DNA of 64,000 nucleotides. It comes from an uncultured Clostridia bacterium. Its GTDB lineage: Bacteria; Bacillota; Clostridia; Oscillospirales; QAKW01. The stretch is from positions 1,656-65,655 of the forward strand of contig CANQVN010000001.1 of assembly GCA_947627315.1 (NCBI GenBank), in the 5' to 3' direction. Below the pieces are notes generated by a model. The model was not told where the DNA came from. It worked only from the letters and a program-made list of their open reading frames with translations, and made no database searches. How positions within the stretch are numbered: position 1 is the stretch's first letter; every line of letters begins with the position of its first letter. Positions 1 through 64,000 of the stretch are shown piece after piece. Made by a program: the position numbers and the translations under genes.

Positions 1-2
1 AC

Positions 3-1730
3 GCCGATTGGGATTGGGAATTATACACCGATGAGCGCGGCGAGTACGTTCTTTTTGAACAATACGGATCAGGTTGTATTTATAACTTTGTTCAGCACAG
101 ATTCATAAAAAGTCCGGAGCCTACCTTCAATTTTTATTTTGATGACGATACAGAGCCGCGCTTTACGATAAAGCCCTCGCAGTTCGGCGAAAAATACCCT
201 TTTATAGAACCGCTGGCCGGTAAATTCATAGGACCGTTGCTCGGAAGGGAAATAAGAGTGGTGCGCAGCTTTGTCCCGATGCCGTATACCTCCTACTGCA
301 AGGTGACCTCGGATATGCCGCTTCGCGGGCATCGTGCTCCCGGCGGCGGATGGGGACATATCGTCTGCCATACATATTCCGGTGAACCTTCAAAAAACAG
401 TTTTTTACCGTCTGACGGGAGATACCGCGAGCTTGCGGCGATTTGGGAGCAGCGGGGCACTACGCTGATACGCAGTGAAAATTCACACAGTATCCATGAA
501 TTAAAGCTGAACCCAAACGAAGAAAAACGCGTGTTCGCCTGTAACGGCGCCGCTCTCATCACGTCTTTGAGACTTCGTCTTTCCGACGAGTCAAACGTGG
601 CATTTAAAAATTTGTGGATACAGGCGCGTTGGGACGGGCATTCGCAAGCCGATATCGAACTGCCTGTGGGCTGTTTTTTCGGTGATGAACTCGGCTACGG
701 CGGACGAAGCTGCCTGTACAACGGATCGGATGGCCGCAGCGGATTTTATTCTTACTATCCGATGCCGTTTAAAGATTCGGCTGAGATTACGCTCATAAAT
801 CGCGGCGAGGAAGCGGTGTCTGTTGAAACCTTCACGGCTGCCTATACAAATAAATTTAACGACCTTTATACTACCGGCAGCTTCGGATATTTTATGAGTA
901 CGCCGTATTATCCAATAAAACCGACGAGCGGGTCGGACAGCCTGATAGCCAATATCTCCGGCATTTCCGGTCACGTTGTGGGAGCGACGATAACAGGATA
1001 TCCATACGAAACCAATAAAGCGAGCTGCGAGGGGGACGTTCGCATCCATTTTGATGGCATACGCACCCCGCAGATAGAGAGCGACGGAAGCGAAAGCTAT
1101 ATCTGCTATGGATGGGGATTCTGCTGTCCGCCGCAAAGCAATCCGATAAGCAGTTATGACGGAAAGCTGACCAATGAACGTGTCGACTGGAGTATGTTCC
1201 GTTCAATGCCCGGAGAACGCTACACCTTTTTTGATAAACTGCATTTTGGTATTGAGTCGTTTGGCTGCAACGAGCATAATATGTGCCATTCGGGCGCGAT
1301 TCTGTTTTATGGAGAACGGAAAAGCCGCGTGAAACTTTTGGGCGAATTTGGCGATGGGGAAGAGAGTCTCACTTCATATTTCGAGGGGGATGATGACGAT
1401 ATAGAGGTAACGCTTTGCGGGTCGCGCGGCAAGGAGACGGAATTTACCGTCGAAACCCGTGGGGCTGCGGAAATCGTGCTGCGCCGCGTCAGCGACCAAA
1501 CGGTGGCAAGGCAGTATGCCGAGGTGTATATAGACGGAGAAAAATGTGCAAAGCCGTGGTATTTTGCCGACAGTAACAAGTATAAACGCTGGCTTGAGGA
1601 CGAATATATTATCCCCAAAACGGCTTTCGGCGACAAGAAGACAATTAAAATCCGTATATCTCCGGCAGAATGCGGCGGTACGGTAAGCTTCAATCAATTC
1701 GGAATTTCCGTTTTCGGAAGATTTATATAA
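3..1730 (+). CDS. DUF2961 / GH172-like glycoside hydrolase family protein (5' end cut by window edge)
   Basis: The frame stays open from nt 3, upstream of the tracked ATG at 237 (ADWDWELYTDERGEYVLFEQYGSGCIYNF...). Family-like motifs: WIQARWDG, ELPVGCFFG, YSYYPMPF, CEGDVRIHFDG...SDGSESYICYGWGF. A hairpin terminator follows. Confidence 0.6.
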   Translation, partial: ADWDWELYTDERGEYVLFEQYGSGCIYNFVQHRFIKSPEPTFNFYFDDDTEPRFTIKPSQFGEKYPFIEPLAGKFIGPLLGREIRVVRSFVPMPYTSYCKVTSDMPLRGHRAPGGGWGHIVCHTYSGEPSKNSFLPSDGRYRELAAIWEQRGTTLIRSENSHSIHELKLNPNEEKRVFACNGAALITSLRLRLSDESNVAFKNLWIQARWDGHSQADIELPVGCFFGDELGYGGRSCLYNGSDGRSGFYSYYPMPFKDSAEITLINRGEEAVSVETFTAAYTNKFNDLYTTGSFGYFMSTPYYPIKPTSGSDSLIANISGISGHVVGATITGYPYETNKASCEGDVRIHFDGIRTPQIESDGSESYICYGWGFCCPPQSNPISSYDGKLTNERVDWSMFRSMPGERYTFFDKLHFGIESFGCNEHNMCHSGAILFYGERKSRVKLLGEFGDGEESLTSYFEGDDDDIEVTLCGSRGKETEFTVETRGAAEIVLRRVSDQTVARQYAEVYIDGEKCAKPWYFADSNKYKRWLEDEYIIPKTAFGDKKTIKIRISPAECGGTVSFNQFGISVFGRFI

Positions 1731-1739
1731 CAATAAAAA

Positions 1740-1780
1740 GGGCAGAAATTGCAAAACAAACGCAATTTCTGCCCTTTTTA
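1740..1780 (+). terminator. Rho-independent terminator of the DUF2961-like gene
   Basis: GGGCAGAAATTGC / GCAATTTCTGCCC 13-bp stem with a 9-nt loop, followed by TTTTT. Confidence 0.75.
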
Positions 1781-1939
1781 TCAGCGTCGAAGCAAAGCGG
1801 ACTTTGCCGGGGTGCGCGACGGCGCGCAAACCGCGAAATGCTTGAACGCAGTGAGTTTTTCACAGAGAGGAGGAGCAGCGGAGAATGTGAGCTTTTGAGC
1901 CTGCGAGAAAGCGAACAAAACGAAGCTTGCGACGACGAC

Positions 1940-1963
1940 GCTCGTCGGTCTCATAACCCGGAA
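1940..1963 (+). other. Degenerate initiator-tRNA-like fragment (D-stem 3' side + anticodon arm), opposite orientation to the 2029-2074 fragment
   Basis: GCTCGTCGGTCTCATAACCCGGAA resembles the AGCTCGTCGGGCTCATAACCCGAAG segment of bacterial tRNA-fMet. No T-arm or acceptor follows it. Confidence 0.3.
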
Positions 1964-1994
1964 CACCGAGATGGTCAGACTTTCCGCATATAAA

Positions 1995-2027
1995 AGAGCA
2001 CAGACACCGCAAGGGTGTCTGTGCTCT
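1995..2027 (-). terminator. Hairpin terminator immediately 3' of the truncated tRNA (usable in both directions)
   Basis: AGAGCACAGACACC GCAA GGGTGTCTGTGCTCT. It is flanked by an A-run on one side and T's on the other, and directly abuts the tRNA CCA end on the minus strand. Confidence 0.7.
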
Positions 2028-2028
2028 T

Positions 2029-2074
2029 TGGTTGCGGAGGAAGGACTTGAACCAACGACCTTCGGGTTATGAGA
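2029..2074 (-). other. 3' fragment of an initiator tRNA-Met(CAT) gene (anticodon loop to CCA): att junction of the ICE, not an intact tRNA
   Basis: The minus strand reads TCTCATAACCCGAAGGTCGTTGGTTCAAGTCCTTCCTCCGCAACCA. No 5' acceptor strand (TGCGGAG) or D-arm follows. The T-stem halves GTTGG/CCTTC do not pair. Confidence 0.65.
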
Positions 2075-2178
2075 TATTATCTGCGGTTTCACATTCAATA
2101 CACGATAGTGTTATTTTATCACGGATAGTCCCTTTTTTCAAGGGTTTTGGCAGTAGATGATTCCCTTTTGGTACCATC

Positions 2179-2223
2179 GCGTATCACAGCGTATCACTGC
2201 GGTTGGTGTCAGCGTTGGTGTCA
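2179..2223 (+). repeat. Two pairs of short tandem direct repeats just inside the ICE end (candidate arm-type recombinase or regulator sites)
   Basis: GCGTATCAC at 2179-2187 and 2189-2197. GTTGGTGTCA at 2202-2211 and 2214-2223. Confidence 0.5.
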
Positions 2224-2374
2224 AAATAAAGATCTATTGTCGTGCAATTATATTTTAAAAAAGCAAATGGCTCGTCGGGTTTAGTAACTTGTTAAATTTA
2301 CAGTCTTTGGGTTTAAAACTTCGTAACACTTTATACTTTGGGTTAACGGCATTTGTTTTGCAGCCACTCTTTTT

Positions 2375-2450
2375 GGCGCAGAAAAGGATTTGCTATGTGT
2401 CTTGCAATAAACAAGGCAATACATTTCTATTTCTGCGCCTTTTTTATTTT
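2375..2450 (+). terminator. Long hairpin + T-run directly upstream of the first ICE gene (insulator or attenuator terminator)
   Basis: GGCGCAGAAA (2375-2384) pairs with TTTCTGCGCC (2430-2439), followed by TTTTTTATTTTTT. The RBS AAGGAG and ATG 2468 follow. Confidence 0.5.
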
Positions 2451-2467
2451 TTACAAGGAGAAAAAAT

Positions 2468-3571
2468 ATGTCAAAATACAAATTACAGTTAAAACAAATC
2501 GTGGATTACCCGCGATGCCGAATTTACCGACAATTTATTCGGCAATTGATAGAAGATCGGAACATTCGTTTGGGCGGAAGTTCCGGTCTTTATTATTATA
2601 CTGTTTTATCCTGCTTTGCAAACTTCCGCACATCCCATAAACGCATCGACGGAATAAGTTATACGGTTTATCCCGGTGAATGGGTGTGCAGGATAAGCGA
2701 GGTATGCGAATGGTTTCGCGTAAGGTTCCACCATCAGGCTTTTTCGATACTAAACGATCTTGTGAAGCGCAAGCTGATCACATTTTCCCTGCTCGGTCAC
2801 GGCAACATCATAAAATATACAATATGCGACTGGAAAAAAGCAAACCGTGTCCTGGAGTATAATGCGCCATGTCAAAAGGACACGGGCTTTTTCTTTCTGC
2901 CCATATCAAAAGCAAATGAACTGGTCGGTTCGGGGCGATGCTCGGAAATGGACGTTCTGTTGGATATGTGGATCAATGCCGTGTATAACGACAGTCGGGT
3001 TTCCGCTTCCGAAGCCGGTCCCGTTGTGTATTTCAGAAACGGAACGGGCTGCCCGCTTACCTGTTATGCGGAACTGGCAAAAAGATGGGGCGTATCAAAA
3101 GCAACAGCCGGTCGCTATGTAAGACGGTTGGACGATATCGGATATATAACGCAGATCAGTTTTCCCGGTACTTACGGCAGTGCCATCTACCTTCAGAATT
3201 ACCTTTCCACCATGTTTCAGATTTCCGATGTAATGATAGATAAGGAGGAAGTGGCGATGATGCTGGATATCCATATAAGCACGCCGGACGAAAACGATCA
3301 AAGCGTTTCAAAAGACGATCTCAGCGTATCAGAATCGCACATTGAAATGATACGGGAAAAAGTCGAAAAAATCCTTACCGCACAAGGCGTTTTGTGTGTT
3401 TCGTGTCCGAAAATCAAATATAAGTTATTTCCTTTATCCGATTGCGGTGAAGATATCTTATCAAGAGTAAATATCATACCCCCTATCCGCCGATATATAC
3501 TGCTTCTATCCTGTGACGGTAAAAACGAAATCATGCGGTTTTGTATCAAACTTACAGAGGAGGGATCGTAA
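2468..3571 (+). CDS. Hypothetical protein with an internal winged-helix/HTH-like segment (possible ICE regulator or initiator)
   Basis: 367-aa ORF with RBS AAGGAG. HTH-like YAELAKRWGVSKATAGRYVRRLDDIGYI. No family recognised. Confidence 0.45.
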   Translation: MSKYKLQLKQIVDYPRCRIYRQFIRQLIEDRNIRLGGSSGLYYYTVLSCFANFRTSHKRIDGISYTVYPGEWVCRISEVCEWFRVRFHHQAFSILNDLVKRKLITFSLLGHGNIIKYTICDWKKANRVLEYNAPCQKDTGFFFLPISKANELVGSGRCSEMDVLLDMWINAVYNDSRVSASEAGPVVYFRNGTGCPLTCYAELAKRWGVSKATAGRYVRRLDDIGYITQISFPGTYGSAIYLQNYLSTMFQISDVMIDKEEVAMMLDIHISTPDENDQSVSKDDLSVSESHIEMIREKVEKILTAQGVLCVSCPKIKYKLFPLSDCGEDILSRVNIIPPIRRYILLLSCDGKNEIMRFCIKLTEEGS

Positions 3572-4101
3572 TGTCAAAACAGGAACTGATCAATAATCCC
3601 GTCTACCACGATACGCTTACGCTTCTGAAAAAATACAGAGACGTTGTGTGGAGCGTCGAGCTGTCCGTTCAGCGTGTGCGCAGAAAATTTCAAATCGAGT
3701 ATGGCACGTCCATAGAGGATTTTCTCGATTCGATATACCTGGCGGGCATTGATTTTGAAGAGAGCGACATTGCCGAACACGCGCAAAGCATCGAGCGAAG
3801 TTATAAGATGCTTCGGCTTGTCGAGTCCTCCGTTAATCTGCTCCGCGAAAAGCATAAAAACGGAGAGACGTATTACTGGATACTTTATTACAGTTTTCTG
3901 TCGCCACGGCAGTACCGCAATGCCGATGAGATCATAGAGCAGCTACGCCCGCATATCCAAGATATCAGTTACCGTACCTACTACAGAAAACGCCGCGAAG
4001 CTATAGAGGCTTTCTCCTCAATCTTGTGGGGCTATTCCTCCCGCGACAGCTTAAATCTTTTAGAGCGGTTTTTCCCGAATGACGAAAAAGACGGGAACTG
4101 A
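3571..4101 (+). CDS. ArpU/DUF1492-like (sigma region-4-like) putative transcription regulator
   Basis: The ATG overlaps the upstream stop (TAATG). C-terminal pattern YWILYYSFLSPRQY...ISYRTYYRKRREAIEAFSSILWG is typical of that family. Confidence 0.4.
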   Translation: MSKQELINNPVYHDTLTLLKKYRDVVWSVELSVQRVRRKFQIEYGTSIEDFLDSIYLAGIDFEESDIAEHAQSIERSYKMLRLVESSVNLLREKHKNGETYYWILYYSFLSPRQYRNADEIIEQLRPHIQDISYRTYYRKRREAIEAFSSILWGYSSRDSLNLLERFFPNDEKDGN

Positions 4102-4246
4102 CATAAAATTGGCACGGTATTGCTATTGCGGCGTAAATGAGGGCGTGATAGAATGGGTATGCTCAAAACTATGTCACAAGTTCAAAGCACCATTTTCGGA
4201 TGGTGTTTTTTATATTGCTCAAAAGAGGTTAAGGAGGAACAATTAC

Positions 4247-4624
4247 TTGAAAAACAAAAACACTGCCGTAAAACGAAAAAGCGACCGCCATATGGATTGG
4301 GGGCGCATCCTTTTCACACTATTTGTGATGACGTGCCTGTTTTCCGTGATGGCTTTCAGAACCTTTGCCGCGCCTACGGTGTGGGATAAAGCGACCGAGA
4401 TAATGAAGGACGTTTATAACCAGGTGCTTGCAATATCCACCATCGCGGCAATCGTCACAGCATCGATAGCGTTGCTTTTAATGAATTTTTCAAAGTCGGG
4501 CCGTACCGTTGACGAGTCGCGCGCGTGGTTGAAAAGAATTATTATCACCTGGGCTATTCTGAACGGGCTCGGTTTTATTATGGCGTATATCACTCCGTTC
4601 TTTTCGGGAGGAAAATGGGGTTGA
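4247..4624 (+). CDS. VirB2/TrbC-like small membrane protein (putative T4SS pilin-like subunit)
   Basis: TTG start 10 nt after AAGGAGG. Signal-peptide-like N-terminus (...FSVMAFRTFAAP) and two further hydrophobic helices. Located directly upstream of the VirB6-like gene. Confidence 0.45.
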   Translation: MKNKNTAVKRKSDRHMDWGRILFTLFVMTCLFSVMAFRTFAAPTVWDKATEIMKDVYNQVLAISTIAAIVTASIALLLMNFSKSGRTVDESRAWLKRIIITWAILNGLGFIMAYITPFFSGGKWG

Positions 4625-4646
4625 CGAAAGGATGTGATCGTGCCGT

Positions 4647-5357
4647 ATGGGCATTTTAGACGGGATTGTTCAATGGATCGCTGAGCAGGTCATGAACGCG
4701 CTGGATCTGATCAGCACATCGGTTTTGGGCGCGCTGGGGTGCAACATGGATACTTTCCTGCGTTATTTCCCCGCCGCCGAAACCATGTATAACATATTTG
4801 TTGCTCTGGCAATCGGCTTGATATTGCTCAATTGGATATGGCAGCTGTTCAAAAACTACGGGTTGTCTGCCGGCGTGGAAGCGGAAGATCCGGTGAAACT
4901 GTCATTGCGCTCGATTCTCTTTATTCTGCTTGCCTACTTTTCGGATGATATTGTAAATATTATTTTGAAGATCGGCGGCACACCGTATAAATGGATCTTG
5001 AACTTCGAACTGCCGCCTTTGAATTTTTCGGATTTCAACAGCGTCCTGCTTACGATTTTGGGAGTGTGCGCAAACGGCGCAGTTGCCATTATTGCGCTAA
5101 TACTGATCCTTATTTTAGCGTGGAATTATATAAAGCTGTTATTTGAAGCGGCAGAGAGATATGTTCTGCTTGGCGTTCTGGTATACACCGCTCCGGTAGC
5201 CTTCGCTACGGGAGCATCCCAAACGACGGGCAATATATTCAAGAGTTGGTGCAGGATGTTCGCCGGGCAGATCTTTCTGCTGATTATGAATGCTTGGTGC
5301 CTGCGATTATTCACCTCAATGGTCGGAACATTTCTTTCAAATCCATTGTCATTGTAA
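4647..5357 (+). CDS. VirB6/TrbL-like polytopic membrane protein (CD0415/CD1112-like)
   Basis: 236 aa with multiple TM helices, positioned within the T4SS gene block. Confidence 0.55.
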   Translation: MGILDGIVQWIAEQVMNALDLISTSVLGALGCNMDTFLRYFPAAETMYNIFVALAIGLILLNWIWQLFKNYGLSAGVEAEDPVKLSLRSILFILLAYFSDDIVNIILKIGGTPYKWILNFELPPLNFSDFNSVLLTILGVCANGAVAIIALILILILAWNYIKLLFEAAERYVLLGVLVYTAPVAFATGASQTTGNIFKSWCRMFAGQIFLLIMNAWCLRLFTSMVGTFLSNPLSL

Positions 5358-5367
5358 AGGGGAAAAT

Positions 5368-6294
5368 ATGAAAAAAAGAACAAAAGCGTTAATTCTAGCG
5401 GCGGTCGTTGCGACAGCCTTGTGTCTTCTCTCCGTTTCGGCTTTTGCTTTGACGGAAAGCGAAGTGCAGCGGCAGGTCGATGCAGCGGGTCGTGAATCGG
5501 TGACCGGGAATATATTCATTTGGTTTCTGTGCGCCGTTGCATTTTTAAAAGTATCTCAAAAAATAGACAGTTTTTTATCGTCGCTCGGCATCAATGTCGG
5601 TCATACGGGCGGCTCGATGTTGGCGGAAGCAATGATCGCCATGCGCGGTGTCGGTATGGCTAAAGGTATGATGGGCGGAAACGGCGGTTATTCGGGACAT
5701 TCTGCGGGAGGGTCGGTTTCCTCGTCTGACGGAGCGGGCTTTATGAGCGGAGGGCTTGCCGGAGTCGTAAGCAGAAAATTCACAAACGACGCCGTAAAAT
5801 CGGCGACAAACGGCGGCGGAGGAGGAATAGGCGGAGCCGCGTTTTCCGCGTCCGTCAGCAAGGGCGGCGGATTTGCCAATCGTGTTATCGGCGATGTGGC
5901 AACGGGAGATATATCCAAAAAAGGCACGATCAGCGGCGAGGGAGCGTCTGATGCGCTGATGTCCTATCTCGGCTATACGGCACTCGGAAGCGATACGGAG
6001 GATGTTCCCTCGTTCAGCAATGTCGAGATAGGCGGCGGGCGGATAACCGCAACGGAGGTGACGCCCACCAATCCGAACGGTATTGAAACGGCAATGTATC
6101 ACGCGGAAAAATATGCCGCGCCCGACGGGAACTATACGACGGTAACGACCGCGGACGGATCTTCCTGGTATAAACAATATGCGGTCGATACGGTAGAACG
6201 CACTCCATATTCCGCGCCGGACGGCGAAGTGGCATATCATGAAAAAATCGTAAAGAAGCTACCCAAATCCCCGCCGCGAAAGGATAAACTGTAA
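5368..6294 (+). CDS. Gly-rich secreted/membrane T4SS-associated protein
   Basis: Internal ATG after GGGGAAAAT. Signal peptide MKKRTKALILAAVVATALCLLSVSAFA, one TM helix, and Gly-rich low-complexity sequence. Confidence 0.5.
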   Translation: MKKRTKALILAAVVATALCLLSVSAFALTESEVQRQVDAAGRESVTGNIFIWFLCAVAFLKVSQKIDSFLSSLGINVGHTGGSMLAEAMIAMRGVGMAKGMMGGNGGYSGHSAGGSVSSSDGAGFMSGGLAGVVSRKFTNDAVKSATNGGGGGIGGAAFSASVSKGGGFANRVIGDVATGDISKKGTISGEGASDALMSYLGYTALGSDTEDVPSFSNVEIGGGRITATEVTPTNPNGIETAMYHAEKYAAPDGNYTTVTTADGSSWYKQYAVDTVERTPYSAPDGEVAYHEKIVKKLPKSPPRKDKL

Positions 6295-7691
6295 TGGCGG
6301 AAGAAAACAGAAATTCTGTGACGGAACAACTTCAAAAAGGCGCTCAGGCTGCCGGTGCTGTAAAAAGCGCCGTCAAGACGGGTAAAGCAATCGCCGCTGC
6401 CGCAAAAGGCGCCGCGGCGGGCGGACCGTTTGGCGCCGCTGCGGGATTTGTATTGCAAAATCGAAAGCTGATAGCAAAACTTGCAATAGCCCTGGTCGCC
6501 TTTTTGCTTTTGCCCGTCCTGTTCATCTGTATGCTGCCCTCTCTCGTATTCGGTGGGTTGGGAAACGAATATTCTCCAAGCGATCCCGACACGCCGATTT
6601 TGAACAGCGATACGGCGCTTACCGCAAATATGACCTCCGCTTCGGATGCGATAAGCAGAGTATTGTCGGACGGCATGTCCGAGCTTTTGGAGCAAATCGA
6701 CCGTGACTATGCGGCTTCGGGAGCGGAGCGGAAAGAAATTATCAATCCGTATGAGAACTCGCCGTCCTTTAACGCAAACCGCTTTATAAGCCAATACTGC
6801 GCGTCGAAAAACGAGGATTTTTCGGCGGTTTCGCTTGAGGATATGAATAGCATACTGAAAAGCGGGAAAGACGAACTGTATTCATACGAAAGAGTGTTGC
6901 AGCAACGGACAGTCAAAAAAGAAGTTGTAACGATCGATCCCACTACCGAAAAAGAGGTCAAAACCGAGATCTCGGAAACGAAGCTGTGGGCGTCTTACAC
7001 TGTGAAGTACAACGGCGAAATGTATTTTGCCGACCGGATCTTTCACCTGAATGACGAGCAGAAGCAACTCGCCGAAAACTACGCGCAGAACCTCAGTCTG
7101 TTTTTGGGCGACAGTATGTTTCAGTGTCTGCCGGACGGCTACAGCGCATCCCCTTCGCTCGGAGATATTCGGTTTACCGACGGACAAATCCCCGTTGTAT
7201 ACTACAATCAGGTGGACGAACGCTATTCCGATCAGCCATACGGAACGGACAAAATCGGCAGCTGCGGATGCGGACCGACCGCGATGGCAATAGTGGTATC
7301 GTCGTTAACGGATAGTACGGTCGATCCCGTAACGATGGCGGAATGGTCGTATAAAAACGGATATTGGTGCTCGGGGAGCGGATCGTATCACGATTTGATA
7401 CCGGAAGCGGCAAAGGCTTGGAAACTGCCTGTGGAGGGCTGCGGCAAAAATAACGGTCAAATGATTGCCGACGCCCTTTCCAAAGGGAAATTGGTTGTCG
7501 CTCTGATGGTAAAGGGTCATTTTACCAAGACCGGTCATTTTATCGTTTTACGCGGCGTGAGAAACGGAAAAATTCTTGTGGCGGATCCGGTCAGTTACGC
7601 ACGCAGCGAACAGGAATGGGATCTTTCGGTCATTCTGAGCGAAGCAAGCCCGAACGCGGGAGCAGGCGGACCGTTTTGGATCATAGGATAG
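6294..7691 (+). CDS. T4SS-associated cell-wall hydrolase with C39-like cysteine peptidase domain (VirB1 functional analogue)
   Basis: N-terminal TM helix. C-terminal GSCGCGPTAMAIVVSSL ... GHFIVLRG (Cys/His pair). Confidence 0.6.
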   Translation: MAEENRNSVTEQLQKGAQAAGAVKSAVKTGKAIAAAAKGAAAGGPFGAAAGFVLQNRKLIAKLAIALVAFLLLPVLFICMLPSLVFGGLGNEYSPSDPDTPILNSDTALTANMTSASDAISRVLSDGMSELLEQIDRDYAASGAERKEIINPYENSPSFNANRFISQYCASKNEDFSAVSLEDMNSILKSGKDELYSYERVLQQRTVKKEVVTIDPTTEKEVKTEISETKLWASYTVKYNGEMYFADRIFHLNDEQKQLAENYAQNLSLFLGDSMFQCLPDGYSASPSLGDIRFTDGQIPVVYYNQVDERYSDQPYGTDKIGSCGCGPTAMAIVVSSLTDSTVDPVTMAEWSYKNGYWCSGSGSYHDLIPEAAKAWKLPVEGCGKNNGQMIADALSKGKLVVALMVKGHFTKTGHFIVLRGVRNGKILVADPVSYARSEQEWDLSVILSEASPNAGAGGPFWIIG

Positions 7692-7753
7692 AACAGATTG
7701 CATATACTATAAATAGCAGTATCAATAAAACGATAAATTTATCTACATATATG

Positions 7754-7782
7754 TTGACAAATAAACTGATATATGCTATGCT
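7754..7782 (+). promoter_or_regulatory. Candidate sigma-A-type promoter of the TA pair
   Basis: TTGACA-N17-TATGCT, about 20 nt upstream of the antitoxin ATG. Confidence 0.4.
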
Positions 7783-7802
7783 GTTCTATGCGAGGTGATA
7801 GT

Positions 7803-8126
7803 ATGTTTAATATTGCAAGTGCGATCCGGAATACGATTTCCATAACGCTTTTCAACCGCGGACAGGCGGGCAAGATTTTCGAAGACGTGAAAAAAAGCGG
7901 CGCAAAAGTGGTGATGAAAAACAACACCGCAGAATGCGTGCTGATGTCGCCGGACGAGTATCTCAAACTGATCGATGAGGTAAACGACGCGCGTCTGCTT
8001 GCCGAGGCGACAGGTCGGATGGCAAAATTCAACGCCGCCGACGCCATCCCTGCCGAAAAAGTCTATGACGATCTTGGGATCACGCCGTCTGCTCTTGAAA
8101 GCTCCGACGAGGTGGAGTTTGAATGA
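7803..8126 (+). CDS. Phd/YefM-type antitoxin
   Basis: 107 aa. N-terminal pattern ...ITLFNRGQAGKIFEDVKKSGAKVVMKNNTAECVLMSPDEY. Its stop overlaps the toxin start (ATGA). Confidence 0.7.
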   Translation: MFNIASAIRNTISITLFNRGQAGKIFEDVKKSGAKVVMKNNTAECVLMSPDEYLKLIDEVNDARLLAEATGRMAKFNAADAIPAEKVYDDLGITPSALESSDEVEFE

Positions 8127-8455
8127 TGTGGACGCTCAAGTTTTTGCCGGAGGCAGAAAAGGATTTGAAAAAACTTTCCGGCAATCAGCGTATAATGACT
8201 GTTAAAGCCATTGAAAAGGTGCGGCAAAACCCACTTCCCGCGTCGGAGGGCGGTTACGGAAAGCCGCTCGGACATAAGGGTGCAAACGATTTGATCGGCT
8301 TTTTGAAAATCAAACTCAAGGACGCCGGGATCCGTGTTGTTTACAAACTGATACGAACGGATAGCGAAATGCTGATCGTCGTGATAGGCGCGCGGGCGGA
8401 CGATGAAGTTTATAATGCCGCACAGCATCGCGCGGACAACAACAATCTAAACTGA
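8123..8455 (+). CDS. RelE/ParE-family toxin
   Basis: 110 aa: WTLKFLPEAEKDLKKL...GYGKPLGHKG...LKIKLKDAGIRVVYKLIRTDSEMLIVVIGARADDEVY. Confidence 0.75.
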   Translation: MMWTLKFLPEAEKDLKKLSGNQRIMTVKAIEKVRQNPLPASEGGYGKPLGHKGANDLIGFLKIKLKDAGIRVVYKLIRTDSEMLIVVIGARADDEVYNAAQHRADNNNLN

Positions 8456-8464
8456 AATCAAATG

Positions 8465-8504
8465 AAATTCCTCATTCGGTACATAATACCGGGTGAGGAA
8501 TTTT
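8465..8504 (+). terminator. Hairpin terminator after the TA pair
   Basis: AAATTCCTCA / TGAGGAATTT outer stem with an inner CGGTA/TACCG stem, followed by TTTT. Confidence 0.55.
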
Positions 8505-8507
8505 ATA

Positions 8508-8666
8508 TTGGGAGCGAGGAGAAATGTTTTATATATATCATTTTTTGTTGGAGGTATGTTCGGCGTGGTCCTTATGTGCATATTTCAAATAAGCGGACAA
8601 AACTCCGATGCGGAAAGGCGGTATTTGCAAATGAAAAGAGAGGAGGAACCGAGCGATGCGGAATGA
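8508..8666 (+). CDS. Possible unannotated 52-aa single-TM peptide translationally coupled to virB4
   Basis: TTG start 9 nt after GGTGAGGAA. Hydrophobic core VLYISFFVGGMFGVVLMCIFQI. Its stop overlaps the virB4 start region. Not in the ORF track (non-ATG start, <60 aa). Confidence 0.25.
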   Translation: MGARRNVLYISFFVGGMFGVVLMCIFQISGQNSDAERRYLQMKREEEPSDAE

Positions 8667-11451
8667 GGAAAAATCGGACGGTTATTATATCCCGCCCAAT
8701 TTTATAGAGGGCGGCACGCTGTTCGGCGGAATGTTCAAACTGCGCAACGTAATGGAAGCGGGCGTTTTGACCGCACTGTTCGGTCTGCCCATCCTGACGC
8801 TGAATATATCCGTAACAATGCGTATTATTCTTTTGTGCCTTACGGCACTGCCGATTGGGCTATTCGCGCTGATCGGAATTGCGGGCGAAAGCCTTTCGTC
8901 GTTTCTATACGCGGTTTTGATTTTTATGAAAAACAAGCGGATCATAGCCAACGGCGAAAAAGAAAAGCGGTTTGCAAAGCGAAAACACCGTGAGCGAGAG
9001 TCGGCGTATCTCAACCCCTGCGCGCAGTACATCCCCGTTGAAAAAATAGAAAACGGCATTATTTATACCAAAGACCGCAGGTATCTGAAAATAATCGAAG
9101 TGATGCCCGTCAACTTTTTGCTCAGAAGCGCAAGAGAGCAGCGCAGCATAATTTATTCCTTTATTTCTTATCTGAAAATAAGCCCGGTCAAAGTTCAGTT
9201 TAAGGTGTTGACAAAGCAGGCAGACATCAACAAACACGTCGAAATCGTACATAACGAGATGGAACGCGAAACAAACCCATACTGCCGCGCGTTGCAGCAA
9301 GACTATCTGCAACTGATAAACCGCCTCGGTTCACGCGAGGCGACAACGCGCAGGTTCTTTATCTCCTTTGAATACGAGCATGCCGGGCGGCGCGGCGCGG
9401 ATGAGCAGGCGGACGCCGTGTCCTCGCTTCAGATCGCCGCAAGAACAGCCGCAAACTATTTGAAGCAGTGCGGAAACGAAGTGCTGATACCGGAAAATGA
9501 AGACGAGTTTACGGCAGACGTTCTGTATACTATACTTTGCCGCAGCACCTGCACCGCAGAGCCGCTTTCCGCGCGTGTTCAGAAAGTCGTTTCAAAATAT
9601 CGGGCTGCCGGGAAGGATGTGGACGCCATTCCCTGCTCGGAGTTTATCGCGCCGGAGCGCATTGACTTTACGCACGCAAAATATGTATGTGTGGACGGTC
9701 TTTATCATTCGTATCTGCTGATACCTTCATTCGGATACAAAACAAAAGTGAGCGCGGGATGGCTGAGTTTACTTGTCAACGCGGGCGATGGGATCGATAT
9801 TGATTTGTTTTTATCCCGCCAGCCGAAAGAACGCATCATACAAAAACTCGGTCAGCAGCTGCGGATCAACCGCTCCAAAATCAGAGAAGCAAGCGACACC
9901 AACACCGACTTTGACGATTTGGACGGTGCTATACGAAGCGGCTATTTTCTAAAAGAAGGCTTGGCAAATAACGAAGATTTTTATTACATGAATATCTTAA
10001 TCACCATAACGGCCGAGACGGTGGAGGATCTGGAATGGCGGGAGCGCGAACTGCGAAAACTGCTTATTTCGCACGATATGAATATGTCCGCCTGTTCCTT
10101 TCGCGAGGAGCAGGCTTTTTTATCGGCGCTTCCGCTTGTGAACCTTGAAAAGCATTTGTTTGTACGCTCAAAGCGAAATGTTCTTACTTCGGGGGCGGCA
10201 AGCTGTTATCTCTTTACCGCTTATGAACTCAGCGACGATAACGGCATATTGCTCGGCGTCAACAATTTCAACAACTCGCTTGTCATCGTCGATATTTTCA
10301 ATTCGATGGTCTATAAAAACGCAAATATGGCTATTCTCGGCACCTCCGGCGCAGGCAAGACGTTCACCATGCAGCTTATGGCGCTGCGAATGCGCCGAAA
10401 AGGAATACAGGTGTTTATCATCGCGCCGCTCAAAGGGCATGAGTTTCACCGCGCCTGCCGCAATATCGGCGGTGAGTTTATACAAATTTCACCCGCCTCC
10501 AAAAGTTGCATCAATGTGATGGAAATACGCAAAACAGACAAGACCGTTGATGAATTGTTGGACGGAGGAAGCCCGGAGAAAAGCGAGCTTGCGGCTAAAA
10601 TACAGCGGCTGCACATTTTCTTTTCGCTGCTGATACCGGATATGTCTCACGAGGAACGGCAGTTGTTGGATGAGGCGCTTATCGTGACCTACAATCTCAA
10701 AGGCATCACGCACGACAACGCCTCTCTCAAAAATCCGAAGCACCCGGATCGATATAGAGAAATGCCCGTTCTCGGCGATCTGCACGACGTGCTGCAAAAG
10801 TCGCAGGACACAAAACGCCTGGCAAATATCCTCAACAGGCTCGTAAACGGATCGGCAAGCACATTCAATCAGCAGACAAATGTGCGTCTGGACAATAAAT
10901 ACACCGTACTGGATATTTCGGAACTTTCGGGCGATCTGCTGCCGGTCGGGATGTTTGTTGCGCTCGACTATGTATGGGACAAAGCCAAGGAAAACCGCAC
11001 GATGGAAAAGACGATTTTCATAGACGAATGTTGGTCGCTTATCGGCGGAACCGGAAACCGAATGGCAGCCGAGTATGTGTTGGAAATCGCCAAAATCATT
11101 CGCGGCTACGGCGGTTCCGCCGTGTTTGCGACACAGGATCTGAACGATTTTTTCTCGCTGGACGACGGAAAGTACGGCAAAGGAATCATCAACAACTGCA
11201 AAACCAAAATCGTTTTGAATCTTGAGGACGAAGAAGCGGAGCGCGTACAGTTCATTCTCCACTTATCCGAAGCGGAAGTGATGGAGATCACGCACTTTGA
11301 GCGAGGAAACGGACTGATAAGTACAAACAACAATAATATCACGGTTGAATTTAAGTGCAGCGACCTGGAAAAAAGTCTGATCACGACCGACCGCAGAGAA
11401 CTTTCCGAGATGGTCGGCAAAAAATTGGAGGGACTAAACGGCTCGAATTGA
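8656..11451 (+). CDS. virB4: VirB4-family conjugative ATPase with N-terminal PrgI/VirB3-like TM segment
   Basis: 931 aa. Two N-terminal TM helices. Walker A GTSGAGKTF and Walker B TIFIDECWSL. Confidence 0.85.
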   Translation: MRNEEKSDGYYIPPNFIEGGTLFGGMFKLRNVMEAGVLTALFGLPILTLNISVTMRIILLCLTALPIGLFALIGIAGESLSSFLYAVLIFMKNKRIIANGEKEKRFAKRKHRERESAYLNPCAQYIPVEKIENGIIYTKDRRYLKIIEVMPVNFLLRSAREQRSIIYSFISYLKISPVKVQFKVLTKQADINKHVEIVHNEMERETNPYCRALQQDYLQLINRLGSREATTRRFFISFEYEHAGRRGADEQADAVSSLQIAARTAANYLKQCGNEVLIPENEDEFTADVLYTILCRSTCTAEPLSARVQKVVSKYRAAGKDVDAIPCSEFIAPERIDFTHAKYVCVDGLYHSYLLIPSFGYKTKVSAGWLSLLVNAGDGIDIDLFLSRQPKERIIQKLGQQLRINRSKIREASDTNTDFDDLDGAIRSGYFLKEGLANNEDFYYMNILITITAETVEDLEWRERELRKLLISHDMNMSACSFREEQAFLSALPLVNLEKHLFVRSKRNVLTSGAASCYLFTAYELSDDNGILLGVNNFNNSLVIVDIFNSMVYKNANMAILGTSGAGKTFTMQLMALRMRRKGIQVFIIAPLKGHEFHRACRNIGGEFIQISPASKSCINVMEIRKTDKTVDELLDGGSPEKSELAAKIQRLHIFFSLLIPDMSHEERQLLDEALIVTYNLKGITHDNASLKNPKHPDRYREMPVLGDLHDVLQKSQDTKRLANILNRLVNGSASTFNQQTNVRLDNKYTVLDISELSGDLLPVGMFVALDYVWDKAKENRTMEKTIFIDECWSLIGGTGNRMAAEYVLEIAKIIRGYGGSAVFATQDLNDFFSLDDGKYGKGIINNCKTKIVLNLEDEEAERVQFILHLSEAEVMEITHFERGNGLISTNNNNITVEFKCSDLEKSLITTDRRELSEMVGKKLEGLNGSN

Positions 11452-11477
11452 CGACGCTTAAATTATAGAAACCGTCA

Positions 11478-11513
11478 AAGCGTTCGGATTTGTTATTTGC
11501 CGAACGCTTTTTT
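11478..11513 (+). terminator. Rho-independent terminator after virB4
   Basis: AAGCGTTCGG / CCGAACGCTT stem followed by TTTTTT. Confidence 0.7.
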
Positions 11514-11534
11514 ATGTAATAGGAGGACAAATAC

Positions 11535-12059
11535 ATGAAAACACGGGAACAGTTTTATAACCGCGAAATGGAGGAAATACTGCGGGATATCACGTCGTAT
11601 CACTGCATCCTTCGATATCAGATCTATCGCCTGTATCCTTACAAAAAGCCGGACGTTATTGACGGTATGCTGGATCATCTTGTAAGACAGCGCCGTATCG
11701 TCTACGACAAGGCAAGGGATATGTATCTTGACAGTATCGGCTCGTCTTCGGATATCGGTACGCTGACGGCTCTTTGGGTGCTTGCGGAATTTGCGGACGA
11801 GGCCGAATATCATTCTCCTGCGGACTTTCCGATAAAACTGATGTTCTTTTCAAACGGCGAAACATACGAGGTCATATTTGTACCGAGCGGAAACGAGGGG
11901 CTGATCGAACAGGCGCTTGCCCTTTTCGAAAAGGAATGCGGCAGGCGCATCGTTATCGTCGAAGACGCGGCGCAAATACAAAGGCTGAATATAAAAAACG
12001 CCGCCGCATACTGCACGGTGTCGGGCACGGGCGAAATTAAGTATTACAAAAAGGAATAG
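11535..12059 (+). CDS. Hypothetical ICE protein
   Basis: 174-aa ORF with RBS AGGAGG. No family recognised. Confidence 0.5.
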   Translation: MKTREQFYNREMEEILRDITSYHCILRYQIYRLYPYKKPDVIDGMLDHLVRQRRIVYDKARDMYLDSIGSSSDIGTLTALWVLAEFADEAEYHSPADFPIKLMFFSNGETYEVIFVPSGNEGLIEQALALFEKECGRRIVIVEDAAQIQRLNIKNAAAYCTVSGTGEIKYYKKE

Positions 12060-12069
12060 GGGTGATTTT

Positions 12070-12732
12070 TTGAACAAACAACAACTTTTGAGCAAAATAC
12101 GGCAGGTAAGAAACGAGGTGTCACGGCTTGATTTTACGGTTGGCGCAATGAGCGACGCCGACTTTGAAAATCATCCGGATAACTATGCAAGCCTTTCTGA
12201 AGACGCCGCGCTTTTGAGCGAACAAATCGCCTGTAAACTGCGCCATCTCATCTATTCGACCACGAAAGTAAAAAAGGACGAATACCTGGTATCCGCCGCA
12301 TCGGTACAGGGCATACAAATACACAGCGAAAACGGAATACTGGAAATAACGCTGCCCTGCCTTTTGCCAAAGCGTAAGCAAAGGCGGAGCACGGAGTTTA
12401 TCACCGATCCGCTATATTTTGCACTCAGCCAATACGCGGACGGACACGCGCTTCCAAAGTACAGGCAGTGCGTTGTTTGCTTTTCGCACATTTACAGCCG
12501 TGATCTTTTCGGAATACGGGCGCGCGACTACGACAACCTGGAACTGAAAGCGTTGCTCGATGTTATAGCTTCGTTTCTGATGGAGGATGACGGCGGACTG
12601 CTGTGCGATGCGTACAACACGACCGAACTCGGTCAATATGACTGTACGCGCATATCGGTCATGGACAAAAACCGCTTTTATGACTGGATAAAAGAGCGGG
12701 AAACCCGTTTGAAATCCATATCCGATTTTTGA
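12070..12732 (+). CDS. Hypothetical ICE protein
   Basis: 220-aa ORF with a TTG start. No family recognised. Confidence 0.45.
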   Translation: MNKQQLLSKIRQVRNEVSRLDFTVGAMSDADFENHPDNYASLSEDAALLSEQIACKLRHLIYSTTKVKKDEYLVSAASVQGIQIHSENGILEITLPCLLPKRKQRRSTEFITDPLYFALSQYADGHALPKYRQCVVCFSHIYSRDLFGIRARDYDNLELKALLDVIASFLMEDDGGLLCDAYNTTELGQYDCTRISVMDKNRFYDWIKERETRLKSISDF

Positions 12733-12861
12733 CCGTTTTTTGTGATTTTTAAGGGACGGTCGCAAACGGTCCGCAAAGCCGAGAACAACGGGGCTTGAGG
12801 CGTTTAAGAATCGTTTGATTTTACCGGGGTTAATTGCCGTCGGGTATTTTTTGAGAGAGGA

Positions 12862-13989
12862 GTGATCGATATCCGGTCAAATCATTTGTCGGTCAAAGAG
12901 ACCGCCGCCCATCGGATCTTATCCCTTGTCGCCGTTGTCGGCGAACTGCCCGTAAACCAACTTATCCGTTTGTCGGGCGGAAAGGCATATAAGGAAAACA
13001 TCATCAAAAGCCTAAAAGCCAAAGGCTTGCTGCGCACGCATTATGCGGACGGTGCACGCGGCTATCGTTTGACCGCACGCGCCAAAAAGATGCTGCTTGA
13101 ACAAAACCCGAAACGGTTTAGCTCCGTGCTTTCGGGAGCCGTTGAAACCAATCATATCAAGAGTGAGATCGCAAGACGCGTAAGACTTCACCGTATTGCC
13201 GAAACGATCGTTACGATGCAAAACGCGGGCGTTTCGTTTTATGCGGACGATAAGGCGGACATTTTTTCGCGCTCGGGTTTGGCGTGCGAGCGGATCGTGA
13301 CCCCGTCATTTTACAATTCCCGCGAGATCAAAGCGATGGGCACGGCGGCGGTGAAAATTCACGGCGCAAGGTCGGTCGGCGTTCTGCTGACCGATACCGG
13401 CGTATATGTAACATACAACCTCGGCGGCTCGCTGATGAAATGGAGTTATAAAGCGGAAATGAGAACCAAAGCACTTATGCAGACAATGCTCTGCCTGGAA
13501 CGACTGCCCGAAATGTATTCGTCCGACGATATTCACGGACTGCTGTTTGGCAGCGATATGAGTTTGGCGGCAGAGATATTAGCCTGTAAGTCCGAAAATC
13601 AGTATATGCTTATTGACGGCAGTTACGATCACTTTCACTACCTCACAAACGACCGAAAGGGCGAACGGATTTTAAGACTGCTGTGCAGCGGTGATCTTAA
13701 AACACGGCTGGACGGTATTCTGCTCGATGATCTGTACGAGTCGGGCGGAAGTCTTACCGTGGAAAACGACGCCGTCGATAAACAGGGTGCGCCCGTTTTG
13801 CTTGCGTATACCTGCGATCTTCCGCGTATAAAGCGGTTTGATACCGCGCTGAGCCTTCAAAACAAAAGCGGGACGATCATATGTTTTGACTTCCAAAAGG
13901 AGACGCTGCGCCGTGTCTGCGGAGAGAACGTCCGCTTTCAGACGATAGATTTTGAAAAATGGGAGAGGAGTTTTTTTGAACCGTCGTAA
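12862..13989 (+). CDS. Winged-helix protein, possibly replication-relaxation family (candidate relaxosome or relaxase component); start uncertain
   Basis: N-terminal wHTH-like ILSLVAVVGELPVNQLIRLSGG...LKAKGLL. Positioned immediately upstream of and overlapping virD4. No HUH/relaxase motifs seen. Confidence 0.3.
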   Translation: MIDIRSNHLSVKETAAHRILSLVAVVGELPVNQLIRLSGGKAYKENIIKSLKAKGLLRTHYADGARGYRLTARAKKMLLEQNPKRFSSVLSGAVETNHIKSEIARRVRLHRIAETIVTMQNAGVSFYADDKADIFSRSGLACERIVTPSFYNSREIKAMGTAAVKIHGARSVGVLLTDTGVYVTYNLGGSLMKWSYKAEMRTKALMQTMLCLERLPEMYSSDDIHGLLFGSDMSLAAEILACKSENQYMLIDGSYDHFHYLTNDRKGERILRLLCSGDLKTRLDGILLDDLYESGGSLTVENDAVDKQGAPVLLAYTCDLPRIKRFDTALSLQNKSGTIICFDFQKETLRRVCGENVRFQTIDFEKWERSFFEPS

Positions 13990-15847
13990 AAAAATCATCA
14001 ATATTCTGATCTTTACGCCGTTGCTGCTTGCCTCCCTGCTGTACGGCGGCGGGTATATCGCCCAATTCATGCGCAACTTCAGCCGTTGGCAAAAGGCGGG
14101 CGGAACGCCCGGCGACGGCTCGTCGCCCGTTATGCCCTCTTTTGCTCCCGCAAGGTGCTTTGAGGCGATCTTTTCTTTTCCCTACGGAATCGTGGGGATT
14201 TTGATTTGTGCGGGCGTGCTAATTTTGCTTATCGTGATGGTCATGCGTATGGGCTACGGCGATACGGGAGAATACGATAAAGAACGAAACTTTATCTATT
14301 CGAGCAAAGGCACTTACGGCACATCCGGGTTTATGAGTCCAAAAGAGGCAAGCGAAATTTTTGATCTGACAAGCGATATCAAAAGACATACCGGTACAAT
14401 TTTCGGACTGTTGGACGGAAAATATGTGTGTATGCCAAAGAAAAGCCTGTTCAACCGAAATGTTGCGGTATACGGAGCGAGCGGATCGATGAAAACAAGG
14501 GCGTACTGCATCAACCGCATCTTACAGTCTGCGGCGCAGGGAGAGTCGCTTATTATGTGCGATCCGAAGTCCGAACTGTATGAAACCACAGGCGAATATT
14601 TGAGAAAGCGGGGCTACACCGTCAGAGTTTTTAACCTTGTATCTCCGGAAAGCTCCGATTCGTGGAACTGCCTGGAGGAAATCGAGGGCGACGAACTGAT
14701 GGCGCAGCTGTTTTGCGACGTCGTTATCAAAAATACAGGGAGCGAGCGCGGGGATCATTTTTGGGACGCGGCGGAGATGAATTTGCTCAAAGCACTCGTT
14801 TTATATGTGGAGCACGGCTACACCCCGAAGCGCAGAAACATCGGCGAGGTGTATAAACTTTTGACGCTTAAAAGCGAAAAAGAGTTGAACGATCTTTTTG
14901 AATTGCTCCCGCCCGGTCATCCCGCGCGTGCGCCATACGCTATTTTCCGCCAGTCGTCCGAAACCGTTCGCAGCGGCGTTATCGTCGGACTTGGTTCGCG
15001 TATACAGGTGTTTCAAAACGAGAAGATCAGAAACATAACCGCCTACGACGAGATCGATTTGGAACTGCCCGGAAAACAGCCCTGCGCCTATTACTGCATT
15101 ACAAGCGACCAGGACAGCACCTTTGATTTTTTATCCTCGCTGTTTCTTTCGTTTGTATTTATAAAGCTCGTGCGGTACGCGGATAAAAACTGTGAGGGCG
15201 GCAGGCTGCCCGTTCCCGTTCACATACTGGCGGAAGAACTTACCGCCTGCGGCGTGGTGCCTGATTTGAGCAGAAAAATATCGGTCATACGCTCCAGGCG
15301 CATCAGTATGTCGGTCGTGTTTCAAAACCTTGCGGGGCTGCAAAACCGCTATCCGTATAACCAGTGGCAGGAAATACTCGGCAACTGCGATATCCAACTG
15401 TTTTTGGGGTGCGCCGACGAGCTCACCGCGCAGTATATCAGCGACCGTTCCGGCGAGGTGAGCGTGCATGTGTCCAGTAAGGCAAAGCAACTCGGAACAT
15501 GGCGCATTTCCAACTATACGCCGGAATACCGCGAAACGAGCGGCGTCGGAAAACGAAAACTTCTGACAATGGATGAGGTCCTGCGGCTTCCCATAACAAC
15601 GGCGCTTATCATCATAAGAGGCAGGAAAATTTTACAGGTGGATAAATGCGATTACACAAATCATCTGGAGAGCAAGAAACTCATTTTATCCAAAGCCTCG
15701 GCGCACGTTCCGGAATGGTCAAAACTGAAAGAAAAGGAGATGACAAACAATGCAAAAGCATCTGCCGGGAAGGCGGGCGGTAAAAGCGCGCACGCGACGC
15801 CCACCGTAGTCAAAACGGATAAGAGCAGTATTTTAACAAGTGAATAA
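13976..15847 (+). CDS. virD4: VirD4/TraG-type type IV coupling protein
   Basis: TTG start after GGGAGAGGAG (the track start 13952 is also a TTG). Two N-terminal TM helices. Walker A VYGASGSMKT. TraG-like core ...CDPKSELY.... Confidence 0.8.
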   Translation: MNRRKKIINILIFTPLLLASLLYGGGYIAQFMRNFSRWQKAGGTPGDGSSPVMPSFAPARCFEAIFSFPYGIVGILICAGVLILLIVMVMRMGYGDTGEYDKERNFIYSSKGTYGTSGFMSPKEASEIFDLTSDIKRHTGTIFGLLDGKYVCMPKKSLFNRNVAVYGASGSMKTRAYCINRILQSAAQGESLIMCDPKSELYETTGEYLRKRGYTVRVFNLVSPESSDSWNCLEEIEGDELMAQLFCDVVIKNTGSERGDHFWDAAEMNLLKALVLYVEHGYTPKRRNIGEVYKLLTLKSEKELNDLFELLPPGHPARAPYAIFRQSSETVRSGVIVGLGSRIQVFQNEKIRNITAYDEIDLELPGKQPCAYYCITSDQDSTFDFLSSLFLSFVFIKLVRYADKNCEGGRLPVPVHILAEELTACGVVPDLSRKISVIRSRRISMSVVFQNLAGLQNRYPYNQWQEILGNCDIQLFLGCADELTAQYISDRSGEVSVHVSSKAKQLGTWRISNYTPEYRETSGVGKRKLLTMDEVLRLPITTALIIIRGRKILQVDKCDYTNHLESKKLILSKASAHVPEWSKLKEKEMTNNAKASAGKAGGKSAHATPTVVKTDKSSILTSE

Positions 15848-15863
15848 AAGGAGGATTTTTATT

Positions 15864-17054
15864 ATGCCGACAAAAAAGAGCGTTACTCCCGAAACGGAAA
15901 ATTCGGAACAACCGATCATTTCGGATGCGGCGGAGACGGAGGCCGACCCGGAGGAAAAAGAACAGGATGTCAAAGAAACCGAGGAAGAGAAATCTGCCGA
16001 AGGGGGCGATGCGTCCAAGCCGAAGCGGGTACGAAAGAAAAAAGAAGAAGCCGTCCCGGAAAATCAACAGCAATCGGACGGACTTTTGCTGCCGGAGGAG
16101 CCGGAACAGGATCGCGATATCGAACAGCCTTTACCGCAAAAATCGCGTTCCGAGACTATTCTGACCGTAACGGCGCGCGACATGGTGGAAACGGAAGACA
16201 GCGAGGCGGATATGGCGTGGCACGAGATCCACACCGCTTACCGTACACGCCGTATTCTTACCGGAATTCTCGGCGGAATAGAGCAGACCGATACCGGAAA
16301 AACACTGGTCGTTGCGGATTATAAAGGATACAGAGTCGTTATCCCTCTCAAGGAAATGGTGATCAAACTTCCAAACGATCTTTCGGGTCAGGCGTACAGC
16401 GAGATGATGATCGGTCAGCATAAAAGGCTTACCAAAATGCTTGGCTCCGAGATTGACTTTATCGTGCGCGGCGTCGATTCAAAAGAGCGCACCGTTGTGG
16501 CCAGCAGGCGGGACGCCATGCTGAAAAAGAGGCAGATATTCTATATGACCGCCGACGAAAACGGCGACTATAAAATTTACGACGGGCGTATCGTGCAGGC
16601 GCGTGTCATTATGGTCATGGAAAAAGCGATCCGTGTGGAAGTGTTCGGCGTGGAGTGTACGATATCCGCGCGCGATCTTTCCTGGGACTGGATCGGAGAC
16701 GCGGCGGACCGCTTTTCGGTCGGAGACCGCATTTTGATCCGCATACATGACGTAAAGCGGGACGATATCGAAACGATCTCCGTTACCGCGGATGTGAAAA
16801 GCGTTTCCGAAAACCGCAAAAGCAAGCTGCCGCTGTGCAGAGTACAGGGCAAGTATGCGGGCAAGGTCACCGATATACATAAAGGCGTTGTTTTCATCCG
16901 ACTCAGTAACGGCGTCAACGCAATTGCCCATACGTGCCTTGACCGTCGAAAGCCCGGCAAAAAGGACGACGTCTGTTTTGCCGTAACGCACATAGATGAG
17001 GAGCAGGATGTGGCGGTCGGTATCATCACCCGCATTATAAAGCAGAATTTATGA
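15864..17054 (+). CDS. S1 RNA-binding-domain protein with a charged, disordered N-terminus
   Basis: ATG 9 nt after AAAGGAGG. S1-like repeats GRIVQARVIMVMEKAIRVEVFGVECTISARDLSW and GKYAGKVTDIHKGVVFIRLSNGVNAIAH. Confidence 0.55.
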   Translation: MPTKKSVTPETENSEQPIISDAAETEADPEEKEQDVKETEEEKSAEGGDASKPKRVRKKKEEAVPENQQQSDGLLLPEEPEQDRDIEQPLPQKSRSETILTVTARDMVETEDSEADMAWHEIHTAYRTRRILTGILGGIEQTDTGKTLVVADYKGYRVVIPLKEMVIKLPNDLSGQAYSEMMIGQHKRLTKMLGSEIDFIVRGVDSKERTVVASRRDAMLKKRQIFYMTADENGDYKIYDGRIVQARVIMVMEKAIRVEVFGVECTISARDLSWDWIGDAADRFSVGDRILIRIHDVKRDDIETISVTADVKSVSENRKSKLPLCRVQGKYAGKVTDIHKGVVFIRLSNGVNAIAHTCLDRRKPGKKDDVCFAVTHIDEEQDVAVGIITRIIKQNL

Positions 17055-17120
17055 TCTGTTGAAAAACTGCGCCGTCCGGTCGTATAAACTCGGTAAGACA
17101 AAAGCACAAGGAGGATAACC

Positions 17121-17933
17121 ATGAAAAAATCACTGATCGTCTTAACACTCATTATGCTGACGCTTACCGGGTGCGCCGGGAAAGAACCGCCCCAAGAGGC
17201 TTTGACCGAAAAGCCCGCTGAGCAACAATCGGACAACACGCCTGTTCAAGCGGAAAACGGACAGGCTTCGGCGGAAGAGCGCAAGCCCGAAAAGAACTAT
17301 GATCAGCCGGAGCTTGCCGAAAAAGACGCCGCGCCTATATCCGAGAATGCAAAGCAGACCGAACAAAATTCCGCTCCGCCCGCCCCATCCGCAAAGGGAC
17401 AGCGGCAGCCCACCGCACCAAACGAACAAAAAGAGCAACAAACACCTGCGACCGAGCCCGCCGCTCCTATTGAACCGGACACGGCGGAAATACCGAATGC
17501 AACGGCGGATGATGCGGACGCCGTCGCGGATAAATTGGCGGAGCTTATCAACGAATACCGTGCGGTGCCCGCAGAGCCGACGTCGGATTTGAACCGGTAC
17601 GCAAAATACCGCAGCAGGCAGATCGTTACAAACTATGCCCACGACACCGCCGACCAACGCGCGGCCGCCACGGCGCTTCAATACGGAGAATATATCGAAC
17701 AGTCGCTTTACGGTATGGACGGCGAACCTTACTATCAGGCAAATGTTCGGGAGGCAATCGGCAAAGCGGGTTATACCGGTACGGCGGATGAGATCGCAAA
17801 GCAGTTTTCCGACTTGATACGTAACTCCGCATCCCACTGGAATTATGTCGGAAGCGCAGACTACCGTCATATCGGGATCGGCATCACATACAGCGACGGG
17901 ATGTGGTACTGCGCCGTTGTGGTCGCGGAATAA
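17121..17933 (+). CDS. Lipoprotein with C-terminal CAP/SCP-like domain
   Basis: Lipobox LTLTGC. Pro/Glu/Gln-rich linker. C-terminal ...YAHDT...HWNYVGSADYRHIGIGI.... Confidence 0.55.
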   Translation: MKKSLIVLTLIMLTLTGCAGKEPPQEALTEKPAEQQSDNTPVQAENGQASAEERKPEKNYDQPELAEKDAAPISENAKQTEQNSAPPAPSAKGQRQPTAPNEQKEQQTPATEPAAPIEPDTAEIPNATADDADAVADKLAELINEYRAVPAEPTSDLNRYAKYRSRQIVTNYAHDTADQRAAATALQYGEYIEQSLYGMDGEPYYQANVREAIGKAGYTGTADEIAKQFSDLIRNSASHWNYVGSADYRHIGIGITYSDGMWYCAVVVAE

Positions 17934-18016
17934 AACCAAATCTATTTTTCTTAAAGGCTTCATTGCACTGCGATGGAGCTTTTTATTTTATCAAAATGAA
18001 AGGAAGATGCACAAAC

Positions 18017-21000
18017 ATGAAAAAGAGAATACTTGCCCTGCTGACGGCAGTCGTTTTACTGCTGTCTTTGACGGTCGCGCCCGTTTCGGCTGTACCCGCG
18101 GGAGATATTCCGAAAGAAATGCTGAACAATATGTTTCTTGACGCCCTGGCATATACGGGATACGGCGTTCAGAAAATGAAAGACGACGGCAGCATATTTA
18201 TCAAGTATGCCTACATGGTGGACAGCGGCGTATTGTCCGGTATTTCATACGATACGTCCTGCACCGGTCTTGAAACTGATTCGTCCGGTATGCCGGACAT
18301 TGCCAAGTTTCGGTCGAGCGGACTATGCTGCGCAAGTTATATCAGTTACGTCTATCTCAATTATTTGCCGCACGTTAAAAAGATCGACGTTTCCGGCTTT
18401 GCACACCCGGACAACTATGTATACGCTCCAAGTTGGCGCGAGGCGGCGGAAAAGTGGATAGCGGCGGGAAAAGCAAGAAAGATAAACTTTACCCAAAGCT
18501 CAAACGGTTCAAACTTTTCACCGTCAGAGTCGATTCCTATCGGGTCTCTGCTGTTTTTCAAAAACCAGGGTTCGGACAGTTCCACCACCTCCCACGTCGC
18601 CATTTATGCCGGAAAGTACGGCGGTCAGCACTTTATCACGCACGTGGGCAACGACCGCGGACCGGAGATTTCATCGGTCGACGGCATGACAAAAGGCGGT
18701 CGGGTGGAGATCGTAAATCTTATCATTACCCCACCTGATGATTTACAGGCGGACGGCGCCATTGAGGTAAACAAAAAAGATACAAACGGTAAAAATCTGA
18801 GCGGCGCCGTATTTACCGCAACCAACAGCAAGAGCGGGATGCAGTATAAGATCGGACCGACAAACAGCGCGGGATATGCAAAAACGGATGGCATTCCCTA
18901 CGGCGACTATCTCGTGAAAGAAACGGTATTCCCGAAAAACCACCGCGCTTACGGCCAGACGGAATGGAATGTGACGGTGGACAACAAAAATGACGGGGTT
19001 GTAACGGTCAACGCAGTCAATGAGGAAATCCCGGGCTCCTGCAAAATCGTTAAGACTTCCGAGGACGGCAAAGTGGACGGGATTAGTTTCAATATCAGCG
19101 GGAATGGTATCAACAAAACCGTACAAACCAAGAACGGCGGTCAGATTCAGATCGACAACTTGAAGCCCGGCACCTACACCGTAACCGAGCAGGCGTATGA
19201 CAAGTATAATCCGCAGGAGAGCCGGACGGTGACGGTGGTTTCCGGCAAAGTTGCAACCGTCACTTTCAGCAATACTCTGAAACGCGGCAGCGTTATCGTC
19301 ACCAAAAACGCGGAAGACGGACTGATCGATGGCAAACGGTTTCACCTTTACGGAACATCGCTTTCGGGGCTTGCGGTGGATGAATATGCCATATCGGGCG
19401 TGGACGGAAAGGCGTATTTTAACGATGTGCTTATAGGCAGCGGCTACACGCTTGAAGAAGTCGATACCGAGGAAAAATACATTATACCGGACAGCCAAAC
19501 CGTTACAGTGGAATGGGAAAAAGCAACACGGACGGAGTTTGACAACATTCTGAAACGAGGAGATCTGACGGTCACAAAGACCGCGGAGGACAGTCTGACG
19601 GAGGGACTGCGTTTTCATCTGACGGGCATTTCGCTCAGCGGAATCCCGGTAGACGAATATGCGACCGTTGAAAGCGACGGCAAGGCGTATTTCAGGAATA
19701 TCCTTATCGGCGCAAATTATACTTTGTCCGAAGCGCAAACGCCCGTTCGCTATGTTGTTCCGCCCGATCAGATCGCCGCCGTCGAATGGGGCAAAGTGAC
19801 TGAAAAATCCTTTGACAACCGCCTGAAAAAGTGGAATCTGACCTTGCGAAAATATGACGGCGAAACAAACGACGTGCCGCAGGGCGACGGATCGCTTGCG
19901 GGCGCGGTATACGGCATTTATGACGGTGATGAACTGATCGACCGTTATACTACCGACGCGACGGGCGGTTTTACCACCAAATACTATATTTGCGGGGATA
20001 ACTGGAGTTGCAGGGAGATCGGCGCAAGCGAAGGGTATCTTGTTAATACGGACGCCGTACATATCGGCGCACAGGCGGAAAATTATATAGTCGAATACAA
20101 CAGCCTAACGGCAGAGTCTCCCGAAACGATACGAAAGGGCAAGATCGCCATCATCAAGCACACAGACGACGGGGAAACCCAGATCGAAACGCCGGAAACG
20201 GGAGCGACCTTTGAGGTGTTCTTGAAATCCGCAGGCAGTTATGCAGCGGCGAAAGAAACCGAGCGTGACCGCCTCGTTTGTGACGAAAACGGATTTGCAG
20301 AAACGAAGGAATTGCCCTACGGCGTTTACACCGTTCATCAGGTGAGCGGCTGGGAAGGTCGTGAACTGCTTCCGGATTTTGATGTGTATATTGAAAAGGA
20401 CGGTCAGACCTACCGCTATCTCATCAACAATCGCAACTTTGAAAGCTATATCAAGATCGTCAAGACCGACGCGGAAACCGGCAAGACCATTCCCTATGCG
20501 GGAGCAGGATTCCAAATCTACGACCCAGAAGGAAATCTTGTTTCCATGAGCTACACCTATCCGCAGATCACGACCATTGATACCTTTTACACCAATGCCG
20601 AGGGCTTCCTGCTCACTCCCGAAAAGCTGCCCTATGGAAAAGGTTATTCCATTGTGGAGGTGCAGGCTCCGTATGGCTATGTGCTGAACAGCGACCCCGT
20701 GTATTTTGACATTACCGCCGATAATGCAACCGTGGAAAATGCCATAACCGTGGTATCGGTCAACCGTCCTGATATGCCGCAAAAAGGAAAAATTACAATT
20801 ACCAAGACCGGCGAGGTGTTCTCGTCTGTTGTGCAGTCGGGAGAGATTTACCAGCCCATCTACGAGGCAAAGGGACTCCCCGGCGCGGTGTATGAAATTC
20901 TCGCCGCCGAGGACATCTACACCCCGGACGGAACGCTCCGCTACTCCAAAGGTACGGTCGTGGATACCGTCACTACAGGCGAGTATGGAGTTGCCGTCAG

Positions 21001-23035
21001 CAAGGCGTTGTATCTCGGAAAATACGAAATTCGTGAAGTCAAAGCGCCTTATGGCATGGTACTGAACACCGAGGTGCGTACCGTGGAACTGACCTACGCC
21101 GGGCAGGAGATCGAGATCACCGAAACGACGACCGAGTTTTATAACGAACGCCAAAAGGTGCAGATCGATCTCTCCAAAGTTATGGAGCAAGATGAAACCT
21201 TCGGTATTGGAAATAACGGCGAAATCCTCTCTGTGCAGTTCGGTCTGTTCGCCGCCGAGGACATCGTTGCGGCAGACGGGACGACGATTCCGAAAGGCGC
21301 TCTGATTGAAACCGTGTTCTGTGACGAAAACGGTCATGCCGTCTTTACGACCGATCTTCCCGTGGGCGCAAAGCTGTATGTCAAGGAAATCGCCACGGAT
21401 AGCCATTATATCCTCTCCGATACGCAGTGCCCCGTGAATTTTGAGTATGCCGGACAGAAAGTAGCAACGGTTAATATCACCGTAAATAACGGCAATCCGA
21501 TAGAGAATGACATCCTCCGCGGAGATATTCTCGGCCATAAGACCGACCGTGAAACCGGGGAAAATATTGCAGGCGCAGTTTTCGGACTGTTTGCCTCCGA
21601 CACCACAGAATACACCGAGGACAACGCTATCCTAACTGCTATTACCGGCGAGGATGGCGTTTTTACTTTTGAGAACCTGCCCTATGGCAGTTATGTGATC
21701 GTGGAGCTTTCTCCTGCGGAGGGCTACCTGCCGAACAAGGAACCGCACCATGTTCATGTGACGACCGACGGCGAGGTGATTGGAATCTCGGTGGTGAACG
21801 ATAAAATCCCCGAAATCGGCACTACGGCAACGACAGAGGAAGAAAAGCAAACCCATCCCAACGAGCAGATCACCATCGAGGATGTGGTGGAGTACAAGCA
21901 CCTGATCCCCGGCAAGGAATATACGCTCAAGGGAACGCTCATGGACAAAGCCACGGGTGAACCGTTCCTTGTGGACGGTCAACCTGTAATGTCCGAAACC
22001 ACCTTCGTTCCCGAAGATTTCTCCGGCACGGTGACAGTAACCTTCGTATTCGACGGCAAGGGTATCACACAGAACACCGACCTCGTGGTATTTGAGAGTC
22101 TGTATAAGGACGGCATCGAGCTTGCCGTTCACGCCGACATCGAGGACGAGGGACAGACGGTGACGGTGCTTGTTCCCGAAATCGGCACGACCGCTACGGT
22201 AGACGGCGAAAAAGAGGTTAATGCCACCGAGGCCTTCACGCTGGAGGATGTGGTCGCCTATGAGTATCTCATTCCCGGCAAGGAGTATGTGCTGAAAGGC
22301 GTCCTGATGGACAAAGCCACCGGCGAGCCACTCCTCTTGAACGGGGAGGAAATCCACTCGGAGGTCACATTCGTCCCCGAAGCCGCAAGCGGAAACGTCA
22401 CGGTGACATTTGAATTTGACGCAAAATATATTAAAAGCGATACCGACATTGTCGTTTTCGAACGGCTGCATTATAACGACGTGGAGATCGCCGTCCACGA
22501 GGACATAAACGATACGGATCAAACGGTCAGTGTTTATGTCCCGAACATCGGCACAACGGCAGTCGTAAACGGGCAAAAAGAGGCGGTCGTCGACGGCTCT
22601 TTCACCGTTGAGGATATTGTGCATTATTCAAATCTTACACCCGGCAAAGAGTATTTGCTGAAGGGCGTTTTGATGAACAAAGCAGATAAAGAACCGTTTG
22701 CTGTAAACGAAACCGACATTACTGCGGAGCTTACGTTTATACCCGAAGCGTCAAGCGGAGATGTAACCGTCACCTTCACGGCGGACGGCGTTTCGATCAC
22801 GGAAGATACGGAACTTGTCGTATTTGAAAAACTGTACCGCGAGGATGTGGAGATTGCGGCACACTCCGACATAGACGATAACAAACAGACGGTAACGCTC
22901 CTTCCACCGCCCCCGCCGACGCCGCCCAAGACCGGTGATTTGTCAACCGTCCGCTTTTGGGCGTGGCTGGGACTATCGTCGCTCGGCGGGCTTACCGCGA
23001 CCGTTTTCTGCTATCGCAAAAAGAAAATCAAATGA
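18017..23035 (+). CDS. Sortase-anchored giant adhesin (Cna-B/SpaA-type repeats, three VaFE repeats, N-terminal NlpC/P60-like Cys/His domain)
   Basis: Signal peptide MKKRILALLTAVVLLLSLTVAPVSA. GLCCASYISYVY ... SHVAIYAG...THVGN. Many Ig-like repeats. Repeats DLVVFESLY, DIVVFERLH and ELVVFEKLY. C-terminal PPKTGD + TM helix + KKKIK. Confidence 0.8.
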   Translation: MKKRILALLTAVVLLLSLTVAPVSAVPAGDIPKEMLNNMFLDALAYTGYGVQKMKDDGSIFIKYAYMVDSGVLSGISYDTSCTGLETDSSGMPDIAKFRSSGLCCASYISYVYLNYLPHVKKIDVSGFAHPDNYVYAPSWREAAEKWIAAGKARKINFTQSSNGSNFSPSESIPIGSLLFFKNQGSDSSTTSHVAIYAGKYGGQHFITHVGNDRGPEISSVDGMTKGGRVEIVNLIITPPDDLQADGAIEVNKKDTNGKNLSGAVFTATNSKSGMQYKIGPTNSAGYAKTDGIPYGDYLVKETVFPKNHRAYGQTEWNVTVDNKNDGVVTVNAVNEEIPGSCKIVKTSEDGKVDGISFNISGNGINKTVQTKNGGQIQIDNLKPGTYTVTEQAYDKYNPQESRTVTVVSGKVATVTFSNTLKRGSVIVTKNAEDGLIDGKRFHLYGTSLSGLAVDEYAISGVDGKAYFNDVLIGSGYTLEEVDTEEKYIIPDSQTVTVEWEKATRTEFDNILKRGDLTVTKTAEDSLTEGLRFHLTGISLSGIPVDEYATVESDGKAYFRNILIGANYTLSEAQTPVRYVVPPDQIAAVEWGKVTEKSFDNRLKKWNLTLRKYDGETNDVPQGDGSLAGAVYGIYDGDELIDRYTTDATGGFTTKYYICGDNWSCREIGASEGYLVNTDAVHIGAQAENYIVEYNSLTAESPETIRKGKIAIIKHTDDGETQIETPETGATFEVFLKSAGSYAAAKETERDRLVCDENGFAETKELPYGVYTVHQVSGWEGRELLPDFDVYIEKDGQTYRYLINNRNFESYIKIVKTDAETGKTIPYAGAGFQIYDPEGNLVSMSYTYPQITTIDTFYTNAEGFLLTPEKLPYGKGYSIVEVQAPYGYVLNSDPVYFDITADNATVENAITVVSVNRPDMPQKGKITITKTGEVFSSVVQSGEIYQPIYEAKGLPGAVYEILAAEDIYTPDGTLRYSKGTVVDTVTTGEYGVAVSKALYLGKYEIREVKAPYGMVLNTEVRTVELTYAGQEIEITETTTEFYNERQKVQIDLSKVMEQDETFGIGNNGEILSVQFGLFAAEDIVAADGTTIPKGALIETVFCDENGHAVFTTDLPVGAKLYVKEIATDSHYILSDTQCPVNFEYAGQKVATVNITVNNGNPIENDILRGDILGHKTDRETGENIAGAVFGLFASDTTEYTEDNAILTAITGEDGVFTFENLPYGSYVIVELSPAEGYLPNKEPHHVHVTTDGEVIGISVVNDKIPEIGTTATTEEEKQTHPNEQITIEDVVEYKHLIPGKEYTLKGTLMDKATGEPFLVDGQPVMSETTFVPEDFSGTVTVTFVFDGKGITQNTDLVVFESLYKDGIELAVHADIEDEGQTVTVLVPEIGTTATVDGEKEVNATEAFTLEDVVAYEYLIPGKEYVLKGVLMDKATGEPLLLNGEEIHSEVTFVPEAASGNVTVTFEFDAKYIKSDTDIVVFERLHYNDVEIAVHEDINDTDQTVSVYVPNIGTTAVVNGQKEAVVDGSFTVEDIVHYSNLTPGKEYLLKGVLMNKADKEPFAVNETDITAELTFIPEASSGDVTVTFTADGVSITEDTELVVFEKLYREDVEIAAHSDIDDNKQTVTLLPPPPPTPPKTGDLSTVRFWAWLGLSSLGGLTATVFCYRKKKIK

Positions 23036-23784
23036 AAACGGCGGTTAAGATCGGTCTGCGGCTGACGATCATTCTGTTTTCGGCAGTAACGCTCGTATCG
23101 GGTGGTATGGCAATAAAAGAACTTGTCGCTCGACAAAAAGAACAGGCGGATTTTGAAGATCTTGTCGAGCGGATAACGCCGCGTGAGCGGAACGAGCCGT
23201 CGTCGGAACCCGAGCCGACCGAAAAAACTCGCAATCTTGACGCGTTGTACCGAGAAAACAAGGACTTTTTCGGCTGGCTTTCGATACCTGGAACAGACCT
23301 TGATTATCCGATGATGCACACGCCGAGCGACCCGCAAAAATATTTGCGTAAAAACTTTTACGGACAATACAGCAGATCCGGCGTCCCGTTTTTGGACTAT
23401 CGCTGTATGCAAAACAGAGGGCATCTCATTATTTACGGGCATAATCTCGGGACCCGCACTATGTTCGGTGCTCTTACGCAATATACGGACGAGGACTATC
23501 TGAAAAGGCATCCAACCGTCGAACTGCAAACCAAAGCGGGTCTTACGCAATACGGGATATTTGCCGTGGCTTTCGTTAAAGACACCGACCGTTGGTATGA
23601 TTTTTTGAATGCCGCAGATAAGGACGAATATGCGCAAGCGATCGCGTATATCCGTAAAAAGTCTGTGACGGCAACGGATACGATACCGGAATACGGTCAG
23701 CGGATTTTAACGCTTTCCACCTGTTTCGGCTCCGAGGAGGACGGCAGACTGATCGTTGTCGCGGCAGAGCAATTTTACACTTGA
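23032..23784 (+). CDS. srtB: Class B sortase
   Basis: The ATG overlaps the adhesin stop (ATGA). Motifs GWLSIPGTDLDYPMMH, IIYGHN and ILTLSTCF. Confidence 0.8.
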   Translation: MKTAVKIGLRLTIILFSAVTLVSGGMAIKELVARQKEQADFEDLVERITPRERNEPSSEPEPTEKTRNLDALYRENKDFFGWLSIPGTDLDYPMMHTPSDPQKYLRKNFYGQYSRSGVPFLDYRCMQNRGHLIIYGHNLGTRTMFGALTQYTDEDYLKRHPTVELQTKAGLTQYGIFAVAFVKDTDRWYDFLNAADKDEYAQAIAYIRKKSVTATDTIPEYGQRILTLSTCFGSEEDGRLIVVAAEQFYT

Positions 23785-23913
23785 TTTTCAGGGCGGATAT
23801 CTCATCGGATATCCGCCCGATTCATATCGGGAGATAGTGCCGAAAACCCAGCTGCCAAGGGATTTCGCGTCGACCTGACAGATAATGATATAGAGGGACA
23901 AGAAAGGAGAACG

Positions 23914-24240
23914 ATGTACTCTAAAGAAAAATGCTTATATTCCGTTTTGGTTTCGGTCTGCGGGAATTGGCGCAACGCAATTTATCTGCAATGCAGCCGC
24001 TGCGACCGGAAATGCGGAGGATTTCTGTTGTCGACAAACAGCGACGGCTCGCCCGTGTTGTTTCCGGTGTCCGACTTTGAAAAAATAACCGGTGAAAAAA
24101 TCGACCCGAACGAATGCGCCTGCGTTATGACACGAGAAACGTTTGAAAAGTTGTTTCATCGGTGGCTCATCTGGCACACGGCGGCTTTGGAGTCGTGCTG
24201 TATTACGGAAATTCTGAACAACCAAAATGAAGAAGTGTAA
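23914..24240 (+). CDS. Hypothetical Cys-rich protein
   Basis: 108-aa ORF with RBS AAAGGAG. No family recognised. Confidence 0.4.
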   Translation: MYSKEKCLYSVLVSVCGNWRNAIYLQCSRCDRKCGGFLLSTNSDGSPVLFPVSDFEKITGEKIDPNECACVMTRETFEKLFHRWLIWHTAALESCCITEILNNQNEEV

Positions 24241-24258
24241 ATTTACGGAGGTGATTTT

Positions 24259-24654
24259 TTGAGAAAGAAAAAAGGCGTGTATTGTCCGTACTGCAAAGCC
24301 AAGGCTACCCTGCACCCACTCAGCTATGTATACGGCGAAAAAGCAAATCGAAGCGGCTACGTTTATGTCTGCGACCGCTATCCCAAGTGCGACGCCTACG
24401 TATGGGCGCATCCCAAAACTCTTTTGCCGATGGGAACGCTCGCAAACGGGGATCTTCGCAATAAGCGGATACAGGCACACCGAGCGTTTGATAGGCTGTG
24501 GAAAAGCGGGAGGATGAAAAAGTGGCAGGCGTACAAATGGATGCAGGGAAAACTTGATTTGAGCCCGGAGGAGGCGCATATCGGAAAATTCGGCGACTAT
24601 ATGTGCGACCGACTGATTATCGCCTGCAATCAGGCGCACTTTAATATGGCGTGA
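24259..24654 (+). CDS. Zinc-finger protein (DUF3268-like)
   Basis: TTG start after GGAGGTGA. CPYC...CDRYPKC Cys4 pattern. Confidence 0.45.
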   Translation: MRKKKGVYCPYCKAKATLHPLSYVYGEKANRSGYVYVCDRYPKCDAYVWAHPKTLLPMGTLANGDLRNKRIQAHRAFDRLWKSGRMKKWQAYKWMQGKLDLSPEEAHIGKFGDYMCDRLIIACNQAHFNMA

Positions 24655-24667
24655 TCGAGGAAAAGCA

Positions 24668-25276
24668 ATGAAACAGACGTTTTACTTAAATGCCGAACAG
24701 AAGGCCTTGGTTGAGGAAAATCTCCAACTGGTGAAAAAGGCCGTTTTCAAATACATCAACAGTACCGGCAAATGCGGACTTGATTACGAGGATCTGTTCC
24801 AGGAAGGCTGCGTTTGGTTGTGCAAGGCGGCGGCGACTTTCAAGACCTGCTACAACGTAAAGTTTTCGACCTATGCCGATCACGTCGTTAAAAACGGGAT
24901 TTGTACCTATTGCCGTCTTGCTTATCAAAAGCAAAAAAGGATCAGTTACATACCGGACTATGACCAACTGAAATATGCCGATTTCCCCGTTGCCTTTACT
25001 GCCGCCGACCGTTTGGACGATTACGACGTTATTTGTCTTTTACATTCGTTAAAGCGGCAGTATTCCGGGGTCGCAAGGCTCGGCATCGAGGCGCTTGAAT
25101 GGAAGATAAAAGGCTTGTCGGGCACCCAAATCGCCGATATTTACGGTGTAAAGCCGAACGCGGTCGGAGCGTGGATCTCAAGAGCGGTGAAGAAATTGAA
25201 GCAAAACGCAGTATTTATATCATGGGTGGAGCAGCTGGGAAAACAGGATTTATTAAAGAAACGAGGTAAGATATGA
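24668..25276 (+). CDS. Sigma-70 family RNA polymerase sigma factor
   Basis: Region-2-like YEDLFQEGCVWLCKAA. Region-4-like GLSGTQIADIYGVKPNAVGAWISRAVKKL. Confidence 0.65.
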   Translation: MKQTFYLNAEQKALVEENLQLVKKAVFKYINSTGKCGLDYEDLFQEGCVWLCKAAATFKTCYNVKFSTYADHVVKNGICTYCRLAYQKQKRISYIPDYDQLKYADFPVAFTAADRLDDYDVICLLHSLKRQYSGVARLGIEALEWKIKGLSGTQIADIYGVKPNAVGAWISRAVKKLKQNAVFISWVEQLGKQDLLKKRGKI

Positions 25277-25962
25277 ACATACTTTACACTGCCGTAGGCA
25301 GATTACAGCTTGAAAAGGACAAAAAAGGATACAGACATCCTATCGTCACCCTTAACCGAAAGCAATATGTATTGGACGTGCAGGAGATGATTTTGTGGAC
25401 CGTTCTGAACTGGCGGATACTCTCGCCCGATGAACTGAAGGAACTGTACCGCCAAAAATCACTTGAAACGGGATTTTCCTCGGAAAGAGAAGTTGACGAA
25501 TGTATTTGCAAATTGCTTCAGCGCGGTCTTATCGCGTCTGGAAAAGGCGAAACCGCCGCAGACGCGCTGTACTGGCTGCTTTCCGAACTTTATATCATCC
25601 CCATATCCCAAAATATTATGCTGCGCATAGTTTCCTTCGTCAAACTGAGCATGTTCGGCGGCGTTCCGATATCCGTCACGAGAAAAATTTTGAAAAAAGA
25701 CAGGCGCAGCAAAGATGAATCCTATGTAATGCGCCTGGCAAGACATACGGTACTATCTACGGCGGAAATCATAAAATGCGCGGATCGGAATATAACGGAT
25801 ATCGCTTCGGAGGACGAAATGGTAGAGGCATTGTATCACGACGAGTACACGACAAGCGGCAATATTGCGCACACCGTTCGCCTTCTTCCAAAATGCCGTC
25901 CTGTTCTTGTTTCGGTCGCCAACCTGTATATGCGTAAGCAGATTATTTTTGAAAGGATGTAA
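25273..25962 (+). CDS. Hypothetical protein (start overlaps the sigma gene stop)
   Basis: 229-aa ORF, translationally coupled. No family recognised. Confidence 0.45.
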   Translation: MNILYTAVGRLQLEKDKKGYRHPIVTLNRKQYVLDVQEMILWTVLNWRILSPDELKELYRQKSLETGFSSEREVDECICKLLQRGLIASGKGETAADALYWLLSELYIIPISQNIMLRIVSFVKLSMFGGVPISVTRKILKKDRRSKDESYVMRLARHTVLSTAEIIKCADRNITDIASEDEMVEALYHDEYTTSGNIAHTVRLLPKCRPVLVSVANLYMRKQIIFERM

Positions 25963-25965
25963 CCG

Positions 25966-26418
25966 ATGATTAAACGTAAAGAGGGGCCGCCGCCTATACA
26001 AAGGCGTATGCTTGTCACCGGCATCATCGGCGTTATGTGTCTGCTTATAGGGCTTGCCTTCTTTTTGCTGTTTCGGGATAGGATCATGCTGTTTTTAAGT
26101 CTTGTGCTCTGTGCGTTTTGTATCGGCAGGGCGTGGGAATATTACAGAATTATAGCGGGAAAACGATATGAAACGGTCGAAGGAGTATGCGTCGCCATAA
26201 CGCCCAAACCGCTGACAAGATACCGAAAAATCAAAATAACGGACGATGACGGCAGTGAATACGCCCTGCTGATCGATAAGCATTCAAAAATAAAAATCGG
26301 CGCAAGATATCGTTTCTATTTCAAAGAAACGCGGCGGCTTTCGTTTGGCAGCGAGTATCTTGACTCCGCCATATCCTACGACTGCTTTTTGGGCTATGAG
26401 GAGGTAGATTGCGCATAA
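25966..26418 (+). CDS. Two-TM membrane protein with a small C-terminal soluble domain
   Basis: 150 aa. TM helices MLVTGIIGVMCLLIGLAFFLLF and MLFLSLVLCAFCIG. Confidence 0.45.
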   Translation: MIKRKEGPPPIQRRMLVTGIIGVMCLLIGLAFFLLFRDRIMLFLSLVLCAFCIGRAWEYYRIIAGKRYETVEGVCVAITPKPLTRYRKIKITDDDGSEYALLIDKHSKIKIGARYRFYFKETRRLSFGSEYLDSAISYDCFLGYEEVDCA

Positions 26419-26470
26419 ATTAAATTTATATTTTAATTTCGCATTATTTCTGCAAAAATCAAACATAAAT

Positions 26471-26499
26471 ATTGACATTATGGATTTTAACGGATATAA
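26471..26499 (+). promoter_or_regulatory. Consensus sigma-A-type promoter of the ATPase/RloB pair
   Basis: TTGACA-N17-TATAAT, an exact consensus match, 50 nt upstream of ATG 26549. Confidence 0.65.
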
Positions 26500-26548
26500 T
26501 ATAAGCAAAAGACGGAAATACTATGTTCATTACTGGAGGAGTCCGTTT

Positions 26549-27727
26549 ATGCTGATACAATTTTCTATTGAAAACCATCGTTCCATCAAAAATAACGCCG
26601 TGATCAGTTTCGCAGCGTCTAAGGATAAGTCTTTGGAAGCCTATCTGCTGCATCCAGACGAAAAGCGGGTTCTTCTTCCGGCTTTGGCTCTTTACGGCGC
26701 CAACGCCGCCGGGAAAAGCAATGTTCTTCACGCGCTTATGACCATGCGGAATATGATCGTCGGCGAATCCTCCAAGATATCCAAGGGGCAAAAACTGCCG
26801 TGGGAGCCTTTCGGAGATACCGCGTCCCCCACATCGTTCGAGATCGTATTTCTCTACCGCGGCGTCCGCTATACCTATGGATATTCCTTTGACGCCGAGA
26901 GAATTTATACCGAATATCTCTATCACTGGCCAAACGGTCGTGAGGCGCTGATCTTTTCAAGAGAAAACGGCAAGTACGAGTTTCGCGAGAACGTCAACGA
27001 GCAGATAACGCTGAGCAACCGCACCGCGGAAAACAAACTGTATCTTGTTTCTTCAAACGACTGGAATTTGCCGCAAACGGAAAACGCGTATAAGTGGTTT
27101 TTGGAAAAGCTGACTTTCCTGATGGCGGAGCCGCCCGCCTCGTCCAAAACCGTTGCGCAGATCGCGGACGGTGACGAAAAAAAGGCACGCATACTCAAGG
27201 AGTTGCTGTTGGCGGATCTCGGTATATCGGACGTGTCCGTTAAAAGCACTTCCGGAAAGGCGCCCGTTATTACCACGACGCACCGTATGATCCGCGAGGA
27301 CGGCAGTGTGGAGCACTTTTCACTTGTGATGGATCAGGAGTCCTCCGGTACGCAGCGGTTCTTTGCCCGCATCGGCGGATGGCTTCAGGCGCTTGAGGAC
27401 GGCGCGCTGTTGGTGGTGGATGAGATCGAAGACAGCCTGCACCCGCTTCTGACAAAGCGGCTGATCGAAATGGTACAGGATAACACTGTCAATACGAACG
27501 GCGCACAGCTGTTGTTTACAACACATGACGCCATGCTGCTCGATCTTACCTTTTTCCGCAGGGATCAAATATGGTTTGCCGAAAAGAATGAAAAAAGCTG
27601 CGCCACCGAGCTTTACTCATTGGCGTCTTTCTCCCCGCGAAAGGGCGAGAACATCCGCAAGGGATATCTTCAGGGACGCTTCGGCGCAATTCCATTTATC
27701 GGAGGTGACGCTTTGTGGCAGCAATGA
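26549..27727 (+). CDS. AAA_21/ABC-like ATPase (AbiLi / OLD-ATPase-like defence component)
   Basis: Internal ATG 9 nt after GGAGGA. MLIQFSIENHRSIK. Walker A LYGANAAGKSNVLHAL. Walker B LLVVDEIEDSLHP. TTHD signature. Confidence 0.75.
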   Translation: MLIQFSIENHRSIKNNAVISFAASKDKSLEAYLLHPDEKRVLLPALALYGANAAGKSNVLHALMTMRNMIVGESSKISKGQKLPWEPFGDTASPTSFEIVFLYRGVRYTYGYSFDAERIYTEYLYHWPNGREALIFSRENGKYEFRENVNEQITLSNRTAENKLYLVSSNDWNLPQTENAYKWFLEKLTFLMAEPPASSKTVAQIADGDEKKARILKELLLADLGISDVSVKSTSGKAPVITTTHRMIREDGSVEHFSLVMDQESSGTQRFFARIGGWLQALEDGALLVVDEIEDSLHPLLTKRLIEMVQDNTVNTNGAQLLFTTHDAMLLDLTFFRRDQIWFAEKNEKSCATELYSLASFSPRKGENIRKGYLQGRFGAIPFIGGDALWQQ

Positions 27728-28347
27728 GAAAAGAGTACGACCCGGACAAAGCGAAACGGCGTAAGCGCAGGCCGATTCTTTATATCATCTGCGAGGGAAA
27801 GGAAACAGAAACAAAATATTTCCGGCATTTCCGTTCCCGAAACTGTTTGGTCGATATCGTCCCTATCTCCTCCAAGCACAAGGCGGCGGAGCATTTGGTA
27901 AAACACGCGAAAAGCCTGCTCTCACAGGCAGACTACTTCCCAAAAGACGGCGATCGGCTGTGGTGCGTCTTTGACTGCGATGAAAACACGAATGCGGAAC
28001 TGCAAAACGCACAGAATTATGCGGAAAAACACAGCTATAAAATCGCATATTCAAACCCCTGCTTTGAATATTGGTACCTGCTTCATTTTACACAACACAA
28101 CGGTCATTTAAGCGGTGCCGGCGAAGTGTTAAAACTGCTTCAAAGCAAGGGACGGCTTGAAAAGTACGAAAAAAGCCTTGATGTTTTTTCGGATCTGCTG
28201 CCACGTCAATCCGAGGCGATCCGACGCGCAAAAGAGCGTTTGGATCAACTTTGCAAAGAGAACGTCGCCGTTCTCAGCCGTGACAGCAATCCGGTCACGA
28301 ATGTTCATGAACTTGTGGAATTTTTGAACAGTCAACAAACAAAATGA
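27724..28347 (+). CDS. RloB-like (TOPRIM-related) protein, partner of the ATPase (AbiLii-like)
   Basis: The ATG overlaps the ATPase stop (ATGA). N-terminal hallmark ILYIICEGKETETKYF. Also WCVFDCDE and FEYWYLLHF. Confidence 0.75.
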   Translation: MRKEYDPDKAKRRKRRPILYIICEGKETETKYFRHFRSRNCLVDIVPISSKHKAAEHLVKHAKSLLSQADYFPKDGDRLWCVFDCDENTNAELQNAQNYAEKHSYKIAYSNPCFEYWYLLHFTQHNGHLSGAGEVLKLLQSKGRLEKYEKSLDVFSDLLPRQSEAIRRAKERLDQLCKENVAVLSRDSNPVTNVHELVEFLNSQQTK

Positions 28348-28371
28348 TATCTATATATAGAATGTAAATGC

Positions 28372-28400
28372 TTGACAACAACAATATATGGTAGTATAAT
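28372..28400 (+). promoter_or_regulatory. Consensus sigma-A-type promoter (copy 1 of the duplicated promoter-leader module)
   Basis: TTGACA-N17-TATAAT exact. The spacer is homologous to the minus-strand promoter at 62767-62795. Confidence 0.65.
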
Positions 28401-28406
28401 AACAAT

Positions 28407-28534
28407 GTAATTGATTTATGTGCGCTTCCTTTGGGAATGAGCGGTAAAAAGCCGCATTGCACAGGTTGTTGAGTTTGTATTCAAAGTGTCGATGTACGGT
28501 TGCCTTTATGGGCGGCCGGTATCGGCACTTTTTT
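28407..28534 (+). ncRNA. Candidate ~125-nt structured leader/sRNA ending in an intrinsic terminator, upstream of ssb (paralog of 62634-62760 minus)
   Basis: Conserved blocks TTGATTTATGTGC and GCATTGCACAGGTTGTTGAGTTTGTATTCA. Hairpin 28485-28529 followed by TTTTTT. The ssb RBS begins only after the terminator. Confidence 0.45.
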
Positions 28535-28572
28535 ATATAGATATTTTAAGCCGAGAGGCAGAAAGGAGAAAA

Positions 28573-28986
28573 ATGGCGCAGGTTTATGTTATCGGACGGG
28601 TAACAAGCAGCCCGGAACTGAAAACTAGCAGCAAAGGAAGGTCGTATGTACGGTTCGATATAGCCGATCATATCGGGTATAACGAGAACATGCGGACACA
28701 GTATTTTCAAGTCCTTGTGTTTGACGAAGACGCCGAACGTATCGTTCGCGCAAACGTCGGCAAAGGCGCGTTGATTTGGGTGAGCGGGTCTTTGGAACTG
28801 GAAACCTATATGAAAAAGGACGGCATCACCGTAGACAAACGCATGAAAATATGGCTGGATAACTGGGGTTATATTTCGGGCAGGGGCGGTTGCACTTCAA
28901 ACACCGACCCGCAAAAGACTCCGGAAATGCAGGATACCGATATGGTGCCCGGCATAGACGGAGAAAGAGAAAACTTGCCGGAGTAA
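28573..28986 (+). CDS. ssb: Single-stranded DNA-binding protein
   Basis: ATG after AAAGGAG. OB-fold pattern MAQVYVIGRVTSSPELKT...YFQVLVFDEDAERIV...GALIWVSGSLELETY. Acidic C-terminal tail. Confidence 0.8.
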   Translation: MAQVYVIGRVTSSPELKTSSKGRSYVRFDIADHIGYNENMRTQYFQVLVFDEDAERIVRANVGKGALIWVSGSLELETYMKKDGITVDKRMKIWLDNWGYISGRGGCTSNTDPQKTPEMQDTDMVPGIDGERENLPE

Positions 28987-28997
28987 ATTCGGCGCAA

Positions 28998-29050
28998 AGA
29001 GGAACCGTATTGTGTTTCAACAGGAAAACACGTGCGGTTCCTCTTTTTTT
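28998..29050 (+). terminator. Terminator after ssb
   Basis: AGAGGAACCG / CGGTTCCTCT stem with inner pairing, followed by TTTTTTT. Confidence 0.65.
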
Positions 29051-29075
29051 ATTTATGAAAGAAAGGTCGAACAAA

Positions 29076-29882
29076 ATGAACAAAAAAGCAAGCATATGGT
29101 CCTACGTGTCGGTACTGATCGCAGCCGTTTTGGCTGTCGTGGCGTTTGCGCGCGGCTCGCTTCAATTGTGGCTGCTTTCGGGCGTTTTCGCCGCATGGAT
29201 ACTGTGGATCGCAGTAAAGTACGGTATTCCGTATTTGAAATTGCAAAAAAGTTATCACGAAGCAAGAAAAGTCATTAAAAAGAATCGGGCAAGGCAAACC
29301 GGACAAATAAACTTTCCCGACGTGTCGGACTCTGTAAGTCAGGTTCTCGTTCGGCACGTCAATTACCGTATTTCCGCCTACCTGCAATCCGCTTATCCGG
29401 ACGCCACCTGGGAGTGGTGCGAAGAGTTTCCCGAAAGAATAGCAAGACGGGGCGGCAAAGGACGGATACGGCTGTTCGGCGTTCCCGAATACAATTATGC
29501 CGACGTTTCCTTAACGCAGGACGCGGATATCGGGTTCGATTTGTTAAAGATCGTGCCGATAACCGAGCTGCAGCGCGGCTCGGAAGACACGCAAACGCTG
29601 CCCAAAAAGCAGGAGCCGGTCGATCCGCAGGTTTGGTATGAAAATCAGGCGAAGGACGTACTGAAAAATCTCATTTCCTGCCTTGCCTCCCGCGGTCATC
29701 ACAGCCTCACCATTAAAGAAAACGGAGAGGTTTCCGTCAAACAGGCGGACGGTGACCGTGTGCAGGCCGCTCTGAAAAATGTCCCGGAAAGGATGTATTG
29801 GGCAAGACTGTCCAAGGTCTTTGAACGCGAGGGCATTGCCGCCAATATCACCGACGCCGGAATGGAACTGTCGTGGTTATAA
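29076..29882 (+). CDS. Two-TM membrane protein, unknown function
   Basis: Internal ATG. MNKKASIWSYVSVLIAAVLAVVAF...LWLLSGVFAAWILWIAV. Confidence 0.45.
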   Translation: MNKKASIWSYVSVLIAAVLAVVAFARGSLQLWLLSGVFAAWILWIAVKYGIPYLKLQKSYHEARKVIKKNRARQTGQINFPDVSDSVSQVLVRHVNYRISAYLQSAYPDATWEWCEEFPERIARRGGKGRIRLFGVPEYNYADVSLTQDADIGFDLLKIVPITELQRGSEDTQTLPKKQEPVDPQVWYENQAKDVLKNLISCLASRGHHSLTIKENGEVSVKQADGDRVQAALKNVPERMYWARLSKVFEREGIAANITDAGMELSWL

Positions 29883-29895
29883 CGGAAAGGGAGTG

Positions 29896-30975
29896 ATGCA
29901 AATGAAAACCGGAATGACGATCAATGAATTGGCAAAAGAGATCCTGCGTCAGCGCGATGCAAAGGAAGATTACATTGTCAACACCGGAAGACTTCGTATG
30001 GAAGCCTGCGGGGATGATGTTTTGTTGCGCGTGTTGGATTCAAACTCCGCGGATCGGATAGAGCCTATGGATATAGGTCCAAACGCGCACAGGCAGATTG
30101 CAACGCACTTGTCTATCCCCACCAAGTATTACGAGAAAATGCAGCAGGAGGATCCGGAGCTTTTAGCCGAAAATGTCAACGCATGGTTTTCACGGGACGC
30201 AAAGGACAGAATGCTGCGCGTCATGGACGGAAAGGCGCGCGCATTTTTGAGCAACAGATATCTTCGCATAGACCATTACCAAATCGCGAGCGCCGTTTTG
30301 CCGATCATACAGCAAATGTCGGATGCGCGGTTTGAAAGCTGCGAGCTTACCGAAAACCGTATGTATATCAAGGTGGTAAATCCGAGACTGCAAGACGAGG
30401 TCACGCCGGGCGATATTGTTCAGGCGGGTCTTATCATCAGCAACAGCGAAGTGGGGCTCGGCTCCGTAAGCGTGCAGCCGTTGATTTACAGACTTATATG
30501 CAAAAACGGCATGGTCGTAAACGATGCGGCAACAAAAAGAACGCATATCGGCAGGGTCAGTTCCGCCGATGAAAATTTCCTGCTCTATTCGGACGAAACA
30601 CTTCGCGCAGACGACAAGGCGTTTTTGATGAAGGTCAAAGACACCGTTCGTGCGGTGGTCGAAGAGGCAAAGTTCAGCCGGGTGGTAGACATTATGAAAA
30701 AAGCCGCGGGTCTGCCGATCAACACCGCCAATGTGCCGGAGGTCGTGCGTTTGGCAAGCCGTGATTTCGGAATTACCGACGCCGAGCAGCCCGGCATTTT
30801 GCAGCATCTTATAGAGGGCAAGGATATGAGCCTGTACGGACTTTCAAATGCGGTGACACGGTTCAGCCAGGATGTTGAAAGTTACGATCGCGCCACCGAC
30901 CTGGAAACGATCGGCTACGGTATTCTCACCATGCCCGCGATGCAGTGGAGCAGAATCAATCAAGTCGCGGCGTAA
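29896..30975 (+). CDS. DUF932/DUF945-like phage/plasmid protein (start 29896 or 29902)
   Basis: ~358 aa. My recollection is that this family occurs in ICE leading regions. Assignment is by overall pattern only. Confidence 0.4.
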   Translation: MQMKTGMTINELAKEILRQRDAKEDYIVNTGRLRMEACGDDVLLRVLDSNSADRIEPMDIGPNAHRQIATHLSIPTKYYEKMQQEDPELLAENVNAWFSRDAKDRMLRVMDGKARAFLSNRYLRIDHYQIASAVLPIIQQMSDARFESCELTENRMYIKVVNPRLQDEVTPGDIVQAGLIISNSEVGLGSVSVQPLIYRLICKNGMVVNDAATKRTHIGRVSSADENFLLYSDETLRADDKAFLMKVKDTVRAVVEEAKFSRVVDIMKKAAGLPINTANVPEVVRLASRDFGITDAEQPGILQHLIEGKDMSLYGLSNAVTRFSQDVESYDRATDLETIGYGILTMPAMQWSRINQVAA

Positions 30976-31003
30976 AAACAAAAAATATTATGGAGGAACA
31001 ATA

Positions 31004-31873
31004 ATGAACATGAATGAAAATGCTTTAATCGAAAAGAAAGAATTTATCGTCCCTTCTCTCGGAGAGACCGAATGCGAGTTTTCAAACGAGGACTTTGCGG
31101 AAGATTTTGAAGGATTACAGCTGAGCTTTCCGCGAATTAAAATTCCGGGGAGCGGATCGCTTCGGTTTGAAATGCCAAGCGCCAATCCGGAAGATCCCGA
31201 ATATGAAAAAACGATAGACGGCGTCATAATCTATAACCACAGAACGTGCGCCTACTGGCCCGCAGGCAGCGAGTATGACGAAAGCGTAAATCCGCTATGC
31301 TCCTCGGTGGACGGAAAAACGGGTATCGGCGATCCGGGCGGAGCGTGCGCCGTATGCGAACTGAACCAATACGGCACCGCGACGGACAAAAACGGAAACG
31401 CGACCGCGGGAAAAGCCTGCAAAAATATGCGGCATCTCTATATTCTCCGCAGCGGCGAGTATTTGCCCGTTATGCTTTCACTGCCGCCCACCAGCATTCG
31501 CCCGTATTCCGATTTTATGAATACAGCCTTTGTGCCGCGCAAGCGTCCCACCTGGAGCAGTGTTATCCAGATCGGTCTCAAGCGCGTTGAAAACGGAGCG
31601 AACACGTACAGCGTTGCCACCTTTAAGGTCCTTTATGATTTGGAAGGCGAACAACTGCGGCAGGTCAAACAGTATGCCGAAAGTTTTCGCGGTCAGATCC
31701 GCAGGATGCTGCAAGAACGCGCGCTGAGCTCGGAGAGCAGGCTGGAAACGGACGTTATTGCCGACCCCGATCCGAATTATATGATTTCCGAAAACGGAGA
31801 GCATTTTTCGGTCACGGCAAACGTGGGAGTCGGAACGGTCGACGGAGAGCGGAACGAACTTCCGCTCGCGTAA
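31004..31873 (+). CDS. Hypothetical protein with a CxxC-containing central region
   Basis: ATG after GGAGGA. 289 aa. ...GGACAVCELNQYG...GKACKNMRHLYILR. No family recognised. Confidence 0.4.
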   Translation: MNMNENALIEKKEFIVPSLGETECEFSNEDFAEDFEGLQLSFPRIKIPGSGSLRFEMPSANPEDPEYEKTIDGVIIYNHRTCAYWPAGSEYDESVNPLCSSVDGKTGIGDPGGACAVCELNQYGTATDKNGNATAGKACKNMRHLYILRSGEYLPVMLSLPPTSIRPYSDFMNTAFVPRKRPTWSSVIQIGLKRVENGANTYSVATFKVLYDLEGEQLRQVKQYAESFRGQIRRMLQERALSSESRLETDVIADPDPNYMISENGEHFSVTANVGVGTVDGERNELPLA

Positions 31874-31932
31874 TCATCAGTCAGTTAAGGGATACCGTTT
31901 TCGGACGGTATCCCTTGGGAGGTGTGTATAAA

Positions 31933-32490
31933 ATGAAGCCGCTTACGGACAGGCAAAGAAAATTTGCCGAGCAAAACCATAATCTTGTATACAGTTTTAT
32001 GAACGAGAAAGGCTTGCAGGAGGCGACTTACTACGACGTGATTATTTTCGGATATCTGCGCGCCGTTCAGGAGTATTGCGAAACGCCCGATCTTTGGAAA
32101 AAGCCTTTTTCCACCATCGCATGGAAAAAGATGATCGACGAACTTATCAGTTTTCAAAGGTATCAGTCCCGAAACAACCGTAACGCGCAGACGGTAAGTT
32201 TATGCGACGCTTCCGTGCGGGAATACGGCTGTTCTAAAGGCGGCTGCAATATTGCGGCAAACGACGACCAAATTCTTCGTCAAATGGAAATGGAACTGCT
32301 TCTCCATACACTGGCGTCCGAACTCCCTCAAAGGCACATGCGGATTATTCGTATGAAACTGGACGGAGATACTATGCGCGACATTGCCAAGGCGGAGCAT
32401 ATAACATTCCGGGAGATAAACCGTATGATATCCGATATGCGAGACACGGTCCTTAAACTTTGCTGCGGAAAGAAAGGTGAAATGTTATGA
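31933..32490 (+). CDS. Sigma-70-like / sigma region-4 HTH protein
   Basis: Region-2-like YYDVIIFGYLRAVQEY. C-terminal MRIIRMKLDGDTMRDIAKAEHITFREINRMISDMRDTV. Confidence 0.5.
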   Translation: MKPLTDRQRKFAEQNHNLVYSFMNEKGLQEATYYDVIIFGYLRAVQEYCETPDLWKKPFSTIAWKKMIDELISFQRYQSRNNRNAQTVSLCDASVREYGCSKGGCNIAANDDQILRQMEMELLLHTLASELPQRHMRIIRMKLDGDTMRDIAKAEHITFREINRMISDMRDTVLKLCCGKKGEML

Positions 32491-33356
32491 TTTTATCCAA
32501 GCCCGGCGAAGCGTTTGACTATAACGGTTATAAATATGTTGTCGGCGAAGAGGTCATCGGCACTTCAAAGAGCGAATACGAAAACCTTATCGGTCATATT
32601 ATTGAGATCCGCGCGGACGGCGATGCCGAAACGGAAAATGAAACCCCCGATATCTATTGTCGCTTTGACAGCCCTGTATCACCTTATGAGATACAGCGTT
32701 TGGAGCATACATTTTCCGCTCTGTACGGGCAACCCAAAAAGCTCTGCGATTTGCCGCTTGACTGTGTGATCATGGCACCGGAGATGATATATCCCACCAA
32801 GAATTACTCCGAGCATCCGGCATCCGTCCCCGTATATTTGCTGAAAGAGCAATGGGCGGACAAAGGAGAAAATGACTGCGCTTTCAGAATATACCTTGAT
32901 AAACAGGAGGCAAAATATAACTTTTTTAAGACGCTTGCCGAACTGTTCAAATACGGCGATGCGGTTCCAAACGATACAAACGATATGGAATGCGATTGCG
33001 GCGCGGGCCTTTACAGGGTATGGGCTGCCGACGATTATATAAATTTTCATTATGAAATCCGTATCGAGAAGCGGCAACTCAAAATCCCGCGTCGAGTATT
33101 TGACAGCGTGGGAATGGAGTGGTATCGGGAATGCAAAAACGAGGACTTTAACGACCGGTTGGATGAAATGGCTGACGGCGGAAGCATTACGGAGGACCAA
33201 CACAAAAAACTGCGTTCCTGCCGCTGCGCCGCCGAGCTTATCGACTATGAACTCGGTCACAATTCCGAATACTGGACGTCTTACCAAACTTGTGTTTCGG
33301 AAGCGATCAGAAAACTGCTGCATAAAGAAGAAAGGAGTGTTTGTCATGAAGTCTAA
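32487..33356 (+). CDS. Hypothetical acidic protein
   Basis: 289-aa ORF overlapping the upstream stop. No family recognised. Confidence 0.4.
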   Translation: MILSKPGEAFDYNGYKYVVGEEVIGTSKSEYENLIGHIIEIRADGDAETENETPDIYCRFDSPVSPYEIQRLEHTFSALYGQPKKLCDLPLDCVIMAPEMIYPTKNYSEHPASVPVYLLKEQWADKGENDCAFRIYLDKQEAKYNFFKTLAELFKYGDAVPNDTNDMECDCGAGLYRVWAADDYINFHYEIRIEKRQLKIPRRVFDSVGMEWYRECKNEDFNDRLDEMADGGSITEDQHKKLRSCRCAAELIDYELGHNSEYWTSYQTCVSEAIRKLLHKEERSVCHEV

Positions 33357-33570
33357 AAAGTTTATTTCTGTTACGGGAAATCTGCTTTTCCCGTTGAATG
33401 AGGGGCGGCGCGCAATCATCATGCAGGATAGCGGATATGTTGTAACCTCCCGCGTTGTGGAGGTTATAGAGGTTGCGCCGGATCACGCTGTGTTTGAAAC
33501 GATGAACTCGATTTATCGGGTGGCGTTTGAACGCTCCCCCAATAAGGCGTCGCTGAAAATGTGCGCCTGA
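33346..33570 (+). CDS. Small hypothetical protein (74 aa)
   Basis: Internal ATG 9 nt after AAAGGAG. Overlaps the upstream gene end. Confidence 0.35.
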   Translation: MKSKKFISVTGNLLFPLNEGRRAIIMQDSGYVVTSRVVEVIEVAPDHAVFETMNSIYRVAFERSPNKASLKMCA

Positions 33571-33584
33571 CAGCAAACGATTTC

Positions 33585-33621
33585 GGGCACAGTCGGCATT
33601 GACCGGCTGTGCTCGGCTTTT
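33585..33621 (+). terminator. Possible weak terminator/hairpin
   Basis: GGGCACAGTCGG / CCGGCTGTGCTC (12 bp, 2 G-U pairs), followed by GGCTTTT. Confidence 0.35.
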
Positions 33622-33687
33622 GAAAGGAAGAAAAATGAATGTATGTAAGAACAATGAGCCTTGCGGGAACGAACCGGGAGGCGCACG

Positions 33688-36600
33688 GTGAAATATAAAG
33701 TTTACGATACGCCCGTACCGCAAAATCAGCGGGAGGAGGTCAATAAAAAACTCCTGCATCTGATAGACGCCTGCCGATATGGCGAAAGTGAAGTAAGTGC
33801 GGCGGACGTTTACAACCGCTATACCGGTCACGGCGGGCTTCACGATTTGAACAGAAAAGATTTTGAAAATTACGCGGCTTATGGCAATGCCAAAAAAGAG
33901 ATAGAAAACGGACAGTTTTTTACGCCGCCTCGCCTTTGTAAACTTGTTGCGGATTGTCTGATGCCGACCGAACAGGCGCAAATAGCCGATCTGACTTGCG
34001 GCGCAGGCGGATTTTTCAATTTCTTTCCGGTTGAGAGCAATTTGTACGGCTGTGAAATTGACGACGATGCGTATCGGGTGGCAAAATTTCTTTATCCGGA
34101 TGCGAATTTGGAAAAAGCGGATATTCGCGAATATAGTCCGAGCGTTCGATTTGACTATATCGTGGGAAATCCGCCGTACAATCTGAAGTGGACGACTCAC
34201 GACGGCAATACGGAAGTGTCGCAGAACTATTACTGTTATAAATCCGCAGGGCTGCTCAAGCCAAACGGCATATTGGCGGTTATTCTTCCGCTTTCGTTTC
34301 TTTCCGACAGCTTTTCGGACGGAGGACAAATAAGAGAAATGGAAAAGCGATTTCATTTTCTCGGTCAGGTATCCCTTCCGAAAAATTTATTTTCGGCTCT
34401 CGGCGTTTGCTCTTTTGGCACCAAACTTCAATTTTGGCAGCGAAAAAAGAATCCGTCGCCCGGCAGTTACCATACGGCGATGGATCTTTCGCTTGACGAT
34501 GATTTTGACGGCGCGGAAGCGGCAAAACGGATAACCGAAACCCTGCTTTCCGACGCCCTGGATCTGATGCGGCGCGACCGTGTCGCGGGCATCCTTGAAA
34601 TGGCTAAGGAAAAAGAGTTGTCCGAGGATTTTCGGTATCAGGTCAGAAAGCGGCTGTATCAAATCAGTTGTCATCCGAGGCTTAAAAACAGTTATGCAAG
34701 CTGCTGTGAGTACCTGTTTCGCTTTTGCACGCAGAAACAGCCGGAGGGCATGCCCTTTGAAGAGTGGCGGAAAAGACGAATTACCGAAGCAAAAGTGCTG
34801 GCATATATGAACAGGGTCTTGTCGTCGCAAAACGACAAACCGCCCTGCGATAAAATCTCTCTTGTGAAGCGGGACTATGATCTTGTCTACAAAGGTTACA
34901 GTGCAAAAACGCGGAAAATTTTGACGGGAGGTATGAAAGAGCCGATGCCGATTTATGAACTCGCCTCCTCGGACGGAGAATTTTATAACGGCTACGAGCG
35001 GCTGATCCGTAAAAAGCGGGATGCGTACATACGTCAAAACAGACGGTTTAGCGATATGCGGGAAGATCCCACGATTGCTGAATGGCTCGCGAATTTCAGT
35101 CTGTGGGATGCGGAAAACGAGGAAGTTATCCGCTTAAACGATATGCAGCGGCACGACATCAATCTGATGCTTCAAAAGCGATACGGGCTTTTGCAATGGG
35201 AGCAAGGGAGCGGAAAAACGCTTGCCGGAATTGCCGTAGGCAAATACCGGATGGAGCGTGAAAATATCCGGTATACCTGGGTCGTTTCGACCGCCATTTC
35301 CATTCGCAATAACTGGGATATGGTCTTGAAAAATTACAAACAGCCCTATGTGTTTGTAAAAAAGCAGCGCGATCTTGAAAAGATACGCAGCGGAGATTTT
35401 GTCTTGATTACGCTGAACGCATTGTCAAAGTACAAAAAGTTTATTAAACGGTGGATCCGCATTCACAACCGAAAAATACAACTGATTTTCGATGAGAGCG
35501 ACGAGATGTCAAATCCGAACAGCATTCGGGCAAAGGCCGCGCTGGATTGCTTCAGAAAATGCAAAGCCAAACTCTTGACGACCGGCACGAGCACAAGAAA
35601 TAATATCTCGGAATTTGCGCCGCAGTTGGAGTTACTCTATAACAATTCGGTCAATATGATATCCTGGTGTCGGTTCGTTTACCACTACGATAAGAGGTCG
35701 GATTACCTGGACGGAGTGCAGAACGCATATTTCGGCAAACCGATCCCGGCGTACAAAAAGGGCTACTCTTTGTTCTCGGCTTCACATCTGCCCGAAAAAA
35801 TCACGGTGTTTGGCGCAAAGCAGCGAACGCAGGATATTTACAATGCGGAACTGCTGGACGAAATACTCGGAAAGACCGTTATAACGCGCAGTTTTGAAGA
35901 GATCGTCGGCAGGGATATCCGCCGTATTCATCAGCTTCCCGTATCGTTTGCGCCCGCCGAACGCGCGGTGTATCAGATGGCGATGGAGGAATTTTATAAA
36001 ATGCGGGACAACTATTTTGCTTCTACCGGAAATTCGAGAAAAGATTCCATGATGAAACTGATGCAGCAGATCACGCTGTTGCTGAAGATCAGCGCCGCTC
36101 CCGACACGGTCAAAGAATATAGCGGCGGCTTGCCGGTAAAAATCGGCAGGATCATTGAGATGTTAGGAGAATTTTCGGACGAGATTGTTACGATAGGCGT
36201 CCGACATAAAGCGGTGCTTGATGCTTATAAAGGCGCATTCGAGCAGGCGTATCCGAATCGCAAACTGTATGCCGTAACCGGTTCTTCCTATACATTCGCA
36301 CAGCGTCGTGCGCTCCAAAAAACTCTCAAAGAAAGCAAAAACGGCATTCTCCTTTGCACGCAGCAGAGCTTACCGTCCAGCGTGAACTTTGAATTTGTAA
36401 ACAAGGTGATCATTCCGGAGCTTCATTACAATAATGCAAAAATGAGCCAGTTCTATATGCGGTTTGTAAGGTACACGTCCACCGAATGGAAAGATATTTA
36501 TTTTATTACCTACGGCGGCAGTATTGAATCAAACCTGATGCAGATGGTACTGGCGAAGGAAAAAATAAACCTGTTTATGAAAGGTCAGGATAAAAACCTT

Positions 36601-36717
36601 GATGAGATATATTCCAAATTCGGAGTGGATTACGACTTGCTTTCTATGCTGATGTATCGGGAGCGGGACGAAAAAGGACAATTCCATATAAGATGGGGAG
36701 AGCAGCAAATTTCATAG
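33688..36717 (+). CDS. N6-adenine DNA methyltransferase fused to an SNF2/DEAD-like helicase (ICE anti-restriction-type methylase-helicase)
   Basis: GTG start after GGGAGG (the track start 33661 is a TTG). MTase motif I DLTCGAGGFF and motif IV GNPPYN. Helicase motifs QGSGKTLAG, IFDESDEMSNP and TTGTSTRNN, plus a C-terminal helicase lobe. Confidence 0.75.
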   Translation: MKYKVYDTPVPQNQREEVNKKLLHLIDACRYGESEVSAADVYNRYTGHGGLHDLNRKDFENYAAYGNAKKEIENGQFFTPPRLCKLVADCLMPTEQAQIADLTCGAGGFFNFFPVESNLYGCEIDDDAYRVAKFLYPDANLEKADIREYSPSVRFDYIVGNPPYNLKWTTHDGNTEVSQNYYCYKSAGLLKPNGILAVILPLSFLSDSFSDGGQIREMEKRFHFLGQVSLPKNLFSALGVCSFGTKLQFWQRKKNPSPGSYHTAMDLSLDDDFDGAEAAKRITETLLSDALDLMRRDRVAGILEMAKEKELSEDFRYQVRKRLYQISCHPRLKNSYASCCEYLFRFCTQKQPEGMPFEEWRKRRITEAKVLAYMNRVLSSQNDKPPCDKISLVKRDYDLVYKGYSAKTRKILTGGMKEPMPIYELASSDGEFYNGYERLIRKKRDAYIRQNRRFSDMREDPTIAEWLANFSLWDAENEEVIRLNDMQRHDINLMLQKRYGLLQWEQGSGKTLAGIAVGKYRMERENIRYTWVVSTAISIRNNWDMVLKNYKQPYVFVKKQRDLEKIRSGDFVLITLNALSKYKKFIKRWIRIHNRKIQLIFDESDEMSNPNSIRAKAALDCFRKCKAKLLTTGTSTRNNISEFAPQLELLYNNSVNMISWCRFVYHYDKRSDYLDGVQNAYFGKPIPAYKKGYSLFSASHLPEKITVFGAKQRTQDIYNAELLDEILGKTVITRSFEEIVGRDIRRIHQLPVSFAPAERAVYQMAMEEFYKMRDNYFASTGNSRKDSMMKLMQQITLLLKISAAPDTVKEYSGGLPVKIGRIIEMLGEFSDEIVTIGVRHKAVLDAYKGAFEQAYPNRKLYAVTGSSYTFAQRRALQKTLKESKNGILLCTQQSLPSSVNFEFVNKVIIPELHYNNAKMSQFYMRFVRYTSTEWKDIYFITYGGSIESNLMQMVLAKEKINLFMKGQDKNLDEIYSKFGVDYDLLSMLMYRERDEKGQFHIRWGEQQIS

Positions 36718-36753
36718 CAGTCTTTCTACTGTGCCGATTGCAACAAGAAGCGT

Positions 36754-36785
36754 GAGGGGTAGGCGCCGCCTACCCCTCTTTTTTC
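36754..36785 (+). terminator. Terminator after the methylase-helicase gene
   Basis: GAGGGGTAGGCG / CGCCTACCCCTC followed by TTTTTT. Confidence 0.7.
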
Positions 36786-36967
36786 TAAAGTTCAAAGCCT
36801 TTTATGCAGCGCAGTAGCGTGATGCACAACTCCTGATACAGATCCTCGTCAAACGCATCGTCTACCACGGACTCTTTTAAGATAAGCGGACGGTACATTT
36901 CAAAAAGTGTATCAAACGAACCAAAATCGCCGCTTTTGGCACCGCGTATGAGCATCTCAAAATCCAT
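36785..36967 (-). CDS. Small sigma region-2-like protein (Tn916 orf8-like position)
   Basis: 60 aa: ...GDFGSFDTLFEMYRPLILKESV...DEDLYQELCITLLRCIKGF. RBS GGAGGTG. Start overlaps the upstream stop by 1 nt. Confidence 0.5.
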   Translation of the reverse strand: MDFEMLIRGAKSGDFGSFDTLFEMYRPLILKESVVDDAFDEDLYQELCITLLRCIKGFEL

Positions 36968-37356
36968 TACAGTACACCTCCGTTCATTTTGTCACGCAGT
37001 TTTTTCAATGCTCTGTAAAATATGGATGCCACCGTTTTGTATGGTATATTCAGTTCAAAAGCCAGTTCTTCAAAACGCTTTTCGTCTAAAATATGCCCCA
37101 AAACGACGTACCGCTCTCTGCTGCTTATTGCATTCAGCGCGCTCCATAAATCGCAAAGTTCTATCACCTGCATAAAATAATCGTGCGTATCGCAAAACAG
37201 ATCGTCCGAAACAGTGCCGATAAGTTCAAACCGACGCTGCCTGTTTTTGCTTTTAAGGTATGTAAGACGGGTGTTCCGTACAGACGTCTTCAGATAAGCG
37301 GTAAATCTGTTTTGCAGAATATCCGCATAGTTTTTTCCATCGTTCTTTTTAAACAT
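36967..37356 (-). CDS. Sigma-70 region-4-like HTH protein (Tn916 orf7-like)
   Basis: ATG at 37356 (the track start 37368 is a TTG). SRERYVVLGHILDEKRFEELAFELNIPYKTVASIFYRALKKLRDKM. Confidence 0.55.
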   Translation of the reverse strand: MFKKNDGKNYADILQNRFTAYLKTSVRNTRLTYLKSKNRQRRFELIGTVSDDLFCDTHDYFMQVIELCDLWSALNAISSRERYVVLGHILDEKRFEELAFELNIPYKTVASIFYRALKKLRDKMNGGVL

Positions 37357-37361
37357 AAAAG

Positions 37362-37406
37362 CCTCCAAATTCTGATTTTTGTCGAAACAAAAACAGAATC
37401 CGGAGG
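37362..37406 (-). promoter_or_regulatory. RBS-sequestering stem-loop / attenuator in front of the orf7-like gene
   Basis: Minus strand: CCTCCGGATTCTGTTTTTGT TTCG ACAAAAATCAGAATTTGGAGG, then CTTTTATG. The 3' arm contains the GGAGG Shine-Dalgarno sequence. Confidence 0.5.
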
Positions 37407-37612
37407 CGCACGCGGACGCAATAGGTATAAAAAACCAAAACTCTTGAATGGATTAGGTTCAAGAGTGATTCTTGTTATTTTACGGGATTGGCATCGCGAA
37501 TGAGTTGATCGATTTTGCCTGCATAAAGTAGTCCAACATAATCCCCGCCTTTGTTAATGAAATTCAGGCATATATCTCGGATCACAGACAACAAAATATT
37601 GGATAAATGGAT

Positions 37613-37646
37613 AAATAGACGATGGCGCACCTGCCATCGTCTATTT
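37613..37646 (-). terminator. Hairpin at the 3' end of the XRE gene
   Basis: AAATAGACGATGGC / GCCATCGTCTATTT 14-bp stem overlapping the stop codon. Only a weak T-run follows. Confidence 0.45.
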
Positions 37647-37926
37647 ATCTGCTTTTTATTATCATGTCGGGCAGCGTAGACGCTCTGAGCAAATCAGCCG
37701 GATCGACATTTAATGCGTCGGCAATATTGAACAGCACGTCGAGCGAAAAGCCGTAAGCCATGTTGGGCGCTTCGATGTTGCTGATAAGAGAACGGCTCAC
37801 TCCGGCGTTGGCCGCAAGTTTTTCCTGCGTTAATCCGCGCACTTTGCGAAGCGTGGAGATAGCTATTCCCAGTTGAACGAATCTATCTCTGTTTTTATAA
37901 CCTATCTCTTTACCCATAGCATCCAC
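37645..37926 (-). CDS. XRE-family HTH transcriptional regulator (start 37926 GTG or 37917 ATG)
   Basis: LRKVRGLTQEKLAANAGVSRSLISNIE is a classic HTH_3 pattern. Confidence 0.75.
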   Translation of the reverse strand: MDAMGKEIGYKNRDRFVQLGIAISTLRKVRGLTQEKLAANAGVSRSLISNIEAPNMAYGFSLDVLFNIADALNVDPADLLRASTLPDMIIKSR

Positions 37927-37995
37927 ACTTTCTTTGTTATTTCATTTTAATTATAGTATGAAATGCCTTTTCTTTCAGTACGCAACAGTAAGCGA

Positions 37996-38024
37996 TTGAC
38001 TTTATTAGTCAGCAATAGTATAAT
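37996..38024 (+). promoter_or_regulatory. Near-consensus sigma-A-type promoter divergent from the XRE gene, pointing at the island/integrase
   Basis: TTGACT-N17-TATAAT. Confidence 0.6.
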
Positions 38025-38152
38025 GTTATAGGCATATAAGTTTTTAATTGCTTAGGCAACTGTGTACGGAGGCTGTAATTTGGTAAGCAGTAATATACCG
38101 TGTAGAAAAACAAAAAACAGACGCCAAAAGACATCTGTTAATTTAATGTGTT

Positions 38153-38178
38153 TTTTCGTAAAGTATGTCACTCAACGA
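38153..38178 (+). repeat. Left copy of the perfect 26-bp inverted repeat bracketing the island integrase
   Basis: TTTTCGTAAAGTATGTCACTCAACGA. The exact reverse complement occurs at 39589-39614. Confidence 0.9.
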
Positions 38179-38200
38179 AGCAAATTCTTTATAAAACCCA

Positions 38201-38228
38201 TATAATTATACACGTATAATTATACACG
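38201..38228 (+). repeat. Perfect 14-nt tandem direct repeat upstream of the integrase (candidate arm-type or operator sites)
   Basis: TATAATTATACACG x2 (38201-38214 and 38215-38228). Confidence 0.8.
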
Positions 38229-38390
38229 ATGTCGCCGTACTTGTCAATGTGTCAGCAAATAATATCGAAAAAGATAAATTTTTGCGGTTTTGAGATATCA
38301 CAATAAAGTTTTGCTACACATGGACAACCTGTTTTTCGGCCATTTGCCGTCAACATCGCCGTCATCAATTAAAAAGTTGGAGGAAAATTT

Positions 38391-39521
38391 ATGCCAAAGA
38401 CAGGAGAAAACATTTATAAACGCAAAGACGGTCGATGGGAGGGCAGATACATTCGCTACTATGATGAAAATGGAGTCGGTAAATACGGATATGTATACGC
38501 TAAAACTTATAGAGAGGTTAAGATAAAACTTGCAGAAAAATCTGCAATTATTTCATCTCGACAGATATTACTTTCAAATAGTCATGTTACCTACGACGAA
38601 ATTTTAACCGCATGGTTACAGTCGTCAAGAATTAACATAAAAGAATCAACCTACGCGAGATATACGCATATAGTTGATAGTCATATCCGACCATCGTTGG
38701 GTAAGTATCAACTTTGCAAGATCAGCACGCAGTTAATTGAAGGGTATATAGAAAGCAAATTGCACAATGGAAGATTGGATAAGAACGGTCCTCTATCTGC
38801 AAAAACCGTAACAGATATGCTCTCTATAATCAAAAGTTCTTTTGAATATGCCAGATACAATAATCTTCCGGTTATTTGTAATTTAAGCAAGTTGTCGATT
38901 AAAAGAAAAGATAAAGAGATGCGTGTACTCCGACAGGATGAGCAAAATTTGTTGGTGCGTGTGCTGCTTGATAAAATTGATTTATATAAATTCGGTGTTC
39001 TTTTATCTCTTTATACCGGTATTAGAATTGGAGAACTATGTGCATTACGGTGGGGCAATTTGTGTTTAGACGACCGTATTCTTAGAGTCAGAGAGACGAT
39101 GCAGCGCATCCGGGATACAAACATGGAAACAAATACTAAGACCAAGATCATTATTACAGAGCCAAAGAGTCAGTGCTCTATCCGTGATATTCCATTGCCG
39201 GAATGTATCGTTGTGATTGCACGACAATTTCGCGCATCAGATAAAGATTTTATTCTTACCGGAGATCGCGTAAAATTTGTTGAACCTCGTACAATGCAAA
39301 ACCGTTTTAGGCATTACGTCATGGAATGCGGAATCGACCAAGCAAATTTTCATTCTCTCAGACATACATTTGCAACACGATGTGTTGAACTTGGTTTCGA
39401 ATTGAAGAGTTTGAGCGAAATACTCGGTCATTCAAATGTAAATATTACTCTTAATAAATATGTCCACTCATCATTTGAGTTGAAACACAGCAACATGAAT
39501 AAACTTACATTACCACTTTAG
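38391..39521 (+). CDS. int: Tyrosine site-specific integrase (Tn916-Int/phage-integrase family) of the nested island
   Basis: RBS GGAGGA. N-terminal arm-binding pattern GENIYKRKDGRWEGRY. Catalytic-region motifs LYTGIRIGELCALRW, HSLRHTFATR and LGHSNVNITLNKYVH. Confidence 0.85.
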   Translation: MPKTGENIYKRKDGRWEGRYIRYYDENGVGKYGYVYAKTYREVKIKLAEKSAIISSRQILLSNSHVTYDEILTAWLQSSRINIKESTYARYTHIVDSHIRPSLGKYQLCKISTQLIEGYIESKLHNGRLDKNGPLSAKTVTDMLSIIKSSFEYARYNNLPVICNLSKLSIKRKDKEMRVLRQDEQNLLVRVLLDKIDLYKFGVLLSLYTGIRIGELCALRWGNLCLDDRILRVRETMQRIRDTNMETNTKTKIIITEPKSQCSIRDIPLPECIVVIARQFRASDKDFILTGDRVKFVEPRTMQNRFRHYVMECGIDQANFHSLRHTFATRCVELGFELKSLSEILGHSNVNITLNKYVHSSFELKHSNMNKLTLPL

Positions 39522-39544
39522 CGCCGTCAAAATAATAGTCAAAT

Positions 39545-39586
39545 AAGCGTCCGAAAGTCACGTTATAACTGTGATTTCGGGCGCTT
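39545..39586 (+). terminator. Strong hairpin after the island integrase (weak T-run)
   Basis: AAGCG-CCGAAA-TCAC ... GTGA-TTTCGG-CGCTT. It ends 2 nt before the right inverted repeat. Confidence 0.45.
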
Positions 39587-39588
39587 TG

Positions 39589-39614
39589 TCGTTGAGTGAC
39601 ATACTTTACGAAAA
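39589..39614 (-). repeat. Right copy of the perfect 26-bp inverted repeat
   Basis: TCGTTGAGTGACATACTTTACGAAAA is the reverse complement of 38153-38178. Confidence 0.9.
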
Positions 39615-39620
39615 TATAAA
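39592..39620 (+). promoter_or_regulatory. Candidate promoter whose -35 box lies inside the right inverted repeat
   Basis: TTGAGT-N17-TATAAA, 16 nt upstream of ATG 39636. Confidence 0.45.
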
Positions 39621-39635
39621 ATAGCGGGTGTGAAT

Positions 39636-39983
39636 ATGAGCGATTACCAAGTAAATAAGTTGCTTGACATTGATAAAGATCAGTTAATTGCACGATTAAC
39701 TTCTGATTTGTCTGCGCTGTGAGCAAAACTTGGAATATCACAGTATGCACTTGCCAATCTAATTGGAATATCAAGGCAAACCTACAATTCTATTGAAACC
39801 GGCAAGAAAAAGATGCCGTGGAATGTCTTTTTGGCCTTGATTTTGTTATTTGGCTTTAATGAAAAAACTTCGTATCTTGTAGAGGCATCTGGTGCATTTT
39901 CTCCTTCCCTAAAAAAGGTTTTAGGAATCAATGAACGGGTTGAGAAAGCACTTGACGATATATTGGTTTCAAATACAATATAA
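39636..39983 (+). pseudogene. XRE-family HTH regulator interrupted by an in-frame TGA at 39720-39722
   Basis: MSDYQVNKLLDIDKDQLIARLTSDLSAL*AKLGISQYALANLIGISRQTYNSIETGKKKMPWNVFLALILLFGFNEKT.... The HTH lies downstream of the stop, with no start codon after it. Confidence 0.6.
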
Positions 39984-40312
39984 AAATTTGATGGCAAAAT
40001 AATAGTCAACCAATTCATTAAAAATTCAACAACAAAAATATTTAAATTTTGGGGAGTAAATTTAGAAGTAAATTATAGAGTAGAGTTGATCAAATATAAA
40101 GGCGACCAATAATACCTTTATAGGGTGACGTCAAAGCGAGGATATCAATACATTATCCTCTTTTAGATATTCCAAACCTTCATATATGTACTCGAATTAA
40201 ACTTTTACGAAAAATTAGCCTTGAGTTTCCAGTATCTATGCCTGAGAGAACTATGGTGCAAGTTCTAACCAGATTTCCTAAAAAGTAACAATAATTCAGG
40301 AGGTTTCATCGT

Positions 40313-42007
40313 ATGAGCGATATGGATATACTCTCTGATGGCAATTTTGATATCGAATCTGACTCAAGTCTTGACAGCGACTTGGATTTGTATATGGATT
40401 CCGATATAGAATCTCTGGATTCGTTTGATGATGTTGATGCTTCGTTTTTGGGGGACGGCGATTCAAATATGGATCTCGATTCTACAGGCTCGGACTTTTT
40501 CAATGAGTCATTTGATGAAGTTGGTCTGCAAGCAGATATAGATGAAGCATCTGATTCTTCAGAAGATCTTTTGAGTGATTTGGATGAAGTTCCCGATACG
40601 GAGAACTTCGAATCTATTTCGGAAGTTGATATTGATACATCTGACGATGAAATTGAAATTCTTGAAATGGATGATGGTGAACTAATCGATGAAGTAGGAA
40701 CAGCATTTGAAGCCGACGATGAAACAGAAGAAGTTTCGGGTGAACAAATTGACTTACTTGATACAAATGATTATTTAAGCGATGTGGCTGATGATATACA
40801 AGAAGAAGCCGGTTTAATTTCAGACGAAACGGAAACCTTGTCTGAAAACATCAGTGGCGGGTTGGATTTAGAAGACGGACTTGAATCATTATCTCTTGAA
40901 GATTTAACAGATCTCGAGTATGAAAATGGTAATGAAGAACTGGAAGAACTTGTCTCGCCGGCGGAAGAGGAAATGACCGAAACTCCAGAGGATGCTTTGG
41001 ATGCCATTCAAGCGGAGCGGGAAAGACTTACTGAAATAAAAGAAGCACTCGCAGAGATGCAAAATTCCGAAATTAAAGATGCAGATGAGTATGAAGAAGA
41101 TTCTCCGATGGTACGCACTCGTGAGATAACATCTGAGATACTTGAGAGCAGAGAACGCGACACCGAGGAAGTTCTTGATAATTATCGAGATAACCTTCGC
41201 GGATACGGCGTCAATGAAGCGCAGATTGAAGAATTTGTCGAACAAGAACGCGAAAAGATCAACGCCGAATATGAGAGTTTAGATCGCGGAGACGAATATC
41301 CACAGATGTATGAAACGCCGAATGATTGGGAGAAAATTTCAGCATCCTTAATGGGTCAAGAAACTCAAGATGAGATACACTATGAATCCTCTCAGTTTTC
41401 TGAAATAGAAAATCAGGCTTTAGAAGAATTAGAAGAGGAGAATCAGGAGTTAGAGATCAATTATGATGAAATTTATGAGGCTATTCAACAAGATTCCCTT
41501 GAACAAGGTTTTGAGAATATCCAAGTAGATGCAGACCCGGAGAGATTAAATCAATCATTAGAAAACTTCAATGAATCGACATGGGAGGATCTTACTCTCG
41601 ATGAACAAAAAGACTCGATGGCATCTTTGGCTGATTATGTAGTCGATGTGATCGGATTTGAAAATCCACCAAAAATTGAGTACTACAACAACGAACGTAA
41701 AGGTGACTTTGGCGGATACGACTCAACTGCCAATACTTTGTATATCAATGAATATATGTTATACAATTCCGATGAGGCTGCCGATACAATTGCTCACGAA
41801 CTATGGCATGCCCATCAACATGAATGTGCTGAAAATCCTCAAAGTGCTCTCGATTATCAGTATCAGTACAATTTTGAAAATTATATACCGCCTGAATTGG
41901 GGCAAGAAGAGTATGAATCCCAGTTAGTTGAAGCAGAAGCCAGAGCTTTTGCGGCTCAGTTCAAAGATAGATTATCTCATATTAATAGAGGTCATGACGA
42001 TGGATAA
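40313..42007 (+). CDS. Hyper-acidic protein with a C-terminal HExxH zincin-like domain
   Basis: RBS AGGAGG. The first ~230 aa have almost no Lys/Arg and are D/E/S-rich. C-terminus: TLYINEYMLYNSDEAADTIAHELWHAHQHE...EAEARAFA. Confidence 0.55.
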   Translation: MSDMDILSDGNFDIESDSSLDSDLDLYMDSDIESLDSFDDVDASFLGDGDSNMDLDSTGSDFFNESFDEVGLQADIDEASDSSEDLLSDLDEVPDTENFESISEVDIDTSDDEIEILEMDDGELIDEVGTAFEADDETEEVSGEQIDLLDTNDYLSDVADDIQEEAGLISDETETLSENISGGLDLEDGLESLSLEDLTDLEYENGNEELEELVSPAEEEMTETPEDALDAIQAERERLTEIKEALAEMQNSEIKDADEYEEDSPMVRTREITSEILESRERDTEEVLDNYRDNLRGYGVNEAQIEEFVEQEREKINAEYESLDRGDEYPQMYETPNDWEKISASLMGQETQDEIHYESSQFSEIENQALEELEEENQELEINYDEIYEAIQQDSLEQGFENIQVDADPERLNQSLENFNESTWEDLTLDEQKDSMASLADYVVDVIGFENPPKIEYYNNERKGDFGGYDSTANTLYINEYMLYNSDEAADTIAHELWHAHQHECAENPQSALDYQYQYNFENYIPPELGQEEYESQLVEAEARAFAAQFKDRLSHINRGHDDG

Positions 42008-42296
42008 AATTATACAATATTTAATGTGTGAAAAGGGCGTTACTGAAGTAGTTGCCAAAGTCCTGTTCAGAACACTTACAAAGTATAAGGATATCGAGAG
42101 CGAGTTTATTTATTGGATAGATAATAGAAGTTACAATGCGCCAAACGCCATTGAAATTGGCGGCTACTCTGCCAAGAAAATCAGTGAAATCGCACCTTCA
42201 TTGGATGCAGCCGGAGTGTATAATTTCATGGTTACACTGCGAGATGTCCCCGAAAAAGCACAGGAATATATTAAAAATGGATTTCCAAGAAAGTGA
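42000..42296 (+). CDS. Small hypothetical protein (99 aa) overlapping the HExxH gene end (possible cognate partner or immunity-like protein)
   Basis: The ATG lies inside GATGGATAA of the upstream stop. No family recognised. Confidence 0.4.
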   Translation: MDKIIQYLMCEKGVTEVVAKVLFRTLTKYKDIESEFIYWIDNRSYNAPNAIEIGGYSAKKISEIAPSLDAAGVYNFMVTLRDVPEKAQEYIKNGFPRK

Positions 42297-42305
42297 GGGT
42301 TGATT

Positions 42306-44066
42306 ATGGAAAACAACAGACTTACAGGTTACCCGTCGATTGATAAGCCTTGGATGAAATACTATGATTGCAGCGACAAGGTAGATATTCCTAAGCTCTC
42401 AATATATCAAATGATCAGAAAGAATAACGCAACCCGTTTGAATAAGGTCGCTCTTGATCTGCGGAGTAGTGCAAACGGTTATAAAAAGGGAATCGAAATC
42501 ACTTATGGGAAGTTTTTCAAGCGTATCGAAATGGTTGCAAAGGCATATTCATACTTGGGTCTTAAGCCAGACGACATTTTGATAACTATTTTGCCCAATA
42601 TCCCCGAGAGCAGAATTTTGATTTACGGAATGAATCTTCTCGGCGTTACTGTATATCCCGTTTCTCCGTTTATTTCAGTTGTTCAGTTGGAAAAGGTGAT
42701 TGACGAATGTAGCTCAAAAAATATAGTTGTTTTTGAAAAATTCCTTAAAAAATTTGAGAGTGCTTTGGCGGCAAAATCATTCAACAGTATCTTGCTTGTG
42801 AATGGCATGGAATCGGCTCCTTTTGCTCTTAAACTGGCACAGAAAATTATCAACCCCGCTGTAAAGCGTGAACTTACGAACGGGAATTTGCTATACTGGA
42901 GTCATATCGAAAAATTAGCTGATAAGGTCAAAAAAGATATTGTACCATACTATGATTCTGAACATATAGCAGTTATAGTTGGCACGAGTGGGACAACTGG
43001 CACGCCAAAGGGGGTATGCCTTACAGATGATAATCTCAACGCTATTGCGCTTCAGCATTACTTGAGCGGTATTTTTGATGAAGAAGATGTTATGCTTGAC
43101 GCTCTTATTCAGTCGATTGGGTATGGGATATCTACGATGCACTATTCAACTTGTTATGGATTAAAGAATATTCTCATTCCTGAACTGCTAACAGATAAGT
43201 TTTCTGAGGTTCTTTGTTTGACTAAACCCGACCACTTTACGGGAGGTCCGGTACATTTTCAATATCTTGTTAACAGCAAGGAATTTATCAATAAAGAACT
43301 TCCTCCGATGAAAAATTTAGTTTCGGGAGGAGCCTCCTTGCCAAAGGTTTTAGAAAAGCAGATTAATAATGTCGATGATGATTTTTCTGAAAATGGGCAA
43401 AAGGATAACAGGATAATTGTGCGTCAAGGATTTGGATGCACCGAAAACGGTGGCTGCGGAGCATATTCAAAGGCAGGAGCATACAAATTTGGCGGCGTAG
43501 GGATACCGCTCCCGCTAGATACTTTTGCTATTTTTGAGCCAAATACGGATAAAGAACTGCCGTATAATACCGAAGGGGAAATATGTATAAGTGGTCCTAC
43601 GGTCATGAAATGTTACTTGAATAATCCTGCCGAAACAGAGAATGTTCTTAAAGCCCATTCCGACGGTCGCGTATGGCTTCACCTTGCCGATCTTGGGGAA
43701 ATCGACGAGGACGGACAGGTGTATATTATTGACAGAATCAAAAACATATTCATGCGTACGGGCTTCAATGTTCACCCGTCAAAAATTGCGGAGTTTATTT
43801 CTTCCCTGCCGTACATAAGCGAGTGCGTCGTTTTGGGTGTACCTGACTCAAAGGAGCAGATGGTCCCTGCGGCGTATATGGTAATAAATCCCGACTGCAA
43901 AGAGGATAAAGACAGCGTTTTGAAGTCGATTCAAAAAGAATGTGAGAGCAATCTCAGCGAAACGGATATGCCTGCGCACTGGTATTTTGTGGATGATATC
44001 CCGAGAAACGCAGGAGGCAAAGTAGATTACCTAGCCTTAGAAAAAGAAGCGGCATATATCAATTAA
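42306..44066 (+). CDS. ANL-superfamily adenylate-forming enzyme (acyl-CoA synthetase-like), paralog 1
   Basis: N-terminal TGYPSIDKPWMKYY. Motifs VGTSGTTGTPKGV, GFGCTENGG, GEICISGPTVMKCYLNNPAET, LADLGEIDEDGQVYIIDRIKN and C-terminal GGKVDY. Confidence 0.75.
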   Translation: MENNRLTGYPSIDKPWMKYYDCSDKVDIPKLSIYQMIRKNNATRLNKVALDLRSSANGYKKGIEITYGKFFKRIEMVAKAYSYLGLKPDDILITILPNIPESRILIYGMNLLGVTVYPVSPFISVVQLEKVIDECSSKNIVVFEKFLKKFESALAAKSFNSILLVNGMESAPFALKLAQKIINPAVKRELTNGNLLYWSHIEKLADKVKKDIVPYYDSEHIAVIVGTSGTTGTPKGVCLTDDNLNAIALQHYLSGIFDEEDVMLDALIQSIGYGISTMHYSTCYGLKNILIPELLTDKFSEVLCLTKPDHFTGGPVHFQYLVNSKEFINKELPPMKNLVSGGASLPKVLEKQINNVDDDFSENGQKDNRIIVRQGFGCTENGGCGAYSKAGAYKFGGVGIPLPLDTFAIFEPNTDKELPYNTEGEICISGPTVMKCYLNNPAETENVLKAHSDGRVWLHLADLGEIDEDGQVYIIDRIKNIFMRTGFNVHPSKIAEFISSLPYISECVVLGVPDSKEQMVPAAYMVINPDCKEDKDSVLKSIQKECESNLSETDMPAHWYFVDDIPRNAGGKVDYLALEKEAAYIN

Positions 44067-44082
44067 AGTTAAGAGGTCAAAA

Positions 44083-45837
44083 ATGCAAATCGAGAAGAAA
44101 ATGACTGGCTACCCGTCAATTGATAAGCCTTGGTTAAAATATTATCGTAAAGAAGCAATCAACGCTCCGCTCCCAACATGCTCAATGTACGAATATATTT
44201 ACAAGAACAATAAAAATCATCTCGATGCTATTGCGCTTGTATATTTTAATACTAAAATAACTTACCGCACCTTATTTGATGAAATTAATAAAGCAACCAC
44301 AGCATTTCTTGCTGCTGGACTAAAAAAAGGCGATGTTGTTTCGTTTATTACCATTACTACTCCCGAGATGATATATGCCCTCTATGCAATAAATAAAATT
44401 GGAGCGATTGCGAGTATAATTGATCCACGCGCATCGGCGGAGTCATTAAAAAAGCAAATTACGGATGCAAAATCTAATATACTGATTCTACTTGATGCTT
44501 GTATAGAACAAGTTGAATCTGTTATATCCTCTTTGACTTTTAAGGAAATAGTGGTTATACCTGTAAACCAATCAATGAATTTTCCTATCAAACAGATCTA
44601 TTCGGCAAAGGCGATATTTAGCAAAAAAATACCCGTCAGAAGTTTTCGATTTATTACTTGGAGGAATTTCATAAAAGCATCTGATTCTTTGCTGCTTACT
44701 ACAATTGAATCAGATGCTAATGCACCCGCAGCAATTACCTATACTGGTGGAACAACTGGCATTCCCAAAGGCGTTGTGCTCTCTAATCAAAATATCAATT
44801 CCGTTGCAGAACAATATAAAAATGCTGCTAGTTCTCTTAAAAGAGGTCAATCTTGGCTTACCGTTTCAGCGCCATTTATAGCATATGCCTTTATTGTCGG
44901 GCTGCATCTTCCATTATCATACGGAATGAGATGCTGTATAGAATTATATGATCCAGAAGTTATGGTTCATAATATTCTTCGAAAAAAGATCAATCACGTG
45001 GCAGCAACACCTGTTGTGTTTGAAAAATTACTTAATAACCCCCGAGCGCAAAAAGCAGACCTATCTTTTTTAATTGCTCCTACTTGCGGTGCAGATGCTC
45101 TGAGTCTTCAATTAGAACAGAGGATTAATACATTTTTATCTGAACATAAGTGTAAATGGAAAATTTGCCAGGGGTATGGCATGACAGAGGTTGGAACAGG
45201 CGTCTCTTTAAATATTTCGAAAAATTGTTATAAACTTGGTAGCGTTGGTGTTCCATTTGGAAATACAATAGTATCAACCTTTGATACAAAAGCATATGAA
45301 GAACAAAAAATTGGCTCTGTAGGTGAAATATGTATACAGGGACCAAGTGTTATGCAAGGATACTATAATGATCCGATTGCAACAAACTTGGTTATACGGA
45401 AGCACTCTGATGGCTCAGTATGGTTTCACACTGGAGATTTAGGCTATTTTGATGAAGACGGTTTTCTCTATATAGTCGGAAGAATAAAACGAATGATTAC
45501 CCGATATGATGGCTTTAAGGTATTTCCCGCCGTAGTTGAAGAGGCATTGATAAAACATACTTATGTTGAACAATGCGCGGTAATCGGAGTAGAGGATTCC
45601 AAACATCAAGTTGGACAATTACCAGTTGCATTCATTGTTTTATCTAAAGATTGTGATATTGCACAGACCAAAATAATCAGCCAATTAAATGTTTACTGTA
45701 ATAATCTTTTGCCAAAATATGCACACCCTATCACATATTTTTTTCGCAACTCTTTGCCTCTCACTGCCGCAAATAAAATAGATTATAGGGCACTTGAGGA
45801 AGATGCCGCCAGTACAGAAGAAATCAGAATTGAATGA
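44083..45837 (+). CDS. ANL-superfamily adenylate-forming enzyme, paralog 2
   Basis: N-terminal TGYPSIDKPWLKYY. Motifs YTGGTTGIPKGV, GYGMTEVG, GEICIQGPSVMQGYYNDP and TGDLGYFDEDGFLYIVGRIKR. Confidence 0.75.
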   Translation: MQIEKKMTGYPSIDKPWLKYYRKEAINAPLPTCSMYEYIYKNNKNHLDAIALVYFNTKITYRTLFDEINKATTAFLAAGLKKGDVVSFITITTPEMIYALYAINKIGAIASIIDPRASAESLKKQITDAKSNILILLDACIEQVESVISSLTFKEIVVIPVNQSMNFPIKQIYSAKAIFSKKIPVRSFRFITWRNFIKASDSLLLTTIESDANAPAAITYTGGTTGIPKGVVLSNQNINSVAEQYKNAASSLKRGQSWLTVSAPFIAYAFIVGLHLPLSYGMRCCIELYDPEVMVHNILRKKINHVAATPVVFEKLLNNPRAQKADLSFLIAPTCGADALSLQLEQRINTFLSEHKCKWKICQGYGMTEVGTGVSLNISKNCYKLGSVGVPFGNTIVSTFDTKAYEEQKIGSVGEICIQGPSVMQGYYNDPIATNLVIRKHSDGSVWFHTGDLGYFDEDGFLYIVGRIKRMITRYDGFKVFPAVVEEALIKHTYVEQCAVIGVEDSKHQVGQLPVAFIVLSKDCDIAQTKIISQLNVYCNNLLPKYAHPITYFFRNSLPLTAANKIDYRALEEDAASTEEIRIE

Positions 45838-45992
45838 ATCATTAATAAAATTGTAAATTTCAGAAGTACATCCTATTGTGAAATTCACTTTTGAAGATAC
45901 ACTTTTACACGATTAAAAATAACTTTTTTCGGCTTCGAATAAAAATAATTCTATATATAGTAAATAAAGGTGAAAACATGGAGGAAATGTAA

Positions 45993-55684: not shown

Positions 55685-56364
55685 TGTACAGTCGCCCCCT
55701 GTTCATCCTTTTTCGCGGCGTCGTCGACTTCAAACAGACTGATTTGGTTTGCCTGCTGCGGCTCCTGCTGTGCTTTGGCGGGCTTCTCTTTTGCGGGATC
55801 CGCCTTTTTCTTGGGCTTTGAGGTGCGCGGCGGCACATACGGTCTCGGAACGAATTTTTCATCCTCGTTCTTGTCCTTGTCCACATCGACGTTCATATCG
55901 TAGAAATACTCGACCGCCCATTCGTAGCATAACTCGTCCGGGACGTCTCCGCCAATGTAGTGGTCTTCATTTTCCTCGTCGTTTAATTTCATTTCCTCCT
56001 CGAGATATTCCTTTGCCTTTTGACTTATATACCGAAAACAGTTTCGCATATTTTTGCGCGGGTGCATGACCTGCTTGGCAAACGCAACATCTTCATAACA
56101 CTTTGTCTGCACAAACTCGGTCACGCACAGTTTCATATTGCGGCGTGTCAGTCGCTCGGTGGCGTCGCCCAATCTTTTTACGGACGAGGCTATCAAAGCG
56201 TCATCGTCTACCGCGACCGCTTTTTCCCACTCGACCTGTATTTTCTCCTCGCGTGCCTTTTTCTTCGCTTCCCATTCGGCTTTGCGCTTGGCTTCGGCTT
56301 GTTCGTGCGCTTGGCGCTTGGCGTCCTCGCTTTCTGTGGCTTTAGTGTTTTTTGAAACTTCCAT
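55681..56364 (-). CDS. PcfK-like protein (family reported to include AcrIIA9-type Cas9 inhibitors)
   Basis: 227 aa. Lys/Glu-rich N-terminus. Core ...RRNMKLCVTEFVQTKCYEDVAFAKQVMHPRKNMRNCFRYISQKAKEYL.... Located directly upstream of pcfJ. Confidence 0.45.
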   Translation of the reverse strand: MEVSKNTKATESEDAKRQAHEQAEAKRKAEWEAKKKAREEKIQVEWEKAVAVDDDALIASSVKRLGDATERLTRRNMKLCVTEFVQTKCYEDVAFAKQVMHPRKNMRNCFRYISQKAKEYLEEEMKLNDEENEDHYIGGDVPDELCYEWAVEYFYDMNVDVDKDKNEDEKFVPRPYVPPRTSKPKKKADPAKEKPAKAQQEPQQANQISLFEVDDAAKKDEQGATVQ

Positions 56365-56433
56365 TTTTAACTCCTTTTTAATTGTGCAGAACGCCGCGCG
56401 GATAATTCCGTGCGGCGTTGCTGTGTTTAAGTC

Positions 56434-58101
56434 TTAATCCTCTACGGTGGATGTCGGAGAGAAATCCACCCTGCAAAATCCGTTGACGTCACAGTAAAAG
56501 TATCTGCTTTTACCGCCGTCATACAGTTCGATCACATCGGACGGCGCAATGCTCCTGCCGGGATAATCGTCCGGCAGGTCATCGTTGTAACGCCTGAAAA
56601 TCATTCTGAGCACGGTGCTTTCGGCGTCGTCTTCGGCGCACTGGAAAACACCGTCGTAAACCATTGAATAATCCTCTGCCGGAGGCTGTTCATAGCCCGC
56701 CTTGTGCAAAGCGGCTATCCCGCTGAAGGCAAACGCCTTTGTGGGACTTTCCTCGGTAAATTTCAACTGGTAAATGCGAAACGGCAGGTTTCGCCGCGAA
56801 GCCGAAAGCCGCCTTTCCAGTCCCTCATAATCTTTACGGAGATACAGCTCGTATTCCCGATCGGAAAATCCGAGAAATTCCGGCAGGGTTATCGTTTCGT
56901 CCGACGCCCTCCACTTTTCCGCATCTTTTTCAATATCGCCCAGCGTGCACAGACCGTATAAGTATCTTCGCTTAAAATTCATTAAATTTTCTTCCTCTCC
57001 TTTTTTCCTGTTCCGCAGCGCAAGCAGCCAGTCGTCAATGCCTTTGTAATTGGGGTTCCATGTAAGACGCTCAAATGACATTTCGTGTTTTTTTGCCATG
57101 CGGTACATCGCGAAAACGCCGCGGTTTACGTGGACGTTTCTGAATTTATCCATATCGACCGCCTCGATGATTTTCTGCGCTCCGTTTTCGGAAAGCAGAG
57201 CAAAAAGCATATCCAGCGGCGCCGTATTGTTAACGCCCATGACGGCGGCAAACGTTCTGCCGGTCAGATAGTGGGCGATGTCCGCCTTGAGCGGTCCTTC
57301 CGTCACGTATACAACGCGGGAGAACGGGTCGCCCGTAAAATGCGCCGAACTGCCGGACGAAACGCCCATCGGCTTGCCCGACGAAGAGAAGTTGATGTAT
57401 TTCGCTCCGGGCTTACCCTTGTCGTCGCACAGCGGAACGTCCGGTCGGATCTGAAATCCGTGAACGGTGCCGTTCACTCCGCGCAGCGGTATGATGATCC
57501 CTGCGGTCTTTGTGGAAAAATTCATTGTCCACCTGCCGTCCCTTTGGTAAAAGCCGGGTACTCCCTTGACGGTGTATCCCTGCTTTATCAAGCGGCTTGT
57601 CAGCGACTCGCACATACAAAACGGCGGTGTGGATTTATACCCCGACCGTTGTATCTGCTCGTCGGTAAGCCCGCGCACCTGCGTTAGATGCAGTCTGTGC
57701 CTGTCGGACAAGGCGAGCATATCGAGCAGCGCGGAAAGCGTGCGATGGATAACGGGATTTTCCGCCCGATCCGTGACGGTGTGCGCCTCGGCGGGTGCTT
57801 TGTTTTGCTTTGGTTTGTCATAAAGCGTTCCGTTTTGAATGCTGCCGCAAATTTCATGAAACGCGTCGGAATTGCTTGCGAGGCGTTTGAATTTTGCATA
57901 CAGCGACAACATGCCGCCCGACTGCCCGCAATAGTTGCATCGCCACACGTTTTTTTCATAGCATACCTTCATTTTTCCGCGGCTGTCGCCGCAAAACGGG
58001 CAGTTTGTATACACTCCGTCACAGCACTGCCTGCGAATATGCAGGTTCAGCAAATGCACAACGTCCTCAATGTCAAACGGAAAATCCCCCGATTGACCCA
58101 T
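56434..58101 (-). CDS. DNA primase: CHC2-type zinc finger + TOPRIM, with a YodL-like C-terminal domain
   Basis: CPFCGDSRGKMKV...WRCNYCGQSGG. TOPRIM motifs VYVTEGPLKADI and IIEAVDMDK. C-terminal FRIYQLKF...YSMVYDG. Confidence 0.7.
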   Translation of the reverse strand: MGQSGDFPFDIEDVVHLLNLHIRRQCCDGVYTNCPFCGDSRGKMKVCYEKNVWRCNYCGQSGGMLSLYAKFKRLASNSDAFHEICGSIQNGTLYDKPKQNKAPAEAHTVTDRAENPVIHRTLSALLDMLALSDRHRLHLTQVRGLTDEQIQRSGYKSTPPFCMCESLTSRLIKQGYTVKGVPGFYQRDGRWTMNFSTKTAGIIIPLRGVNGTVHGFQIRPDVPLCDDKGKPGAKYINFSSSGKPMGVSSGSSAHFTGDPFSRVVYVTEGPLKADIAHYLTGRTFAAVMGVNNTAPLDMLFALLSENGAQKIIEAVDMDKFRNVHVNRGVFAMYRMAKKHEMSFERLTWNPNYKGIDDWLLALRNRKKGEEENLMNFKRRYLYGLCTLGDIEKDAEKWRASDETITLPEFLGFSDREYELYLRKDYEGLERRLSASRRNLPFRIYQLKFTEESPTKAFAFSGIAALHKAGYEQPPAEDYSMVYDGVFQCAEDDAESTVLRMIFRRYNDDLPDDYPGRSIAPSDVIELYDGGKSRYFYCDVNGFCRVDFSPTSTVED

Positions 58102-58134
58102 AGTCCATCTCCTCCCGTAATAAGCCGCGCAGCA

Positions 58135-58908
58135 TCAGGCAGCGTTTTGCAGCATGATTTTTGCGGCGGCGCGGAGAATGTTGTCCTTGCCCTGATAGCC
58201 CTGAACATAGAATTTAAGGCTTGCGGGCCGCCTGTCGGCAACCTGCGCGATTGTCCAACCGCTGCACGCGCCGTCCTTTACGACGTATTCTTTTGCCTGT
58301 TCCGTTGTCATAACGGAGCAGATTTCGTCAACCGTCATATCTTCCGAATAGGCGGGCGTTTCCGCCTCCGCTGTCGGCTCAGGCAACGCTTCGGCTTTTT
58401 GCTGCTCGACCTGCTCAGCGGTGTTCTGCTCCTCCGATGCGGTCGCCTCCGCCTTCGGTTCTGCCGGAGCGGGAACCGCTTTTGTCGGCACGTCGGCGTC
58501 TTCGGACGTTTCCGCCGTCTGCGGCTTGCAGGGAATAAACTGCACGCCGAATCCCGCGTCGGACAATGCCCGGTCTATGGCGGTATTCTGCGCCTTTTTG
58601 ATATAATCCCTATCCGTTTCGTTCTTTTCACACTCGGCGATGTAACTTGCAACCGGGTCGGCGTCGCGCCTGTCTAAGAATACGCGCGCCTCGATGATGG
58701 CGAGTTGATCGGTGAGCTTCACGAGAAACGGACGGACGATACCGTTTGGGTATTTTAATCTGAACCACAGTTTTTTGTACGGTAAATCGAGCGTCAGCCC
58801 CGTCTTTGTGTTTCTGACATATTGCAGCGGGTCAAAGCCCTTTACGCTGTTCAGTTCGGATACCACGGGGTTTACATGATACAGTGTTGTAAAGTCGGAT
58901 GCGTTCAT
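58135..58908 (-). CDS. Rad52/Sak-like single-strand annealing protein (N-terminal domain) with an unknown C-terminal domain
   Basis: LDLPYKKLWFRLKYPNG...IIEARVF...YIKKAQNTAIDRALSDAGFGVQF is a Rad52/22-family-like signature, followed by a low-complexity linker. Confidence 0.45.
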   Translation of the reverse strand: MNASDFTTLYHVNPVVSELNSVKGFDPLQYVRNTKTGLTLDLPYKKLWFRLKYPNGIVRPFLVKLTDQLAIIEARVFLDRRDADPVASYIAECEKNETDRDYIKKAQNTAIDRALSDAGFGVQFIPCKPQTAETSEDADVPTKAVPAPAEPKAEATASEEQNTAEQVEQQKAEALPEPTAEAETPAYSEDMTVDEICSVMTTEQAKEYVVKDGACSGWTIAQVADRRPASLKFYVQGYQGKDNILRAAAKIMLQNAA

Positions 58909-58970
58909 AAGTCAATAAGACTCCTTTCATAAATAAATACAATTGATTTGTGGCAGTTTCCGCAATCGTT

Positions 58971-61220
58971 TCAGCTTGCTTGTTTCAATTCGCTTTTGTG
59001 AAGCGACTGAACCTTTAAATAATTGTTGATGCGTTCGCCCAGCGCGGTGTTGCGGACGCCCGTATCGTTTCTGCCTATCGCCATAATGAGCATTCCTTTT
59101 TGCCCTATCAGAATTACTTTGCGCTTGGCACGGGTAATGGCGGTGTAGATAAGCGTTCTTTTGAGCATGATGGCGTGACTGCGAATGATCGGCAAAATGA
59201 CAACGTCGTATTCCGAACCCATCGCTTTGTGGACGGTGGTGGCATACGCAAGCTCGACGTTTGCCATATCCTCCATTCCGTATTTGACCGTCCGATCTTC
59301 GCCAAAGGATATGACCACTTCGATATCGCCTTTGTCGTTTGTACGGATATCCTGTATAAAGCCGATATCGCCGTTGGACGCCGCCGTGCTGTTTTTCGTC
59401 TGCATCACTTTATCGTTGCAGCGAAAATACTTGCCGCCGACCTTCAGATCGGGCATATCGTCCCGGACGGGATTGACCATTTCTCTCAATACGATGTTGA
59501 GATTGTCAACCGCCGCTTCACCCTCCGAGCGGAACGGCGAGAGGATCTGTACCCGGTCAATGCCGTATTTGCTCACACGGTCGCAAAACACATCGCAAAT
59601 GACGGACGCCGCCTCCTGCTGCGTCGTGCATTTCATAAATCTGAAATCCTCGCCGTAGGTAAGCGCGCTTTGTCCCGCGTTGATGCTCTGCGCGTTGTAA
59701 GCAATAAGGCTGTCCTTTTTCTGGCGAAATATCTCGCCGAGCCTTGTAACGGGGATGTTGCCGCAGTTTATAAGCTCGCGAAAAACATCGCCCGCGCCGA
59801 CGCTTTGCAGTTGATCGGCGTCTCCGACCAGGACAACCAAGGTTTTTGGGTCGATCCGCGAAAAGAACCGATCGGCAAGCCACATATCCACCATGGAACT
59901 CTCGTCTATGATAATCAGGTCTGCTTCAAGCGGCGCAGTTTTGCCGCCCTTCGGGATAAATTCGCTGTCACCCACGAGCCCAAGCAGACTGTGCAGCGTG
60001 CTTGCGTCTTTTCGTCTGGTGCTTTCAGCCATACGGCGGCTTGCACGCCCCGTAGGTGCGGCAAGCAGGATCTTCCCTTTCGGATACAGGTATTCAAAAA
60101 CCTTTATGACGGCGCGAAGGACTGTTGTTTTGCCGGTGCCCGGTCCGCCTGTTATGATGGATAGTTTGCTTCTGAAAGCCATATATACGGCTTCCGTTTG
60201 CTTTTGGGAGAGCGTGATGCCCAACGTGTCCCTGACGCTTGCCAGCGCGGTGCGCACGTCGGAGTCCTTTGTTTTTTCGGAGAGCATTTTGGCGATTTTA
60301 CAAGCCGTTTCATCCTCCTGAACAAAGCATTTCGTTTGGTATATCCGTCCGTCGCTGCTCACCACTTCGCCTTTCAGTATCATTTGCTTCAGCACGGCGT
60401 CGATCTCCTCTTTTGAAACGTTTATCTGCGGCTCGGGGAGTTTTTCGTTTAACAGTTTTGAAGCCGTATGCAAAAGTTTTTCACCGCTTAAAAACAGATG
60501 TCCGTTATCGTTTTTCTGCGTATCCAACGCCGCGAAGATCGCGCCGTGTATCCGCATCGGCGCGTTCGGCTTACAGTCGCCTTTTAACACGATGGCGTCG
60601 ACACGCTTGAACCCGAAGCCGGATATGCGGCACAGTTCATACGGATCGTTTTGCAGTATTTCCACGCTTTTCGCGCCGAAATACTCGTAAATTTTCGCCG
60701 CCGTTACCGGTGTGACGTTAAACGGAGAGAGCAGTATCATCAAGTCTCTGAGCGATCGGCTCTGTTCGCATGAATTTACGATGCCGTCCAGCTTTTCGCG
60801 GGTAATGCCCTTGATTTCAAGCAGTCTTTCCGGTTCGTTTTCCAATACATTCAGCGAATCGGCGCCGAACCGCTCTACGATCAAAGCGGCGGTTTTCTCT
60901 CCGACGCCTTTTATGAGATGAGAGGAGAGATAGCCCTGTATACCGTCTTTGGTCTGCGGCACGATCTCTTCACAACTTTTCACCTGAAGCTGATACCCGT
61001 GCTTTCCGTTCTGCCAATCGCCGTCCAAAATCATGCTGACTTTATCGGTCAGGGGCAGTCCGTAACCCACGGCTACAAAGCGGATCAAATGATCTCTGTG
61101 CCTGTACGCGCTGCGTGCCTCTTGCGGTACGCTTCTGTCCGATGTTTTTACGCTTATAACGCAATATTTGCTTGTCGGGCTGTAAAATATAGTTCGGTCA
61201 TAAACGCCGAGATAGCCCAT
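58971..61220 (-). CDS. RecD2/TraA-like SF1B helicase
   Basis: RBS AGGAGG. Motifs ITGGPGTGKTT, IIIDESSMVD and ATTVHKAMGSEYDVVILP. N-terminal HhH-like repeats. Confidence 0.8.
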   Translation of the reverse strand: MGYLGVYDRTIFYSPTSKYCVISVKTSDRSVPQEARSAYRHRDHLIRFVAVGYGLPLTDKVSMILDGDWQNGKHGYQLQVKSCEEIVPQTKDGIQGYLSSHLIKGVGEKTAALIVERFGADSLNVLENEPERLLEIKGITREKLDGIVNSCEQSRSLRDLMILLSPFNVTPVTAAKIYEYFGAKSVEILQNDPYELCRISGFGFKRVDAIVLKGDCKPNAPMRIHGAIFAALDTQKNDNGHLFLSGEKLLHTASKLLNEKLPEPQINVSKEEIDAVLKQMILKGEVVSSDGRIYQTKCFVQEDETACKIAKMLSEKTKDSDVRTALASVRDTLGITLSQKQTEAVYMAFRSKLSIITGGPGTGKTTVLRAVIKVFEYLYPKGKILLAAPTGRASRRMAESTRRKDASTLHSLLGLVGDSEFIPKGGKTAPLEADLIIIDESSMVDMWLADRFFSRIDPKTLVVLVGDADQLQSVGAGDVFRELINCGNIPVTRLGEIFRQKKDSLIAYNAQSINAGQSALTYGEDFRFMKCTTQQEAASVICDVFCDRVSKYGIDRVQILSPFRSEGEAAVDNLNIVLREMVNPVRDDMPDLKVGGKYFRCNDKVMQTKNSTAASNGDIGFIQDIRTNDKGDIEVVISFGEDRTVKYGMEDMANVELAYATTVHKAMGSEYDVVILPIIRSHAIMLKRTLIYTAITRAKRKVILIGQKGMLIMAIGRNDTGVRNTALGERINNYLKVQSLHKSELKQAS

Positions 61221-61292
61221 GCCGATACCTCCTTTAACGGATTATTCCGGTGCGGTTTTGCTTTCATATTGAACCACCGTTCCTTTCTTTAC

Positions 61293-62339
61293 TCACGCCG
61301 CATTTTCCTGCGCTCTTTTTACATAAAACCGTCTGCTTTCGGTAAACGTCACATACTCGCTATAGATGTCGGGGTGCCGCATTTGCAGGCGAAGCAGATC
61401 GTCCTTTGCCACGGTTGGCTTTCTGCTTGAATTATACGTCACGGTAAAGGACTCCCCGCCGTTTGAGCATACCGCCTTGCAGCTTGTCCCCATCTCCGCG
61501 ACTATAAACCCCTGCAATCGCTTCATTTCCTTTTCAATGTCTTTTGATTTTCCATCGGCGATTTTCTTTTGCGCCTGTAGTTCGGTAAAACGCTTAATGT
61601 AACTTAACAGTTGAAATTTAAGCTCCACCTGCGGTGCCGATGCATCGCACGGTCCGAAGTGATTTTTTACGCTGTTCAGAATAAGCGTGCCGTCCTCCGT
61701 ATAGGGCGGAGGTTCTTTTTTTAGAACATGATTGTTCCAGAAATTGCCCTCCAACGCGATAAGTTCTTCTTCATAAGCCGTGTCCCGCTCTACATGGCGA
61801 ATGCACACCTCGTCCTCGCTGTTGCCGTAAAGGCAGCAGTAATAAACGTGGTTCAGGTTCATCACGCACATATAATGTCTGCCCTGTATTTCGTAGTTGA
61901 CGGGGATCACCTCTCTGCCGTCCTGCCACCAGTGGTCTTTTGCATTGTAGTTGGTGGTCTTGATTTCCAGGATCGCGGTCTCGCCGTTCGGCAACGTGAT
62001 AAAGTAGTCGACGTCCGCCAACATAAACGTATGTTTCGGGTGTCGGAACATCTTATGAATCTGATAGATTTCAAAGCCTGTTTTGACCTTGAAAATTTCC
62101 GCCACCAGATCCTCAAGCAGATGACCTATGCGTTTTTTGACCCAATCGCCGTCCTCCTCAAAAGAAACGATATTCAATTTGTCGTAATACAGATCTCTTG
62201 CGGTGGCAAACGGGGAAACGCCGAGTACAGCCGCGGCGTCGCTGCCGCCGATACCCAGTCGTCTGTAGTTCAGCCAGTCTTTTTTGGAAAGCCCGGCAGT
62301 TTCTACGATAACGTCCGGTTTGTATGTTTCCTTTTCCAT
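61293..62339 (-). CDS. YqaJ-type viral recombinase exonuclease with a C-terminal extension
   Basis: Internal ATG at 62339 (RBS GAGG). WLNYRRLGIGGSDAAAVLGVSPFATARDLYYDK...ILEIKTT. Confidence 0.7.
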   Translation of the reverse strand: MEKETYKPDVIVETAGLSKKDWLNYRRLGIGGSDAAAVLGVSPFATARDLYYDKLNIVSFEEDGDWVKKRIGHLLEDLVAEIFKVKTGFEIYQIHKMFRHPKHTFMLADVDYFITLPNGETAILEIKTTNYNAKDHWWQDGREVIPVNYEIQGRHYMCVMNLNHVYYCCLYGNSEDEVCIRHVERDTAYEEELIALEGNFWNNHVLKKEPPPYTEDGTLILNSVKNHFGPCDASAPQVELKFQLLSYIKRFTELQAQKKIADGKSKDIEKEMKRLQGFIVAEMGTSCKAVCSNGGESFTVTYNSSRKPTVAKDDLLRLQMRHPDIYSEYVTFTESRRFYVKRAQENAA

Positions 62340-62633
62340 TTTTAAGTACCTCTGTTTCTTGTTCTTTGCGATATTGCGGCAGGGATATACACTGCCCGTA
62401 TCGGGTATTTCATTTGTTTTCTTGCCTCCTTTCTCCATGCTTGCCGCAGCGCGGCGCACCGTCCGATGTGCCGTCTGCGATGCCTGTGCCTTCTTCTCAT
62501 CATTTTTCCGCCTTTCTTGAAATATTCCAAACACCGTAAGGTGATTTTGGCAATAAAAAAGCGAGAACGGCACAATAGATTAAAGTCGCCTGCAAAAGCA
62601 GAGCCGATGCCATTCTCACTAAAAATTAAAAAT

Positions 62634-62760
62634 AAAAAAAGCCGATAAAATCATACCGTCAAAGGACGGTTGATACTATCGGCTGAATATACAAACTTAA
62701 CAACTTGTGCAATGCAGATCGTTCTGCGATCCGTTAAGGAAAAGCACATAAATCAATGAC
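62634..62760 (-). ncRNA. Candidate ~125-nt structured leader/sRNA ending in a strong intrinsic terminator (paralog of 28407-28534)
   Basis: The minus strand carries TTGATTTATGTGC and GCATTGCACAAGTTGTTAAGTTTGTATATTCA. A long hairpin at 62640-62684 is followed by TTTTTTT. It lies between the promoter and the yqaJ-like gene. Confidence 0.45.
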
Positions 62761-62795
62761 AACTATAATATACCACAATATATTGTAGTTGTCAA
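62756..62795. promoter_or_regulatory. Palindromic region carrying two interleaved divergent promoters (leftward: leader + DNA-processing operon; rightward: toward xis/int)
   Basis: 16-bp arms TGACAACTATAATATA / TATATTGTAGTTGTCA (1 mismatch). Minus strand: TTGACA-N17-TATATT. Plus strand: ATGACA-N17-TATATT. Confidence 0.55.
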
Positions 62796-63078
62796 TAGCG
62801 TTTATCTACATATTGATTTTTCAAAAAGCCTTTGCGGAAAACAAAGGGTACGGCTTATATTTATATTATGAAAAGGTACACGAAAGTGTGCCGATGTACA
62901 TTGAAAACCGAATAGTTCCCGCCGGGAGTTATACGGGATTTGCGGAAAGTATGCCACGACGCGGCTGCCGAGCGTGCCCGCAGATGAAACAGCGCACAGC
63001 GCGACCCGAAAATACGCACTTTGAGAGAGTGCAGGAAATGGCCCGGAACGGGAATGCCGAAATAAAAGGAGGAAAAAT

Positions 63079-63285
63079 ATGTTTATAAATACAGAAGAAA
63101 TACCTGTAACATTCGGAGCAGCGGAGTTATCATCTATACTCGGTATTTCGAGAAACAAGGCATATGAACTGATCCATACTGCGGGGTTTCCCAAATACCG
63201 GATAGGCAGAAAAATCATTATAAGTAAAAAGCATTTTTTAGAATGGATGGACAGGCAATTTGATGAATCCAATCGGCTGTATTAA
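63079..63285 (+). CDS. xis: Excisionase / MerR-type HTH DNA-binding protein
   Basis: RBS AAAGGAGG. 68 aa. FGAAELSSILGISRNKAYELIHTAGFPKYRIGRKIIISKKHFLEWM. Confidence 0.7.
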   Translation: MFINTEEIPVTFGAAELSSILGISRNKAYELIHTAGFPKYRIGRKIIISKKHFLEWMDRQFDESNRLY

Positions 63286-63406
63286 AAAATGTTGAAAACA
63301 GCAATGTCCCCGTCGTATAATAATTAGACGGAGTAAAAACCCAAAGGTCCTTTAACCCGAAACATGCAAAACAATGCTTTTTGCTCAAAAAGGAGGTATA
63401 TTTTTA

Positions 63407-64000
63407 GTGAGCAGAAAGAAAGCAAACGGAGAGGGCTCCATCAGCAAGCGTTCGGACGGACGGTATATGGCGCGTTACACCGTAAACGGCAAAAGAAAAT
63501 ACATCTACGGTGCAACACACGGCGAAGTTCGTGAAAAACTTAACGAGAAACTTAATGAGATCGCAAAAGGCGAGTATATTGAACCAAATAAAGAAACCGT
63601 AGAAAAATGGCTCAAGGATTGGTTGGTAACGTATGCGCTGCCGACAGTTAAGCAATCGACCTACATTTCTTATGAAAGTTATATTCGCCTTCACATTTGT
63701 CCGCAGCTTGGCAATGTTGCACTGACTGCGCTGACGATAGAGCGATTGCAACTGTTTTTCAATCGTCTGAGCATTGACACGAATCAAAGAAAATCTCTGT
63801 CCCCCAAATCCATAAGGAATATCTACAATATGTTCCACGAAGCATTGGATCAGGCGGTGATCAATCGTAAAATTATACGCAACCCGCTTATTGGAATTAA
63901 ACTGCCCAAAATAGTCAAACAGGAAATACGCATTTTAAGTTTGGACGAACAGGCAAAATTGCAGAGCGCGGCATTCGACGCGCCTGAGCCGCAGGCATAC
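63407..64000 (+). CDS. int: ICE tyrosine integrase (3' end beyond the window)
   Basis: GTG start 10 nt after AGGAGG, so absent from the ATG-based track. GEGSISKRSDGRYMARYTVNGKRKYIYGATHGEVREKL arm-binding domain followed by a SAM-like core-binding domain. The frame stays open to the window edge. Confidence 0.8.
   Translation, partial: MSRKKANGEGSISKRSDGRYMARYTVNGKRKYIYGATHGEVREKLNEKLNEIAKGEYIEPNKETVEKWLKDWLVTYALPTVKQSTYISYESYIRLHICPQLGNVALTALTIERLQLFFNRLSIDTNQRKSLSPKSIRNIYNMFHEALDQAVINRKIIRNPLIGIKLPKIVKQEIRILSLDEQAKLQSAAFDAPEPQAY

Follow-up and report, generated by a model that had tools for sequence, protein, structure and literature searches.

In Salmonella, the Hin/hix H segment holds a recombinase gene and an outward promoter together within an invertible segment of ~1 kb, bounded by 26-bp inverted sites. 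When Hin flips the segment, the promoter is connected to or disconnected from an adjacent operon, the products of which include the regulator fljA. Hin has been cited as an example of a recombinase encoded within its own segment (PMC5903667). The 1.46-kb cassette that we describe here lies in a 64,000-nucleotide stretch of DNA from an uncultured Clostridia bacterium, which we call the window. Like the H segment, it has a recombinase gene and a predicted outward promoter inside a segment with 26-bp inverted sites, next to a putative operon that includes a regulator. Hin, however, is a serine invertase needing an enhancer and Fis, whereas the cassette encodes a three-domain tyrosine integrase accompanied by candidate arm-type repeats; a dedicated terminator on the OFF side is likewise a feature of the cassette and not of Hin. 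Membership in the serine invertases (Hin/Gin/Cin/Pin) was ruled out, since Pfam searches with the encoded integrase (Int) returned tyrosine-integrase domains only and no serine resolvase-type domain.

Tyrosine recombinases also invert a promoter segment between short inverted repeats, producing ON/OFF phase variation, in the E. coli fimS switch with FimB/FimE and in the RecV switches of C. difficile (cwpV, flagellar), which the cassette resembles in this respect. Yet FimB/FimE and RecV are short proteins without an arm-binding domain that are encoded outside invertible elements of 150-300 bp, whereas the 376-aa integrase found here belongs to the lambda/Tn1549 type, and its gene lies within an element of 1.4 kb. 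In Bacteroidales, the IP-ARG classes of invertible promoters regulate antibiotic-resistance genes on ICEs, and this class is reported as exclusive to that order (PMC8748976). Its likeness to the cassette lies in an invertible promoter on conjugative elements, highly variable cargo including erm, and a preponderance of OFF copies; it differs in having its invertase upstream of and outside small invertons with Bacteroides-type promoters, whereas the cassette belongs to Clostridia, has a predicted sigma-70-type promoter and carries the integrase inside (PMC8748976).

Within Clostridia, 'inverton group 139' of the hCom2 community has been linked to a tyrosine 'invertase group 35', with switching observed in culture (PMC11892184). 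Its hosts, its repeats of up to 26 bp (14-26 bp in two examples) and its position beside a tyrosine-type integrase all recall the cassette and, compared by description only, its 205-bp interior is close to the median of 203 nt that separates the left repeat from the int start; however, these invertons measure ~230-260 bp with the integrase outside, whereas the cassette has it inside (PMC11892184). The closest solved relatives of Int are the integrases of Tn1549, Tn916 and lambda, which have the same three-domain layout and direct repeats as possible arm sites, but which integrate and excise at directly oriented att sites, whereas the inverted core-like sites of the cassette bracket int alone. 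In the inverton literature we found no published description of this integrase family.

We put at roughly two in three the probability that the cassette is a Hin-like promoter-inversion switch run by its internal lambda/Tn1549-type integrase. Its most likely task would be to turn the adjacent regulator, and the accessory genes behind it, on and off.

Inverted core-like sites and the integrase between them

The cassette and its interior comprise the following features, the coordinates being those of the window:

38153-38178, no strand: left inverted repeat, TTTTCGTAAAGTATGTCACTCAACGA, candidate core recombination site (perfect 26-nt pair, dyad, inversion breakpoints within homologous repeats)
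38155-38164, 38165-38169 and 38170-38179: first half-site, centre and second half-site of the left-arm dyad
38201-38228, no strand: 14-nt tandem duplication, TATAATTATACACG twice, overlapping the -10 box of the predicted outward promoter; window-specific
38347-38364, plus strand: direct-repeat pair CCGTCA-N6-CCGTCA directly 5' of the int ribosome-binding site (RBS), candidate arm-type or operator sites (conserved columns)
38391-39521, plus strand: tyrosine integrase gene int, 376 aa (Pfam Phage_int_SAM_3 and Phage_integrase)
39524-39541, plus strand: second direct-repeat pair, CCGTCA-N6-TAGTCA, located at the stop codon of int and oriented like the 5' pair
39547-39588, plus strand: int terminator-like hairpin (hairpin proper 39547-39584; -22.4 kcal/mol), abutting the inner edge of the right repeat
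39589-39614, no strand: right inverted repeat, exact reverse complement of the left and the same core site inverted (perfect pair, conservation, breakpoints)

The 26-nt inverted repeat, whose arms lie 1410 nt apart, is real and chance is excluded as its source. No further copy occurs in the window even with up to 3 mismatches tolerated, and two matches arose in 0 of 100 dinucleotide-preserving shuffles, in keeping with the earlier note, which did not expect so long a perfect match by chance. The same note held that the 26-mer is not palindromic; it is indeed no full palindrome, but it has a weak dyad symmetry, TTCGTAAAGT-atgtc-ACTCAACGAA, that extends to 8 of 10 half-site positions.

This arrangement recurs well beyond the window. 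The earlier note had proposed looking for the repeats in related islands, and they are there: of 84 homologous loci (43-100% protein identity), 73 have a flanking inverted pair that brackets the integrase gene at the same positions, the two arms changing in concert. Of those 73 pairs, 56 are perfect, and the median arm measures 25 nt. The distances are conserved as well, with medians of 203 nt before the int start codon and 75 nt past the stop, while the loci contain 67 distinct arm sequences. By this comparison the inverted pair characterizes a large family of integrases from gut Clostridia. In four loci lacking the flanking repeat (L061, L065, L073 and L080), a search upstream for a small inverton gave none that was convincing; L080 has only a degenerate inverted pair (74%).

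Across the 73 loci the arm takes the form of a dyad, TTCGTAGAGT-n5-ACTCTACGAA, around an asymmetric centre. The centres are of odd length, vary from locus to locus and are identical inside any one locus, and the inverted match between arms beats the direct match in 73/73 cases. A locus-matched asymmetric centre between half-sites is what likens the arms to the core site of a tyrosine recombinase. Each 26-nt arm would thus constitute a complete core site, with two half-sites of ~10 nt around an asymmetric crossover centre of 5-7 nt, and because the two sites are in inverted orientation, recombination between them by the encoded integrase would flip everything in between.

The only long ORF inside the interval is int. 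Its product matches Pfam Phage_integrase (PF00589) at 2e-25 and the Tn1549 Int (6EMZ family) at E=1e-16. Among the residues that do not vary across 36 sequences are the candidate catalytic ones, R212, K259, H321, R324, H347 and Y357, which were picked by family motifs and not by aligning Int with a solved structure. Sequence searches against Pfam and the PDB gave no match for the N-terminal 65 residues. In the structural model, residues 8-57 form three strands and a helix; Foldseek placed 6EN2 and full-length lambda Int (1Z1B) at the top of its fold matches, the latter aligning over the whole length. The three-domain layout of the modelled protein thus resembles that of lambda Int and Tn1549 Int. 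Int is probably the invertase of the cassette, and it may also do other work, for instance integrating the host element.

The earlier note correctly recognized the 14-nt tandem repeat, int and the hairpin within the interval; beyond these, a minus-strand promoter sequence and the two CCGTCA-type pairs are also present. The columns gCCGTCA...cGTCA of the 5' pair are conserved in 28 loci, and the window has 3 matches where 0 would be expected; the pair at the stop codon occurs in most of 32 loci. Together with the lambda-Int-like N-terminal domain of the model, these pairs suggest that Int bridges arm-type and core sites to form the inversion synapse. A strong hairpin with a T-run stands at the same position 3' of int in most loci and would keep int transcription from running into the neighbouring gene. 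TATAATTATACACG is single-copy elsewhere; aligned with 27 other loci, the window has its second copy as an insertion. An Rfam scan of 37400-40400 returned no RNA family.

Predicted promoters, terminators and the flanking genes

The control sequences and the genes on either side of the cassette are these:

37645-37926, minus strand: XRE-family regulator gene (HTH_3), on the OFF-side flank and pointing away from the cassette
37996-38024, plus strand: external promoter-like site TTGACT-17-TATAAT facing the cassette (11/12)
38106-38139, minus strand: terminator-like hairpin with T-run, 13 nt outside the left repeat on the OFF-side flank, predicted to stop transcripts leaving the cassette
38219-38247, minus strand: predicted outward promoter P_out, reading leftward through the left repeat (12/12 consensus)
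38247-38242 and 38224-38219, minus strand: P_out boxes, -35 TTGACA and -10 TATAAT, with a 17-nt spacer
39592-39620, plus strand: weak promoter-like site TTGAGT-17-TATAAA straddling the outer edge of the right repeat (from sequence)
39636-39983, plus strand: partner gene for a small HTH protein (HTH_3; ~95-185 aa in the family), starting 21 nt outside the right repeat
40313-42007, plus strand: first of the co-directional accessory genes 3' of the partner, candidate cargo

Of 73 homologous loci, 50 have a P_out-like match of 11-12/12 at a distance of 25-40 nt from the repeat; the plus-strand control reached 8-9. The site also falls on conserved columns of the family alignment. Like all promoter and terminator calls here, these are consensus matches only. 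P_out is probably active as a promoter. The first reading of the sequence had missed this conserved minus-strand site, which appears to be what the switch is for and which inversion would redirect from the terminator to the HTH gene.

Of 16 XRE-side flanks, 14 have an outward terminator; of 25 partner-side flanks, 0 have one. Classified by this feature, the loci comprise 38 that are OFF-like, 8 that are ON-like and 1 in which both flanks have a terminator; in 22 loci no terminator could be called by a simple rule. Homologs of the partner adjoin the cassette in 25 loci, with the RBS 6-48 nt outside the repeat, leaving no room for a promoter of their own in most. XRE homologs occupy the opposite flank in 16 loci. 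The gene that follows often overlaps or abuts the partner stop codon; in the window, a 330-nt gap with a promoter-like site (39952-39979) precedes the gene at 40313-42007. The cargo behind the partner varies among the other loci, where it includes defence-like genes and genes for secreted or envelope proteins. One element that occurs in five genera has erm(B) as cargo; its carriers include Butyricicoccus pullicaecorum DSM 23266, Negativibacillus massiliensis Marseille-P3213, Eisenbergiella porci WCA-389-WT-23B, Brotaphodocola catenula CLA-AA-H274 and Clostridium sp. AF27-2AA. A conserved arm-like motif was sought past the partner stop codon and was not found. A 15-mer repeated at 39528-39542 and 39995-40009 is specific to the window.

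These features can be combined into a switch. P_out, a near-consensus sigma-70 promoter at the cassette end away from the int 3' end, would fire outward through the adjacent repeat. In the OFF state, which is the orientation of the window, it would point toward the XRE-side flank and meet the terminator there; as the int transcript would end at its own terminator inside the other repeat, the partner HTH gene would receive no transcription. After inversion to the ON state, P_out would instead face the partner and the accessory genes behind it, so that expression of the partner and cargo would probably follow the orientation of the cassette. The partner gene in the window is interrupted by an in-frame TGA at 39720-39722, and the output of this particular copy may therefore be defunct.

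Two further promoters in the window had been proposed in the earlier note. The TTGAGT/TATAAA site at the right repeat does exist but is not conserved: no conserved promoter embedded in the right repeat was found in the flanks of 25 loci, as the RBS of the neighbour follows the repeat too closely in most of them. The external promoter is likewise present, and with the cassette oriented as it is now, int may be driven from it. A comparable counterpart exists in 4 of 17 loci only, and no conserved inward promoter was found on the XRE flank. The external site is of consequence for the possibility that inversion mainly controls int itself, which would be transcribed in sense or antisense depending on orientation so as to give a self-limiting pulse of recombinase, P_out being secondary. 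We consider this unlikely. It would accord with a good promoter facing the cassette and with our failure to find a conserved int promoter inside the cassette in the family alignment, but what the loci conserve instead is P_out, the flank terminator and the promoter-less partner; moreover, an integrase locked OFF would be unable to flip back.

Orientation and genomic setting of related cassettes

Members of the cassette family occur in dozens of species-level genomes of Lachnospiraceae, Oscillospiraceae and their relatives, and the Agathobacter rectalis copy was found on 871 contigs. The assembly index had no exact match to the integrase of the window. The plasmid collection held distant integrases only (≤40% identity); the best plasmid match, R. 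albus pRUMAL02, was rejected as a cluster of recombinase genes without the cassette architecture.

The window belongs to a conjugative element with no second integrase in the 64 kb. This, together with the lambda/Tn1549 type of Int and its N-terminus of arm-binding appearance, could mean that Int primarily integrates and excises the surrounding mobile element, the sites being by-products or regulatory and any inversions functionless side reactions. We regard this as distinctly unlikely, for in 73 loci the two sites face each other in inverted orientation at a distance of 1.4 kb, and no additional core-like site was found in the window. In addition, the element common to five genera is conserved for >5 kb on each side of the cassette, the A. 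rectalis locus adjoins housekeeping genes and lacks transfer genes, and the conserved layout of promoter and terminators would have no role in integration. That the repeats are the attL/attR of an integrative element was ruled out: they are inverted in 73/73 loci and the five-genus element extends >5 kb beyond both.

The promoter-inversion reading predicts that cassettes should be found both ways round. Indeed, positions 3193-4660 of L029 align with 4771-6238 of L031 in the forward orientation (99.9%), whereas both flanks align reversed (99.2-99.9%), with the inversion junctions inside the 26-nt repeat. A comparison of L016 and L018 gave the same pattern of opposite cassette orientation with breakpoints within the repeats, and at least 6 flips were counted by genome comparison among near-identical elements or relatives. 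The flanking gene families point in the same direction. The partner HTH family lies on the int-3' side in 21 cases and on the P_out side in 4; the XRE family is divided 14:2, mirrored with respect to the partner within the same loci; and a TetR flank family is split 5:2 between the sides, as are several smaller clusters. Genome comparison thus indicates that the cassette occurs in both orientations among related gut Clostridia. The proposal that a recombinase between inverted sites forms an invertible cassette is thereby supported by concerted repeats and by opposite orientations with breakpoints in the repeats. A rearrangement scar or purely paired operators, raised as alternatives in the earlier note, find no support.

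By extension, the strain of the window presumably still switches. Within A. rectalis, 10 of 10 retrieved contigs had the same orientation, with no within-species polymorphism at the locus, so that switching may be rare or strongly biased. A metagenome scan with the A. rectalis repeat returned 5 loci, 0 with an ON junction, a sample too small for counting junction types within the species. Among short Logan contigs, 4 of 5, from different runs, span the cassette exactly and stop within 0-5 nt of the outer edges of the repeats; such contigs could also come from strains that have a common cassette and different flanks.

It is very improbable that the cassette is a small IS-like mobile element that inserted between the XRE and HTH genes, the 26-bp arms being its terminal inverted repeats and Int its tyrosine transposase. 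Its size and terminal repeats are IS-like, cassette-only contigs exist, and L097 and L001, which have the same flank and repeat but different interiors, suggest that cassettes are exchangeable. Against this, the window has a single copy and no target-site duplication at the cassette ends, the same partner and XRE families accompany the cassette across 45-100% integrase identity, and the flank terminator and abutting RBS look like a co-adapted design. Scarcely credible is the idea of paired operators without rearrangement, serving a dimeric HTH repressor (XRE or partner) or integrase autoregulation: each arm is a near-palindrome of the kind bound by HTH dimers and HTH genes stand on both flanks, but near-identical elements exist in both orientations with breakpoints within the repeats, and asymmetric centres that are inverted in 73/73 loci and co-vary per locus are things that a symmetric operator does not need.

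Implications for mobile elements of gut Clostridia

Promoter inversion is a classic theme, and surveys of the gut have mostly concerned Bacteroidales, with small invertons and the invertase outside. The Clostridial form would be portable, combining recombinase, promoter, sites and insulators in a single 1.4-kb unit that heads a variable cargo region. At somewhat less than even odds, we propose that it represents an undescribed and very widespread self-contained module for phase variation in gut Clostridia, in which an integrase of the lambda/Tn1549 type has taken on the work of an invertase and lies, along with a strong promoter, within an inverton of its own of 1.4 kb. The module would gate a regulator and a hot spot of exchangeable accessory genes, both on chromosomes and on conjugative elements; a leaderless erm(B) common to five genera is among these genes. 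Standard inverton surveys reportedly restrict their searches to small intergenic invertons; if so limited, they may have missed the module.

If true, Int would be a natural arm-binding integrase acting as an invertase, which would be of interest for the mechanism of recombinases and of use in engineering genetic switches for Gram-positive anaerobes. Furthermore, if the model of a promoter-inversion switch holds, accessory traits on mobile elements of Clostridia would be expressed in a sub-population only, from which the ON state could be selected. This would affect the detection, the cost to the host and the persistence of resistance and other cargo, erm(B) included.

Repeats that bracket the integrase gene

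The 26-mer TTTTCGTAAAGTATGTCACTCAACGA recurs in the window as its exact reverse complement, and the 1410 nt between the two arms hold a single long ORF, the integrase gene int. The coordinates and content of this perfect inverted pair, which an earlier note had described as enclosing int, a tandem repeat and a hairpin, were verified. Even with up to three mismatches allowed, the 64-kb window contains no further copy of the 26-mer, and none of 100 dinucleotide-preserving shuffles contained two matches to it. The features of the cassette and its borders are as follows.

37645-37926, minus strand: XRE regulator gene, left of the cassette
38153-38178: left inverted repeat (exact sequence match)
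38201-38228: 14-nt tandem duplication
38247-38242 (TTGACA) and 38224-38219 (TATAAT), minus strand: predicted outward promoter, 17-nt spacer, perfect consensus match
38347-38364: direct-repeat pair CCGTCA-N6-CCGTCA, 5' of the int ORF
38391-39521, plus strand: int, 376 aa (Pfam Phage_int_SAM_3 and Phage_integrase)
39524-39541: direct-repeat pair CCGTCA-N6-TAGTCA, 3' end of the int ORF
39547-39584: hairpin 3' of int
39589-39614: right inverted repeat (exact reverse complement of the left arm)
39636-39983: partner, a small HTH-like gene starting 21 nt outside the right repeat

The integrase family is very large in gut Clostridia; its Agathobacter rectalis member, 71% identical to the window integrase, was found on 871 contigs. 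We compared 84 loci at 43-100% protein identity, among them 80 species-representative genomes of Lachnospiraceae, Oscillospiraceae and relatives. An inverted pair brackets the integrase gene in 73 of them, the other 11 being mostly contigs that end close to the gene; the recurrence of the repeats in related islands, proposed earlier as a check, is thereby established. Of the 73 pairs, which have a median length of 25 nt, 56 are perfect; the median distance is 203 nt from the upstream arm to the start codon and 75 nt from the stop codon to the downstream arm. Among the arms there are 67 different sequences. Each arm is a dyad of two half-sites of about 10 nt (consensus TTCGTAGAGT / ACTCTACGAA; in the window TTCGTAAAGT / ACTCAACGAA) around an odd-length, asymmetric centre; this centre varies from locus to locus, while the two arms of one locus share it in inverted orientation. 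Inverted alignment of the arms gave a better match than direct alignment in all 73 loci. Judged from sequence, the arms are built like a tyrosine-recombinase core site with its crossover region. From what is established about this enzyme family, an inverted pair of such sites is expected to yield inversion, not excision.

In the enzyme, R212, K259, H321, R324, H347 and Y357 are invariant across 36 family members, and Tn1549 Int is its closest solved relative by sequence (E=1e-16). Its AlphaFold model (mean pLDDT 73) begins with a three-stranded sheet and a helix, followed by core-binding and catalytic domains; the top Foldseek matches were Tn1549 Int and full-length lambda Int, the latter aligning over the whole model. 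When only the N-terminal 65 residues were used as query, sequence searches gave no match; it is by its predicted fold that the N-terminus is a candidate arm-binding domain. Both direct-repeat pairs flanking int are conserved across the family; these candidate arm-type sites could equally be operators. A third exact match to CCGTCA-N6-YMGTCA (34494-34511, minus strand; none expected in shuffles) sits within the methylase/SNF2 ORF, 3.6 kb from the cassette, and may be either chance or a distant binding site. The best plasmid match to the integrase (L102, R. albus 7 pRUMAL02, 136358-143419) is located where three tyrosine and three serine recombinase genes cluster, and the repeat-flanked architecture is absent at that locus.

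Opposite orientations among relatives

Two assemblies, L029 and L031, have flanks that are 99.2-99.9% identical, and when their 1468-bp cassettes are aligned forward both flanks are reversed, with the junctions falling within the 26-nt repeats. The same pattern separates L016 from L018 (about 87% identical). Flanking gene families likewise occur on either side of the cassette: the partner family beside the int 3' end in 21 loci and beside the other end in four (L018, L022, L031, L053), the XRE family at 14:2 (the mirrored loci being L022 and L053) and a TetR-like family at 5:2, with several smaller clusters also split. What demonstrates inversion is this comparison between genomes.

Four of five short Logan contigs, fetched from four different sequencing runs, consisted of the exact cassette and ended 0-5 nt outside the repeats. 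A de Bruijn graph breaks contigs where sequences within a sample diverge at a repeat boundary, and these contigs are consistent with, although no proof of, mixed orientations. All ten A. rectalis contigs retrieved had one orientation. In a human-gut contig (L097, 13634-13714) the partner-side flank and 25-nt repeat are the same as in A. rectalis L001, whereas the cassette interior differs from the repeat inwards, pointing to possible exchange of entire cassettes at the repeats.

A predicted outward promoter and two kinds of flank

The predicted promoter lies inside the cassette, pointing out through the left repeat. As a pattern match it is kept in sequence and position across the family: in 50 of the 73 loci it scores 11-12 of 12, and 25-40 nt separate its -10 box from the repeat. 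The plus strand of that interval gave 8-9 of 12 at best. The 14-nt tandem repeat, which duplicates the -10 region, is peculiar to the window. The roles that the earlier note gave to an external promoter and to one embedded in the repeat are likewise window-specific and not conserved among loci. Downstream of the int ORF, a strong hairpin with a T-run reaches up to the inner boundary of the right repeat, where it would act as internal insulation; no promoter for int was identified.

The flanks differ. Pattern matching predicts an outward-oriented terminator 9-20 nt beyond the repeat on the XRE side (14 of 16 loci; 38139-38106 in the window) but never on the partner side (0 of 25). The partner ribosome-binding site starts so close to the repeat, at 6-48 nt from its outer edge, that in most loci a promoter of the partner's own would not fit, and the gene that follows frequently touches or overlaps the partner stop codon. 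Taking the flank terminator to show which way the promoter points, we called 38 loci, including the window, OFF-like (promoter facing the terminator) and eight ON-like (promoter facing the gene-bearing flank); one had terminators on both sides and 22 gave no call. The ON-like loci are spread over the integrase tree, each with an OFF-like relative, implying at least six independent flips.

The ON-side genes differ from locus to locus and include zinc-ribbon/DZR proteins, TetR regulators, a camelysin-like peptidase with signal peptidase, an IrrE-like peptidase, radical SAM enzymes, a Double-GTPase and, in A. rectalis, an FHA/PP2C/kinase set. One element, common to five genera at >97% identity over 11 kb and OFF-like in all five copies, carries Erm(B) (565.7 bits against an NCBIfam cutoff of 525; L043 6617-7354, also L049 and L050, with a variant in L044 and L048). 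In L043, L049 and L050 the gene lacks a leader peptide and starts 35 nt past the partner stop codon; in L044 and L048 the partner gene is followed by what we take to be the classical erm(B) leader/promoter region.

The window itself is a conjugative element: genes for a VirB4-like ATPase, a coupling protein, a methylase/SNF2 protein, PcfJ, YodL and RecD2-like proteins are found to the left and right of the cassette, and on the left there are also genes for a sigma-70 region-4 protein and an HTH_16 protein. A hairpin overlapping the XRE 3' end (37608-37651; 20-bp stem, perfect 17-nt arms at 37610-37626 and 37633-37649) is probably a terminator. Co-directional accessory genes run downstream of the partner. 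The first (40313-42007) encodes an extremely acidic, D/E/S-rich protein of 564 aa, whose C-terminal part holds an HExxH-containing region weakly resembling the DUF6782 metallopeptidases (E=0.0025, below cutoff). The 15-mer CAAAATAATAGTCAA occurs just past the int stop (39528-39542) and the partner stop (39995-40009); no counterpart after the partner gene was seen in other loci. The window partner has an in-frame TGA at codon 29 (39720-39722; Arg in homologs, LSAL*AKLG versus LPALRG...). Since the standard code leaves the other long window ORFs unbroken, it appears to be a nonsense mutation or pseudogene and not recoding, and the window copy, even if still able to flip, may therefore no longer give its normal output.

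A proposed promoter-inversion switch

An insertion sequence is rejected by the single copy in the window, the missing target duplication and the conserved flanks. The arms were also rejected as att sites of the host element, since they are inverted, the element extends beyond them and the window has no other core-like site. With both readings rejected and opposite orientations found among relatives, the invertible cassette proposed in the earlier note is supported. The evidence best supports a model in which a lambda/Tn1549-type tyrosine integrase runs a promoter-inversion switch: inversion would redirect the cassette promoter between the terminator flank (OFF), defined by its insulating terminators, and the gene-bearing flank (ON). 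As in the Hin H segment, recombinase and (here predicted) outward promoter both lie inside the invertible segment; the enzyme being a tyrosine integrase, membership of the serine invertase family is rejected.

Our incomplete coverage of the literature turned up general inverton surveys and no account of this family. Group 139, 33 small Clostridia invertons adjoining a tyrosine integrase group, switches in culture, and two examples have repeats of 14-26 bp and a size of about 230-260 bp (PMC11892184); they may be related invertons whose integrase lies outside. Invertible promoters that drive resistance genes have been described as a feature exclusive to Bacteroidales, where the invertase is encoded outside the inverton (PMC8748976), whereas in the Clostridia cassette the integrase lies inside the segment that it would invert.

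Follow-up and report, generated by a model that had tools for sequence, protein, structure and literature searches.

A tightly packed gene cluster in a Clostridia bacterium probably joins two genes of a HerA/SPFH module to ligase cassettes of separate origin

The window (the whole 64,000-nt stretch of DNA analysed, from an uncultured Clostridia bacterium) contains a cluster of four closely spaced genes: g1, encoding a highly acidic protein with an HExxH motif; g2, encoding a small protein; and ANL3 and ANL4, encoding adenylate-forming enzymes. All four open reading frames and their spacings of −8, 9 and 16 nt were confirmed, with a length of 98 aa for g2. A Shine-Dalgarno-like site precedes each gene, and no terminator-like hairpin of note was found from g1 to 53.7 kb. 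Owing to the tight spacing, the Shine-Dalgarno-like sites and the missing terminators, the ANL genes are probably co-transcribed with g1 and g2. The original prediction had treated the cluster as a single system. Its basic observations were sound: the g1 N-terminus without Lys or Arg, the HELWH motif and the ANL motifs were all present on re-reading, and a domain scan of the ORFs between 38 and 54 kb, which found no PP-binding or condensation domain, bore out the description of the last two genes as ANL paralogs without a carrier protein. The features of the locus are listed in Table 1.

Table 1. Positions of the genes and other features of the locus within the window
Feature	Position	Strand	Description
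Invertible segment	38144..39623	.	Strand not assigned; 35-nt inverted repeats (38144-38178 and 39589-39623), 22-nt perfect core
Tyrosine recombinase gene	38391-39521	+	Pfam Phage_integrase + SAM_3; hairpin after gene; inside the inverted repeats
XRE-type HTH regulator gene	39637..39984	+	Interrupted by in-frame TGA; cluster c11
HerA-like gene relic	40154..40288	+	Last 44 codons (YPLLDIPNLHICTRIKLLRKISLEFPVSMPERTMVQVLTRFPKK, then stop); frame upstream full of stop codons
g1	40313-42007	+	564-aa ORF
g1 domains	residues 1-230; about 265-345; about 375-564		N-terminal polyanionic region, probably disordered; conserved helical middle; C-terminal zincin (modelled)
g2	42000-42296	+	98 aa; ATG 8 nt inside the end of g1, overlapping its stop
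ANL3	42306-44066	+	586 aa; 9-nt gap after g2
ANL4	44083-45837	+	584 aa; 16-nt gap after ANL3
Inserted cargo	45993..47657	+	62-aa ORF, 247-aa ORF, truncated acetyltransferase (ORF list, Pfam, NCBIfam)
SPFH (Band_7_1) protein	47767..48885	+	Two C-terminal zinc ribbons; Pfam E 3e-37; cluster c3; core component
Hydrophobic SPFH partner	48901..49290	+	129 aa, probably membrane; adjoins Band_7_1 in relatives
ZnR-TPR protein	49303..50637	+	Zinc ribbon (CxxC..CxxC), hydrophobic segment, TPR (Pfam), C-terminal domain
HerA/FtsK-superfamily ATPase	50721..53378	+	Full-length, 885 aa; Pfam DUF87; core component

The g1 protein carries a net charge of −154, and its first 230 residues contain no Lys or Arg and 38% Asp+Glu. 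Among homologs where it could be measured, the acidic region ranges from 51 to 595 aa and is of low complexity, without a confident fold. The C-terminal domain is conserved: of 120 homologs, 119 keep HELWH (residues 495–499) and 115 keep EAEAR[AS]F (EAEARAFA in g1, 540–547), with H495, E496, H499 and E540/E542 as the marked residues of the metallopeptidase domain. An AF2 model of this domain (pLDDT 83) matched minigluzincins, IrrE/PprI and SprT-like proteins in Foldseek, as well as PolyVal metallopeptidase models, and sub-threshold Pfam matches to SprT-like (20/48 members) and DUF6782 (43/48) were found in the family. These models and matches make the C-terminal domain of g1 a SprT/IrrE-type zincin of minimal size. 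The zincin part of the original prediction is thus upheld, while its analogy to ArdC, ArdA and Ocr is not. For ArdC, neither ArdC-N nor PF18818 was matched in Pfam, and no ArdC entry was among the 50 PDB fold matches listed; for ArdA/Ocr DNA mimics, there was no ArdA Pfam match, and the length-variable, low-complexity acidic region is unlike the folded mimics. One g1 homolog has MTase Pfam domains and another has an extra SprT-like domain.

The g2 protein is modelled as a six-helix fold (AF2 pLDDT 93), for which a fold search against the PDB returned no match. No signal peptide was evident by eye on g1 or g2. The suggestion that g2 is a partner of g1 proved correct: it is conserved and translationally coupled across relatives, following g1 in 58 of the 67 distinct loci with room for it, at a modal spacing of 3, −1 or 0 nt, and being undetected in the other nine. 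The g2 domain also occurs in a fusion with P0335, a P-loop protein with an N-terminus of VirD4/TraG-like appearance by eye.

Both ANL proteins contain PF00501 and PF13193 (E 1e-47 and 3e-66), and in both GYPSIDKPW stands near the N-terminus, at residue 8 or 9. The pair share 31% identity, with the motifs TSGTTGTPKG and GFGCTE in ANL3 and TGGTTGIPKG and GYGMTE in ANL4. The best NCBIfam models for both are long-chain-fatty-acid-CoA ligases, with scores far under every equivalog cut-off (e.g., 288 vs 476 bits). The N-terminal motif of the clade, [YF]P[ST][IVL][DE]KPW, was present in 109 of 120 ANL homologs. Members of the clade are found both in tandem arrays of paralogs and as the cargo that small mobilisable elements carry, and PF01553 PlsC-type acyltransferases often adjoin them.

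A tblastn search with the window proteins against 109 fetched loci, together with all-against-all clustering, yielded 76 distinct g1 homologs. In the typical relative (about 100 loci, 76 distinct), a 98-aa g2 homolog stands immediately after the g1 homolog. A HerA-like gene was found in 31 of the 33 distinct loci having at least 4 kb upstream of g1, and it directly adjoins g1 in 21/38 loci. Of the 10 distinct loci with full flanks, 9 have Band_7_1 and all 10 the membrane partner, whose gene in relatives always lies beside the Band_7_1 gene. Just upstream of HerA there is usually a zinc-ribbon protein, often of the TPR-TIR type; an N-terminal CxxC..CxxC was seen in 18/34 of these upstream genes, several of the others being end-of-contig fragments. 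TIR_2 was found in the L003 and L004 equivalents of the window ZnR-TPR gene, and both TIR_2 and Macro genes are present among the relatives. The usual order is recombinase, HTH, SPFH, membrane protein, ZnR protein, HerA, g1, g2. Three sub-blocks, (SPFH + membrane), (ZnR + HerA) and (g1 + g2), are arranged differently in L047, L016/L039, L017 and the window; the set is constant. Hosts include Lachnospiraceae, Oscillospiraceae, Erysipelotrichaceae, Treponema and Bacteroidales MAGs, and a human-gut variant has, in addition, three coiled-coil membrane paralogs and an AAA ATPase. No PADLOC model matched the whole module as a system; component matches were confined to the HerA-like ATPase and a weak PDC-S66 match on a TIR-TPR relative. 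A description of the conserved module was not found in the literature. This demonstrated conservation of the gene set places g1 and g2 as the last two genes of a widespread, undescribed, mobile HerA-ATPase/SPFH module.

The rest of the module is found in the window at 47767–53378, 6 kb downstream of g1-g2. The ATPase, of the hexameric HerA-like type, has a Walker A motif, GTPGSGKT, at 397 and VIMIDE at 621. It matched the HerA models of PADLOC at 1e-10 to 8e-17 and mad8 at 2e-21, and its best PDB sequence matches were 4d2i (HerA), 9c1m, 8wiv, 8xau and 8j4u, demonstrating its affinity to HerA; TrwB_AAD_bind and TraG-D_C were matched weakly. The gene at 49303–50637 occupies a variable slot, in which many relatives have ZnR-TPR-TIR proteins. 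The cargo genes between ANL4 and the SPFH gene have no counterpart in other g1 loci: the 247-aa ORF has no family match and, by eye, one N-terminal TM segment and Sel1-like repeats, and the Maa/LacA-like hexapeptide acetyltransferase (47157–47657) is indeed broken, its profile match beginning at position 59 of 203. Upstream of g1, the HTH gene is a homolog of the one standing ahead of the module in relatives (in L005 and L006, an HTH_3 gene lies between int and Band_7_1). The recombinase segment before it has a homologous 1.44-kb, inverted-repeat-bounded segment in L047 and L063, 98.5% identical and inverted between collinear flanks; L018 and L040 likewise have it inverted. Since the copy in the window is rearranged, with a broken HTH gene, a short membrane partner (129 aa vs 223–261 aa in relatives) and a g1-g2 lineage that differs from that of the full-length HerA, it may not function as a unit.

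The borders of the cluster reveal how it was put together. The original prediction placed g1-g2 first after the integrase and regulator, whereas a HerA-gene relic stands in front of g1. With the C-terminus of the HerA-like protein in L003, this relic shares 66% identity (E 8e-17), and it also matches the C-termini in L014, L004, L013 and L028; no significant similarity to the full-length HerA-like protein of the window was detected. DNA homology to L003 begins at 40163, and homology to g1-g2 loci stops at 42294–42312, the ANL-cargo homology starting at 42303. The breakpoints thus fall exactly on gene borders. ANL3 DNA (42303–44027) is 87–88% identical to the sole cargo gene of small mobilisable elements (L110–L119) with the layout Resolvase-ANL-DUF3847-MobA/MobL-serine recombinase, and ANL4 DNA (44104–45844) is 79.5% identical to L120 and L121, with different flanks. 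By tblastn and a family HMM, no ANL gene was found in the 101 other g1 loci (76 distinct), and the HMM, run over 1047 ORFs, detected ANLs in the window only. The survey of co-occurrence therefore found the four genes together nowhere else, the sole exceptions to the absence of ANL genes being two short contigs 100% identical to the window. From their sequences, ANL3 is a putative FadD-like acyl-CoA/AMP ligase cassette of separate origin and ANL4 a second such cassette of yet another origin; most likely, they act alone as carboxylate-activating cargo enzymes. In light of the HerA relic upstream and the ANL relatives in other contexts, the four-gene “operon” is a recombinational mosaic and not a functional unit.

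Taken together, we favor, with a probability of roughly 75%, a mosaic in which g1-g2 come from a HerA/SPFH conflict module and the ANL genes are separate cassettes. The g1-g2 block, still bearing the final 44 codons of the HerA gene once next to it, would have moved behind the broken HTH gene, and two unrelated FadD-like ligase cassettes and gene debris would have been spliced between g2 and the SPFH gene. Based on its domain content (HerA, TIR, Macro) and its mobile, variable context, we infer that the module is a membrane-associated, HerA-centred conflict system, probably anti-phage or anti-plasmid. The SPFH, membrane and ZnR proteins may form a YdjGHI-like membrane scaffold or sensor, with HerA as a motor or assembly platform. 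The g1 zincin, retained or directed to its target by g2, would be an effector, as would the TIR protein in those modules that have one. The invertible recombinase segment may make expression phase-variable.

Could the module serve something other than immunity? It may instead deal with membrane stress or repair in the manner of YdjGHI/PspA, or act in translocation or secretion, with a HerA/FtsK-like pump driving DNA or the polyanionic g1 protein across the membrane or along it. The zinc-ribboned SPFH protein, the membrane protein and the N-terminal zinc-ribbon membrane protein do parallel B. subtilis ydjGHI, which recruit PspA, and the weak TrwB/TraG matches of the ATPase, the P0335 fusion and the additional genes of the human-gut variant also fit. 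However, the loci showed no PspA gene, neither a relaxase nor any further conjugation gene was called in the modules examined, and g1 and g2 have no evident signal peptide by eye. TIR_2 and Macro, the patchy, mobile, shuffled distribution and the invertible recombinase suit conflict better than housekeeping, making such a device unlikely. That g1-g2, with or without the HerA module, serve anti-defence or establishment of a mobile element, as an ArdC-like protease or polyanionic DNA mimic neutralising restriction or other immunity at entry, is quite improbable. SprT-like/PolyVal-like zincins are known from phage and plasmid polyvalent proteins, g1 is extremely acidic at its N-terminus, the window copy lies within a conjugative element, and the homologs with MTase or additional SprT-like domains point the same way. 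Against this stand the missing ArdC-N, ArdA and Ocr matches and the unfolded-looking acidic region. In several relatives, such as L004 and L017, the module adjoins ordinary genes of the chromosome, and no conjugation genes were called in the vicinity; viral contigs contributed only two loci and PLSDB plasmids none; and the companions of g1 (HerA, SPFH and often TIR) typify host-side immunity. Finally, it is very improbable that the four genes form one undescribed system, whether for anti-defence, as a toxin and its immunity protein plus modifying enzymes, or for carrier-free acylation by the ANLs of g1, g2 or a small molecule that they handle. Such a system would suit the operon-like spacing, the Shine-Dalgarno-like sites, the lack of terminators and the g1-g2-ANL3 junction recurring in two short contigs (L001, L002), but these contigs are 100% identical to the window, and hence the same element, and the ANL genes have their closer relatives away from g1 and g2. 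A local, recently evolved functional tie between the ANLs and g1-g2 may nevertheless exist in the mosaic.

The conflict module recalls Sir2-HerA (Nezha) and DUF4297-HerA, in which a HerA-clade ATPase likewise stands beside a putative effector gene, with a mobile, patchy distribution. The best solved-structure matches of the window ATPase are HerA-named chains, some of which (among 9c1m, 8wiv, 8xau and 8j4u) we take to be defence-system HerAs. Unlike those systems, the module has no Sir2 or DUF4297 nuclease; the neighboring gene encodes a zincin with an acidic tail, accompanied by a 98-aa partner, the ATPase is extended at its N-terminus by about 360 aa, and SPFH, membrane and zinc-ribbon/TPR(-TIR) genes are added. 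For the membrane genes, the closest parallel in domain layout is the pspA-ydjGHI operon. YdjI, presumably a member of PF13421, resembles in layout the window Band_7_1 protein with its zinc ribbons. This SPFH protein has a zinc finger at its C-terminus and depends on two membrane proteins, YdjH and YdjG, and the operon combines an SPFH protein without its own membrane anchor, a multi-pass membrane protein and a CxxC-starting membrane protein (PMC8581546). The 129-aa hydrophobic protein and the ZnR-TM-TPR protein would correspond to the latter two, whereas the module lacks PspA, is tied to HerA, the zincin and often TIR, and lies on mobile islands. As in ArdC/PolyVal-type and SprT-like zincins, the HExxH zincin of g1 is of minimal size; it differs in lacking the ArdC-N ssDNA-binding domain and PF18818 and in having HerA, SPFH and g2 as partners. 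The ANL proteins share PF00501, PF13193, motifs A3 and A5 and the C-terminal Lys with FadD/Aas-type acyl-CoA (acyl-ACP) synthetases, and the PlsC-type neighbors of their relatives recall the Aas fusion; they differ in their sub-cut-off scores, their own N-terminal motif, their tandem arrays and their place as mobilisable cargo. In Tn4451-like mobilisable transposons and small resolvase-Mob elements, the slot between the small resolvase and DUF3847, MobA/MobL and the large serine recombinase carries an accessory, often resistance, gene. Near-copies of ANL3 occupy just this slot, whereas the window received the ANL coding region only (42303–44027), without recombinase or Mob genes.

The four ORFs and their spacing were borne out by the ORF list and by direct measurement, and the domains first assigned to g1, g2 (genes 1 and 2) and the two ligases ANL3 and ANL4 (genes 3 and 4) were largely right. 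No convincing terminator was found between g1 and 53.7 kb. The locus also lacks a carrier gene, as had been proposed: domain scans of the ORFs at 38-54 kb found no PP-binding or condensation domain, and the search for a dedicated transferase among the same ORFs returned only a truncated hexapeptide acetyltransferase. This is the broken gene already noticed downstream, with approximately the first 58 profile positions missing. An NRPS-like or carrier-dependent acylation pathway was rejected, since the carrier, condensation or transferase gene that it requires is not at the locus (38-54 kb).

Features of the island and of the surrounding element (window positions)
Feature	Position	Length	Remark
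AAA_21 (AbiEii-like/OLD-type) ATPase gene	26480-27727		within the conjugative element
SNF2-N6-methylase fusion	33661-36717		within the conjugative element
Inverted repeats	38144-38178 / 39589-39623	35 nt	on either side of the recombinase gene
Recombinase gene	38391-39521		first island gene, followed by the HTH gene
Perfect direct repeat CAAAATAATAGTCAA	39528-39542 / 39995-40009	15 nt	brackets the XRE-type HTH gene
XRE-type HTH gene	39637-39984		upstream of g1
HerA relic	40154-40288	44 residues	directly upstream of g1
g1	40313-42007	564 aa	from the ORF list
g2	42000-42296	98 aa	ATG 8 nt inside the end of g1, overlapping its stop
ANL3	42306-44066		9-nt gap after g2
ANL4	44083-45837		16-nt gap after ANL3
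62-aa ORF		62 aa	between ANL4 and the SPFH gene
247-aa ORF		247 aa	between ANL4 and the SPFH gene
Truncated acetyltransferase	47157-47657		between ANL4 and the SPFH gene
SPFH/Band_7_1 protein with zinc ribbons	47767-48885		
Hydrophobic protein, probably membrane		129 aa	between the SPFH and zinc-ribbon/TM/TPR genes
Zinc-ribbon/TM/TPR protein	49303-50637		
DUF87/HerA-like ATPase	50721-53378	885 aa	

The original prediction took these genes for one novel four-gene system and made this dependent on their co-occurrence in other genomes. The survey refutes it, as no ANL gene is found at other g1 loci. At the cluster level, g1 has at least 215 relatives. With the conserved g1 C-terminus as query, loci were fetched from genomes (15), metagenomes (80) and viruses (2); all window proteins were compared with the fetched loci (L handles), and all ORFs were clustered. 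Collapsing identical g1 C-termini left 76 distinct loci. The earliest contexts seen lacked any ANL and held an HTH gene, Band_7_1, a membrane protein, TPR-TIR_2 and DUF87 alongside the g1 homolog and a 98-aa gene. g2 came right after g1 in 58 out of 67 distinct loci with room for it, and the spacing, mostly 3, -1 or 0 nt, indicates that the two genes are translationally coupled. A HerA-like gene was present in 31 out of 33 distinct loci with at least 4 kb upstream, directly adjoining g1 in 21/38. Where the flanks were complete, the SPFH gene was found in 9/10 loci and its membrane partner in 10/10. ANL genes occurred only at L001 and L002, fragments that match the window with 100% identity, and when 1047 ORFs were searched with an HMM of the family (41 ANL relatives), the two window ANL genes alone were matched.

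The genes that do travel with g1 form a module of six: an SPFH/Band_7_1 protein, a membrane protein, a zinc-ribbon protein, a HerA-like ATPase, g1 and g2. This set is kept across at least 76 distinct loci in bacteria of the human, ruminant and termite gut, and its hosts include Lachnospiraceae, Oscillospiraceae, Erysipelotrichaceae, Eubacterium, Treponema and Bacteroidales MAGs. Four of the six proteins have no family assignment. The order of the sub-blocks SPFH plus membrane protein, zinc ribbon plus HerA, and g1 plus g2 varies (compare L047, L016/L039, L017 and the window), while each block stays intact; such shuffling suggests functional linkage and not inherited synteny alone.

The window holds one half of this conserved HerA/SPFH/zincin module, with the other half 6 kb downstream, plus two mobile orphan ligase cassettes. 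The junctions carry the history. Immediately 5' of g1, the DNA encodes the very end of a HerA-like protein with a stop codon after it, and the reading frame 5' of this relic is riddled with stop codons. It shares 66% identity with the L003 ATPase at the C-terminus (E = 8e-17) and matches the ATPase C-termini of L014, L004, L013 and L028 as well, but is unlike that of the full-length ATPase in the window. Thus, the g1-g2 block was cut from a canonical HerA-g1-g2 arrangement of another lineage. No g1 or g2 remnant was found 3' of the window's full-length HerA gene. At the other junction, DNA homology with g1-g2 loci ends at 42294-42312, and the ANL match in other contigs spans 42303-44027 at 87-88% identity. 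Since the relatives of ANL3 and ANL4 lie in separate contexts, the two are independently acquired cassettes and the operon is a patchwork; the tight packing of the four genes is a scar of cassette recombination. As first written, the four-gene "acylation/anti-defense" system would have been pursued though it does not exist. The function of the module copy in the window is uncertain, because its regulator is broken, its membrane partner is short, and its g1-g2 and HerA genes are of different lineages.

ANL3 and ANL4 are adenylate-forming paralogs, as first described. They are 31% identical, both carry PF00501 and PF13193 and the N-terminal motif GYPSIDKPW, and both have the marks of the ANL superfamily: the A3 P-loop, the A5 motif and a C-terminal GGKVDY or ANKIDY (region of the A10 catalytic Lys). 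The FadD long-chain fatty-acid-CoA ligase equivalog was rejected as an assignment, the best model (NF004837) scoring 236.6 and 287.6 bits against a cut-off of 476; every other NCBIfam model likewise fell under its cut-off for both ligases. No description of the N-terminal motif was found in the literature. An ANL gene about 90% identical to ANL3 is the sole cargo of small elements composed of Resolvase, ANL, DUF3847, MobA/MobL and a large serine recombinase (L110-L119). The cargo slot of small Resolvase/Mob elements is usually occupied by a resistance gene. These elements reach up to approximately 14x coverage in the ENA sample series ERZ27249xxx, which also holds window-identical fragments. 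The DNA of ANL4 is 79.5% identical to a gene with yet other flanks (L120, L121). In PLSDB plasmids, ANL relatives are distant only (<30%). Remoter relatives form arrays of 2-3 tandem paralogs (L008, L009, L010-L012, L122-L124), often with 1-7 PF01553 PlsC-type acyltransferase genes and many ORFs of 30-60 aa, adjoining integrases, resolvases, R-M genes or WYL/DUF4062 genes. The ANL and PF01553 arrays may represent a mobile cassette for the acylation of lipids or peptides. One tiny ORF near the arrays gave a weak Hol_Tox match. The ANL clade is a separate lead: it is a large group of orphan ligases, with more than 7000 relatives, that travel alone as cargo on small mobilizable elements.

The module lies on a low-GC island (35-42% GC, ~38-54 kb) within DNA of ~50% GC. 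The island ends are definable solely by this GC shift, and no convincing att-type direct repeats bounding 38-54 kb were found. The DNA around it is a conjugative element that encodes a VirB4-like ATPase, a T4SS coupling protein, an SpaA/TQ adhesin, an SNF2-methylase, PcfJ/PcfK and a YodL/primase-like protein. This element hosts further conflict genes outside the island, namely the AAA_21 ATPase and the SNF2-N6-methylase. The XRE-type HTH gene has an in-frame TGA and is probably a pseudogene; a perfect direct repeat brackets it.

The recombinase gene lies between inverted repeats, and the segment that they bound is found in both orientations. The 1.44-kb segment of L047 (400-1839) is 98.5% identical to that of L063 (646-2085) but inverted, with collinear flanks, and the same inversion separates L018 from L040 (first 783 nt). 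Therefore, the gene first called an integrase behaves as an invertase. The loci show the two orientations in about equal numbers. A hairpin terminator moves with the recombinase gene on the inverton. Judging from these arrangements, module expression may be phase-variable through the inverton.

The acidic N-terminus of g1 was confirmed by direct measurement, with 0 Lys/Arg and 38% Asp+Glu in residues 1-230; the net charge of the entire protein is -154. Alignment of the homologs revealed three regions: a variable polyanionic N-terminus, a conserved helical middle and a C-terminal domain of ~190 aa. The acidic part is 51-595 aa long in the 116/120 homologs where it was measurable (median D+E 35%, K+R 3%), while the C-terminal domain is nearly invariant, with HELWH in 119/120 homologs (495-499 in g1) and EAEAR[AS]F in 115/120 (EAEARAFA at 540-547 in g1). 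In 52 out of 120 homologs (P0001-P0120), the variable acidic tract is preceded by an N-terminal MCDMD or MCDID, a conserved pentapeptide that includes Cys2. Long near-perfect tandem peptide repeats occur in the acidic region of some homologs (L047).

The zincin-like C-terminus of g1 is upheld as a predicted SprT-like/IrrE-like minimal zincin. In the AF2 model of the C-terminal 310 aa (pLDDT 83), a three-stranded sheet (E200-204, E213-216, E221-225) precedes an HExxH helix and a Glu-bearing helix, and on this model the domain qualifies as a zincin. Foldseek matched it in the PDB to minigluzincins (jannalysin, selecase, abylysin), PprI/IrrE, an ImmA-like M. tuberculosis regulator and anthrax lethal factor, and among viral models (BFVD) to SprT-like, IrrE-like and M48 proteins and some annotated as PolyVal metallopeptidase; probabilities reached 1.0 with weak E-values (2e-3 to 0.3). 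By sequence, the C-terminal half matched nothing in the PDB under E 0.7. A Pfam scan of g1 itself gave weak DUF6782 and Baculo_F matches and nothing else, and across the family DUF6782 (43/48 members) and SprT-like (20/48) matched below gathering scores.

An anti-restriction role had been suggested for g1 by likeness to ArdC and to the DNA mimics ArdA and Ocr. The zincin fold and some PolyVal-annotated BFVD matches recall PF18818, yet g1 has no PF18818 match. ArdC-N (PF08401) is also missing, residues 1-230 being low-complexity D/E/S, and no ArdC entry is among the 50 PDB Foldseek matches listed for g1. The likeness to ArdA and Ocr finds no support: there is no ArdA (PF07275) Pfam match, and the acidic tract is variable and in some homologs repeat-bearing. 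No relatives of the g1 zincin were found in PLSDB plasmids, and IMG/VR holds 2 g1 loci only.

g2 is modeled confidently by AF2 as a six-helix protein (pLDDT 93). It has no relatives in Pfam and none meaningful in the PDB (best Foldseek E 2.8), and its sole PADLOC match is marginal (C-terminus of a type I RM model, E 0.009). A death-fold is not claimed, CARD/PYD matching at probability 0.03 only (Foldseek against the PDB). A profile search with g2 found 435 representatives. Many are stand-alone 98-aa proteins; in others, the domain, which no Pfam family covers, is C-terminal or tandem inside larger low-GC Firmicute proteins (P0323, P0324, P0330, P0354, P0382, P0335, P0309, P0313, P0315). Short repeats of the form KY(D/N)IxPE(D/K)NxPQxVYG(I/V)P are abundant in these larger proteins. 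One of them, P0335, is a P-loop protein whose N-terminus is VirD4/TraG-like by eye. The long proteins are not g1 fusions, and no g1-g2 fusion (Rosetta-stone evidence) was found. The spread of g2 across larger proteins points less to a classic immunity protein than to an adaptor or recognition domain that is reused. Nor do the loci bear out a toxin-immunity pair, as g1-g2 is almost never autonomous: with sufficient flanks, HerA is present at 31/33 loci and SPFH at 9/10.

The window ATPase carries Pfam DUF87 (E = 1.6e-9) and HerA_C with both Walker A and B. The solved structures closest to it by sequence are HerA-named (4d2i, 9c1m, 8wiv, 8xau, 8j4u), and it matches the PADLOC models HerA, mad8 and DndH. 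The variable slot before HerA encodes a protein with a CxxC..CxxC zinc-ribbon start in 18 out of 34 cases, several of the others being truncated, and this protein often carries TPR and TIR_2. Macro and DUF6440 genes lie 3' of g2 at some loci. In the TIR-containing variant L004 (12270-13375), g2 is followed by a tandem pair of DUF6440 genes and by a gene with a Macro domain, a content that fits possible NAD/ADP-ribose chemistry. A common human-gut variant continues after g2 (L047:11140-20805, also L018, L032, L037 and L040-L064) with three paralogous coiled-coil proteins of ~530-580 aa that carry a TM hairpin at the C-terminus. It further encodes a 165-aa protein, an AAA ATPase of IetA-like type (PADLOC E = 7e-31), a polytopic membrane protein resembling TM7S3 and a protein with Sel1 repeats. 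PADLOC matched only the HerA and IetA-like ATPases, apart from the marginal g2 match, and gave nothing for g1, the ANLs or the SPFH, membrane, zinc-ribbon and coiled-coil proteins. The module as a system has no PADLOC entry, and no paper describing it was found.

We favor the reading that the module is a membrane-associated, HerA-centered conflict system, in which the protease g1, and the TIR protein where present, would act as effectors. We give a probability of roughly 40% to the fuller reading that the six-gene set is an undescribed immune system of gut anaerobes (Clostridia, Erysipelotrichaceae, Treponema, Bacteroidales), membrane-anchored and possibly phase-variable, in which a HerA motor controls a zincin effector through a new small adaptor domain. 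If so, HerA-based defense would be extended by an effector of the protease type and by a membrane scaffold of SPFH protein, the small g2 domain that recurs in many larger Firmicute proteins would acquire a function, and the module would be a case of defense genes beside a self-encoded DNA invertase.

Among known systems, Sir2-HerA and DUF4297-HerA share with the module a HerA-clade ATPase. Their Sir2 or DUF4297 effector is absent from the window and the relatives examined, where the zincin g1 adjoins instead. In the Sir2-HerA system, HerA is partnered by the effector (PMC11514289); its usual neighbor here is g1. At the membrane, the SPFH protein with C-terminal zinc ribbons, the multi-pass membrane protein and the zinc-ribbon membrane protein mirror YdjI, YdjH and YdjG of B. 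subtilis, a set that comes together on the membrane and recruits PspA (PMC8581546).

Follow-up and report, generated by a model that had tools for sequence, protein, structure and literature searches.

Results

A conserved promoter, leader RNA and terminator at the head of mobile-element operons

We found that the minus-strand segment running from 62795 to 62634 in the 64-kb stretch of DNA analysed here (the window) is a compact module, composed of a near-consensus promoter, a structured leader of about 75 nt and a strong intrinsic terminator (T1), and that this module is an undescribed candidate RNA family. It is the second of two copies in the window (copy 2) and heads an exonuclease/helicase/primase operon, supporting a proposal made in an initial annotation of this DNA, which had also suggested that the leader acts as a checkpoint. 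Leader and terminator do look like a true regulatory checkpoint, since hundreds of related elements retain the entire module and show covariation in it; as judged from sequence comparison, it is a genuine unit that is selected for as an RNA. The parts of copy 2 are as follows.

62805-62816, minus strand: degenerate AT palindrome TCAATATGTAGA, a form of the family element CTATATATAG (consensus of 161 promoter regions)
62767-62795, minus strand: sigma-A-type promoter, TTGACA-N17-TATATT with a TG extension, 11 of 12 consensus matches
62685-62762, minus strand: leader RNA core (covariance model 58 bits, E = 6e-11; fold; family covariation), with 5' flank UGUCAUUGAUUUA and 3' tail AGUUGUUAAGUUUGUAU
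62748-62744 paired with 62710-62706, minus strand: leader helix P1
62740-62738 paired with 62732-62730, minus strand: leader helix P2
62727-62723 paired with 62718-62714, minus strand: leader helix P3
62634-62684, minus strand: intrinsic terminator T1, an imperfect stem of about 20 bp (62684-62641) followed by seven U (62640-62634)

The promoter (62795-62767) had been recognised in the initial annotation, and by match to consensus it has the -35 and -10 hexamers and the 17-nt spacing of a sigma-70/sigma-A promoter. Its spacer contains C.ATAT.TTGTG, conserved family-wide, and the AT palindrome CTATATATAG, situated about 10-20 nt before the -35, may function as an UP element or as an operator. 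Transcription is predicted to start at the G/U of UGUAAUUG. At the start site the family carries the hexamer TGTAAT, which matches TATAAT at five of six positions and lies a constant 5 nt past the -10; in 101 sequences its G and T never change, and neither was fixed by the search pattern. Copy 2 reads TGTCAT here, a weaker -10-like element. The spacing from promoter to leader is constant in the family (161 sequences).

T1 was confirmed with the stem and the seven U's first described for it. Its hairpin alone has a predicted energy of about -25 kcal/mol, and leader and T1 together fold at -39.2 kcal/mol (z = -4.8). T1, like the second terminator T2 described below, is a G+C-rich hairpin directly before a U-run. 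T1 was detected, at a fixed short distance behind the leader, in 61 of 61 type A and 57 of 62 type B members, at least some of the five type B misses being detector artefacts (L010 has a clear T1).

The two copies of the window

Copy 1 stands in front of the SSB gene:

28352-28363: perfect upstream palindrome TCTATATATAGA
28372-28536, plus strand: copy 1 of the module
28372-28400, plus strand: copy 1 promoter
28405-28484, plus strand: copy 1 leader core
28484-28530, plus strand: copy 1 T1, with its U-run extending to 28536
28573, plus strand: start of the SSB gene, behind copy 1

The two had been called paralogous, and they are: about 62600-62820, once reverse-complemented, can be aligned with 28340-28560, and a 60-nt inverted repeat (82%) links 28372-28431 with 62736-62795. 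Exactly two instances of the 27-nt core GCATTGCACARGTTGTTRAGTTTGTAT are present in the window, where none would be expected by chance. In a covariance-model search with filters off, the copies scored 62.4 and 58.0 bits and the next match in the window 11.5, so that no third copy was found in the 64 kb. Inner hairpins and terminators have diverged between the copies; both carry the same rare variants in otherwise invariant flanks (6/264 and 5/264 instances), which is what a single element-specific partner recognising both would predict.

Distribution and covariation of the family

The module recurs at at least 118 loci in species-representative Clostridia genomes and at least 120 metagenome loci; the family was collected by two DNA patterns and these counts are lower bounds. 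Cultured carriers include Anaerotruncus colihominis DSM 17241, [Clostridium] asparagiforme DSM 15981, Hungatella effluvii DSM 24995, Acetatifactor muris DSM 23669 and Vescimonas fastidiosa MM35. Searching 72,556 plasmids by blastn with the module yielded two family members and no other plasmid, and an unbiased, SSB-anchored search of viral contigs found no relatives. Rfam 15 gave no matches in the whole window, nothing relevant at E values up to 10 around copy 2, and tRNAs only on 16 homologous loci. Literature searches by motif sequence or keyword found no account of the module.

Helices P2, P2b and P3 are 97.5% paired across the family, in an alignment that was fitted to the model and whose pairing counts are thus somewhat inflated, and all of the variable pairs (14/14) are altered on both sides. 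None of 500 shuffles equalled this score, and pairing fell to 23-63% when partners were slid. P1 (UGUGC/GCACA) and the two single-stranded flanks are essentially invariant, even where the search pattern imposed nothing; both flanks are C-poor (5', GUAAUUGAUUUUU; 3', CGYUGUUAAGUUUGUAU). P1 is constant apart from a single G-U variant (L256), so covariation lends this helix no separate support. What P1 encloses is variable in content and ranges from 5 to 58 nt, making the leader 50-105 nt overall; the interior can be a 5-nt loop (L260 and L261), two hairpins or three hairpins. L260 and L261 still keep the promoter, flanks, T1 and T2. We take flanks and P1 to be the core, because this variant retains these alone of the leader.

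Operons behind the module

The module belongs to integrative conjugative elements (ICEs) of Clostridia, which make up a large family. Within each element it stands at the head of two or three operons, namely SSB/DUF932, YqaJ/RecD2/primase and, in some ICEs, a third. It is invariably co-oriented with the operon behind it, for all three operon kinds, and lies directly upstream in nearly all of the contexts that we classified (by tblastn against a panel of window proteins). YqaJ homologues fetched by protein alone (at least 55% identity, upstream sequence present) were preceded by the module in five of five cases. The initial annotation put the first gene roughly 300 nt beyond T1 of copy 2; this interval is not an empty leader, and we found that it holds a second terminator, a small hairpin and a short reading frame, all before the YqaJ ATG at 62339.

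62555-62619, minus strand: second intrinsic terminator T2 (62619-62561, then six U; -27.6 kcal/mol), with arms GUGAGAAUGGC / GCCGUUCUCGC that covary across the family around a variable hairpin
62532-62543, minus strand: small conserved hairpin CACC-UUAC-GGUG (alignment of 17 type B loci)
62342-62503, minus strand: 53-aa Arg/Lys-rich ORF (MMRRRHRHRRRH...RTRNRGT), its stop 3 nt ahead of the YqaJ start codon
61293-62339, minus strand: YqaJ-like exonuclease, first large gene of the operon (Pfam)
58971-61220, minus strand: RecD2, behind YqaJ (Pfam)
56434-58101, minus strand: primase-YodL fusion, then PcfK and PcfJ (Pfam)

T2 is conserved and covarying in types B and C, and at least two terminators occur within 260 nt of the leader at 56 of 62 type B and 10 of 11 type C loci. 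The small hairpin sits between T2 and the ribosome-binding site, flanked by conserved UUGCC.AAA and UUUGGAAUAU. An ORF occupies this place in 68 of 69 type B loci (median 55 aa, R+K 29%, D+E 4%), with RRxRRG[A/I] at the C-terminus in about half of the variants listed. The 53-aa product has no Pfam or NCBIfam match and is a candidate nucleic-acid-binding factor. The neighbouring conserved proteins p229 and p150 and the type C proteins likewise have no match in Pfam or NCBIfam, and the protein at 15840-17054 shows S1 repeats only. A very strong terminator also stands at the left end of the ICE, just ahead of the first plus-strand gene there (ATG 2468).

The palindrome of copy 2 and the xis side

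The copy 2 promoter lies within a palindrome, from which the initial annotation derived two interleaved divergent promoters and a single operator that would co-regulate xis/int and DNA processing.

62757-62794: 38-bp palindrome, 16-nt arms (62757-62772 and 62779-62794) complementary at 15 of 16 positions (94%), 6-nt centre
62756-62784, plus strand: promoter-like site ATGACA-N17-TATATT, 10 of 12 consensus matches, created by the palindrome
62896-63045, plus strand: conserved xis-upstream element (12 of 12 aligned loci, 19 loci overall; long-range covariation), with blocks GTACATTGAAAA, GGAGTTATACGGG, GCGCACAGCGC and GCAGGAAATGGCCCGG
63079-63285, plus strand: xis (HTH_17; Pfam)
63407, plus strand: start of int (Pfam)

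The palindrome with its one mismatch and the plus-strand hexamers are indeed there as sequence. Among 161 distinct family promoter regions, however, copy 2 of the window alone has a 15/16 arm match (the others have 4-12/16), and a reverse-strand sigma-70-like promoter of 10/12 was likewise found in the window only, the others, including 27 other xis-adjacent copies, reaching 5-9/12. We therefore exclude the palindrome as a family feature (it is seen in 1 of 161), and the divergent arrangement does not hold as a general design; of the two things that homologous ICEs might have shared, the leader is widely conserved and the palindrome is, among these 161, confined to this copy. The palindrome is largely the product of one change in the near-invariant TGTAATTG (to TGTCATTG) together with a chance-like match of variable spacer bases. 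What the family does conserve is a shorter palindrome-like sequence, the spacer C.ATAT.TTGTG, along with the upstream CTATATATAG element.

A functional plus-strand promoter in this one element is possible, and the arm match, being a family outlier, could reflect selection in this lineage. The distance to xis is also short here (283 nt; most relatives have about 430-540 nt, and the closest, L001 and L004, about 290-350 nt). Yet the only near relatives found, two metagenome copies, are 100% identical across the hub and thus give no informative variation, so that nothing supports such selection; a search of viral contigs for close relatives gave no match. Moreover, a separate element, 40-190 nt before xis, is conserved in the family; in the window this element folds at -54 kcal/mol (z = -1.8), and it may act as a promoter, as a structured 5'UTR or as both. 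The predicted plus-strand start would be near 62791 for the site in the palindrome and near 62940 for the conserved element. Given that 160 other distinct promoters have neither the palindrome nor a convincing promoter on the reverse strand, we regard joint control of xis/int and DNA processing through one palindromic operator as rather unlikely.

Discussion

A model of default termination

We propose, with about even confidence, that transcription behind the module stops by default and that a trans-acting factor reading the invariant core relieves the stop. The near-consensus, housekeeping-type promoter would fire and a short leader RNA would be made, its functional core being the 5-bp P1 helix and the two invariant flanks. 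RNA polymerase would by default halt at T1 a few bases on, with T2 serving as a second stop in the YqaJ operon. Recognition of the core by the factor would then lead to read-through of T1 and T2 and to expression of the downstream DNA-processing and establishment genes. This would be factor-dependent antitermination, probably processive, and with one signal on two or three operons per element, one factor could switch all of them on together.

The sequence features of the module, its conservation, the covariation of the inner helices, the terminators and the genomic contexts are shown here; the default stop, its relief and the relieving agent are what we infer. Placing two terminators behind a near-consensus promoter is sensible only where something can override them. 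Leader and terminator fold side by side, and we saw no alternative pairing between the two, which argues for a dedicated factor over a self-contained riboswitch. It is the tandem of T1 and T2 alone that suggests processivity, since no strong internal terminators above chance were detected within either of the two operons. Candidates for the factor are the 53-aa Arg/Lys-rich protein, another element-encoded protein (among them the S1-repeat protein at 15840-17054, the sigma factor at 24668-25276, p229 and p150), or host elongation factors; because the basic ORF lies downstream of both terminators, leaky read-through would be needed to start its production. A fuller proposal, which we offer tentatively and hold to be doubtful in its entirety, is that the leader (P1, C-poor flanks and an expandable interior) represents a new class of antitermination signal, read by an element-encoded factor, for which the microprotein of about 53 aa is the leading candidate, in a positive-feedback switch that turns on the establishment and DNA-processing operons of these very widespread gut Clostridia elements in one step.

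Comparison with known systems

The module resembles lambda nut/N and the boxB-boxA of rrn operons in being a promoter-proximal RNA with a small helix and a conserved single-stranded box, and lambda nut/N further in having terminators downstream, an arginine-rich small protein in the operon and a signal reused on several operons. However, lambda boxB has a fixed pentaloop and P1 encloses a variable interior; the module's basic protein is encoded downstream of the terminators, and there is no sequence homology. The 3' tail weakly resembles Clostridial boxA: compared with two rrn leaders, GAACUUUGAAAAUUAAACA (C. difficile) and GGUCUUUGAAAAUUAAACA (C. estertheticum), the common stretch is only a U-rich, UNUU(U)GA-like one. 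HK022 put and Bacillus EAR are, like the leader of the module, compact structured RNAs close to the 5' end of a transcript, and they make RNA polymerase resistant to terminators, as the leader would. The two stem-loops of put bind RNA polymerase directly and independently of factors. Both put and EAR act without a dedicated regulator, and neither is directly trailed by its own terminator, as the module is.

Control by termination and antitermination is established in Gram-positive conjugative elements, namely for canT of Tn916 (PMC11658703) and conAn of pLS20 (PMC8191782). In Tn916, terminators T1-T3 guard the DNA-processing and conjugation genes, and canT, a single cis RNA of about 450 nt upstream of xis that acts without other element genes, lets the transcripts of the element itself through by processive antitermination (PMC11658703). 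Our element too is a Gram-positive conjugative element with a strong terminator before the first gene of its left end. By its description, though, canT stands apart from the module, which is much shorter, faces away from xis and is present two or three times in each element. The module's terminator lies immediately behind the leader and would be pointless if the leader were a constitutive cis antiterminator. The conserved xis-side element (62896-63045) is a better positional analogue of canT than the leader is.

The conAn system requires a protein gene and a large RNA past the leader (PMC8191782), and cATT is a zipper-type attenuator in which an upstream segment pairs with the terminator, so that a central long stem is lengthened into an antiterminator (PMC8191782, PMC13401043). 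The module would share with both the leader-encoded control of long Gram-positive conjugative operons and an intrinsic terminator in the leader. We found no sign of a zipper-type attenuator here, as the approximately 13 nt before P1 are not complementary to T1 and leader and T1 coexist in folds. We rejected a single-strand DNA promoter or origin of the Frpo or sso type, a structure that works on the transferred strand and hence in one orientation; copy 1 is on the plus strand and copy 2 on the minus strand, each pointing the way of its operon, and the promoter hexamers fall outside the hairpins.

Alternative interpretations

A possible objection to antitermination is that the module is simply a small RNA gene, whose abundant product, about 125 nt long, would work in trans through its invariant 5' end, for instance by target pairing or protein titration, with read-through into the operon incidental or dampened. 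The conserved segment does begin at the predicted transcription start, as sRNA seeds do, a strong terminator with a U-run closes the RNA, and there are several copies per element. We nevertheless find this unlikely: co-oriented operons follow the module directly in nearly all of the classified contexts, no sigma-70-type promoter is predicted between the terminators and the genes at copy 2 of the window, type B loci continue with a second terminator and translational signals, and a search of the 64-kb window for complementary targets of either invariant flank matched only the copies themselves. A riboswitch, in which the multi-helix junction would bind a small molecule and control T1, would fit the place of the junction directly before an intrinsic terminator and its strong covariation. 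We think it very improbable, given that the number of helices varies and the interior can be reduced to a loop with all else kept, that the strongest conservation falls outside the junction, that no pairing mutually exclusive with the terminator was found, that the downstream genes serve mobile-element DNA processing rather than metabolism, and that Rfam has no match.

The conserved signals might also reside in the DNA, with the polymerase loaded at the promoter as by lambda Q at PR'. A near-consensus promoter and then a strong terminator is the layout of PR'-tR', and lambdoid PR'-tR'/Q has a -10-like hexamer at the transcript start and makes a short terminated RNA (6S RNA) by default; at the module, too, read-through would activate a large block of genes. 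Under this interpretation C.ATAT.TTGTG, CTATATATAG and TGTAAT would be the signals: RNA polymerase would make a sigma-dependent pause at TGTAAT and be joined by a DNA-binding antiterminator, the terminated leader being the counterpart of 6S RNA. The conservation of spacer and upstream sequences fits, and TGTAAT has at the sequence level what a Q/PR' pause element should have, in its likeness to TATAAT, its fixed distance from the -10 and its invariant G and T. Q systems, though, do not require a structured leader, and the covarying helices and invariant 3' tail of the module would be left unexplained; no Q-type antiterminator family was detected among the approximately 55 window proteins scanned, and the TGTCAT of copy 2 is less like a -10. 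On balance we consider loading at the promoter quite improbable. 

Significance

Among the main carriers of gene flow in the gut are the conjugative elements of Lachnospiraceae and Oscillospiraceae, whose regulation is almost unknown. In the module they share an easily recognised control point, placed at two or three operons of each element and detected in hundreds of genomes. The module can serve as an annotation marker for these elements, as a candidate Rfam family and as a compact system in which possible terminator override in Clostridia can be studied. If factor-dependent antitermination proves true, the picture drawn from Tn916 and pLS20 would extend to a larger and more distant group of elements, with a different and much smaller RNA signal.

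Two copies of a leader module in one element

Copy 2 of the module (62634-62795, minus strand) represents one occurrence of a leader-RNA and terminator module that is widespread in Clostridial conjugative elements and was previously undescribed; its class, leader-terminator control of mobile-element operons, is a known kind of regulation. The initial annotation had described it as a promoter-leader-terminator paralog of copy 1 (28372-28536, plus strand), and alignment, folding and repeat finding all bear this out. The copy 2 stretch aligns to 28340-28560 on the plus strand, a 60-nt repeat arm of 82% identity links the two copies, and the window contains exactly two occurrences of a 27-nt core, where chance would give zero. 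Read on the minus strand from 62795 to 62634, the order is promoter, leader of ~75 nt, hairpin and seven U:

Copy 2 promoter, minus strand: TTGACA-N17-TATATT with a TG extension, an 11/12 consensus match
Copy 2 terminator hairpin (T1), minus strand: stem of ~20 bp, then seven U, as annotated

Both copies adopt the same fold (z = -4.2 and -4.8), in which the closing helix P1 (UGUGC/GCACA) surrounds two inner hairpins with compensatory differences between copies (e.g. GCGG/CCGC vs GCAGA/UCUGC), and a single-stranded tail follows the helices. The two terminators share their architecture, with unrelated sequence.

A family of Clostridial leaders

Searching plasmids with blastn revealed two divergent relatives (Vescimonas fastidiosa, Subdoligranulum variabile) that repeat the gene order of the window (int-xis, leader, exonuclease-RecD). 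A first search pattern, built from the shared core, found 15 loci in a viral collection and at least 118 in a one-genome-per-species collection. Among the matches listed, hosts are nearly all Clostridia, and include Lachnospiraceae, Oscillospiraceae, Hungatella, Enterocloster, Anaerotruncus, Acetatifactor, Lawsonibacter, Intestinimonas, Flintibacter, Caproiciproducens and others; two Chitinophagaceae matches have no upstream promoter and look like chance. A second pattern fixed the outer flanks alone and did not impose P1; it found at least 120 metagenome loci, and P1 was still UGUGC/GCACA in 68 distinct sequences among the matches listed. Seven loci were fetched through YqaJ homology, by protein alone. 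The leader is present in all five that have ≥55% identity and upstream sequence; of the other two, one is cut at the gene and one, at 33% identity, is without the leader. No relevant Rfam 15 family matched the window as a whole, the surroundings of copy 2 (E up to 10) or any of 16 homologous loci, and a full-text literature search for the motif sequences returned no paper.

Anchoring 161 distinct upstream regions on the leader yields a gap-free promoter consensus: TTGAC(A), a spacer with C.ATAT.TTGTG, TA.A.T and, five bases on, TGTAATTG. The absence of gaps implies that promoter and leader form a single unit of fixed spacing. The first base of the conserved RNA lies approximately at the predicted start site, where TGTAAT agrees with the -10 consensus at 5/6 positions; across 101 sequences its G and T never vary, although the pattern left them free. 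Upstream of the -35, at a distance of 10-20 nt, the consensus also has a CTATATATAG palindrome.

A covariance model built from 29 four-helix members scores the window copies at 62.4 and 58.0 bits and everything else in the window at ≤11.5 bits. In the 77-hit alignment used for the covariation test (64 distinct rows), which was itself fitted to this model, the named structure is 97.5% paired and both-side changes occur in 14/14 variable pairs. None of 500 column shuffles matched these values, and sliding the 3' partners by 1-3 columns left pairing at only 23-63%. P1 is invariant in this alignment and hence without covariation of its own. The interior is highly variable, with two hairpins in the window copies, three in the commonest class, and short versions elsewhere. 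In the minimal form, which surfaced among the protein-fetched YqaJ loci (viral contigs L260 and L261, 2030-2270), P1 closes only a 5-nt loop, and the promoter, both flanks, both terminators (T1 and T2) and the downstream microprotein ORF are kept. Because the interior can vary and shrink this far with the rest retained, the constant part comprises the 5' flank GUAAUUGAUUUUU, helix P1 and the tail CGYUGUUAAGUUUGUAU; in behaviour, the inner helices resemble an expansion segment.

Operon contexts

We compared a panel of window proteins by tblastn with the flanks of 204 distinct instances, and found three contexts.

Contexts of the leader module
Type A (window copy 1): upstream, sigma factor, p229 and p150 (proteins without Pfam or NCBIfam match); downstream, SSB, membrane protein, DUF932
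Type B (window copy 2): upstream, divergent xis-int; downstream, YqaJ exonuclease, RecD2 helicase
Type C: upstream, divergent xis; downstream, 67-aa zinc-ribbon protein, 400-aa protein, then the type B copy

These contexts imply that one element holds two or three copies, each heading a co-oriented operon, and the genes so headed are typical of functions required early, in DNA processing or establishment. The window's type A operon continues to a methylase-SNF2 fusion and its type B operon to a primase-YodL fusion, PcfK and PcfJ; no strong internal terminators were detected in either. The type C operon, found at locus L027 (2043-3461) and at loci L054, L122, L123, L127 and L163, sits between xis and the YqaJ-type copy; its ~400-aa protein is cysteine-rich and without family match.

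In most relatives the last recognised gene before the type A leader is p150, following the sigma factor and p229. The window has an insertion between p150 and copy 1: a pair of genes for an AAA_21 ATPase and RloB (26472-28347, plus strand), which has a perfect TTGACA-N17-TATAAT promoter to itself.

Terminators and a basic microprotein

Detection of T1 succeeded in 61/61 type A and 57/62 type B instances; artefacts of the detector explain at least part of the five misses (locus L010 has a clear T1). The median distance from the conserved TGTT to the start of T1 is 12-16 nt. A second terminator follows within 260 nt in 56/62 type B and 10/11 type C instances. This T2 is branched and structured: long covarying arms (GCGAGAAUGAC/GUCAUUCUCGC and GCGGGAAUGAC/GUCAUUCCCGC in the family, GUGAGAAUGGC/GCCGUUCUCGC in the window) enclose variable hairpins, and a U-run comes after. 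Downstream lie a small hairpin, a ribosome-binding site and a short ORF, the last reaching the YqaJ start codon or stopping a few nt from it:

62555-62619, minus strand: T2, with covarying long arms
62532-62543, minus strand: small conserved hairpin, just before the microprotein ribosome-binding site
62503-62342, minus strand: microprotein ORF, 53 aa

The ORF was found in 68/69 type B loci. The family (median 55 aa, Arg+Lys 29%, Asp+Glu 4%) matches no known family, and about half of the variants listed have an RRxRRG[A/I] C-terminal end. The ~300 nt originally read as separating the copy 2 terminator from the first gene thus hold another terminator and a conserved gene.

The palindrome and the xis side

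The 38-bp palindrome annotated in copy 2 exists, with 16-nt arms that are 15/16 complementary, as does the plus-strand ATGACA-N17-TATATT site; the proposal that they form a palindromic divergent-promoter hub does not extend to the family. When both arms were scored at the same positions in all 161 distinct promoters, window copy 2 reached 15 and all others 4-12, around a baseline of ~8 that reflects the built-in partial symmetry of TTGACA and TGTAA. For the best reverse-strand promoter the window gives 10/12 matches; the others, 27 xis-adjacent copies among them, give 5-9/12. The window palindrome requires an A-to-C change in TGTAATTG. The sole near relatives found, two metagenome contigs, are identical across the hub and differ from the window at only two positions, nearer xis; a viral-contig scan with the palindrome centre gave no match.

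The family has a separate conserved element 40-190 nt upstream of xis (62896-63045, plus strand, in the window), also present at L001, L002, L004, L017, L027 and 14 other loci. It is made up of the blocks ACATTGACAA.TTCATAGC, GGAGTTATACAGG, GCCGCACAGCGGC, AAATACGCGG and GCGCAGGAAATGGGCC; GGAGTTATACAGG, GCACAGC, AAATACGC and GCAGGAAATGG are invariant, and a long-range pair covaries (CCGG/CCGG vs CUGG/CCAG). This stretch could serve as a promoter (TCATAGC-N14-TATACA-like) recognised by the sigma factor of the ICE itself, as a structured 5'UTR, or as both. Given this element and the two sets of scores, the predicted co-regulating hub is a peculiarity of the window's element and not the family design.

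Directly upstream of the copy 2 promoter is a terminator-like hairpin with a T-run (62829-62847, minus strand), which could insulate the leader promoter from transcription entering antisense via int/xis.

At the other end of the ICE there is a very strong intrinsic terminator:

2375-2452, plus strand: left-end terminator (-30.4 kcal/mol, z = -6.3); the first plus-strand ICE gene there (ATG 2468) lies 16 nt downstream

Since xis/int lie at the right end on the same strand, transcripts crossing the joint after excision would meet it. The T1 insulator of Tn916 has the same layout. With xis/int so placed, a Tn916-like arrangement may also apply here, the xis-side element being the positional counterpart of canT.

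Two other neighbours were noted. No complete tRNA lies near a 3' tRNA-gene fragment (T-arm and acceptor end; 2031-2070, minus strand), which probably represents the left attachment-site repeat marking the element boundary. A low-GC block at about 36900-54000 (35-40% vs about 50% elsewhere) resembles a nested element or cargo island within the ICE. Among its genes are those for a second tyrosine integrase (38391-39521), an XRE regulator, a sigma region-4-only protein and two AMP-binding enzymes, besides other cargo.

How the leader would work

Each module joins a near-consensus promoter-like site at fixed spacing to a conserved leader with covarying inner helices and strong conserved terminators, with a co-oriented operon downstream. 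Transcription would stop at the terminator by default, and a putative trans factor would lift termination so that the operon could be expressed; we consider this the likeliest mechanism, at about even odds. Relief is inferred because two strong terminators behind such a promoter would otherwise silence the operon. In both window copies, folding places leader and T1 next to each other and shows no pairing that competes, which, with the dispensable interior, argues against a riboswitch or a zipper-type attenuator. The adjacent, universally conserved T1 would serve no purpose if the antiterminator RNA were self-sufficient and always on; the override is therefore expected to be conditional. The invariant short helix and C-poor single strands are what a protein, or RNA polymerase itself, would read.

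Comparison with known systems gives partial likenesses. Closest in logic is lambda nut/N, which likewise combines a helix and single-stranded box with an arginine-rich protein at several operons; however, the boxA likeness of the leader tail is weak compared with real Clostridial rrn leaders, and P1 is not a boxB. The near-consensus promoter, -10-like element at the start site and predicted default termination recall lambda PR'/Q/6S, but that reading leaves the covarying leader RNA unexplained, and a scan of about 55 window proteins detected no Q-family protein. Gram-positive conjugative elements governed by termination and antitermination include Tn916 (canT) and pLS20 (conAn/cATT) (PMC11658703, PMC8191782, PMC13401043). 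Their signals, in contrast to the leader module, are much larger, single-copy and placed differently, and the complementarity that defines the zipper attenuator (cATT) is absent from the module.

Candidates for the factor that would relieve termination are the basic microprotein, in which case the switch would feed back positively on itself, host elongation factors, or some other protein of the element, for instance the S1-repeat protein. The S1-repeat protein (15840-17054, plus strand; 404 aa, acidic N-terminal region), whose gene adjoins that of the coupling protein, is a possible binder of single-stranded RNA or DNA. Both window copies have the rare variant GAUUUAUGUGC in a normally invariant flank (6/264 instances) and share GCACA[A/G]GUUGUU (5/264), while their inner hairpins and terminators have diverged. 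Such a pattern fits one element-specific partner serving both copies, though it could also come from partial gene conversion. The substitutions (leaders 28405-28484 and 62685-62762) are U to A before P1, and C to A/G and C to U after it. That the override would be processive is suggested by a single pointer, the T1-T2 tandem.

The module is more general than the window's sequence alone could reveal.
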